This document shows positions 1 through 64,000 of a stretch of 64,000 nucleotides of DNA, piece after piece; within the stretch, counting starts at the first letter, position 1; each line of letters opens with the position of its first letter. The position numbers and the translations under genes were made by a program. Origin of the DNA: Balanoglossus misakiensis (lineage: Eukaryota > Animalia > Hemichordata); NCBI GenBank assembly GCA_040954595.2, contig CM082578.2:3206831-3270830 (forward strand), given 5' to 3'. Below the pieces are notes generated by a model, which had not been told where the DNA came from, did not search any database, and worked only from the letters and a program-made list of their open reading frames with translations.

Positions 1-195
1 CCAGACCCGATACGCTAGCCAGTTATCAAGTGGACTACCCTTCAGCAGATACCTTCGAAGTTGTGCCACCGTATGGGATTTTATATGACAGCAGCTGTGA
101 CAACCATCCTCATAGTTGTAACCATCTCCATTGCGTCTACATGTTTGCTATCTGTGAGATATTTAGGCTATCTGCGCTTCATTTTGTCTTGACAG

Positions 196-8431
<8,236 letters not shown>

Positions 8432-11400
8432 ATTCGGAAAATCATGCATGTAGCAAGAATTCTGTGATGAGAAACAAAGCATAGTTTTCATTATGTGAAG
8501 CTTTCATTATCACATTGCTAAGATTTAACACATTTTACAACGGAGGACAAAAATGAAAAAAAAAGAAATGGTTTCGCCATTCTGATTGTGTTTTGGGCAA
8601 TAGCATATTGTCACAACTGTACGTATGTTAAACAAGTCAAGCGCAGCCCTGACGCTTTTAGTTCTGATCCACATAGTGTACTGTAGTGCCCCTTAAGGTG
8701 AATAGGCGAGCTTTATTCTGATCATTTATGCAGTGGCGGTGGGAAGATATACATGTACTATATAAACCGAAGGGGAAGGCAAAAATCGACTAGGCTCGAA
8801 ATTATTATGTCTTGATGATATTGTATTCAGAAAACATGTGTATTTCACTCGTTAAATGACATGTTCTCTTAAAGGCAGTATAGTCTGTATTTGTTTGTTT
8901 TTGTTTCTTGTTTATTTGTTTGTTTAGTTGGTTGGATACTCAAACATGTACATAGTCTGGTACTGCAACAATACTTGAAAGGTAGCTGAATTCGTATTTC
9001 TTGAAGTTTGCATCGTACTCTTAGTCGATCGGTAATTGAGGATATTTGGGAAGGTTTTACAAACAATCTTTAATCAAGTAATTATTCGCACTTTTTGCCT
9101 TTTACACAATAGACAGGTGATTGTACCTCCTTCACACCCACGTCCTTGTGTATTTCCAACTACACATGTGTAGATAACTGGGTGCTACCGAATGGTAGAG
9201 GGCATCATAATAAACTGGAATCAACACATATACTGTTAAAGTGTGATTTATGCATATTTTTAAAACAGCTGACGTCACTTCTCGGTCTTTATATAACTTT
9301 CTTTGTACTCCATGCTGAATTTACAAAAAACACGTATAAACATATTCTGAGAAGAATTTTGATGGTTATTTTTACCACAATTTGGCACTTTTTCCACAAA
9401 GGTACATGATAGCAGATTTTATCACAATTCAAATTTAAGTATGACCAGCATAGTGTAGCAAATGTTAAAAATGGACAAATGCATTCCGAGAAGATTTCCA
9501 CCCAAAATGGCAAATTTTACCTACATACAAAATTTCAGATTCTGTCACATATCAGTCTTAGATTATTCCCTCTAACCTGCATATCCGCGTCGCTGACAAT
9601 GGGTGTCATCACCATCTCGGATGCGGGCACCCCGTTTGCGACAATTCGCTCTGTGCGCGATTTGCGACGACCTCGCTAGAATCATAGTTGCCTATTCGTC
9701 GTATGCTTTGTTTGGGGACTAGTCGAATACGACTTGTTAAACCGATATTACGCTTCTATAAATTCCTTTTAAGAATAAAGGAGAAGGTAAATTTAACGTG
9801 TTTCGGAAGATTAGCATTTCAAACAATATATTCGATATTACAAGGTATCATGATCAAATACATTAGGTTTACTCTCTATATGACTTCACACACTTTTACT
9901 TCCGATGGTATGGGTTTGTCAATTTTTAACATCTTGGGATAACAAACGTGAATTGAAAGCATCCACAACAAAATATGGAAAACTCATAGCATCCAGCGAA
10001 ATGACACAAAATGGCACATGCACGGTGTTGTTGGCGATGCGAGTAAAATAAAGACTCTTGCAAGTGAAAATGTGATACTTTCGCATTTGAAGGTACTAAT
10101 CTGATCGCCGCCAAAAAATTGCAACATTCGCGTCCGTTCATACTTTTGCATTTTCCTCCACAAGTAGTTGTGTAATTTTTATGAGGGGGGGTCATCATAT
10201 TTTTTTGCCTGTCAAAGGGGAGGGACATCATTTTTTGGTCCAAGGTGAAGGGGGGGGGGGTCTGCCAGATTTTGGAAACCGATGACACAAACTCGCCAGC
10301 CCCCCCCCCCCCCCCCCCCCCCCCCCGCCGTAAAAATGGAAGTCTGCGCTATCTCTCTCGTGGCTACTGGACTTCAATTCTTGTGATTTCAATAAATGCA
10401 TTTCTTTGAGTTGTTTTATTTTTGTTCTTTGGCTCGTCGATCCTCGACTGGTTTTACATGACATCCATAGTACGCGCGATACATGCACGATGTCAGCACA
10501 CGAGCATGACCAGCCATGCCTGTAGACAGGGCCATCCACATTTTTTTTCTCTTCGCTACATTTTAACAAAGACTAGAAATAACATTTACCCTAAACTGAG
10601 CATCCGTTTATTGTGTTACTAATATAGATGATTTATTACTTTGACATAGTACAGTACTTGAATCGAAACAACAAGTGTTTCTTTGGTACAACACAAGTGT
10701 TGTACAGTAATAGATCATAGGAGGAACGTCAAAACGGGGGATACGCCTAGCCCCACCCCCTCACCCCACACCTCACCCCGAAAAAACTGGTATTGCATTA
10801 CACGCTTTCATTTACATATATATTTTATTCCGATACCAGGAAATATTGGGTAACGTAACTCCAAAGATAACATCAGCAGGTGTGTAATAATTAAATTTAC
10901 TTCCGAGTCTGTAATTGGTTTCTTGGTCGGAAAACAACATGTTTATTTATAAGGCAACATGTTACTGGTACATAGAATTTTTACATAAAACGGATATCTG
11001 AAAATTTTTGTAGAATTTATACGGGTATTAGAAATAACGCCAAAGGCGTATTTGTTGAACAGGAGAATTTGTTGATTCAGGCAGCAAAGATTGGGCTTCG
11101 GAAGATTTCTTAACTCTCGCCACATATATGTAACCTCGTGCATTTTTGTTCTATGTATCAAGTACGGTTTCTTATTCAGCGAAAGCTGGATTAAAAGCCT
11201 AAAAATTATACTTTTCCCTTCAAGGCTTAGGCCCTGTGTTATTTTGAGTCCTTCTTTTTATCTAGTTAGTACCGGGTTTCACAACAGACATGTGGCGCCA
11301 CAAGACTAGATGTAAAAAATGAAATTGCTATGACGTCGGCTTTTTTTGATTGAACAATCACACCTGTTGGAAATATGGCGGGAGAGTACTAGACCCACGT

Positions 11401-14400
11401 GCTTTTTCCTGTACGGTATTTCAGTTCTAGTTTGGCCAGTATTCAGGACAGCAGCATGGAAAGTTATGTGTGCCAACATCTGCTTTTATCCCTTCTGCAC
11501 ACTTATGAGTGCGGATTTCTGTGCTCGAGTACTGTTAATGAACAAACCAAGGTAGATCCACCCTTGAACGGATTCTGGACGACAATTTCCCTTCCAGAAC
11601 AAAGAAACATACGAGATGGACTTGGACCACGTGGTGGTTGAGTGTATGTGTGTGTGGGGGGGGGGGGATCAAAAGCATTTCCTAAATGACAGCCTGCATT
11701 TTTATGCGTCTTTGTCAAAACTTATGAAAAATTCAAACAGTTCCTAAGCAATTATTCATGACAAATCACGGTTTGTAAACGGGCTCCTAATTTGCTTAAT
11801 GTTCGCATGCGATATACATTAACACTGGGTTCTAACAACCTGTTAATTAATACAGCCTTGTTATTCATTAAAAAGTAAATTATGCTGTTTGAAATATTTT
11901 ATATGCACAGTATGAAGAAGAGCACCTGAATCCTTGGCTGCTGCATCAAATTTGACCCTTTGGCAGACAACATATTTCTGCTCGGCGCAGACTGTATATG
12001 ACTGTTGACCAAATAGCGGACGATGCTTATCTTAAAATCGTACTATAGATGCTTTGTAATTGTAAAACTCACGATGTGTGTCCCCATGGTCACTATTTGC
12101 GCTTTACTGCGCGGAAGTTTCACAAAACAAATTTTGAATTAGGATGTCTCCCATCTGCATTTAGTAATTAAGTTTGGGGACTTTGGCTCTGTTGCTAATT
12201 TATGGCACCTTCGATTTTTTTTTTGCGCGCGCTACCCTGGGTAAACTGGTGAGAAAGGGTGCAATGACAAGTACACATCTGGGAGATGCTACTTTAATTA
12301 AATAAGCTGCAGCAAATAATATCTTCAGGGCTGGAATGTAGGTGATCGTGATAATGTACTTACCTACGACACTTCAAATGTTTCACCATAAAAACAATGA
12401 AAACACGATTCGATAGTATGACGGTAACATTTTCTATGTTGATCTGGGGTGTCTGGGTGTCAGTATATCTCATAAGACTGAAGGGCTTTGGCAATCTGGT
12501 AGTCGGAACATTGACTCCATGATCGGAAAAAGTGTTTGCGCCAGGGTCGTCAATTCTCCCTACCTTAAATAGGTTTTAAGCTACTTAAGTGAGTGATGAA
12601 AATCTCATATGGTCGACACAATTTCAAGATGCTCGATTTTTGTTCAAGATGCTCCATGTTTAAGCAATAGGAGTTCATAAGCTAAAGAGATGATGGGTCA
12701 TTCTGAAACATTTTGACAGAAAAAATAACAAAATGTGAAAAAAGTTTAATAAGTTTACTATGGTAACTACAAAGACAGACATGTTTGACCAAAGGAAGTC
12801 ATGAAAAACAGTAAACATATCATTTCTTCTATCTCTTACCACAGTGGGTTGTCGACTTTTCGCCCAGAATTCAGTGTGATTTGACCCCTAGCGCAAAGTG
12901 AAAACCTATTTAAGACAGCCAGAATTAAGAGTGCATATTATCGCAGTTCAACTAACACGGCTGTCTTGAGTGGAATATCGATGACTTGCCCCCATATTGC
13001 TGGTGAGTATGCAGCGGACAAAGAATCAGCCACTGTCTTGGGTCTCGCGACATTAACCTGTTTTTTTAAGTCTGAAGGTTGTTTTTCTAAACAGACAGAG
13101 GGTGTGTAGAAGGTAATGGGAAGCAACATGAAAGCTAGAATGTTTTAATGTGAGATCGGTAAACTCCACGTAATTAAACAAGGTATTTAACCGTGCATCA
13201 TAAGCTAAAAAGAAATGGCGGTTGATACTCAGAATATAAATAATAAAAATATATTTGTGACAGGTGTTGGTGCTGTTATGCTTGCATGCTCCCAACCGCT
13301 CAACTTGGCGAAGCAAAGTCTCCACAGGCGCCGTGCAGCAGAGAAGCGACATACGACGGAAACGCAGCAGAAACGAGCAGCGCGCAAAGACTCTCTCTTC
13401 AGGACCCTTGAACTGTTTAACATACCACACGGGACTTCGCTTGTTTTGCCAGCTTTCGTTTTTGCTTTAGACCCGCTGCTTTGCCTGTTTTCATTTTTAT
13501 TTGGTTAGTTCAGTATCGTCTCACCACGTTTTTTTATTTGGGGCAATTGCCACCAAGTACACACCTGTCCCCACTGGAGTAGCAGTGACCTACAGCATGA
13601 AGCGAGTCATATCGAAAATGTCTCCCCCCATGAAGTCTTGGTTGCCATGACGCCGCTTGTGGGGCATCTGTGCTCGTCGGGTATACTTGGGTACCACGCC
13701 ACTACTTCATGATGCTACTCTAAGTCGGAGAGTTTCATCATGAGGTAGGAGGGGCTATGACGCCCGCTTGTTATACCTACATTCCCCCATTACTCTTAAC
13801 GGCATGTCTTGTCTCAAGCGTCATCCTTAAGAATTAATTGAAATAAAAGGGGCTGATGACGAATATACAACTCAGATTGTAACGAATCAATACTGCAATG
13901 TCGCACTTGCAAGCTATTTTATCTATTCCGTAAGCGACACTGGCGATCGAGTACACAAAACCCTTCACAAAATCAAGATGGCGACACCATTCAACATATT
14001 CTTTTTCATTTTGATGACATTGCAACTCTTTGAGAAACTGCGCATGTGACGAAGCGATGGCGTCTGCATGTAAAATTATTTAATTGATGATAACACAGTG
14101 TGGGTATTTTCGTTTACAGACATGCAGCTACCCATGGACCCAAGCAAATCGTGCCCATTGTCGAATTTCAAAGTAGTTCTGAACTCATATAAACATGTTA
14201 GTGTTGCACAGTGCTTTAATTTATTTTTGAAATTGTAGCGAATTTTAACGACCATTAAATATCGGAATAAAGAATACACTCCATGCGTAGATGTGTTATC
14301 TATAATACTTAAATACAAATTGTTAGAATTTATCTCGTGGCGATAATTTGTGACGACATAGTATTTGCATGTCCCTTATTGAGGTCACATCTGTCTTTGG

Positions 14401-14676
14401 GACAACATTTCAGACTCTGGGTGTCAGCTCTTTCAAGGGAAAATAGCAGATTGCTGTATGGCTAGCAAGATATTATCACCATCCATATAGTTGCATCTTT
14501 GATACTCTAGCTCTTTGGTATTATTTCTTGACCCTATTTTCGAAATACCGGAGAGTACTATATTTTAAATGTGAGAGCTTATTATGTTCTCTTTTCAAGC
14601 CAATCTGCATTTACGTTCCGGTATCAAAAACCAGGGATTGAAAATTATCCCTTCACCGTGATTAACTGTGTCTAAC

Positions 14677-15268
14677 TAGTCCTGTTTCAAAATGACCTAC
14701 ATTACACGTCCTATACACATGTATTGCCTGTTCTGATTGGTTTATCCGATTCTCTAAGGTCCACTTGCGGCACGCTGATTGGAGGGACCTTATAGGTTAG
14801 GAAAAGGTGAAATCCAATCATTATATGAGTGCCTTTCTTTATACATTGGGATCGAGCTTCGACCACGCGCAGGCAGCATGCCAGACAGAATACGACAACT
14901 GTATTCAGAAAGTACAAAAGACTTTGCATAACGAGGCAGTGAAATCTGGAGACCTACACATTAACCAATCAGGGAGCTGAAAATTGAATAAATACATATT
15001 AATAAGACCTAACCTACAAGGTCGTGCATAATGAGGCAGTGAACACTGGAGGACCAGACCTACACATTAACCAATCACGGAGCTGTAAAGCGAATAATAC
15101 ATAGTAATAAGACCTAACCTACAAGGTCTAGTGAATAATACATAATAATAAGACCTAACACATAAGGTCCCTCCAATCAGCGTGACGCAAGTGGACCTAA
15201 GAGTACCAGATGGACCAATCACAGATGTCGGTACATATGTCATGGACCTGACTTATGAAACAGGACTA
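14677..15268. mobile_element. Non-autonomous TIR element with TAG...CTA ends (Academ-like) and internal ~100 bp tandem repeats
   Basis: Terminal TAGTCCTGTTTCA / TGAAACAGGACTA. Subterminal inverted block aggtccacttgcggcacgctgattggagggaccttat vs ataaggtccctccaatcagcgtgacgcaagtggacct. Two ~100 bp direct units at about 14926-15128 plus a partial third. No target duplication seen. Confidence 0.75.
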
Positions 15269-16652
15269 CTTCGACCTTTCACGTCACGTGACACGTGATT
15301 GAGGGGTAAGCAAATACATGTACATCCGTTTGCTACGAATAGACGACGGTGGCGCTCATTAGTTCGGGGCCATAGGTCTTAATATAGTGTTCTGTATTCT
15401 TTATTTCAAATTTCCCCCCAAAATTGTTTATTGGACATTATGAAATACATTAAAACATGCCGTCAAAGATATCATTGCACAATTTCGCAATATGTTAGGA
15501 GATAATCTTTTCTCTTTTCGGGGACACCTTTGCTTTTTGTCAGTTGTGGTTGTCTTACTGTATTTTTTTTACTTGTGAAGTCTTTTCATAATCTTTTCAT
15601 AATTTTGGAAAACATCTCATGTGAACCAACTTTCACAGTAGACTGGTTATTCTCACTATCCACTGCCTGAGACACCTCGCCCCTAGAACGGCCATGTTTT
15701 GTAACGTATATTCAATTTGCTGGTAGAGTTACTCCGTTTCCTTGGCTCGCACAACTATCTCAAAATATTGTTGAGCATTGTAATCGCGCAACCCTCTGAA
15801 ATTGGACATTTTAAATATATAGATGTAAAACAGACACAATCGGCACTCTGTCCCGAAATGCAGACCCTCGCTCTCCTAACAAAGCCAATTAAACCCCCAA
15901 CAATTTCACATCCTACAGTGCGCGATTTTCAATAATTTCTCGCCACAAAGATACTCAGAAAAACAATCAGTGTTAAATGTCAATGCAAATTTGGTCAGAA
16001 TTGCTGGTATTACTGGGCGTGGTGCATGTTCGCATTGTGGTTCAATTTAATCGTGTCCGACACGTCATATGCGGTTTGCTATACTCGGACAACTCGATCT
16101 TGGGATTGCAACGTCAAAGACAAGGTAAGAAGTGATGTTCCTCAACCTGTATAGGCTTTACTTTTTATCGTTTTGATTGAAATGTTTCCCCATTGGGTCA
16201 CATTATGTAACATCAAATAATATACGCATAAATATTCAAGTTACAAAATAAGTACTGTACCCTGACATTTGCTACGAATCCTATTAGGACATAAAACAAC
16301 CATCAACGCCAGTATTCGAATCACAGAATTTTCAAATTTTGGTCCTGCAAACGTTACTAAAATTTATAGGCCATTCGTTCACAATTTTAACTGTACACTT
16401 TGGGCACCATATACAAGACATTCCCCTCGTCTAATTGTGGTTTGTCTTGTTTAATCTGCCCTGTTATGTGTACTGATCAGGGAATTGCTTGTCAGATTTT
16501 TCCAACAACTATTTATATAGAGTGGGTGGTGTGTACTTTTCCACCCCTTTCTTTACGTTTCACAATCATAATAATTTCTCTATCTTTCAATCTGGACACA
16601 ATCACACTTTATCCAGTTATTTTTAGTAGTCTTTGCCGTCTTATCCGTCGTG

Positions 16653-19600
16653 ATGTGGAGACCATCGGGCTCAATACTACTACTAGCGGCAGTTTTACTT
16701 TCCGTGGTTGGGCTGGCGGAGGGGGCGCCGTCTGCAATAAACGATGGACGCACAGATTTGCTATGGGAAAGATACATCGTTGTTCTGAAGGTAAACATTT
16801 TTATGAGAAAATGATTGAAGATCTTCAAACCACAGAACACGATATGAAAATTGGTACGAACGTTTGTAGATCTGGTATCAGTCTACAATTTTGTGTTTGT
16901 ATATTTATAGGCAGACAATGCTCACGCTTCTGACTGTTTGGTGGACGTCACGCAGATTAAATACCCGCACAAAATGCTGTCATACATGTAACACGGGCCT
17001 GTCAGCACGCAACTAATGATAATTGAGATTTTTTTGTCATTTTGGTCTCTTCCTGAACCATTATTAATTATTACTCAATGTTAAGTTTTATTCATTCACC
17101 AAGCATACTATATTTTGTCCACTAGTGCAGTACTTGTAATCGAATCACTAACGTATAATGTAGGTCGTGCCTGACAAAGATTAAAATGTCCCGATTATAG
17201 TAATTTACGCAGAAATCAGTGTTCCTTTCTAACCTAAAACGACACTCCTACTTAAAGTTCACAGATATCATTCTGGAATCCGCCGTGATGGTATTTTATG
17301 GGATGTTTCTTTAATAAGTGGAATAATATACAATCAAACTTGTCAAAGATTTGTTTGAAACAAAATGGCGTCGCATGCACACAATGTATTTTATATTGAT
17401 TTTTGATTCACTGTTCTCACCAGAAGGAACATGGCCCTGAGATGGTCGATCATATCGTGAGTAGAATCCCTGCTGAAAAAGTGGCGAATACTCGGAAATT
17501 CATGAAACTCTTCGTGGGATTTTCTACAACTATTATGGACGATCAAGCAGTGCAGATGGTAGGGCCCGCCAAAATATGCCTCCTCGTTCGATGTAACAAT
17601 TGTCTACACTTCATTTTAGGCAGTCCCAGATGACGCAAGCCAATTTTGTTCATAAACCGGGTGTAAATCCCGGCAGGTATTTATATTCAAGGAAGTACAC
17701 GAAGTCTAATTTGAATGGTATGTCGATAGACAATATGTCATTCTATATGCGCACTTGAAGACCGAGCTAGTGTCATTTTGTATTCAACACACAAAAGGCT
17801 GGTATCCATGGATACCAACCTGGATTTTGAAAACTAGGAGTGCTGTATGGCACTTTAACTGCAGATTGCGTGTTTGCGACGAAGGTCTCTTTACCCCCCC
17901 CCCCCCCCCCCCCCCCGCCTTGCCCTCCTATGTAAAGATGGCACTGGAACGCAGCATTGTAAACAATAAACAATGTCCACTTCCATTCAGATTCAGGATT
18001 ATAACGAGGTTCACTTCGTGGAAAAGGACAGTTCTGTATTCGCTAGTTATGTTGGAAGCTGGGGTCTAGATAGAGTAGATCAGAGAGACCTGCCACTAGA
18101 TGGCAGCTTCCGTCCCTCGGGTAAGCATATATAGCTGATAATTAATGTACAATTATATGGCATGTGCAATATGAACAAGAAAAGTCTTCTTTGACGGATG
18201 CTGATTTAGTTTTTATATCTTTATTAACTTCGCCCTTTAGTAATCTTAGAAAATAAATATTTACCTACGTTGGTTTATCCAAAATATACAATTTATATAT
18301 TGTTTCAGGCGACGGCACTGGTGTTAACGTATATGTCTTTGATACTGGAATACGGTTTGACCATGTTGATTTTGGCGGGAGAGCAAGAACTTTCTTTAAT
18401 ATCTTTGAAAAGCCGGTACGTCCATTCGTTCGTCCGTCAGTCTGTGAATGAGTGAGTGAGAGAGTGACTGACTGACTGACTGACTGACTGACTGAATGAA
18501 TGAATGAATGAATGAATGAATGAATGAATGAATGAATGAATGAATGAATGAATGAATGCATGAATGAATGACTAGTACTTCAGTGAGTGACTGAGTGAGG
18601 TAGGGTGAGTATGTCCGTCCGTCCGTTCGTCTGTCTGTCTGTCTGTCTATATGTATGCGTGCGTTCGCGTGTGTGTATGTGTGTGCGTGCGTCCGCGTTC
18701 CTGTGTGCGTGGAGAAGAACGTGCATTCACATGCATGTTATGTTTGACTACATATTCCACGTTATAAACCAACAGGCAAGAAATGGCGACTGCAATGGAC
18801 ACGGCACACACTGTGCTGGAATAATAGGCGGACGGAAGTATGGTGTTGCGAAGAACGTAACACTTTGGGCTGTAAGAGTACTCAGTTGCGAGGGCTCCGG
18901 TTTAACGTCGGACGTTTTGGAAGGTAAAGGATGCACGAATGCGTGCCTGATGACACATATTGGGGCATTGGGAGTTTAAATGAATTTAAAATATGGCCTT
19001 AAATTCAGTTGATAACGAACGATACGATAAAAAACATGTTATACAACGGGGTGTCTAGGTATGCTGTTAGGATTGGAAGAAGAACGTTTTGTTGTGATAC
19101 AGAAAATCTTCGAATATATATTTTTTGCATATAGGTCTGGAACACGTTGCACTTCACGGGGAAAAACCTGCAGTCATTTCGATGTCACTCGGTGGTCCCC
19201 AATCAGTATCAATGAATTTGGCCATAACATCCATGGTTCATCATGACTTCACTGTCGTTGTGGCGGCAGGCAACGACGACAAAGATGCTTGCAACATATC
19301 GCCAGCCGGGGCCCAGGAGGTATTTGACCCCTTCAATGCACGCCATAGTCTACCTGTCGCCATTTTTCACAACATTAAATTCACGATAATTTTATCCACA
19401 TTTTTAAACATTTTGATCAATACCATAGATAGAAAATACGTCCTCGTGTTCCAAATTGAAAACTTCTTTCTTCAATTCAGAGAAAATCTCGCAAGCGATT
19501 AAACATAAAAATTCAACTATGAGTACCGGTTCGAAAAATATAATAGAATTTCCAGGCACTCTATCCATATATGAAGGGCAGACTTACACGTAACATACTT

Positions 19601-20577
19601 TGGTTTTGCCTAAAGACTTTTTTCTTTGTCAGGCAATAACAGTAGGATCAATCGGTCACGGAGACATCAGATCAAGTTTTTCAAATTACGGACCGTGTGT
19701 CAACATTTTTGCTCCGGGTGAACACATCCGAAGTGACTACTGCACGTCTCCAGTGGCAACCGCCATTTTGACAGGGACTTCAATGGCAGCACCGCACGTA
19801 ACAGGTACCTGCAAATAAATATTCTTTTCAAGAGTGCAGGCGTTTTATGGTATTTATTAGTGAGATTTGAAGATCAGATTAACCACGAATTCTGCTGGTA
19901 TGCCAATCATACTTGCCACAAATGTCGCTTAAGCTTCACGGCTTTTCTGGTCAACCTTGATCGATGGAGTGACTTGTTGCTGGAGCGTGTATTCGACACA
20001 CAGAATCTGTTTCTTTTAGTTGCTATTGATTCTTAGTTGAGGTTCAAATTCTTTAGTCACCATGGGACTGGAGCAGAATGGAATTTTGTCTATATTCTCC
20101 GGATATAGTATGCACTGTATTTTCCGAAATGAAGAAACGCCTTTTCCAGTTTATGGAAGCAAGCAAGCAAGAGAACAAACTGCACGTTTCCATCCTACTA
20201 AAGCGACAACCGCGTTTCTAGCCTGTGATAGTTGTCATCAGTCTATCATATTTGTGTGTGAGGTATAGAAATGCCTATGTTTTGTATGCGTGTACAAGCC
20301 TCAGCTGGTCATAAGTGAAACACTTCGTGACATGCGTTGCTCGCCCCTTGTCCATCAAGGTAACAGCAAGCTTCATTTTATTGCAGGTGTTGCGGCGTTG
20401 AAACTCCAAGAGAACCCGTCTTTATCGCCATGGCAGGTGAAAAGCACTCTTATTTGCACAGCGACGCCAGATTGTGTCGTCAACGCGGAATCAAAGGCCA
20501 ATTTGCTGGTGTACGATAGCTTGCACTATGACAATGTTTCGCTGTCACTTAATCAAGATATTTACTGCAGCTTATAA
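16653..20577 (+). CDS. Secreted subtilisin-family (S8A, proteinase K/aqualysin/PCSK9-like) serine protease with I9 propeptide
   Basis: Exons 16653-16790 (signal peptide [25 protein letters not shown]9 motif YIVVLK), 17424-17558, 17991-18120 ([14 protein letters not shown]), 18309-18415 (VYVFDTG, catalytic Asp), 18776-18923 (GHGTHCAG, His), 19135-19319 (SMSLGG, AAGN oxyanion Asn), 19633-19804 (GTSMAAPHV, Ser), 20387-20577 (stop TAA). All junctions are GT-AG and in phase. Confidence 0.95.
18446..18570. repeat. Compound (TGAG)n-(TGAC)n-(TGAA)n microsatellite, intronic
   Basis: Directly visible. Confidence 0.97.
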
Positions 20578-22627
20578 ATCAGTGTGCTTACCAAACATAT
20601 TCATCAAAAATGTATGGAATGGGTTCAAGGTAATCATATGTGGTTGTCACTGTGTTACAGGTGAAAGTTAAGGTAAGAAGCGAAAATATCAGACAAATGA
20701 TAGCTGTCCTCCAAAACTTCAAATTCTTTGCTATATTAAATTGTTTCAAATTGAAGACACATTTAACTTACTCATCCATTTGCACGATGACCTCATTATT
20801 AGTCTAAATTTTAAGAGAGAATAATTGATTGCCTTCAGCAACATATGAGAAAAAGTTTAAGATTGATATCAGCGGCGCGTACTACCTTAACGCCACATCT
20901 TGGATTTCCACACTAGTTGTAATGTTAATAATAAAATCAACCCCTTTCATAATGTATTTCTGATCTGCTTTACGCAATGCAATGACACAACATGGCGCGT
21001 GACACACAATTTGAAAGGGCTATTAGTTGAATGATGAATAAAGTTCACAAATAATGCTTCTCACGGCCATTGTCGCTATATTTCACTCTCCTGATCAAAG
21101 GCGGGATCGTTTCAAGTAATTTATCACTATGGTTGTGGCGCTGTTGTATCAGTTTTGGCAGTGGACTTGCAAAGCATCTACTTGAGTGTGATTGTTTTGC
21201 TTCTAAGCCTTGATATGTGCGGCATTTCACAGTAATAGGGGGAAATTTACGCACGCGTAATCCCTTTATGAAGACAGTTATTGGAAAACTGTTTAAATTA
21301 CACGCTCATGTGAATGTTGAGTCTGTGTGAATATTTTTGAATGACACACAAGTAAGTTACGCCAACATTATATGTTTCCTCAACTGTGTTCCTCAAACGG
21401 CAGGTACATTTGTATCTCTGGAATGTCGATAATCATGAGTTTGTAACAACCTCAGAGCAATTTACAGGGGTACCTAAGACATTGTAGTTCAGAGAAAGAA
21501 ATCAGTAGTTATGCTCCCCAACCCGGTAGTTCAGAGCCAATTTCCAATGATTCGGAACCCCAAATCTATAGTTCAGAACTCAGGTCCCGTAATTCACACC
21601 CCGAAACGGGCGTTCAGAAAGTGGTTTCATGAAATTTCCACCATTGCGGGCGCAAACAAGATGGCCGAACACAGTGGAAAGATCGGCGATGGTGAGTATT
21701 TTATGTGATTTCTACATATTTATGACGATTATTGTCACAAAATATATCGCGTACAGTGTAACTGACCATGATGCTTAGCTTTGTAAAGTTTCACTGTTCA
21801 GTGTTTCGGAATTACAGAGAAATCGGCGTCCCAGCTCTTTTACCCGGGCAGTCTTAGTACATTGTACACTGTATACAATGTAGTTGTCGTACACGTTTTA
21901 CAATTACGATCCCTAGCAATGTAATACCTGCACATGTACATGTACCGTTTGAGTTTGGCAGGCGTAATTGATGATGGCTTATGGGAAGTAATGTATTTTG
22001 AGTTTCCTTTTGAATGAGAGACCGAATAAGGCATTGAACTTTTGTCAATACAGCGTAATGGCAGGCCTATGTTCAGAAAATTTGATGCAGACAGTGTAGA
22101 TACATGTATGTGACCATAGATAGCCCCTTCCGCCTTGTTCATACTGAGTGTGTGTGTGTGTTTATCATTGATTAATACATGTATAACAAACAATGAAACA
22201 TTAATTTTAATTTATTTGTTTGTTTTCGAATATGTGCATGTTTGTTTGTTCATTTTTTGTAAACAGGCTAAGATTAGAGTATGTTAGGGTTATGGTAATT
22301 GGGGTGCGCGTGCAGTGGGATTGGGGTCACGTCCCCTCTCTCACGAGTACCCCATATTGCAAATGTTAACTTTTAGTACATGTATTGTCGCCTCGATCTT
22401 CAAGCAAATTTTAAACCTTCACATCCATTAAAATTGAATAATTTTCTCCATGATTTTTTTCCTTAAATGTTTTAACTGGTTTTTATTTTTCCATAGCAAT
22501 GCGGGTTCTGCACAATATTGAATGTAGTGAAGCTTTGGATTGGAAGCCATGATCAATGCTCATCTATTCCGAGAAGAAATAGCACCACTTGGATTCATAT
22601 GCTGTTTGTTCTTGTTAATCGAGATAT

Positions 22628-23190
22628 TTCGAAAACACAAATTTATACAAATTGAGACGATGAGCACAGATAGCAGCCAGCATATTGTTTAATGTTTTAT
22701 CAGTTATTGTTTGGTTGTTAAAAAATAAATCCTCTGCCAGTTGGGTACTACGCCACCTTTACCCCTCGGTCCATGTCTGTCCACTATCACCACTGTTTAT
22801 ATCTAAAGAAACACCCCATATCTGTTATAATGTTCCAGCTAAAGCACACTGATCAGTACATTCACATATTAACCCCTGCACAAACAGCTGGCTTTTATAT
22901 GGCTGACCATGCAATGTTTGTGTAGGGGTTAATCACATGTGAATGGTAATCTCTTGGAAAAACTGGTCAGCGGATTTTAGCTTGGACACTTTAACTGAAA
23001 GGGGCTGTTTCTTTACATATATACACTGATACTGATAGTGGACAGACATTGGCCTAGGGGTTAAGGTGGTGTAGTACACCATTGGCAGAGGATTTATTTA
23101 TTAACAATCAAACAATAACTGATAAAATATCAAATAACATGCTGACTGCTCTCAGACTCTGTGCTCTTATCGTATAAATTTGTTTTTGAA
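22628..23190. mobile_element. Foldback/MITE-like element, almost entirely palindromic (~560 bp)
   Basis: Arms pair along their length, e.g. ttttatcagttattgtttggttgttaa / ttaacaatcaaacaataactgataaaa, atgtctgtccactatca / tgatagtggacagacat, ttaacccctgcacaaaca / tgtttgtgtaggggttaa, leaving a short central loop near 22890-22910. Confidence 0.85.
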
Positions 23191-23822
23191 TAAAATAAAC
23201 AAACAATATATCTTTTGATGTGGCCATCAGTTTCCGATAGTATGTTGCACATGATATAGAGGCAGATAATTGTTTAATTTGGAACACTTATTTCTTTAAC
23301 AAAACGTTTTATAAATGAGAACTTCCTATGACCATTAAAATAAATTTTTGAAAGTTACTGCCATGATCACTGTCTCTTTTCTATTTATGCTTTATTTATT
23401 TATTTATTTGAGTCAGGCTCCAGGCCCATAGAAAAAAATATAAACATACAAAAAATACACGTCACAAGAAACACACAAAGTTAATAAGTACGACAATTAG
23501 TATAAAATGTTCCTCCAGTGTGTGCACTGTAGTGAATCAATATATGTACAAGCATAAATAGTCTTAATTATTAAAGATACCCGGATGTTAACGCGCTCAG
23601 CTATGGCGACACATTGACCGGTGGCCGTAATTTTTTGCTTTTTTCTTGGTGATCCTGAATGTTGGAGGGTTATATTCGTCTGATGGTGATTATGAATACC
23701 AGATGCTACTACGGAGACTTTTGACGGGACGTTTATTCTTTGTTCTACTTGTCAAACTCTCAGTTTTTACTGTGACTTCCGTTTGTTGTCCACTGTGAAC
23801 GTTCTATTCCGCGACCACAACA

Positions 23823-24370
23823 ATGGCAAGTGGTTACGCAACTCCCGAACAATGGGCTACTGCGGATTGAAATGGTTAATCTCGAAGGCAATATTACACT
23901 GTGTTCCTGAGCGAACGTCAGTTTATAAGCCTGGACGAAGCCCAAAAGAATCCTCTCAGTGATGAAGAAGTTTTCCATGCTTTGATACAAGTTATTAATC
24001 CTGAAAACCTGTCATCCATTCAACGTGTCAGAGCTTTGTGGAGAATCTACATACATTCTATTGACGCGAAGCATGATTAGCTGTTACAGCAAGTGTCAAT
24101 TAGGGGAAGGAATGTAGAGATTCTTGAACACAATCCCTTCGCATTCTCAACACGCATGAGACAGATGTGTACGATCAAACTCCGCATAAAAGATCTGCCA
24201 TTTACCGTTGATTCCAATTCCAAATTATTTGCCACACAGTCCCAACACGGCTGAAACATTAAATATAATATATGAAGCTCATTTGTCATATGTGGAAGTT
24301 GCTACTCCACGAAACCGAGCAGAGAATCAAGCCCGGAAACTACATTATCGCCAATACCAGGTCGACAACA
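23823..24370 (+). mobile_element. Decayed Tx1/L1-clade LINE ORF1 (5' fragment)
   Basis: Reading from ATG 23823 through in-frame stops gives TVFLSERQF..SIQRVRALWRIYIHS..LLQQVSIRGRNVEILEHNPF..IKLRIKDLPFTV, a pattern I recognise from invertebrate Tx1 ORF1 N-termini. Absent from the ORF track because of the stops. Confidence 0.65.
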
Positions 24371-24558
24371 AAATGGAGGAGCAGCAACATGTATCTTCTA
24401 TTGTAAAAAATATTCAAACAATTTTTTGAAGAAAAAAAACTAAGTTTTGTGTGTTTTATTTGCCGTTTTTTCTCATTTTATCGACAACGCACTGGATCAC
24501 ATGTTTTAAAAATGCGTGCGTAACTAAAGTTCATTGAACTGGTGACTCAGTTATTGAT

Positions 24559-25694
24559 GTGCATGGCTCGAGTTTCGTGACCTCATACTCGTCCCTTCGG
24601 CGGATTCACAACTGGAGACCGTACAAATGGAAGTCCAGTCTGACGACTATGCTTTGATTACATTCACCTCTGGCAGCACGGGGGATTCAAAGGCTGTAGT
24701 CCATTCTCACCATGGACTGGTGGAAACGTTCATCTTCCTGTACATAATCCTGGCTCAGCTTCAAGGAGGGGAGACTGCGAGTCACCTAGTTTATGTACCT
24801 TGCTTTTTTGTTTCATTCGATACCATGGCAGCAGCAATGGTGGCAGGTGATGACAGGCTCGTCATGACGGAGGCGGATGACGTCACTACAGTGATAAGTT
24901 TGATGGAAACAGAGCGATGCACATCTCTAATTCTTTACCCATCGAATGCTTTTCATATAGCCAACTTGGAGCAAAAACGTGATTTTTCTTCCATGAAATC
25001 GGCGATTATTGGTGGAAATGTTTTGCCAGAAGCTACCCTTAAAAAGTTAATGTGTGTTATGACCCCTAACGTACAAAATACATACGGCAGTACAGAAGCT
25101 CTTCTTCACACATATCATCTAGCAAGTGACCCCATCGACGAAAAATGCACAGTTGGCCGACCAGTTCCACATTTGGTGATCAAAATAGTCGACGAAGAAT
25201 TCCGAATTGTGCCGATCAATACCGAAGGGGAAATCTGTATTCGTGGTCCAAATATCTTTTCGCATTACATGGGAGACGACGAGAAGACAAAGACCGTGAA
25301 AACAGAATCGGGGTGGTTTATTACTGGAGACGTAGGAATCATGCTCGAGGATGGAAGAATTCGCGTGTTGGGGAGGAAGGATGACTGCATTATGAAGAAC
25401 ACGAGGAAAATATATCCTATTGAACTAGAGAGACATGTTATTGGTCATTCTAAGGTGCAATTCTGTCACGCTGTTGCAGTACCAGATGAGAAAATGATCA
25501 ACGAGATTTGCCTGTGTGTCATTCTTCGACCAAATGAAGAATGTACGCGCGAGGAGTTGTTGGCGCTGTTAAAAGAGAAAGTGGATGTGTTTTTCCTTCC
25601 AAAATATGTTCTATTCTTTGACAGTTTCCCAAAAACAAACAGTGGAAAGACCAAACGAGGCGTCTTGTCAAAAATGGCGTCCGACCGGATATAA
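24559..25694 (+). pseudogene. AMP-binding acyl-CoA synthetase (ACSF2-like), 5'-truncated copy with intact C-terminal ORF
   Basis: ORF 24627-25694 has FTSGSTGDSK (A3), YGSTE (A5), GEICIRG, FITGDVG (A7), GRKDD (A8) and PKTNSGK (A10). Similarity to the second copy starts abruptly at 24559, with an in-frame TGA at 24555-24557 just upstream, so the N-terminal part of the domain is missing. Confidence 0.8.
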
Positions 25695-26106
25695 TTTGAG
25701 TAGTCATGCTCATCAAGACAAATGTTAAGCTAACAAACTAAGTTGCACTGACTACTTCTGATCCAATAATCCAAGTTTTCAAATTTAAGTGATATTACAA
25801 AGAGGTGCACTTAAAAGTTTCATGTGTTTTAAGGGATTGCAGAAATCTCATACAAATTCATAGAAAATATGTTCGGTAAACAGTAGCGGCTATTTTGTTT
25901 TTAAGAAAAATAGCATATGTAGACTAACTGTTGTCAAATCGAAATAAAAATAACCCTGTCAAACGGGAGAATATCCAAAATTGTTCCTGTCTGTAGTAAT
26001 ATTACTTTCTGAATGTTCGAGTGAGTTTGCGTAGTACATCGTCCAGGCAGAGGATTGACGAAAGTACGATAAATTGTGTTCACACTTTCAAGTATATGGG
26101 CCCAGA

Positions 26107-26177
26107 CTAGCTACAATAATTGTAGCCTTGGTGGGCTGGTTGGTCCAGACCACCAAGGCTACAATTATTGCAGCTAG
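26107..26177. repeat. Near-perfect 71 nt hairpin with self-palindromic arms
   Basis: ctagctacaataattgtagccttggtgg ... ccaccaaggctacaattattgcagctag (27/28 paired); each arm contains gctacaat-N-attg(t/c)agc. Confidence 0.85.
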
Positions 26178-26711
26178 GCCCACACTACAGTGTGCACTGG
26201 CCTAAGATAAAGTAGAAGTGAAAAGGATGAAGTTCGCACTCCTTTCCTGCCAGCCAATACAGGACTGACATATATACAGCTGTGTATATATAGAGATTCT
26301 CATTGGTTTGGAGTGATCGGACACATCAGGTACGGTACGTGATCGGCAGGTCAGGTCGGTGTCAAAAGCCAATTGATGCATGCGTTCGCAGTCGACTGTA
26401 TACTGTAAATCACGCAGTGGTAAAACTCTGAGGTGAGTAGAACAATGTTGGCATGCATGATTTAATTCCCACAATGTCATCTGGGTGTTGAATTGACGGA
26501 GAACTATTCCCTTGGACGACGAAGTTTTAGTTAAAAATGAGAAGGTACGGTATATTTGTGTTGATCAATTCTGGCCCCAGTAATGACCTCATCACCTCAT
26601 TCTTGTACTCTTGACCCCGGAGGGTTTATATTTGAATTGAGTTCTTTTATTATTAATTGGCAGAAAATGGGAACACTTAAATATAACTGTGTTTATTTTT
26701 CTTTCAATTCA

Positions 26712-27595
26712 GACTTAACCCAAACAGGTAATTTAGGAGGCCACTTAAACTGTCAAAATGACTTCACAAATGATTGCGACGACAACGAAGTTGACAAGAA
26801 GCTATTGTCACACAATGATTTGACGGAGCTCGGTCTGCGAAGAGGTGAAAGGTATGGGACTGCTAGTTGGTAGGCGATACGAATATGTGGGTTACATGGA
26901 AGCTGGTTTGTGTTCGACTCATCTCTAAAATCAGAGGACCTCGTGAAACAGATCAATAACATAGTTGTGCTGTATTGGTAGCGGACAACAATTGTCTTCC
27001 CAACATCGCTGAGTTAGTTCCTGGAGTGGATGAAGCGTCTAGCCTTTATACTCTCAAGCTACTTCCAAGAATCCGTTGTTTAATCAGCGTTGACTCAACG
27101 GAGAAGGGGGGTGCATGGCTTGCGTTTCGTGACCTCATACTCGTCCCTTCGGCGGATTCACAACTGGAGACCGTACAAATGGAAGTCCAGTCTGACGACT
27201 ATGCTTTGATTATATTCACCTCTGGCAGCACGGGGGATTCAAAGGCTGTAGTCCATTCTCACCATGGACTGGTGGAAACGTTCATCTTCCTGTACATAAT
27301 CCTGGCTCAGCTTCAAGGAGGGGAGACTGCGAGTCACCTAGTTTATGTACCTTGCTTTTTTGTTTCATTCGATATCATAGTAGCAACAATGTTAGCAGGA
27401 GGCAACAGGCTCGTCATGACGGAGGCGGATGACGTCACTACAGTGATGAGTTTGCTTGAGGCAGAGAGATGTACATCTCTTATGCTTTTAACCATCACAT
27501 GCTTTTCATATAGCCAACTTGGAGCAAAAACGTGATTTTTCTTCCATGAAATCAGCAATTATCGGCGAAAATGTTAACCAGAATGTACCATTAAA
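26712..27595 (+). pseudogene. Second acyl-CoA synthetase copy: degraded N-terminal part, frameshifted and 3'-truncated
   Basis: 27111-~27590 is a close duplicate of 24559-~25045. Upstream frames give LTELGLRRGER / GLLVGRRYEYV (ACS N-terminal motif) with frameshifts. There is a frameshift near 27490 and the copy stops just before the Tx1 3' end. Confidence 0.8.
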
Positions 27596-27654
27596 AATCA
27601 ATCAGGCGGTGTAAAGGGTCGGGGGATGATAAAGGAAAGAGTACAAATATGCCA

Positions 27655-29648
27655 TTTTTTATTATTATATATAAATATGCAAACACATAACATAGATACA
27701 AACAAAAGTACAAACACAGAAACTACAAAATTACACAACAAGGAATGTGCTTGGTTTACAGCTCAAAATTGATAGAAACGCCTCAAAAGTTGGTATATTA
27801 TTTTGTTTACAGGTATGTAAGAAGAACTTAGTTTGTAAAATAATGTAGTTATCATCACGAAATTGCGTTATTTAAGAATACCAAGATTCATTATGATATT
27901 TGCATTTCTGAAAAAATAGTTGTTCACAGGCTCCCAGAAGTCTTTTGAATATTCACAATCAACAATAAGATGGTCTGTAAAAATCAAATTATTCAAGAGT
28001 CTTTGTTGGAAACATCTCACTGTGGATTCAGTTATCACTTGTTTTGTAATGAGACAGTGTTTTACCCAATCATCATTACTCAAATTAAAAGTGTCACAAT
28101 AATATTTTCTGGCTTCAGTTTTCTTCAGATGTCTTTGTAGAATTATCTCATAGTACTGTTTAGTAGTGATTTTTGTACAGTCATAGCATATCTCACCATG
28201 GTATAAGTATGGTTTTAAAGGTACATTTAAAGATCTATTTTCCAAGGATGCCTCTCTGAGCGCAATTGGTGTAGCCTTCACCAAACACCAGAGCTTGAAA
28301 ATAATATTTTCTGTAAAATTTACATGTCTCAAAATATTTACATTGTCTTGTATAATGGGCGTATTATCATTCGTAAAGATATCATGTACATAAATGATGC
28401 CATTTGTAAATAAGTCATGAAAATACACTGAATCTCCTCCAATACGTATATTCTTATTATTCCAGATTAATCTATCACTCTCAATTATGTTCTTATTATT
28501 CCATTTTTTCACTTCGGCCCACAATCGCAAAATATCTTTGTAAAACAAGGCCAAATTTGATGGAATAGTATGCATATTATAATAACAACACACCAGAAGT
28601 TTCCTTCCCTTCTACTGAAGATAATAAAAGGGAATCAATTTCCATTGTCCCTTTGTAACATGAAAGCGTCTGATCCAAGTCAATTTATTGGCCTGAGACC
28701 AGGACAACAGGTGAGTAAGATCAAAACCCCCATCTTTCCAGAGAGAGCACATTGTATGGTCGTTCCGCTTAGGTTTTTTATCACTCCAGGGAAACTCATT
28801 TAGAATACTATGCAATTTCGAGAGAAAATGCTCGGGGAGATGCAGGAGGGAAACCTGATATACAAATGTTGGAATAATGAGAGTATTCAAAATTGTATTT
28901 TTTTCCTATGAGAGTGAGGTTTCTACCTCTCCACATTGCACGTGTTTGTTTGACACTTCTGAATTTATCATAAAAGTTCAGCTTATTCGCTTCTGAGATA
29001 TTGTAGGAAAAGTGCACACCAAGTGCTTTGAAAATCTTTGTAACTTTTAAACCAATGGGACTGTCTGTTCTGTCCCTATCTTTGCCAAACCAGAAACCAG
29101 ATGTCTTGTCTCTGTTCACACAGAGACCAGGGCATTGTGTAAAGTTATCCTTGACAGCCATAAAATTGGCAACAGAATGTTCATTTTGTAAAAAAGCAGT
29201 TGTATCGTCTGCAAATTGAACTTCCGGTATAGAGTTTCCTAATATGTTTTTCTTGTTATTTCTTTTCTCTAAATTCAGGAAATATTTTGAACCTTTCTCT
29301 CCCTCTTCATGCCATCTGATTTTTGATCTAATAATTGCACCTTTTGTTTCATACTCAATCATCTTCTCGTACTGTTGTTTGGTTTCTTCATACTTTGCAC
29401 GGTTTTCGTCATTTGGATTATCACTCAGCAATTCATCCATACCATGAAGCTTTTTTTCAAGATTTAATTTTTTTCTTTTCTTTCCCTCGATTTCTTTATT
29501 GAATATGACATAGTAAACTTGCGAATTTCCATTTTAACAAGATCCCAAATCATACAAAGATCTCCAGAGTAATCAGTATATTCATGAAGCCACGTTAAAA
29601 TATTACTTTCCATTTTCTGGCAATAAACTTGGTCATCCAATAGGCTAC
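27655..29648 (-). mobile_element. Tx1/L1-clade LINE 'A', 3' half (degenerate, internally deleted)
   Basis: Frames give KGAIIRSKIRWHEEGEKGSKYFLNLEKRN fused directly to QFADDTT (most of RT deleted near 29230), WRGRNLTLIGK and IWNNKNIRIGG. A T-rich 3' UTR ends in AATAAA near 27655. Confidence 0.9.
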
Positions 29649-30560
29649 TGTAAGACAGACAGCCTCAGACGGGTCAGAGTTGTAGAGTGGCAACCCACTC
29701 CAAACATGTTTGTGGCTTTTATATTCGAAAACAGATGTAGGTATAGTTAACATGCAAATTGCAAAAGGGCCTACAAAATGAAGTATGTTAATTTGCAGTC
29801 TTACACAACTATGGGCCCATTTTTAGAAACGTCCTCGTTTCTTATAAATTGAAATTAAAGTACAAAACATCAAATTACAACTCAATAACAAAATCATCAA
29901 ACTGTCTTCGCGAATCTAATTTAAATCAAATATTGTAATATCAGTTAAGTTCATGGATCAATTCATTTTGGTACATAGTCCTGTAAATATCTTGGTGGCT
30001 TGATTCTTCTTTTCCCTGGTGCTCGTTCCCTCTGATATTGGTAAGGATGTGGAGCTTCTCTCGATCTCTGAATAACAGGCATTTCAAATGGCTGATGGCT
30101 AGGTGTAGGTTGAGGTGATGACGATGGATCAACTTCTGGTGTTCCGGGTGATGATGATGCTGGACATCTCGCTGGTGGTGGCGTCACACACGGTTGTGTA
30201 TTCTGTTGCTCAGATGATACAGGGCTGGATGTGATCGCACCTGGTTGCCGTGGTAATGACCCAGATAAAGCTGTATAGGCTGGACAGATAGTGGTCTGGG
30301 TGTCAGAACTATTACCAATGGGTTCTTGTATGTCTGGAGGTGTTCTATAGGGCTTCATTCTGTTAAAGTGTACAGTTTTTGGATGACTTCGCTGACTGTT
30401 AATGTCAATCACCTGATATATAATTCCATCTTCATCCATACTTTTGAATATTTGTATGGACCCTTCCATTTCGGTGCCAACTTCCGTCTTGCATTCGGTG
30501 AGTCATCTAACCATATAAGGTCACCTTGACTATATGACGCAAACTTGGTTCTGGAATCAA
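29649..30560 (-). mobile_element. Gypsy LTR retrotransposon 3' fragment: integrase C-terminus plus 157 bp 3' LTR
   Basis: LTR 29649-29805 is bounded by TGTAAGAC...GTCTTACA, with TATAAAA on the - strand. Integrase tail GDLIWL..RKLAPKWKGPY..VHFNRMKPY..RRIKPPRYLQDYV lies at 29963-30560. Confidence 0.85.

Positions 30561-30605
<45 letters not shown>
30561..30605. repeat. (AAT)15 microsatellite, distal part of the L2 element's 3' tail
   Basis: The same repeat resumes at 35041-35056 directly after the poly(A) of Tx1 'B' and is contiguous with the L2 3' end. Confidence 0.85.
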
Positions 30606-33600
30606 TTACCACCTGTTTTACAGAATGCGCGCAACAAACTCTTGCCAGCATATTACAACGCCAAGAAAGATGGTTGCCGTGTACAGTTACGAGTGCCACC
30701 ACGAGAATGCTGTGCCTTGCTTATTATTGACGGTAAAGTGAACAGACCCTTAGAAGCTGTAGCTTAATAAATAATGTAGTTGGGTTAAGTTTACGGAGTT
30801 TGTTTTTACGAAGGTTCTGTGTGTTCATTTTGCAGTATTTTCATATGGGTATTTGCGGGGTTGGAGACAGTCTATTCTTCGGCTTTGTTTATCGGCGCCT
30901 TTTCTCTCCTTCCTCTTGTTTCCCCCCCCCCCCCTGTTGTGTTTTTGTGTGCTTTTTTTTTCTTGTCTTTTTCGTTCCTCATGTGTGTCGTTGATAATTG
31001 CTCCTTATTTGTTTTCCCCTCTTTGGTATCATGGTCAAAAAAAAATTCCTATTGACAATTTCTCTATGCTTTTTATTTTTTTTTTATTTTTCATGATTCT
31101 TTCTTTTTTTATTCCATTTTCCGCTATATATGACTGGTGTCTGTAAGATTGATATTGCCTCCTACAACTGTAATGGGCTAGCTAACTCAGTTAAAAGAAG
31201 GGAGATTTTTACTTGGTTGCGAGATAAATCACACAACATTTATTGCTTACAAGAAACCCACTCCACTGAACGCAGTGAACAGTATTGGAAAGCTGAATGG
31301 GGTGCTGACATCCTGTTTAGTCATGGCACAAGTAATCGGAGAGGGGTTGCGATTCTGTTTAAAAATAATTTCTGTTATACCCTTCACCAAACTAGGGTTG
31401 ATTCTGAAGGCCGTTGGATCATGATTGATATCACTGTTGATGCGCAGCGGTTCATCCTTGTTTGCATTTATGCCCCAAATGATGACACTCCTGTTTTCTT
31501 TGAGAATATTCACTCAATTCTTTTTAATTTTGGTAATGATACGTCGAATATCATTATACTTGGAGACTACAACACTGTTCAAGATGACTTGCTTGATAGA
31601 GTTGGCACTGGTCGGGGTAATTATCATATGAATGCATTCAAAAGCATTAAACAATTAATGCATTCGTGGGACTTATGTGACATCTGGCGGTTACGTAATC
31701 CAACTGTGAGGCGTTACACCTGGAGAAGAGGCAATCGTGCCAGTAGAATAGATTATTTTCTAGTGTCTTTTTGTCTTTCTTCAAAAATTATGAATGTTGT
31801 CATTGGAGAAAGATATCGTTCTGACCATCATCTCATTAGTATTGGTTTTGAAACTAGTGTTTTCACGCGTGGCAAGGGTTACTGGCATTTTAATAATTCT
31901 CTTCTTAACGATCAGAATTTCATCACCCAGTCAAAACGCTTTATTTCAGATTTCTTTAGTGCTAATAATGGTTCTGCGAATCCAAACAGTGTTTGGGATG
32001 CTTTCAAATGTGCTTTCAGAGGTCATTGCATTAAATTCAGCTCAATTAAACAGCGCAAATGTAAAGAAAAGGAGAATCGTTTAATTGAGGAAATTAATGA
32101 GCTTCATACTATTATTGACTCGGGTTCTGATCATTATACAGATGACAATAATCTGCATTTATCGATGAAACAGGACGAACTTGAGTCTATTTATGCAGCT
32201 AGAACAGCTGGGCTTATGATTCGTGCCAAAGGTAGATGGCTTAATTGGGGTGAACGTCCTACAAAATATTTTCTTAATCTTGTTTACAGAAACTATTCAA
32301 GAAAAAATGTTATGTCTCTTGTTCGGTCTGACGGGACTATTTTATCAAACCCAACAGACATTTTGAGGGAAGAAGTTGTATTTTTTAAAGAACTTTATGC
32401 ATTTGTAGACCCTCCAGTCCCTCTTAATCATGAGGACTGTTCCATTTTGTTTACCGATAACCATGTGAATCGGCTGAGTAGTTTTGAACAGCATATATGT
32501 GAAGGCTCTATTACTGCCAATGAATTATGGCAAGCCATTAAATCCTTCCCAACTGGAAAATCTCCAGGGTTGGATGGTATGCCCGTTGAAATTTATAAAG
32601 CTTTCTTCACAGAATTGTGCACACCCATGCTTAATAGCTTCAATTATTCCTTTGAATGCGGCTTTTTATCACCTTCACAGAGGGAGGGGCTATTATCACT
32701 TCTCCTAAAACAGGATGCGCAGGGTAATGATAAGGACCCAACTTTTTTAAAGAATTGGAGACCTTTAACTTTACTTTGTTGTGATACTCGCATTCTTGCC
32801 AAAAGTCTCTCATTGCGTGTTAAACGAGTTATTACTACAATTATCAATGAGGACCAAACTGGTTTTATTCATGGTAGATTTATTGCAGATAATATTAGGA
32901 GGCTTTTGGAGATTATAGATTTGTACGAGAAGAATAAAGAGCCAGGTTTGGTCTTCATTGCTGATTTTGAGAAGGCTTTTGACAAATTGAGATGGGATTT
33001 TATTCTTAAGAGCTTAGAGTATTTTAATTTCGGTCCTTCTTTTCTGTCATGGATAAAAGTTTTGTATAACAATATTTCCAGTCGTATTATCAATTATGGT
33101 CATATTTCTGACAATTTTATTCTTTCTCGGGGTGTTCGACAGGGTTGCCCACTGTCGCCATATTTATTTGTAATAGCCGTAGAAATGCTGGCAATACGGG
33201 TGAGAACATGTAATGACTTTAAAGGTCTAAAGACAGGCCCTATCGATAACAAGATTTCACAATATGCCGATGACACAAACTTTCCTAGTCAACCTGATTA
33301 TTGTTCTTTTAATGCTTTGCTTGATATTTTGAAAGTGTTTTCTACATTCTCTGGTCTGAAACCCAATTATGAGAAATGTAAGGTATTGCGCATTGGGTCT
33401 CTTAAAAACACAGATTTCCATATCAATACCGCTTTTCCTTTAGTATGGACTGATGGCGATGTTAATGTTCTTGGTATTCACATTCCAAATAATTCATCAC
33501 ATCTTGTAACTGTCAACTTTAATCCTCGGCTTGAAAAGGCGAGGAAGATACTGCAGCCATGGCAGGGTAGGGGGCTCACTTTTTATGGGAAAGTAACAAT

Positions 33601-35040
33601 TATGAAATCCTTGGTCAATTCACAGTTTACTCATCTTTTCATGTCTCTACCATCTCCTGGCAATGACTTCTTTAAAAAGTATGAAACTTTAGTTTTCAAT
33701 TTTTTGTGGGGTGGTAAGCGAGACAAGATTAAGAGGAATACCATCTACAATTCATATGTAAATGGGGGTCTCAATTAGACAAATTTGCCTGCCTTTAATT
33801 TGACGCTAAAGACAGCCTGGTTTTTGAGGATCATGTGCAACAATAGTTTATTTTGTAGTAAATGGTATAAATTTGTTCTTTCCAGTTTTGGTGGGCCCCA
33901 AGTGTATTATGCCAATTTAAAAAAAGATGATTTTCATATTTTTAACCCCATTAATTCTGTTTTCTTAAGACAAATTTATTCAGCATGGCTGCAGTATAAT
34001 ACCACTACAGTATCTGATAAAGACGATGTATGCCAAGAACTAATTTGCAATAATTCTGAGATACGAATTAGTGATAAGCCAATATTGTGGAATAACTTTT
34101 CAAGGAATGGTGTTATTTTTATTAATGATCTTATCGATGCTAATTGTAAGTTTTATAATTATGAGCAGTTTACTACAATATATGGTAATATTTGTACACA
34201 ATTTCAGTATAATCAATTATTATGTGCAATACCACTTGATTGGAAAAATATTGTACAGAATTCACACTCATCCAAACTACTGGTATGTAAGCCTAATTTT
34301 CGAAATCCCAATTGTTTGTCTGGTAAAAAAACTCAATAGAGAGATGTACACTTTTTTTCTGAATTTACAAACACCACAGGAGCTTTCTCCACACATAATA
34401 CGTTATTGGTACGATGTCTTTGATGAAGTATTTTCCTTAAAAATTGTGTTTTCGCTTCCTTTCAAATTAACAAATGATATTAAGCTTTGGAATTTTCAGT
34501 ACAAACTAATAATGAAGATCTTGCCTTCAAACCGCATGCTTTACAAATGGCGAATAATTGACTCCCCACTTTGTATTTTTTGTAAAGATGTTGTAGAGGA
34601 TTATTACCATCTTTTTTGGGATTGTATTTATACTAGTCGGTTTTGGATTTCAGTGAAAGAGTGGTTTTTTACTGTTACACTTAATACACTAAGGTTAAGT
34701 GCAATGTATTGTATTCTGGGTAATATAGATGAGGGGGGTAGTCAACTTGCAAATTTCATTCTTTTGATTGGACGTTCTTATATTTTTAAATGTAAAGTGT
34801 CGAATGTTTTGCCAAACATGCTTCAGTTTAAATCATATGTGAAATCTATTTATAAAATAGAAGATAATGTAGCCACTACAAATGATAGACAGGGGATACA
34901 TCTAGAAAAATGGGGAGCTTTTGTCAACTTGTTCGTTGATTAGTGTTCTTTTTGTGGTTTCTTTCTTTTTCTTGTCTTTGTCGACTCTTTTGTTTTTGTC
35001 CTGTATTTTTGAAATGAAAAAAAAAAAAAAAAAAAAAAAA
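30606..35040 (+). mobile_element. Tx1/L1-clade LINE 'B', young, 5'-truncated in ORF1, nearly intact ORF2
   Basis: ORF1 tail 30606-30767, then a pyrimidine-rich spacer. ORF2 31130-34943 has APE endonuclease (SYNCNG, LQETH, GDYN, RIDY, SDH), RT (GVRQGCPLSP, QYADD) and CxxC..H..C zinc knuckle (CIFC..HLFWDC). Only two lesions are visible: TAG at 33776-33778 and a frameshift in the A-run near 34325. A24 tail at 35017-35040. Confidence 0.96.
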
Positions 35041-38000
35041 TAATAATAATAATAATATATTTTTATACAGCGATTTCCATCAGTAAAAACATCAAACCGC
35101 TTTACAATAAAAAACAACCACTAAACTCATAAAATACAATATTAAAACCGTGAAGATACACTGATAAAATGGCCTACTCGGCATTAAAACTTTATAAAAA
35201 TGTTATTAGAAATAACAAAACAGTGACTAAGTCATGTACTTCTTAAAAAGGTAAGTTTTGAGAGATGTCTTAAATGCAGCAACGGTTGGTGACAATCTAA
35301 TTTCTTTTGGTATAACATTCCAAAGAGTTGGCGCTGCATTAGAAAATGAACGGTAACCAAAGTGTTTCTGCTCCCAGTTCACTGGCTCCAAAGTTGGTGT
35401 GAACGCTGAGCGTGTCAACCGTTTAGGTTCATGAACTGTGATCAGATCAGACTGATAGGCAGGAGCTTGGTTGTGCAATATTTTATAGACAAAAAGAAGA
35501 ATTTTGAAATTGATTCTAGCATGGATAGGCAGCCAGTGTAGCTCCCGTTTCACTGGTGTGATATGCTCATGCCTTTTTGTGCGTGTGACGAGACGTGCAG
35601 CAGAATTTTGAAGTAACTGAAGTTTATGAAGGTGCTTATCTTCGATACCAAATAGCAAACTGTTGCAGTAATCCATGCGTGATGTAACGAAAGCGTGCAC
35701 AAGTCTTTCAGTGTTTGAGCGATCTAAAACATTTCTAATACGTCCAATTCTATGGAGAGCAAATGACGCAGACTGACATAATTTGACAATGTGAGTACTC
35801 ATATCTGCAAAGCGGTTTAAATAAGCACCAAGATCGCGGACGGATCTAGACGTGGTAACATTAGTATTCCCTACTCTGAGAAATGGCAGGTCAACAGATT
35901 TCTTAAATTTTGAACGAAAATGGATCACTTCTGTCTTGGCATCATTTAAAACCAAACGATTTTCAATCATCCATTGACGAATATCATCAATACAATGTTC
36001 AACCATAAATGACGAGTCCGTGGCACGTTCACATATCAAATACAACTGAGTATCGTCAGCAAATAACATAAGATCCAAATCATGTCTAATGATTATATCC
36101 TCTAATGGTGCTGCATACAGTGTAAAAAGTATTGGGCCCAGTCCACTTCCTTGAGGGACGCCACAATCAAGATTACTTGGCTCTGATAATATACCATCAA
36201 TACACACAATCTGTGTTCTATCACATAAGTACGACTCAAACCAAGCAAGTGCCTTGCCCTTAATACCAAACCTATGTTCTAAACGATACAGCAAAACTTT
36301 GTGATTAATAGTGTCAAAAGCTGCTGTCAAATCAAGCAGTGTAAGAATAACTTCTTTATGACTATCAGGAGCACGTAAAATGTCGTTTTGAACTCTCAAT
36401 AAGGCACTTTCCGTGCTATGATGATGTCTATAAGCAGACTGATATTTAGAAACAATGAAAACTGACTAAAATACTCATCAAGTTGAATTAAAACAACTCT
36501 CTCCAGAAATTTATGTTCGAAAACAAGATTATACACCGGCCTATAATTAGATAAAACATTGGAGTCGAGACTGGACTTTTTCAATAAAGGGCGGACTAAA
36601 GCCTGTTTGTACATTTTAGGAACTGTACTCGAATCGAATGAAGTATTAACTATTTTGACTAGATCATGAATTACATTTGGAAGACACAATTTCAAAAGTT
36701 TAGTCGGAATTGGGTCAAGTGCACATGATTTTGAGTTCATGGCATCAATAATTTTAGTAAGACTGGCCATGGTGACAGAAGTGAACTCTCTGAAGGAATA
36801 CGTTGGTACTTCATTGACCTTTTCTAAGGTCAAAGATCTAGGAAATTGCTTCTGAAGCTTGGATATTTTACTTGTAAAGAAATCGGCGAAAGACTGTGCC
36901 TACTTTGCTTTATCATCATGAATGGGTAAAATTGATGCGGAGGATTTCTTTTCGCCTATTAAATCATCAATAATGCTAATTATCATATGCCTATATTCAC
37001 GTGCCCATGGAAAGTCTATGGGGAAAAGCGCCCTCACATCCGACGTGCAGTTTTTTTGCTTATCACGCCCCGGCCCGGTGACCATATTTGGAAGACGCGT
37101 TCAATATCCGGATCTAGTTTTGTGTTTATTGCGCGAGATTCGAAAGTTGTCGTTGCTACGTTCGGAATATTCAGTGACTAGTGCACTTGCAGTTTGTGTA
37201 TGTCCTATGCCGCTACTGAATCCTATCATCTCCCGTAATCGCTGCATGTTGTAGAGCTTTATTTGGAAATATGAATAGTAAAATTGATGATTTGATCTGA
37301 TTAATGTGTGACTGTCGGCGTCGATCGTCGCGAAGGAAAAAATAATGTTTTGCTCGCGCTCGGGTCTGTGAGTTCGAGCGCGTCTATATCTCACGTGCAA
37401 TAGAATGTAAACAAATGACATCGTGCTTATCAATCCGCAAGAACTGGAGGAATGCGCCTCTATGCAACGGGATAGATCATTTCAAAACGATAGATAAACA
37501 CGTAATATTTACATTCCATAATATTACAGAATGTGTATTTTATTAGTTTCTTGTAGATTATCGTTCAATAATGCATATGATAAAACCTTTACGGCCCTGA
37601 TACGGGTTTTGCGGCCCTCGGTCGTACGGCGATTCTCGCCCTCCCTGCGGTCGGGCGCTTCCGCCGTACGACCTCGGGCCGCAAAACCCGTATCAGGGCC
37701 GTAAAGATTAATAGTTTAGTTTGATCAGCTGTTTCAATACGAGTCCTATGATACAATGCAAGTGCTTCATTACAGAGTCTATTATAGTTTTCCCATAAAG
37801 ATCTGTCTATTTACTTCGAGTTGATGTCTTCTCCATTTCCTTTCAACTTGCCGAAGAGTACGTTTTTCTTCACGCAGAGTCTCATCATACCAGGGGCGCG
37901 CGGTTTGTCACGAACGATCTTTACTTTGGCCGGAGCAACAATATCAAATACAGATGACATGTCCGCATGAAAGCACTCAGCCAAATCATCAACTGTGGTA

Positions 38001-39086
38001 CAGTCCGTTATTTTGGCCTTTTGAATACTATTTATGGCCTGACTGAGGTCATCAGAGGTTACAGATGAAATATTACGTGAAATGCGTTTCCTATGGTGTA
38101 CAGATGGACGTGACAGATCAGTAACAAAACTGATTAAAGTATGATCGGATGGGAGAATGTCATTCAGTTGAAATTTCATGACACATGGTTCATTTATACG
38201 AGTAATTACTAAATCCAGTGTGTGCCCCCGTTCATGAGTGGGGCCCCGTACATGTTGTTTAAGACCAAGACTGTCTATCAAGTCAATGAATTGACGGGTA
38301 TCGTTGCGATTTTCATTTTCTACATGGAAGTTGAAGTCCCCTAATAAAATTAAGCGACCTGGTGAAATTACAATACTCTCCATGAATATTGCAAACTCAG
38401 TCATAAAAGTCGACACATTCAAACCATTTTTCCGAGACGGTGGTGGACGGTAAACAATGACAAGATGAACAAGATCACGTGGAAGAGTTATGTAAATATT
38501 CAAGTGTTCAAGTGATCGGAAAGTAGTCTTCATAGTCTTATCCGGCTTGGCCGTAAGGTGTTCACTCATGATGGCTGCTACACCACCTCCCTTCTTGTCC
38601 GACCTTGGGTTTTGATGAACTTTATATCCATAGAGGGCTGAGCGGATTTGAGGGACGGTACACTGATTGGACTTGGCTATCCAGGTTTCAGTCACCACAA
38701 AGACATCAGTCTTGCTTTCAATGATGTGTCCACACACGGTAGCAATTTTGTTGTTGATGGACCTGGCATTCCACAACCCGATTGAAAGGTTCTTACATTG
38801 ATCATAAGATGACGATCTAACAACTTTAGTTAAGTTATCCAGATTTACCAGACGCTGATCACTAGTTGTTGGTTTTGGACGATATCCAATGACAGATCTT
38901 GCGGAGTCGGTCCTTTTAGGAATCACCAGATTACTATAGTTGACACCAGAAGTCGGCATGAAGTTGTCAATTCTCCTGTCAAGCTGACAGTTGGCAAGTC
39001 TATTATGATTGAACAGGTGGTGAGGTGTACGGATAGTTTTGATTGGGCGTTGCTTCAATATACCAGCTGTCTTCTGGATAGATCAT
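35041..39086 (-). mobile_element. L2/Crack-clade LINE 'C' (ORF2 with frameshifts, (ATT)n tail)
   Basis: Endonuclease 37811-39058 (WNARS, VTETW, GDFN, GHTLDL, SDH). RT 35227-36833 (DLTAAFDT, GVPQGS, LFADD, SRMDYCNSLL, LHWLP, FKTSLKTYLF). 3' end gtaaagcggtttga...tataaaaatatattattatta. Interrupted at 36980-37709. Confidence 0.93.
36980..37709. mobile_element. 730 bp non-autonomous insertion with asymmetric inverted repeats and terminal hairpin (Crypton-like)
   Basis: Removing it restores the L2 frame (ADQTKL-F-SIIDDL). 11 bp inverted repeat TTATCATATGC (36980) / GCATATGATAA (37573), followed by a hairpin with 45 bp arms at 37587-37706. At most 1 bp of target overlap. Confidence 0.8.
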
Positions 39087-40090
39087 TGTTAAAAATCCAA
39101 TGGCCAGGACCTCTCCTTTGGTCAAAGTCATCCCTTTCCAAATGCAAGACAATCGCTGAATGGTCAGAACAGACACTTGGAGTAATATTCGCTGCTTTCA
39201 CATCATCATGGAGGTGGTGCGAAATTAACCAAAAATCAATACGTGACTGCATGAAAGGATTCTTTTGTCTAAAGGTGAACCTGGCCTTATCACCATATTT
39301 GGCGCGAAAAATATCAAGAACAGTGATGAGCTGCTCAATTTGTGAAATTACAGAATGTTTCTCAGTGACATACTCAGCCCAGCTCCTGCCACAACATCGA
39401 TCGATAGCTGCAGTTGAAATCTCCACCAATAACAATATTTGCCATCGGCTGTGTACTACATTTGTTTAACAAAATAATCACTTCCCGAGAGAATTCAGCT
39501 TGACAGTGAATATTTGTGGCAGGTGCATATAGGTTGCATAACAAGTAATTGTCACCTTCAAGCATAACATCCAATATAATGTAACGACCGTCATCGACAG
39601 ATTTTGTTTCTTACACAAAATTCAATACTCTTTGAAAACAAAATTGCCGTGCCCTTGCTGTGTACTGAACCACAAGAAAAGAAAATACTCCCCTCTCCCC
39701 ACTGTTGCTGCCATAATAATTCATCCGATTGTTTGCTGTAAGTTTCTTGTAGGAAGTAAACCTGTGACTTTTGTTTTTTTAACCAATTAAAAACTTTCTT
39801 CCGTTTGAGAAAGCCTCTGATTCCATGTGTATTTAAAGAAATGTATTTGACTGTCATAGAATATTAAACTGTACCGTTCTTTTGGTTATGTTTTAGACTT
39901 CTCTTCTTTCCATCGTCGTCACGTAGCTTCTCCTTGCCTCTGGACCAGAATATAGTCTGTTATCAATATACAGTATGTCAACAACCATCCTCACTCGTTT
40001 GTTGTCCCTTTTCGCTGCTTTCATGACTGGGTAGAGTCTTTTCCGCACTTGCCGGATCTCGTCTGAAAAAATCTTCTGATATCCCAAAGT
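39087..40090 (-). mobile_element. Tx1/L1-clade LINE 'A', 5' half (ORF1 tail and endonuclease)
   Basis: ORF1 tail EIRQVRKRLYPVMKAAK..VDILYID (39893-40087). ORF2 start MTVKYISLNTHGIRG..LQETY (39857), then NLYAP, GGDFN, SRIDFWL, SDH and GPGHWIFN, which continues as SSLLDDQ at 29648. Confidence 0.92.
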
Positions 40091-41825
40091 GTGTTCCCCG
40101 CAAATTCCGTGCCGACTTTCTCACCGCTTCTCTATCTTTATAGAAGTTGAACTTTGCTACGATCGGACGAGGCGTAGTGCGTCCATGAATGTGCCGAGTT
40201 TTTTGTGTTTACAACTCAACTGCAGAAAACGCGGAGACAAGTACTGCCATGCAAGGAATATGGATTCCCGTCTATGTTGTGACAGTGCAGTGGACGTGAT
40301 CAAACAAGACTGAAGACTTTTTTCATTGGTCTATAGGTATCACGTGACAACCAGCAAGTTCAGAGTTCAGGGTTCAAAGGTTGAAAGAATCAAATCGTTT
40401 TCGTTTTTTTTTAAATCCGATTCAAAATCACAATTAAATTGTAAATTTCAAAAGAAATCATAATTGAAAACGAAAGAGTAACTGATAATGCGTGCACCTT
40501 ATCAGGCTGCATTCAATATTACATGAGCAAAACAGCTCAGCATTTCACCTTGGTGTTTGCAAATTGTTCCTTTCACCCATATACCAAACCACTGTTCTCC
40601 AAATATGCTGCTCATCATCCACTACACACTGAGAGAGCACCAAGTGTCCTTGACGCTATTTTTATCCAGTTGCCGCTCTTTAGATCAATGTTCTCTCGCT
40701 GGAATGAGGTTTTCAATGAAGTGAACACATTCAATCAAGCGTCGTCCTGATAGGTTTTTTGGAAGTCGCTGTTCTGAACGCGAGCGCTGCGTGCACGCGA
40801 AGGTCGGTTCTCCCGGGAAAATGAAATTAGCTAAGAATTTGCACTGCAAAGACACGGTGTTCCAAATAAGTGTTTTTTCATGACTTACGGAATTGTATAG
40901 TGATGCCTAGAACACATAAACGCCTGAGCGAGTAAGAATTTTTACCCGTTAGAATCTGAATAATGCAAATGTGTTATGCAGATGATGTGAGAGGCGGTGG
41001 AAAATGACAAATTGTCTTTCTAGAATTGCAGCTTTACTTCTGCTGTGGGAAATGTTGGTAAAGATGTATGCTTATGTTGTGGATCTGCCCATGACGTCAC
41101 TGACCCTACCCACCCCTTGGGCGGAAATAGTTTATTCTACCTCTTCCACCTTAGATCAGAGACCAAGCAGCACGCCTTTTACTGACCTCCAAGAGACCCT
41201 TAGAAACCTTTGATTAGTATCCTTTACCCACTAAGGTGAGACATCGGCAATCACAACATTGGCGCTGCGAGCCTGTGTTCGAGCCTAGTGCGGGGAAACG
41301 CTTTTTTTGATACGCGGGGGAGAGAGAGTGGTGTTTCTGTGTGGTCGGAATTCAGCAATTGCGTCCGGGTGCGACGTGGGGTTTTTCTGGGCATAGGAAA
41401 AACGGGATATCGTGGATTGCCGGGGCCAGAAGACACTGGGCAAACTCTCGGGGACCGCGGGGATTGTTTAACGAAGTTTAGGGACGGTACTGGGTAGGTA
41501 CCGGAGTTTCGGAGGTAGTTTGAGTCAATTTTCTGTGTTTTTCCCCACTACCGCGTGGGCGGAAATTCGGCTGCCATCTTGGCATGTAGGGCCTTTTTCC
41601 ATTGTCAGAGGGTCTTCATTCCCAAAACGTGTTTGGGGTAGCGGTCGGCGCATGCGCAGAACTTTTCTCTGTACGCGTAGAAGTTTCTTTTGTGTGGGAG
41701 TGAGCTTTTGTGTGATTGAGATTATTCTTGAAAGGGTTCACTCGTGTAAACCCTACGTGTTGTCTCGAGTGTGAGGGAGAGTGTAGTTTATAATTAGTGT
41801 GTTTAAAGGGCAAATAGATCACATC

Positions 41826-43819
41826 ATGATGGCCTCCAGGGGTCCAGTTTATATCAACACATGTGACCTCATGACCCTTAAGACCTTGCCAGGGGTAGGT
41901 AAAAAGTGGCAAAGGCAATCTTGAAAGCCAGAAATAGATACGGGAGGGTCTCAAAAGAAATTTTAGGGGAAATCCCCCGTCTCAGGCTCACACCTGAATT
42001 TCACGAAATGGTGTCTTATGAAATAAGGGAAGCTGAACTTCCCCCAGTTCCGACCCACTCAAATATCTACAGTAGCAGTAGTGATGAGGACCGGCAAACA
42101 CCGGCCTGCAGAAATACACGCAAAACGGGGAAATTCCAGGGGCCACCGGAAATCCCAGTTTCAGAGCTGGCTAGCAAAAGTGATAAGTCATAATTGGAGT
42201 ATGGGAGGGGGATTAGTACAGGGCCCAAGACAACCCCATTTCCCAGGGGAGGGGAGAAAATGGGCCAACATCGAGAATTGGATAGTGGGGGTTACCCTCC
42301 CACAGCAAGTGAGTACTGCAGGGGGTCAGGTAGAGCCAGCGATGGGGAGGGGGGTCCCGGGCCCAAATCCAGAAGTGCTTTGCGACGTAAGGTCCGTTTC
42401 TCACAAAATGGCCATGAAGGGTCAGACCCAAATGAAGGAGGAGGGAGGGGACCCAGAGACAGGGATAATTTCCACACGACAGAGCAAAGCGGTTACCCAG
42501 GGAATCCGGTTGGAATGTCTCCGCAATATCCACCAGAGAACTTCCCAAGGTATTTTACCCCACCGCCACCATATCCGATGGAGTCCACACTGCTCCCAGC
42601 CAGCCCCTACGAACACGCTGATTGGCGATTTCCCACTGAAAACCGTGGTGGCGCCCCTCCAGTACCGGGGACCCCCTATCCCACGTACTACGGCCCACCA
42701 TCTCAAATGGGAAGCAGCCCTAGCCCATACGCCCCCGCCAATGCCACCTGGACTCCGTCGTATGGGAACGTGCCGCAAAACCACCCTTATGGTGAATCTT
42801 CGTTCACAGGCATGAGGCAAGGTGGGGGCAGGGAAGGGCCCGCCTTCGGCTCGAGGATGTTTAATATGCCCAAAACTTTAGTTTACACTGAGGAGAGAAA
42901 ATGGAGCGTGTTTTTTGATAAATTCACCAGTTATGCGGGTGCCCAGGGATGGACAGAAAGTGAACGCAAATGTTGCTTGTGCTTTTGTTTAGACGGCGAC
43001 GCCAGCGAATTTAACTCGATACTGCTCAGGCACGAGCAAAATATCAGCTACCAGCGGCTGGTCAGTAAGCTAGACAAGCGTTTTGGGCGCCAAGAACTAC
43101 CAGAGACCGCGCAGATGAGATTTCAGCAGTCCCATCAAAAAGAAGGGGAGTCACTCGAAAAATGGGCCGATCGAATCCTGTCCCTCGCGACAAACGCTTT
43201 CCCCTAACTGACGGAGCGCGCTATGGACCGTCAGGCAATAATGAAGTTTTGTCACGGATGCTCCGATCGCGAGGCAGGGCTTTACGTTGCTAACCAACGC
43301 GCATCCTCCGTGGAAGAGGCCATAGCCCAAATACGTTGGTTCCAATATAACAATCGCGAGATCTTTGGCCACCGAACCTCACGCAGGGAAGTAAAACGAG
43401 TAACATCTGAGACAGATAGCGACGACGAGTTCATACGCGTGCGATCAGCCACTCGGGAGCGACCCCCCAGAGATCGGGATTTATCACCCACCGACAGCGG
43501 AACAGGCTCGCGGGAGAGGTTTCGAACCCCACGTAACCTGAGTCCCAGTCCCGGGATAAATACCCTTAACGAACGAATGACTGAAATGGCCAAAACTTTA
43601 GAGAGTTTGAGAAAGACAGTGGTTGCCCTATCCTCACGCGAGGCAGGCCGGTCTCGGTCACCCTCCCCTAGGGGACGGGAATGCTTTAACTGTGGGGAAC
43701 CTGGACACTTCTGTAGGGAATGCCCCAAGGGAAGGGAAAGAGTGACCTCAGATTCCGGGGAGAAACGGGTAACATTCGCTGAGCATTTAAACGGGAAAGG
43801 GTCAGACCAGAGGGCCTAA
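41826..43819 (+). pseudogene. gag: Gag with N-terminal ComEA-like helix-hairpin-helix domain and C-terminal CCHC knuckle
   Basis: MMASRGPVYINTCDLMTLKTLPGVGK/VAKAILKARNRYG (1 nt lost in A-run 41901-41905), Pro-rich linker, capsid-like KWSVFFDKF..AGAQGW..LDKRFG..QKEGESLEKWADRI, and CFNCGEPGHFCREC. Two in-frame stops at 42191-42193 and 43205-43207. Confidence 0.85.
43786..43792 (+). other. Putative -1 ribosomal frameshift slippery site T TTA AAC (gag-pro junction)
   Basis: Fits the X XXY YYZ pattern in the gag frame; the -1 frame stays open from here into the protease ORF (43822 onward). Confidence 0.7.
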
Positions 43820-44585
43820 GTTTGACCCAGGAGCCACCAAAGGGCCCAATACTCAGAAGAAATGATCCCAAAGTGAAGGGGGGAGGAAATGGAATTGGCA
43901 GGGTGACAACACACACTGACACCAAGGGTTGTGCCAAAATCCAGGAAGGGGGGTCAGTGTGTCAGGCCACTTTAGATACCCACACTGACAATACATTGCA
44001 AGGGCACGGGTTCTATCTACACCCTAGGGATGCACGAACCGACGAACAGTACAACTCGTCGGGGGAGTCTTTGGACGAACAGGAGTATGATTCCCCGGAC
44101 ACTGATGAATCCACAGCAAATGAACCCCCCAGCGGTGATGACACCCAGCCCATAACTATATGTCAGTTAGTGTCAGGGTCTATGTACAGTGTGCCCATTT
44201 TAGTTGAAGGGATTAAAGTACAGGCAGTAGTAGACACGGCAGCAGAAGTCACCATCATTTCAGACCGTCTCTATAGCCGTCTTGGGAACCGCCCCCAGTC
44301 CTCAAAACCTCCATCATGCAAACTGCAGGGCGTGAAATGGAAATGAAAGCCAATAAAGTAGGTCCCTAGCGCCTGAAGTTGGGAAGGACCAAATTCACAG
44401 AGGATGTGTATGTAGCGCAGATAGGAGATGACATGTTGCTAGGGGCAGACTTTATGCGGAGAAGGAGAGTGATTCTAGATATGCGAAGAAATCAGTTGCG
44501 GTTTGGGGGTGAAAGTGTACACATGACATATGGTCGGCAAGGGACGAAAGGGAAAGTGGCAAAGGTTACATTGCCCAGACGACTG
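43789..44585 (+). pseudogene. Retropepsin (aspartic protease) region of pol, frameshifted and truncated
   Basis: AVVDTAAEVTII catalytic motif, then DDMLLGADFM..VILD after a frameshift near 44295. Similarity ends at VAKVTLPRR with no RT motifs following. Confidence 0.85.
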
Positions 44586-44741
44586 ATCCTAAGGCTCCTC
44601 ACGCTCCTGGTGGACCTGTCGCCGGCGGAGAGAGAAACCATCAAGAATTGGCCCCGAGGGAAACAGCCCCAAGCAAGCGCCGGAAGCCCAGAAGTGAGAC
44701 GACCAAGTGCGGCCTCACCAGCCAGGGGGCTATCCCAGGCT

Positions 44742-45105
44742 ATAGACGCCCACTTCCACCCGGACCACATGAGAGCCCAGGCTCACCGAAGCGAAGGTGT
44801 CACCACTTCCTGCTTAGGGAGCAGGGGTGGAAAGTGGCGGTCGGGCTTCACCCCAAAAAGGTAAAGAAACTGACAAGGGAGCTGATGCAGTAGATTCGTG
44901 GACTGGTAACTAATCCCCTGGTTCCGGCCATGGGCGAGATAGGCCTTGACAGAACCGTGCCCGTCCACGAATGGGGCCAACAGGAGGAAGCCCTCCGACA
45001 GCTGTTGGAAGAGGCACCAGAAGATAAGCCAGTAATACTCCACATCAGAGGCGCGAGGAAGGATCCACCCGCCAGTGATGTCCATGCCCTGGCCCTGATG
45101 TTGGT
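44742..45105 (+). pseudogene. TatD-family nuclease remnant inside the LTR element
   Basis: Ordered TatD motifs IDAHFHPD (HxH), VAVGLHP, AMGEIGLD, QEEALRQLL, KPVILHIRG. One frameshift/deletion after HxH and one TAG at 44891-44893. The later His and ETD motifs are missing. Confidence 0.8.
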
Positions 45106-46922
45106 GGGGATTTTGGGAGCCTATTTTGGGGGATGGGGGTACCAGGGGTTTTACCCGAAAGGCCAAATACATGTATAGGGGAAGGACGGGAACTAACTGG
45201 GGAATTTGGATCCAGAGGGAATTTGTATTCAGCAACGACCAGTGGGGCATATGCTGTAAAGCCCAACTGGAGGAATTTTTTGTCAAAAAGGGGAAATGAA
45301 ACAAACAGGCCGACCAGTGGGGCATACCCAGTAAAGCCCAGCTGGACATTCTATTTTTCTATTTTGTTATCGCTGTGTTCTATGTTGTGTTACCCCCCGG
45401 TGTTTTGGGGGAAGAAGACGAAGCCCTTCAAAATATGGTGGGGATGAGTGTTGTGGATCTGCACATGACGTCACTGACCCTACCCACCCCTTGGGCGGAA
45501 ATAGTTTATTCTACCTCTTCCACCTTAGAGCAGAGACCAAGCAGCACGCCTTTTACTGACCTCCAAGAGACCCTTAGAAACCTTTGATTAGTATCCTTTA
45601 CCCACTAAGGTGAGACATCGGCAATCACAACACTTATGAATTCAACACAGCACATATGGTCAGAAAGTATCTGCAAAATCTACCCAGAAACGTTTTAACC
45701 AGATAAATAACGAAGCTTTGCCGCTAAGGAATATGGCCGCCACTTTTGGAAAATGCTAAATTGTATGAAAAAGGTTCCATTTCCCACCTTGACCTCATCC
45801 ACTAGAACACTTGGATAGTGTAATTCCTTGGCCTTATGCACCAATGAATAAGGTACACTGTTCTGAATGGTATTTGTAAATGAAACACGTGATTCAGTAG
45901 ACTTTATATCAAAGCTTACACACATCAGGAATTTCTCATCTCATACTGAAGAGATGATTTGGTTCAGAATTCTAACCAAGATACAGAGGGAACATGAACC
46001 GTTTTCTTTACCTGTTATTGTTCGTTAACACTTTTCGTGGTCAATATTAGGATACATTTACAAACAATGGTATAAGTAGTTTTTAGTGATGGTCATGATT
46101 ACTTGTGATTTCTGTGGTTTATTTCTTCTCAAAGGCAAAGTTCAGTTCAGTTGATTTTGCATATTTCTTACGTTTGATTTCAGTTATTCAGGAAAAAAAC
46201 TATGCACAACTTGCACGGTTGTTTTTTGCCCCCAAAAGGGATGGAAATGGCGGAAGAGGGCTTCATCAATTAAATGTAATTTGATTCGTGGAAAATAAAG
46301 CGCGACACATACATAGTGAACAGTAAGCGTACGCTTTAATGTCAACCAGAATAATCCAGAGCAATCCAAGACAAACACATACAATTTGTTTTAAAGTTAC
46401 AGAATACTATAAGTCCACCAATTAATGCCAAGTACAATTACGGATTATTAAAATGGCAAGTGACAGTACTGTTTTTTACAAAAAAGAAATATTGATCAAT
46501 GTATACATGTATACATGGATAGATATCATATCCCGGCAGATTACAAAGAAATTAATTAATTACATCGTACATGTATTTCATGAACAAACTCAATCATAGA
46601 CGCATGCAACCAATTTACAAAATGCATTCTTTTTAAAGACATATCAAATTCTCAACGGAACGCTTGTCTTTCGGGAAAGTTATGGGCACCTCTAACTATA
46701 TAATGTATGATTTTTACATTTAATGCATTATCAAGAAAAATCGATTTCCAAAACGCTTATATGAACATCTCTTGCTTCATAAAGTCTAAAATAAATCTGA
46801 GAAGAAAAAACGAAATCATGTTGAATGGTACATCATTTGTTTGGAACTCTTCCATCAGCTGATTAGTCACTTTTGTAGACCAAACGGACGCCCCTGTGCT
46901 AAACGTGAAATCGTCCATCAGA

Positions 46923-49900
46923 TTAAACAACTCCGACCATTGCACTGAAAACAGTCAGGTGATTACACAGACACAGGGTAGAATTGATGTTGGATCTTGG
47001 TGACACCTGCACGATATCAAGCAGAGATAATACGTATTGACACATCAGTTGGTGTTTCTTTGCAATTAAAACAAGATCAAACACCTGGTTCACGTCCCAG
47101 CGTTACTTTTAATAGAAAAAGAGTCCTCACGTGAATTAGTACATGTTTAATGTTTACGGTATTTTCAACTTGTAGACAATAATCGTAAGGTGCATCACCT
47201 TCTGCAGTTTTAGTTCTGCTGCATATTTATGATTAGTATCCCCTAAAATCACACTGATTGCCACTTGTCTTTAGTTTCATCACTTGGAAGTACATGGAGC
47301 ATTTCAATTTGTTTGCAAAATTTAGAAGATATTAATCAAGTTGCATACCTTACAACCATCATTCTGCCAATTATTCTCATCAAAGTAGCTACATCTGTGT
47401 TGAGTAGTGAGAACCTTGATGTCAATCCCATGGGCTGTAGAGAAAAAGAAACACAGAACAGTTACATTAACCGATTCCATATAAAATCAACTAGTAGTGT
47501 GCACCCAGAAAATGAAATTCATAAACCTTTTTTTTTCTGATATTGCTAAAGGCAAAAGAAATACAGGACGCATACCATGTGTTTTGTGTACACTTTTGTA
47601 TGCAGGACGATTAAACAGGTTTAGCGGCCGTTATCGCTTGTTCAAATTGCAAAATACAGTCATAATCGGGCATCGACAAGATGTAAATGTATAAATCGGT
47701 AAGCATATTTAGATGGACCGATCTAAGTTGAATAGTAAAAAAAAATGGCAGCTCTATATTAAAACCGCAAGATCGTAGCATAACTTTCTACATATGCATG
47801 TTGATTTTTGAAATTAACAGTAACATGAACAGCCAAAAAGGTAAGAAAAACTATATATATTTTAATCAAGGATCATTGTACAATAGTTGTATCAATCATG
47901 AAAATAGTCCACAATCTTACCACTGGTAAGGTCAAAGACTATGTAATACAAGCCCGTCCTGGTGATCTTTGCTTCAGGTAGAAATATGGATGATGTACAA
48001 CCTGCAAATACCAAGTCAGTTACATAATGGAAACCAACGTTGCCACCGACAGCGTCAGGTCTTTCCAGTGACACGTATGCTGTAGTAGTCTCGAAGACAG
48101 GCGCTGATGTTTCCATGGTGATTTGCATTGCAAAGTACCTTGATAGTGCCTACAACGATAAGAGATCAATACAAAATGAACTCAACAATTGGCACAAATG
48201 AACTTTTTGAGGTAAACCATGCCTGTGTTTGGTTTTGCGAGTTACATTCACATGTTGTGTCATTGGGCATCACATCTCGGATCATGATGACAGAGAGGAT
48301 GGTGCTTGCATGGTTCAAGCTGCATGCTGAGAAATAAATCTCCATGGTTATGATTTGTGCGCTTTTACATAGGGCTTTACCCCCCCCCCCCCCGGGCTGA
48401 GCATCACTCCAAGATGGGTTGTTTGATGGTACTTTCAAAGAGTAGAGTTGCTAACATGCAAAAGTCGCTTAGTTGTATATAGTGTTTGAGGTTTACCGTT
48501 ACTGTCAATGCATAGTGGGTGACTGCTTCACTGTCCACGTACAATCCGGAGACGGTGCTTTCATTTATAGGTGTCTGAAAATTACCAAGCCATACGCCGA
48601 GATCCTCTGATGCATTTTTCACTGAAAATGAAAATGTTCTGTGATAATTCAAACTGATGTCAAAACTAAACTCACAATTTGGCCCATTACTCGAGTTCCG
48701 CCCCCACGATGAAAATATGAGCGAGCATTGTTATACTAATACATCGCTGGCTTCTGTGTACAGTTGTTAAAAAGGATATGCGCCATTTCAATTTAGTTTT
48801 AATGGTGCCACATTAACTAGTAAAATGATATATTTATCCGTAATTGATTATATCCACAATATTAAGTTTTTCATTATGACACTGCTGATGCCCAAGCCCA
48901 ATCTATAAAGAACGAAATGCACGTTGTTTCCAAAGATTTCTAAGTATTTTTGTGAGTTCCATGCGAATGTTAGTATGCCACTGATGGCCTTAATGAAAAC
49001 CAACCTTTAATCTCATTACCATCTTCATCTCTGAATTCCAGGGACAGTATATCGGTACTGAAGCCATGTGTCTTATTTGCCAATCCGTGAGGGTTCCCAC
49101 CAAAACGGAAAATCTATAAAAAAATATTCCTCGAGCATCTGAATGCATTATGACAACAACGCAATCGTACTTTAAACCAAAGATCATGATTAAAAATGTT
49201 TATGGATTTATTTTGTAAAATATGACAACGGGTGCACTAACGCAACACAAATATCCGCGTATAATTCATTCCCGTAATGACTTGACTGGCGGAAGAGTCT
49301 TAAAGACCAACAGTTAGACAAATATCAATATACAAGAATAGAGCAATGTACGATAGAAAACGAAAGTGAGATTGTCTTCTGATTATCGACTTGTATACAA
49401 ACCATCCTGTTCAAGACTGTGTCCCGCGGCAATTGTGGAAACATACTGTCTACTGGTGGAATATTGAATCCACTTCCATCTCCAATCATTACATTGGTGT
49501 CGCACAAGTCCTGCACAAAGTTCTTTTCCAGATGCAGCACAAGAGAAGAAGTGTTCACGATGATTGGTCCGTGCCCATAATTCGCCTTGTTCAGTATAAA
49601 CATTGATAACTGGTCGAAAACTTTCGTTGTTATCTTTGTCATGTGGTTTGCCTGCCCAGGATTCAGCTTCTCGCTCGGATTGGTGTCAATTAGGTTCTGC
49701 ATTCTGTCAATCACTTTTTGCATGACATTCAGTGTTTCTGAAATGTGTAATCATTGGCATTAAAAAAGTATCTTACTCTGTCTGACTGTCAGTCTCGGCT
49801 TTACACCAATGCCCGAAAAATATGAAGTGAGTTTCATTTCTTGTAACCATTGGGGGAAAATGATGAGGGAAAAATTTTGAAGAGATAATGGAGACCTATC

Positions 49901-51060
49901 TTTCCACTTCGAATTCAGCGTATCATTCAACAGTTGGACCCGTCCAATTCTAAAAGTTTCGCTTAGCTACATGTAAGATATCTGACGGTCACCGATAATT
50001 TGCATAATTTGTGGAAACCAATGAACTGTAGTTGAAGCATTTTCGATGCGCTCAATAATGCAAGGTGCTATTTCTTGTGCGTCTGATAAGAGTATCCTAT
50101 TTACATCATTGGATGATATTGAATGCGGACGGTGTTGTGATGGAAACCGATGTCACATAATCATCTTGGTTAAAACAACAACATATAACAATACCTTTTG
50201 CAAACAGAATTGTTCCTTCAAATATAACACTTTCCTTCGAAAGGTCAGAGGTTAAAGTGTCCAACTTGTCAATTACACTAATACCCTGGCAAAAAGAGAA
50301 GACAATAATTTAGTATGTGGCTTTATATGGAATCATTTAGTATGTAGCTTTCGTTGTCAACAAAATATTCATATCCCATAAGGACCATTAAAAGTACGTG
50401 TGCATTTCACTAACCCGTGGCTTTATGCAATACAGTGTACTACATCAGTCTCAAATGATTGACACCTTTCTTACCCCATCTGCTGTTCTGAATTCATCGG
50501 CACTTATCTTGACCAATCTCTCCCGCAGCAGAAGTAAGTCATCATCTGAATGTTGCAAATGTAAAATGCATATAAATTGAATTTCTAAAAGTGCGAATGC
50601 ACTCATGACTTAAAGTAGCACAGGAATATATTACACGTTCTCTCAAGAGACATGTTTGCCATTCAATGCCAAATTTCTATGAAATACAACAAATGTATTG
50701 AAACATAATATCTCCAGGGAAATGTATGTTTGCATGACAATATACCGAATTTCCATAAATTGGGTCAAAGATGTTTGAATTATCCATTTACCAAAAGCAA
50801 CAAGTAATGGTCCGTGATTCATTTTGATATTTCCAATGTGACTCCCTTCCACGCGGATAAATGTATTTACCATGCGTATGTATTTTATTTACGTTCCATG
50901 TATAATGGAATATGTTGAATGTATACACACCACATAATTACACAGGTGGTCAATTGTGTTGGAAAGGACTGTCTGAATATACTTACCGTTATCCTCGCAA
51001 ATTAAACCAAGTGGTTTACTACAGTCTTCAGTGAACCATTCACATTTACCTGAGCGATAC
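46923..51060 (-). CDS. C-type lectin + GAIN/GPS domain protein (polycystin-1-like/adhesion-GPCR-like ectodomain) ending right after the GPS; 5' exons not located
   Basis: In-phase GT-AG exons on -: 50987-51060 (WFTEDCSKPLGLICE, C-type lectin end), 50475-50545, 50195-50285, 49993-50082, 49403-49737, 49005-49113 (ILSLEFRDEDGNEIKV), ~48497-48621, 47921-48149, 47349-47434 (CSYFDENNWQNDGCK), 46923-47006 (STLCLCNHLTVFSAMVGVV*). Confidence 0.82.
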
Positions 51061-51811
51061 CTGTATAAAGATTCGCTGATAAATGTTTATTGAAGTTTAC
51101 GATGTCTACAATGATTACTGTACAGTGTCTTTAGTGATCATCATACGGTGTATAATGATCTCTACAGAATGGCCTCATGACCAACCTGCAAAGTTTGCAT
51201 TATCGAAAAAAAATCGTTAACCGTGCAGCCATACCCTGCCTATATTTTCTAAAAATCGTTGAATATTAAAAGTCGAATTTTGTATGGGCATGATACCGAT
51301 AAATTTCCTACATCCTATGTGTATTATGCTGTAAGGCACATGTTGGAATGATATTGCAATGAGCGTTAGCTGTAAAGTATCATGCTCAAATTGCGCTTCG
51401 TAATTCAGACGATATAGCAGGTAAAGTTAGTTACCAAAACATAAAACTCAAACTTGACAAAATACCAGAAGTGCAAAGGTAGTGATTTTTAGCAGCATAG
51501 TGTAACCTTTGGGATAAGAAAACGCAAAAATACACACATTTTAGAGAAATGAGTTTCATGTTCTAGTTTTGATTCTGAGGAGGTATGTTGTTCTGGCCGT
51601 TATCACTTTCACCCAATCACTGCTGAGTGTTTTTCCCGCTCAAACTATATTTGCATACACAAATTGCTACTTTGGGGGGGGGGGGGTAGAAGGAGCCGTT
51701 AGGTTTTTGAATAGGCTTGTACATGTAGCTGACAAGACTTGTAAGCGTCCTTGCACGTGTCGTTCTGTTCTCTGTTAAACGTGTCGACACAATACTAGTA
51801 AACCGAATCTT

Positions 51812-54312
51812 TTGGTTTATGCGACACCAATTTGTTGTCTGTTCCAGTGGATTTTCAAAGAACCATACGCGAGGGAGTCCACGGCCTACCTAATAAATCC
51901 CCCACATTTTTGCGCCGAGACCAGGATAGACTCGAAGCCAACACAACGGAAGAGGGACACACTGAGGATCAATCATGCTGCCGCACCATTGTTGAAGCTC
52001 AGGAGATCACATCGTGGTCAACGTGGACAATTGACTCGACTACTCAACCGAGCTGAAACTTTCCTGTACAATTTTGAAGACGAAGGTATCGACAAAGCAG
52101 ATACACTCAACACACTAGAGGGGCCTGGCAATCAACTTTCAAGCAAGTATCGACTTCTCTCCGATCTTGAAATCAAAATACTAGAGTTGACAGACGATGC
52201 TCAAGTTGATGAAGAAAACGAAACTTCTGGTGATTACCAAGCATCAATTTTTGATCGAATCCATCGCATCACAACATTTGTGAGGAGAAATCGAATGAAA
52301 CCGTGATTACAGATACACATCAGAGACTAGATATTGTCAAGAAAGGCGGACCTTGCCTTAATTGCTTGGGTAAACACAGAGTTGAAGAATGTAAATCCAA
52401 ATACTCCCGCAGAATCTGTAAGAAACTCCACCACTCCACGCTACAACATAATACAGCTGCCACCGCAACGACTCCGACCAAGGGGTCAACCGACCGCGTC
52501 ATCTGCCCAGACACAACAAACGCACCGTAGCTTTTACCAAAATCTCTACATCTCCGGACGATAAGCCGCGAAACCCAGGACCGGTGTTACTCAAGACCGC
52601 GTTCGTTCCGTTGTCCGCGGGAAAGAATTCCCCCGTTCGTGCTGTCATATTGTTTGATGTGGGAGCAAACAAAACATTCATGACTGAGAAATTTGCTCCC
52701 ATGATGTCTGCAAAAATTACGCATTATGAACACATCAAGTCGTCTACTTTCGGTTACAAATCCTCAAATGTTCGCACCGTGCCGTTTACCGAATTAACGG
52801 AGCTTGAATTAAACGGGAATACTCCAACAATTGACATAATGATCACCCCTGAAATATCATCGGACTTTACCAACATCATCACCCACGAAATTCACAATTT
52901 TAGTCACTTGAAGGGTTTGCCGTTCGCTCATCCAGTCTTCAGTAATGAATCGTGGCCTGTGTACTAATGGTGCCGACCAGTATTGGAATTTTGTTGGCTC
53001 GCATGTTATTTCGGGCGCGAACGGCCCAACCACGGTATCGTCTAAGTTTGGTTATTTGCTTTCTGGGCCCGCAGGTATTCCCTGTAAGTCAGCTGATCCG
53101 AACGCGCGCATACTGCACGTGATTTCTACCAGATTGAAATCGACAAATGAATGGCCCAGTTCTGTGCTCGATACACGCGCACTACATTCCGGAACCGTAC
53201 CAAACGAAACCGACATGGTACACTCTCTTGAACAAAGCGGACTTGACATATACCCGGCGCAAACTCCGAGATTCCGCGTCCACTCAGGGACACCACTACT
53301 TCTTGAAGCGGAAGTTACTGCCACTAATTGATTGCAATGATTTCGGAAATTTTAATGAGGTCGATATTTCCCGATTCAACGCTTTGGATAAGTTGTTGCG
53401 AGTGACAACTTACGTTCTCCGATTCATCGCGCGGTTGCGGAAATCTACCTATATAAGGCACGGAAGAATGAACAGAATCGCAACCAACAAACAAACAAAC
53501 AAACAAACAAAAACAAACAAACAAACAAACAAACAAACAAAGTTTTATATAGCGCCAAAATCCAAAACAAGAAATTTTGCCAATGACGCTCATGGTTAAA
53601 CCACACTGTATGCTCTTTTGAACATATGAGTTTTCAGTTTTCTTTTGAAAGTCTTCAGGTTTGTATGACTATTCTGGCTGTAGTGTTCTGAGCTTTTTGT
53701 GTAATAAGGCGATTGTGTTTTCCGGGAGACCATGCAGGAGTGAGTTACAGTAGTCAAGTTTGGCTAAAATTCTCGTTGGTGATGTAACGTCGTATAGATC
53801 CAATTCGGCGAAGGTGACTGTCGATCGATTTGCAGGTGTACGAAGATCATGTCAATATTGCGAGCAGATTAAACTGGTGTGACAGAAGGGGAACCAATGT
53901 TGACACTGTTAACATGATCTGGTGAGCTGTTAAACTTGGAGTGAATCAGAAGCACTTCGGTTTTACTGTCATTGAGCTGGAGTTTATTATGGGTCATCCA
54001 TTCCATGATATCGAGAATGCAGGTTTCAATCGAAGACAGGGCTGAGGGAGAGTCACGATGAGAAAATGAAAGATACAGCTGGTTGTCATCTGGTGGAAAT
54101 GTAGACTGTGCTTGTGTCAAATTTCATAGTGGAGCAAGTTAAAGCTGTACAATACCAGTATTATGGGGACACTGTCCAATCTGTTAAGTTGAACTTGAGT
54201 AAACGTGCCCCTATCGTCCGACAACTGAACTTGTTCGTAGACGAAGATGACGTACTTCGTTGTGGCAGTAGAATTCATAATGCAGCGCTTGACTTCGTCA
54301 CGAAGTTCCCCG
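51812..54312 (+). mobile_element. Heavily deleted BEL/Pao LTR retrotransposon internal region
   Basis: Gag start (RGQRGQLTRLL), BEL knuckle CLNCLGKHRVEEC..ICKKLHHSTL, Pao protease LLKTA..LFDVGANKTF..GADQYW..SKFGYLLSGP, post-RNase H IDISRFNALDKLLRVTTYVLRF and LFVDEDDVLRCGSRIHNA..KFP. No RT and no LTR pair found. Confidence 0.85.
53481..54115 (-). mobile_element. L2-clade LINE 3' fragment with (TTTG)n tail inserted in the BEL/Pao element
   Basis: DDNQLYLSF..CILDIMEWMTHNKLQLNDSKTEVLLI, then FKRKLKTHMF. 3' end ggcgctatataaa followed by (tttg)n, seen on + as (caaa)n at 53481-53540. Confidence 0.85.
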
Positions 54313-54728
54313 CGTTAAAGCGCGTAGCTCGTCTCACACGCATGCCATGTTCCAGCCGTAGCCTCGGTCACAGACGTTTAGTGAACAGTCAATCCGATAA
54401 GGTAGTGCTCTGTCCTAACAACAGAGAAGATGGCGGCGACCAAAGTCTGTGTCACAAGTTCGAGATCGGAAAACGTCAGCAAATGGGGTGTAATGAAGTG
54501 ACAAACCTAGAATCTTCTTATGTGTTTGTAAAATAAAGGGCGCGAAACTGCAATTTTGAGGCCTCCCCCTAAACGATTTTTAAAAAGATGACCCCCTTTT
54601 GAACTTCAAACTTTAAGTGACCTCCCCTGGATTTTGCCGCCCCCAGTCGTAAAAACTGAACGGTCCCTGGTTAGAACCTTACTTGGGGATTCTTACACTG
54701 TTTGGTATGAAAAATAACTCCCTACAAC

Positions 54729-57700
54729 GAAGACAGTTCTTTCGCTCTGCGTACGAGAAAAGGTATTCCCAGGCAGTGTAGATCGCGCGCAGAACACCGG
54801 GCAGCTTGTAAGCTGGGCCCGGAAGATGAAAGTACAACTGCCGTGTACAGTAATCATCCTTGCTCTCGTGGAGGCAGACCTCGATTCACGTCGTACATTT
54901 TATGAAGCTTTACAAAATGTCACTATATTCTGTGTTCGGACGGAAAGAAATTATAATCGACTAAAAGGAAAACTGAAGATGGTTCTTTCGCTTTGCGTAC
55001 GAGAAAAGGTATTCCCAGGTAGTGTAGATCGCGCGCAGAACACCGGGCAGCTTGTAAGCTGGGCCCGGAAGATAGAAGTACCACTGCCGTGTACAGTAAT
55101 CATCCTCGCTCTCGTGGAGGCAGACCTCGATTGACGTCGTACATTTTATGAAGCTTTACAAAATGTCACTATATTCTGTGTTCGATCGGAAAGAAATTAT
55201 AATCGACTAAAAGGAAAACTGAAGATGGTTCTTTTGCTTTGCGTACGAGAAAAGGTATTCCCAGGTAGTGTAGATCGCGCACAGAAAACCGGGCAGCTTG
55301 TGAGCTGGGCCCGGGAGATAGAAGTACAACTGCCGTGTACAGTAATCATCCTCGCTCTCGTGGAGGCAGACTGCGATTGACGTACATTTTATGAAGCTTT
55401 ACAAAATGTCAGTATATTCTGTGTTCGGACGGAAAGAAATTATAATCGACTGAGAGGAAAACTGAACATGGTTCTTTCGCTTTGCGTACGAGAAAAGGTA
55501 TTCCCAGGTAGTGTAGATCGCGCGCAGAACACCGGGCAGCTTGTAACCTGGGCCCGGGAGATAGAAGTACAACTGCCGTGTACAGTAATCATCCTCGCTC
55601 TCGTGGAGGCAGACTGCGATTGACGTACATTTTATGAATTTTTACAAAATGTCAGCATATTCTGTGTTCGATCGGAAAGAAATTATAATCGACCGAGAGG
55701 AAAACTGAAGATGGTTCTTTCGCTTTGCGTACGAGAAAAGGTATTCCCAGGTAGTGTAGATCGCGCACAGAACACCAGGCAGCTTGTAAGCTGGGCCCGG
55801 AAGATAGAAGTACAACTGCCGTGTACAGTAATCATCCTCGCTCTCGTGGAGGCAGACTGCGATTGACGTACATTTTATGAAGCTTTACAAAATGTCAGTA
55901 TATTCTGTGTTCGGATGGAAAGAAATTATAATCGACTGAGAGGAAAACTGAAGATGGTTCTTTCGCTTTGCGTACGAGAAAAGGTATTCCCAGGTAGTGT
56001 AGTTCGCGCGCAGAACACCAGGCAGCTTGTAATCTGGGCCCGGAAGATAGAAGTACCACTGCCGTGTACAGTAATCATCCTCGCTCTCGTGGAGGCAGAC
56101 TGCGATTGACGTGCATTTTATGAAGCTTTACAAAATGTCAGTATATTCTGTGTTTGGATGGAAAGAAATTATAATCGACTGAGAGGAAAACTGAAGATGG
56201 TTCTTTCGCTTTGCGTACGAGAAAAGGTATTCCCAGGTAGTGTAGTTCGCGCGCAGAACACCAGGCAGCTTGTAATCTGGGCCCGGAAGATAGAAGTACC
56301 ACTGCCGTGTACAGTAATCATCCTCGCTCTCGTGGAGGCAGACTGCGATTGACGTGCATTTTATGAAGCTTTACAAAATGTCAGTATATTCTGTGTTCGG
56401 ATGGAAAGAAATTATAATCGACTGAGAGGAAAACTGAAGATGGTTCTTTCGCTTTGCGTACGAGAAAAGGTATTCCCAGGTAGTGTAGTTCGCGCGCAGA
56501 ACACCAGGCAGCTTGTAATCTGGGCCTGGAAGATAGAAGTACCACTGCCGTGTACAGTAATCATCCTCGCTCTCGTGGAGGCAGACCTCGATTGACGTCG
56601 TACATTTTATGAAGCTTTACAAAATGTCAATATATTCTGTGTTCGGACGGAAAGAAATTATAATCGACTGAGAGGAAAACTGAAGATGGTTCTTTCGCTT
56701 TGCGTACGAGAAAAGGTATTCCCAGGTAGTGTAGATCGCGCACAGAACACCGGGCAGCTTGTAAGCTGGTCCCGGAAGATAGAAGTACAACTGCCGTGTA
56801 CAGTAATCATCCTCGCTCTCGTGGAGGCAGACCTCGATTGACGTCGTACATTTTATGAAGCTTTACAAAATGTCAGTATATTCTGTGTTCGGACGGAAAG
56901 AAATTATAATCGACTGAGAGGAAAACTGAAGATGGTTCTTTCACTTTGCGTACGAGAAAAGGTATTCCCAGGTAGTGTAGATCATGCGCAGAACACCGGG
57001 CAGCTTGTAAGCTGGGCCCGGGAGATAGAAGTACCACTGCTGCGTACAGTAATCATCATCGCTCTCGTTGAGGCAGACTGCGATTGACGTACATTTTATG
57101 AAGCTTTACAAAATGTCAGTATATTCTGTGTTCGATCGGAAAGAAATTATAATCGACTGAGAGGAAAACAGAAGATGGTTCTTTCGCTTTGCGTACGAGA
57201 AAAGGTATTCCCAGGTAGTGTAGATCGCGCACAGAACACCGGGCAGCTTGTAAGCTGGTCCCGGAAGATAGAAGTACAACTGCCGTGTACAGTAATCATC
57301 CTCGCTCTCGTGGAGGCAGACCTCGATTGACGTCGTACATTTTATGAAGCTTTACAAAATGTCAGTATATTCTGTGTTCGGACGGAAAGAAATTATAATC
57401 GACTGAGAGGAAAACTGAAGATGGTTCTTTCACTTTGCGTACGAGAAAAGGTATTCCCAGGTAGTGTAGATCGTGCGCAGAACACCGGGCAGCTTGTAAG
57501 CTGGGCCCGGGAGATAGAAGTACCACTGCCGCGTACAGTAAGCATCATCGCTCTCGTGGAGGCAGACTGCGATTGACGTACATTTTATGAAGCTTTACAA
57601 AATGTCAGTATATTCTGTGTTCGATCGGAAAGAAATTATAATCGACTGAGAGGAAAACTGAAGATGGTTCTTTCGCTTTGCGTACGAGAAAAGGTATTCC

Positions 57701-60700
57701 CAGGTAGTGTAGATCGCGCACAGAAAACCGGGCAGCTTGTAAGCTGGGCCCGGAAGATAAAAGTACAACTGCCGTGTACAGTAATCATCCTCGCTCTCGT
57801 GGAGGCAGACTGCGATTGACGTACATTTTATGAAGCTTTACAAAATGTCAGCATATTCTGTGTTCGGACGGAAAGAAATTATAATCGACCGAGAGGAAAA
57901 CTGAAGATGGTTCTTTCGCTTTGCGTACGAGAAAAGGTATTCCCAGGTAGTGTAGATCGCGCACAGAACACCGGGCAGCTTGTAAGCTGGGCCCGGAAGA
58001 TAGAAGTACAACTGCCGTGTACAGTAATCATCCTCGCTCTCGTGGAGGCAGACTGCGATTGACGTGCATTTTATGAAGCTTTACAAAATGTCAGTATATT
58101 CTGTGTTCGGATGGAAAGAAATTATAATCGACTGAGAGGAAAACTGAAGATGGTTCTTTCGCTTTGCGTACGAGAAAAGGTATTCCCAGGTAGTGTAGAT
58201 CGCGCACAGAACACCGGGCAGCTTGTAAGCTGGTCCCGGGAGATAGAAGTACAACTGCCGTGTACAGTAATCATCCTCGCTCTCGTGGAGGCAGACCTCG
58301 ATTGACGTCGTACATTTTATGAAGCTTTACAAAATGTCAGTATATTCTGTGTTCGGACGGAAAGAAATTATAATCGACTGAGAGGAAAACTGAAGATGGT
58401 TCTTTCACTTTGCGTACGAGAAAAGGTATTCCCAGGTAGTGTAGATCATGCGCAGAACACCGGGCAGCTTGTAAGCTGGGCCCGGGAGATAGAAGTACCA
58501 CTGCTGCGTACAGTAATCATCATCGCTCTCGTTGTGGCAGACTGCGATTGACGTACATTTTATGAAGCTTTACAAAATGTCAGTATATTCTGTGTTCGAT
58601 CGGAAAGAAATTATAATCGACTGAGAGGAAAACTGAAGATGGTTCTTTCGCTTTGCGTACGAGAAAAGGTATTCCCAGGTAGTGTAGATCGCGCACAGAA
58701 CACCGGGCAGCTTGTAAGCTGGTCCCGTAAGATAGAAGTACAACTGCCGTGTACAGTAATCATCCTCGCTCTCGTGGAGGCAGACCTCGATTGACGTCGT
58801 ACATTTTATGAAGCTTTACAAAATGTCAGTATATTCTGTGTTCGGACGGAAAGAAATTATAATCGACTGAGAGGAAAACTGAAGATGGTTCTTTCACTTT
58901 GCGTACGAGAAAAGGTATTCCCAGGTAGTGTAGATCGTGCGCAGAACACCGGGCAGCTTGTAAGGTGGGCCCGGAAGATAGAAGTACCACTGCCGCGTAC
59001 AGTAATCATCCTGGCTCTCGTGGAGGCAGACCTCGATTGACGTCGTACATTTTATGAAGCTTTACAAATGTCAGTATATTCTGTGTTCGGACGGTAAGAA
59101 ATTATAATCGACCGAGAGGAAAACTGAAGATGGTTCTTTCACTTTGCGTACGAGAAAAGGTATTCCCAGGTAGTGTAGATCATGCGCAGAACACCGGGCA
59201 GCTTGTAAGCTGGGCCTGGAAGATAGAAGTACCACTGCTGCGTACAGTAATCATCATCGCTCTCGTTGTGGCAGACTGCGATTGACGTACATTTTATGAA
59301 GCTTTACAAAATGTCAGTATATTCTGTGTTCGATCGGAAAGAAATTATAATCGACTGAGAGGAAAACTGAAGATGGTTCTTTCGCTTTGCGTACGAGAAA
59401 AGGTATTCCCAGGTAGTGTAGATCGCGCACAGAACACCGGGCAGCTTGTAAGCTGGTCCCGTAAGATAGAAGTACAACTGCCGTGTACAGTAATCATCCT
59501 CGCTCTCGTGGAGGCAGACCTCGATTGACGTCGTACATTTTATGAAGCTTTACAAAATGTCAGTATATTCTGTGTTCGGACGGAAAGAAATTATAATCGA
59601 CTGAGAGGAAAACTGAAGATGGTTCTTTCACTTTGCGTACGAGAAAAGGTATTCCCAGGTAGTGTAGATCGTGCGCAGAACACCGGGCAGCTTGTAAGGT
59701 GGGCCCGGAAGATAGAAGTACCACTGCCGCGTACAGTAATCATCCTGGCTCTCGTGGAGGCAGACCTCGATTGACGTCGTACATTTTATGAAGCTTTACA
59801 AATGTCAGTATATTCTGTGTTCGGACGGTAAGAAATTATAATCGACCGAGAGGAAAACTGAAGATGGTTCTTTCACTTTGCGTACGAGAAAAGGTATTCC
59901 CAGGTAGTGTAGATCGCGCACAGAACACCGGGCAGCTTGTAAGCTGGGCCCGGAAGATAGAAGTACAACTGCCGTGTACAGTAATCATCCTCGCTCTCGT
60001 GGAGGCAGACCTCGATTGACGTACATTTTATGAAGCTTTACAAAATGTCAGTATATTCTGTGTTCGGACGGAAAGAAATTATAATCGACTAAATGGAAAA
60101 CTGAAGATGGTTCTTTCGCTTAGCGTACGAGAAAAGGTATTCCCAGGTAGTGTAGATCGTGCGCAGAACACCGGGCAGCTTGTAAGCTGGGCCCGGGAGA
60201 TAGAAGTACAACTGCCGTGTACAGTAATCATCCTCGCTCTCGTGGAGGCAGACTGCGATTGACGTACATTTTATGAAGCTTTACAAAATGTCAGTTTATT
60301 CTGTGTTCGGACGGAAAGAAATTATAATCGACCGAGAGGAAATTAAAGATGGTTCTTTCGCTTTGCGTACGAGAAAAGGTATTCCCAGGTAGTGTAGATC
60401 GTGCACAGAACACTGGGCTGCTTGTAAGCTGGGCCCGGAAGATAGAAGTACCACTGCCGTGTACAGTAATCATCCTAGCTCTCGTGGAGGCAGACTGCGA
60501 TTGACGTACAATTTATGAAGCTTTACAAAATGTCAGTATATTCTGTGTTCCGACGGAAAGAAATTATAATCGACTGAGAGGAAAACTGAAGATGGTTCTT
60601 TCGCTTTGCGTACGAGAAAAGGTATTCCCAGGTAGTGTAGATCGTGCACAGAACACTGGGCTGCTTGTAAGCTGGGCCCGGAAGATAGAAGTACCACTGC

Positions 60701-63700
60701 CGTGTACAGTAATCATCCTAGCTCTCGTGGAGGCAGACAGCGATTGACGTACAATTTATGAAGCTTTACAAAATGTCAGTATATTCTGTGTTCGGATGGA
60801 AAGAAATTATAATCGACTGAGAGGAAAACTGAAGATGGTTCTTTCGCTTTGCGTACGAGAAAAGGTATTCCCAGGTAGTGTAGATCGCGCGCAGAACACC
60901 GGGCAGCTTGTAAGCTGAGCCCGGAAGATAAAAGTACAACTGCCGTGTACAGTAATCATCCTGGCTCTCGTGGAGGCAGACCTCGATTGACGTCGTACAT
61001 TTTATGAAGCTTTACAAAATGTCAATATATTCTGTGTTCGGACGGAAAGAAATTATAATCGACTGAGAGGAAAACTGAAGATGGTTCTTTCGCTTTGCGT
61101 ACGAGAAAAGGTATTCCCAGGTAGTGTAGATCGCGCACAGAACACCGGGCAGCTTGTAAGCTGGTCCCGGAAGATAGAAGTACAACTGCCGTGTACAGTA
61201 ATCATCCTCGCTCTCGTGGAGGCAGATCTCGATTGACGTCGTACATTTTATGAAGCTTTACAAAATGTCAGTATATTCTGTGTTCGATCGGAAAGAAATT
61301 ATAATCGACTGAGAGGAAAACTGAAGATGGTTCTTTCGCTTTGCGTACGAGAAAAGGTATTCCCAGGTAGTGTAGATCGCGCACAGAAAACCGGGGAGCT
61401 TGTAAGCTGGGCCCGGGAGATAGAAGTACAACTGCCGTGTACAGTAATCATCCTCGCTCTCGTGGAGGCAGACTGCGATTGACGTACATTTTATGAAGCT
61501 TTACAAAATGTCAGTATATTCTGTGTTCGGACGGAAAGAAATTATAATCGACCGAGAGGAAAACTGAAGATGGTTCTTTCGCTTTGCGTACGAGAAAAGG
61601 TATTCCCAGGTAGTGTAGTTCGCGCGCAGAACACCAGGCAGCTTGTAATCTGGGCCCGGAAGATAGAAGTACCACTGCCGTGTACAGTAATCATCCTGGC
61701 TCTCGTGGAGGCAGACCTCGATTGACGTCGTACATTTTATGAAGCTTTACAAAATGTCAATATATTCTGTGTTCGGACGGAAAGAAATTATAATCGACTG
61801 AGAGGAAAACTGAAGATGGTTATTTCGCTTTGCGTACGAGAAAAGGAATTCCCAGGTAGTGTAGATCGCGCACAGAACACCGGGCAGCTTGTAAGCTGGT
61901 CCCGGAAGATAGAAGTACAACTGCCGTGTACAGTAATCATCCTCGCTCTCGTGGAGGCAGATCTCGATTGACGTCGTACATTTTATGAAGCTTTACAAAT
62001 GTCAGTATATTCTGTGTTCGGACGGTAAGAAATTATAATCGACTGAGAGGAAAACTGAAGATGGTTCTTTCACTTTGCGTACGAGAAAAGGTATTCCCAG
62101 GTAGTGTAGATCGCGCACAGAAAACCGGGCAGCTTGTAAGCTGGGCCCGGGAGATAGAAGTACAACTGCCGTGTACAGTAATCATCCTCGCTCTCGTGGA
62201 GGCAGACTGCGATTGACGTACATTTTATGAAGCTTTACAAAATGTCGGTATATTCTGTGTTCGATCGGAAAGAAATTATAATCGACTAAAAGGAAAACTG
62301 AAGATGGTTCTTTCGCTTTGCGTACGAGAAAAGGTATTCCCAGGTAGTGTAGATCGCGCACAGAACACCGGGCAGCTTGTAAGCTGGTCCCGGAAGATAG
62401 AAGTACAACTGCCGTGTACAGTAATCATCCTCGCTCTCGTGGAGGCAGACCTCGATTGACGTCGTACATTTTATGAAGCTTTACAAAATGTCAGTATATT
62501 CTGTGTTCGGACGGAAAGAAATTATAATCGACTGAGAGGAAAACTGAAGATGGTTCTTTCACTTTGCGTACGAGAAAAGGTATTCACAGGTAGTGTAGAT
62601 CGTGCGCAGAACACCGGACAGCTTGTAAGCTGGGCCCGGGAGATAGAAGTACCACTGCCGCGTACAGTAATCATCATCGCTCTCGTGGAGGCAGACTGCG
62701 ATTGACGTACATTTTATGAAGCTTTACAAAATGTCAGTATATTCTGTGTACGATCGGAAAGAAATTATAATCGACTGAGAGGAAAACTGAAGATGGTTCT
62801 TTTGCTTTGCGTACGAGAAAAGGTATTTCCAGGTAGTGTAGATCGCGCACAGAAAACCGGGCAGCTTGTAAGCTGGGCCCGGGAGATAGAAGTACAACTG
62901 CCGTGTACAGTAATCATCCTCGCTCTCGTGGAGGCAGACTGCGATTGACGTACATTTTATGAAGCTTTACAAAATGTCAGTATATTCTGTGTTCGGACGG
63001 AAAGAAATTATAATCGACTGAGAGGAAAACTGAAGATGGTTCTTTCGCTTTGCGTACGAGAAAAGGTATTCCCAGGTAGTGTAGATCGCGCGCAGAACAC
63101 CGGGCAGCTTGTAAGCTGGGCCCGGGAGATAGAAGTACAACTGCCGCGTACAGTGATCATCCTCGCTCTCGTGGAGGCAGACTGCGATTGACGTACATTT
63201 TATGAAGCTTTACAAATTGTCAGGGCATATTCTGTGTTCGGACGGAAAGAAATTATAATCGACTGAGAGGAAAACTGAAGATGGTTATTTCGCTTTGCGT
63301 ACGAGAAAAGGTATTCCCAGGTAGTGTAGATCGCGCACAGAAAACCGGGCAGCTTGTAAGCTGGGCCCGGGAGATAGAAGTACAACTGCCGTGTACAGTA
63401 ATCATCCTCGCTCTCGTGGAGGCAGACTGCGATTGACGTACATTTTATGAATTTTTACAAAATGTCAGCATATTCTGTGTTCGATCGGAAAGAAATTATA
63501 ATCGACTGAGAGGAAAACTGAAGATGGTTCTTTCGCTTTGCGTACGAGAAAAGGTATTCCCAGGTAGTGTAGATCGCGCACAGAAAACCGGGCAGCTTGT
63601 AAGCTGGGCCCGGGAGATAGAAGTACAACTGCCGTGTACAGTAATCATCCTCGCTCTCGTGGAGGCAGACTGCGATTGACGTACATTTTATGAAGCTTTA

Positions 63701-64000
63701 CAAATTGTCAGGGCATATTCTGTGTTCGATCGGAAAGAAATTATAATCGACTGAGAGGAAAACTGAAGATGGTTCTTTCGCTTTGCGTACGAGAAAAGGT
63801 ATTCCCAGGTAGTGTAGATCGCGCACAGAACACCGGGCAGCTTATAAGCTGGGCCCGGGAGATAGAAGTACCACTGCCGCGTACAGTAATCATCAACGCA
63901 CTGGTGGAGGCAGACTGCGATTGACGTACATTTTATGAAGCTTTACAAAATGTCAGTATATTCTGTGTTCGATCGGAAAGAAATTATAATCGACTGAGAG
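54729..64000. repeat. Tandem satellite array, 243/246 bp monomers, about 38 copies, continues past window end
   Basis: Repeating unit gaagatggttctttcgctttgcgtacgagaaaaggtattcccagg...gagaggaaaact. Two main variants: gactgcgattgacgtac (243 bp) and gacctcgattgacgtcgtac (246 bp). Most monomers carry one HindIII site. Confidence 0.99.

Follow-up and report, generated by a model that had tools for sequence, protein, structure and literature searches.

The window (the whole 64,000-nucleotide stretch of Balanoglossus misakiensis DNA analysed here) contains a real LTR retrotransposon, the features of which are collected in Table 1. A sequence-only reading had drawn it as a cleanly delimited element, and its limits stand: the two LTRs of 184 bp differ at two positions and lie between copies of a 4 bp target-site duplication, and contigs of sequencing runs X1 and X2 carry an empty-site form that joins position 41070 to 45633, skipping 4562 bases, which correspond to the element plus one target copy. 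Because the flanking sequence is itself repetitive, this empty site may be paralogous rather than allelic. The priming tracts claimed in the same reading fared less evenly, as the tract beside the 5′ LTR is primer-binding-site-like only, and the polypurine tract is weak. Together with the TG...CA termini, the short duplication and these tracts, a Ty3-type capsid and CCHC knuckle followed by an aspartic protease mark the copy as Ty3/Gypsy.

Table 1. Features of the LTR element and its insertion site, in window coordinates
Feature	Position	Strand	Remarks
Left target-site duplication, 4 bp	41071..41074		Same 4 bases at right end
5′ LTR, 184 bp	41075..41258	+	TG...CA
Primer-binding-site-like tract	41260..41272	+	TGG at its start, one base past 5′ LTR
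gag, broken	41826..43819	+	Frameshift near 41904; stops 42191, 43205
ComEA-like helix-hairpin-helix, Gag N-terminus	41847..42022	+	Over two frames; Pfam HHH_3, family profile
Gag capsid domain, PNMA/Ty3-like	42863..43357	+	Stop inside; Pfam PNMA 1e-8
CCHC zinc knuckle	43679..43729	+	Pfam zf-CCHC 5.6e-6
Predicted -1 frameshift signal	43786..43829	+	Slippery heptamer 43786-43792, hairpin downstream
Aspartic protease, broken	44188..44483	+	Frameshift near 44290, stop 44367; Pfam 1e-4, below cut-off
Deletion junction	44594..44595		Missing: RT, RNase H, integrase, PHD, first part of ORF3
ORF3 remnant 1	44595..44810	+	Zinc-helical domain end, linker, TatD H-x-H (44751-44759); tblastn
ORF3 remnant 2	44810..45106	+	TatD middle part; frameshift near 44810, stop 44891
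36-bp direct repeat, 2 copies, 89%	45236..45346	+	3′ untranslated part
Polypurine-tract-like stretch	45434..45448	+	Purines 11/15, weak
3′ LTR, 184 bp	45449..45632	+	TG...CA
Right target-site duplication	45633..45636		

Pfam was run on nine open pieces of the element. The helix-hairpin-helix (HhH) domain is split by a frameshift and scores E 0.011 against HHH_3, below the cut-off; its two parts cover positions 4-23 and 23-62 of the 63 in the family profile. The hairpin of the predicted frameshift signal folds with a z score of -2.1 (7 of 200 shuffles were equally good), and the identical slippery heptamer and frame relation recur in five of eight full-length relatives.

Every coding part of the copy is broken, by four premature stops and three frameshifts in all, and no profile match to reverse transcriptase (RT), RNase H (RH) or integrase (IN) was found anywhere inside it; lacking an intact gag and pol, it is not autonomous. 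‘Recent’, as the insertion had been described, is a loose label: the LTRs diverge by 1.1% (95% range 0.13-3.9%), and four stops exceed the 0.7 expected from the point estimate (P 0.007, against 0.27 if the upper bound is taken), an expectation that is approximate, one of five segments having been taken in the wrong frame.

The copy has also undergone two large deletions. The proposed order of HhH-Gag-CCHC, -1 frameshift, protease and TatD is right in its parts, but the protease adjoins TatD only because of the deletion at 44594/44595, where sibling contigs in the same organism part from the window copy on both sides and carry the parts that it is missing. Beyond the junction lies the remnant of ORF3, a third open reading frame. 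Its first piece matches residues 282-362 of the ORF3 protein P0004 (tblastn E 4e-6), and its second begins after an internal deletion with a frame change and stops short of the final His and of the Glu-x-Asp. Neither of the two outcomes that the sequence-only reading had named as refuting it came about: the match to TatD_DNase is significant (3.5e-8, model positions 80-135 of 253), although that of the window’s own HhH piece to HHH_3 falls short. Three of the eight active-site residues are gone, leaving an incomplete Class II TatD set. Word-index protein searches with the TatD piece and part of the capsid gave no match, which is weak evidence. Siblings in the window’s organism have lost TatD segments through several different deletions, and TatD is therefore dispensable in cis. 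The window copy is dead and internally deleted, and only a dead witness of its family.

The family itself is represented by eight full-length relatives, animal DNA in two bacterial bins (the Sedimenticola bins G001 and G002); all of them come from one animal source, two contaminated bins and collapsed repeat contigs, and none from the window’s species. Six of 14 genome-contig motif matches lay outside the Sedimenticola bins and were left out of the analysis, and a primer-binding-site and polypurine pattern search in the relatives was uninformative. The seven best of 25 listed matches to the window capsid are core TatD elements, and the eight best of 16 listed matches to its protease are the eight full-length TatD elements, which supports the proposed descent of the copy from autonomous Gypsy elements that have an HhH-Gag and TatD. 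In these relatives, gag with its N-terminal HhH is followed by pol, in the Gypsy order PR-RT-RH-IN, and by a separate ORF3 composed of a zinc-finger-helical domain without family match and TatD at the end; in 10 of 11 elements, ORF3 opens with its own ATG 24-311 bases beyond the stop of pol. HhH scores at Pfam E<=0.01 in seven of the eight and above the cut-off in three (HHH_3 down to E 8e-14, comEA 1e-9). The integrase ends in a PHD finger in seven of the eight, and in the window copy this finger is absent. Neither the PHD finger nor the ORF3 zinc domain could have been recognised in the sequence-only reading.

ORF3-type TatD occurs in 23 contigs of the two bins, which account for all TatD matches there. 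Sixteen have a pol 3′ end directly upstream on the same strand, one has gag-protease, one is ambiguous and five end too early; a host-gene setting was found in none of the 23. TatD, the zinc domain and the PHD finger were absent from 60 other LTR contigs, one of which carries HhH. The ORF3 of the relatives scores as TatD only, with no errantivirus-like env-type fusion glycoprotein. Baculo_F was scored by two other elements of the same bin, L181 and L222.

The predicted structure of P0004 resembles those of TatD enzymes, most closely 6l25 (E 2e-13), and all top 15 listed Foldseek matches are of TatD type, pointing to a TIM barrel. The best solved matches of the clade’s TatD are YcfH-type (2gzx, 6l25 and 1yix, E about 1e-17), with TATDN3 at 3e-5, and it scores below every NCBIfam cut-off. 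The zinc-helical domain, modelled at pLDDT 85 and pTM 0.78, gave no significant match in Pfam, PDB sequences or the Atlas, nor by fold, where the best Z was 4.1; it may still belong to a described family. The low-complexity N-terminus of ORF3 is variable. The TatD proteins found closest come from Ptychodera flava (54%), and the family is present in a hemichordate and several bivalves. Public databases label relatives, the bivalve ones among them, as host TatD/YcfH genes, and one Mytilus edulis gene model fuses a protease to a clade-type ORF3. Ordinary TatD loci, at least 80 of them with 26-39% identity, filled the metagenome scan; they were assumed to be bacterial and served as outgroup only. 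Viral contigs gave two distant loci (27%).

In a quick RT-RH tree (LG+G4, 65 rows; omitted were L095, whose pol is divided between the ends of its contig, L225 and RT-less contigs), all seven TatD rows fall in one clade of nine (SH-aLRT 97), to which HhH and TatD are both confined; the TatD label has to change twice on this tree, since neither L199 nor L200, the sister of L125, has TatD. Distances in integrase and TatD are correlated (Mantel r 0.68, p 0.0001, n 12), and r is 0.55 once L125 is left out. The clade’s TatD branch is separate from 30 bacterial TatD proteins (SH-aLRT 99), in a tree for which the window piece fills only 26% of the columns. The long-branch TatD of L125 type might have been captured independently, but we consider this less likely, because it has the zinc domain in common with the others (E 1e-21 to 1e-14). 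The dN/dS analysis suggested by the sequence-only reading returned about 0.13 for TatD in both unsaturated pairs, indicating purifying selection, and 0.24-0.41 for the N-terminal part of ORF3; pairwise tests gave no sign of positive selection on ORF3. All eight catalytic residues (H-x-H, H, E, H, H, E-x-D) are kept in 22 of 22 bin-derived ORF3s, and 103-109 of 112 database relatives keep the residues at the five later positions and the Asp. Co-inheritance of ORF3 with pol and purifying selection on TatD are thereby shown.

We are nearly certain of the copy’s anatomy, its two large deletions and clade membership, the three-ORF layout, the shared inheritance of ORF3 and pol, the selective constraint and the intact metal ligands. 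We also consider it likely that this decayed Ty3/Gypsy copy stands for an intact clade in which an HhH-Gag and a PHD-ended Pol are accompanied by a separate TatD ORF3, probably a nuclear accessory nuclease. An autonomous relative would have mobilised the window copy, or its parent, in trans. ORF3 would be translated from its own start and, for that reason, would not be carried into particles within Gag-Pol. By analogy with other Class II TatD enzymes it may have 3′-5′ exonuclease or AP-endonuclease activity, with a predicted role in clearing single-stranded by-products, RNA or DNA, that arise as the element is transcribed, reverse-transcribed or integrated. That its substrates are intermediates of the element itself or R-loops in germ cells is a guess, to which we give somewhat less than an even chance.

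Identity between elements is 45-57% for TatD against 78-90% for RT and 71-85% for integrase, and this faster divergence means that a host-facing role fits at least as well as one in core replication. ORF3 might then be a counter-defence or transmission factor, destroying nucleic acids that set off host sensing or small-RNA silencing, or aiding spread between cells or hosts. Its position in the env slot, its variable N-terminus and the occurrence of the family in both a hemichordate and bivalves are consistent with such a role, as is the hydrolysis of extracellular traps by TatD orthologs of parasites, described in PMC10085689. However, the low dN/dS of both parts of ORF3, the pairwise tests and the fact that TatD follows integrase in its divergence instead of being exchanged make this explanation unlikely. 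More doubtful still is the joint DNA-binding and DNA-processing module of the sequence-only reading, in which HhH-Gag and TatD would cooperate in the particle. All eight full-length TatD elements have an HhH-Gag, and both traits belong to the same clade of nine, but shared ancestry is enough to explain this; the two domains lie in different ORFs, at the N-terminus of Gag and the end of ORF3, L199 has an HhH-Gag (Pfam 1.4e-9) without TatD on a contig closed by terminal repeats, and the zinc domain of ORF3 could itself target the protein. A single capture of host DNA by the window copy, or a neutral passenger, has almost nothing left to recommend it: the TatD piece is fragmentary and broken and databases name its relatives host genes, but pol-linked ORF3s, same-organism siblings that run on into the missing parts, purifying selection and intact active sites refute it at clade level.

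A predicted nuclease conserved by purifying selection throughout a clade points to a step, or a host barrier, in retrotransposition that has gone unrecognised, and the accessory nuclease that we favour could be assayed as an isolated protein. The literature search, which covered paper listings and the openings of abstracts, found no description of a TatD ORF or an HhH-Gag in an LTR element, although Repbase, Dfam, GyDB or the wider literature may already include these families; TatD, PHD and ORF3 are absent from the main text of PMC6238403, and TatD, PHD and nuclease from that of PMC13524379. A broader proposition, that this is an old and undescribed marine-invertebrate Gypsy clade whose HhH-Gag, PHD-integrase and new zinc fold accompany an active TatD, possibly from germline TATDN2, that resolves the element’s own R-loops or cDNA intermediates or blunts host sensing, and that many bivalve and hemichordate ‘TatD’ genes are these elements, falls just short of an even call. 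In the gene sets of Ptychodera, Mytilus, Pinctada and Argopecten, the expanded ‘TatD/YcfH’ families probably consist of mis-annotated transposon ORFs. Hundreds of animal retroelements lie in at least two public bacterial bins.

Few LTR retrotransposons are known to have retained any enzyme beyond PR, RT, RNase H, integrase, dUTPase or env, and most Gypsy elements replicate without a TatD-like enzyme. Chromoviruses carry a chromodomain at the integrase C-terminus; the Pol of our clade likewise ends in a chromatin-reader-type domain, with a PHD finger instead. The Gag domain is like the ComEA HhH by profile (Pfam HHH_3, TIGR01259), and by this resemblance its fold likely binds DNA, although it lies at the Gag N-terminus, in the matrix position, and its second hairpin looks degenerate by eye. 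The Juno and Vesta elements of bdelloid rotifers, as presented in PMC5408684, likewise join Gypsy-type gag and pol to a non-env enzymatic ORF3 after pol, in their case a DEDDy 3′-5′ exonuclease with intact catalytic residues and a role described there as unknown. Their nuclease is DnaQ-like, whereas ours is a TatD TIM barrel of unrelated fold, accompanied by a zinc-helical domain, HhH-Gag and PHD-tailed integrase; according to that paper, their evolution within genomes does not differ significantly from neutrality, whereas the TatD clade is clearly under purifying selection and its ORF3 diverges together with pol. TatD activities and the R-loop role of TATDN2 are covered in PMC10085689, PMC10711561 and PMC12709183. 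The long disordered N-terminus and C-terminal TatD of TATDN2 (PMC12709183) recall our ORF3, a likeness of architecture alone. With the Class II (HxH) enzymes YcfH, YjjV, TATDN2 and TATDN3, as set out in PMC10085689, the clade shares H-x-H, the other metal ligands and the fold, but its enzyme is retrotransposon-encoded, multi-copy and on a branch separate from bacterial TatD.

The window is animal DNA, rich in repeats, and the LTR element within it is a real feature, the copy present here being dead. The LTR pair with 2/184 mismatches and the 4-bp duplication that a sequence-only reading had reported were both recovered. In contigs of two public DNA runs from one sample, an element-free form joins 41070 straight to 45633, and one contig spans the left flank–LTR junction; because the flanking DNA is repetitive, the empty-site form may be a paralogue. 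Pfam searches of nine open pieces of the element matched HhH (E 0.011, under the Pfam cut-off), capsid, CCHC, protease and TatD (E 3.5e-8, model positions 80–135 of 253), which is the domain order originally claimed, and gave no match to RT, RNase H or integrase in these pieces, with which the family profiles agree. The flanks (table) are a high-depth repeat in the public sequencing runs X1 and X2.

Sibling contigs, which carry other copies of the element in these runs, have different letters at three of the four premature stops (among the rows listed, the fourth stop lying outside them) and read differently at the first two frameshift sites. The siblings part from the window sequence at 45106 and, approached from either side, at 44594/44595; judged by eye, their loose ends run on into the pol linker, the zinc domain of ORF3 (a separate third ORF after pol) and the next TatD motif. 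These divergence points and continuations show two deletions in the window copy, of which the first took RT-RH-IN-PHD and the front of ORF3, and the second about the last 40% of TatD, including three active-site residues. Different, additional TatD deletions occur in other siblings. The window copy is unable to encode a working nuclease, and it, or an ancestor of it, was probably mobilised by help in trans. Such heavy decay sits uneasily with an LTR divergence of 1.1% (0.13–3.9%). Five bases are absent at the slippery site in high-depth sibling contigs of X1 and X2, a loss that would, by arithmetic, bring protease into the Gag frame; capsid and protease likewise share one frame in contig L137. 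Such a single frame may recur among non-autonomous Gag–protease derivatives.

A motif scan gave 14 matches in bacterial genome contigs, eight of them from two bins (G001 and G002) whose records are titled MAG: Sedimenticola sp. RT matches number at least 216 in the bins and integrase matches at least 144, so we take these contigs to be animal repeats binned along with bacteria. Complete animal retroelements of both LTR and LINE kinds are numerous, and one bin-derived protein, P0162, was deposited as a bacterial ‘TatD family hydrolase’. Among 28 TatD matches in the bins, four are of ordinary bacterial type and 24, on 23 contigs, are of ORF3 type. The end of pol lies immediately upstream on the same strand in 16 of the 23; five others are too short, one is ambiguous and one, L137, is an independent gag–protease–decayed-TatD deletion derivative whose architecture equals that of the window copy. 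The layout gag / PR-RT-RH-IN / ORF3 is complete in eight elements (ORF3 of L140 is interrupted by a stop), bearing out the proposed origin in a Gypsy lineage with HhH-Gag and TatD. HhH begins Gag in 8/8 by the family's own profile (by Pfam, 7/8 at E≤0.01 and 3/8 over the cut-off), a PHD finger ends Pol in 7/8, and the window's slippery heptamer and −1 frame relation recur in 5/8. Ten of 11 elements give ORF3 an ATG of its own, located 24–311 bases past the stop of pol. Full-length TatD-bearing elements are the best matches of the window capsid and protease pieces.

The window TatD piece, read through its stop, had 326 matches among 1.84 billion representatives (E≤0.001). Among the 20 of 150 matches looked up, most of them without a name, the closest were Ptychodera flava proteins (53–54%), and Pinctada, Argopecten and Mytilus were further sources; in a tree where it fills 26% of the columns, the piece and the P. 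flava proteins form one group (SH-aLRT 93), a placement suggestive of a hemichordate host. TatD stood at or near the C-terminus in 58/58 longer matches scanned and, since none of the 58 includes RT or integrase, it is evidently encoded by a separate ORF. A Mytilus edulis gene model named ‘tatD’ is a retroviral protease fused to an ORF3-type TatD ORF. The zinc domain of ORF3 is helical in a confident structure model and had no family match in the sequence and structure searches; the TatD class follows the scheme in PMC10085689. Other third ORFs in the same bin's LTR elements encode Baculo_F env-like, BTB/POZ and C2H2-finger proteins.

Coordinates and layout of the element, of ORF3 and of other features in the window and bins
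Feature	Position	Details
Element	41075–45632	LTRs 184 bp, TG...CA, 2 mismatched sites; target duplication 4 bp
Flanks	40500–41074, 45633–45850	
Premature stops	42191, 43205, 44367, 44891	
Frameshift	near 41904	within HhH
Slippery site	43786–43792	
Frameshift	near 44290	within protease
Frameshift	near 44810	within TatD; ~35 codons absent relative to P0004
Gag–protease–TatD derivative	L137:1–4029	
ORF3 N-terminus		variable, low-complexity
ORF3 zinc domain		about 140 residues; C-x4-C...H-x4-H, conserved His-Trp-Arg
ORF3 linker		between zinc domain and TatD
ORF3 TatD		Class II (HxH); closest solved relatives YcfH-type
Other third ORFs of LTR elements	L181:6439–8865, L222:1342–3837, L171:7326–9089	
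Further such ORFs	L172, L176, L193, L196, L217	3′ of pol
ORF preceding HhH-Gag-Pol single frame	L199:1696–2475	259 codons; motifs resemble SGNH/GDSL esterase by eye, no such Pfam match
AMP-binding (acyl-CoA synthetase-like) gene pieces	24558–25694, 26960–27535	two, near-identical, intronless
LINE remnants	27868–39082, 51779–53599	both strands
Endonuclease-RT frame in one LINE remnant	31097–33778	893 codons
Apparent BEL/Pao remnants	near 52–53 kb	judged by eye
Satellite	54729–64000	38 copies, 243/246-bp unit, 94% matches, unit types alternate

Our data demonstrate the layout of ORF3, its inheritance and its constraint. TatD, PHD and the zinc domain were each absent from 60 further LTR contigs, hand-picked from the RT and integrase lists of the bins, and HhH was found in one (L199); of the 59 that carry integrase, only 14 extend at least 2 kb past pol, although terminal repeats close others. 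All seven TatD rows of a 65-row RT-RH tree fall inside one clade of nine (SH-aLRT 97), completed by L199 and L200; six of the seven form a core (support 100), and the TatD label requires two changes. The sequence-only reading had proposed comparing RT and TatD trees and estimating dN/dS on TatD: RT pairings are mirrored by TatD pairings, TatD distances correlate with those of integrase (r 0.68, p 0.0001, n=12), and dN/dS is 0.13 in both unsaturated TatD pairs and 0.14–0.15 in three near-saturated pairs. All eight ligands are kept in 22/22 ORF3 TatD relatives; RT and integrase are both better conserved than TatD.

Class II TatD proteins are described in PMC10085689 as two-metal 3′–5′ exonucleases that prefer single strands and also have AP-endonuclease activity. 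TATDN2 degrades R-loop RNA (PMC10711561) and is needed by germ cells (PMC12709183). With translation predicted to start separately, the ORF3 product would work in the cell, probably the nucleus, rather than as a Pol domain. Our favoured, still tentative, reading is that ORF3 might clear R-loops or single-stranded intermediates that the element itself produces. A putative role in counter-defence ranks below this clean-up and seems somewhat unlikely, and a putative Gag-coupled module is improbable.

The literature searched, with repeat databases and supplements outside its scope, yielded no description of a TatD ORF3 or an HhH-Gag. The nearest precedent is provided by the rotifer elements Juno and Vesta, whose ORF3, according to PMC5408684, is a DEDDy exonuclease.
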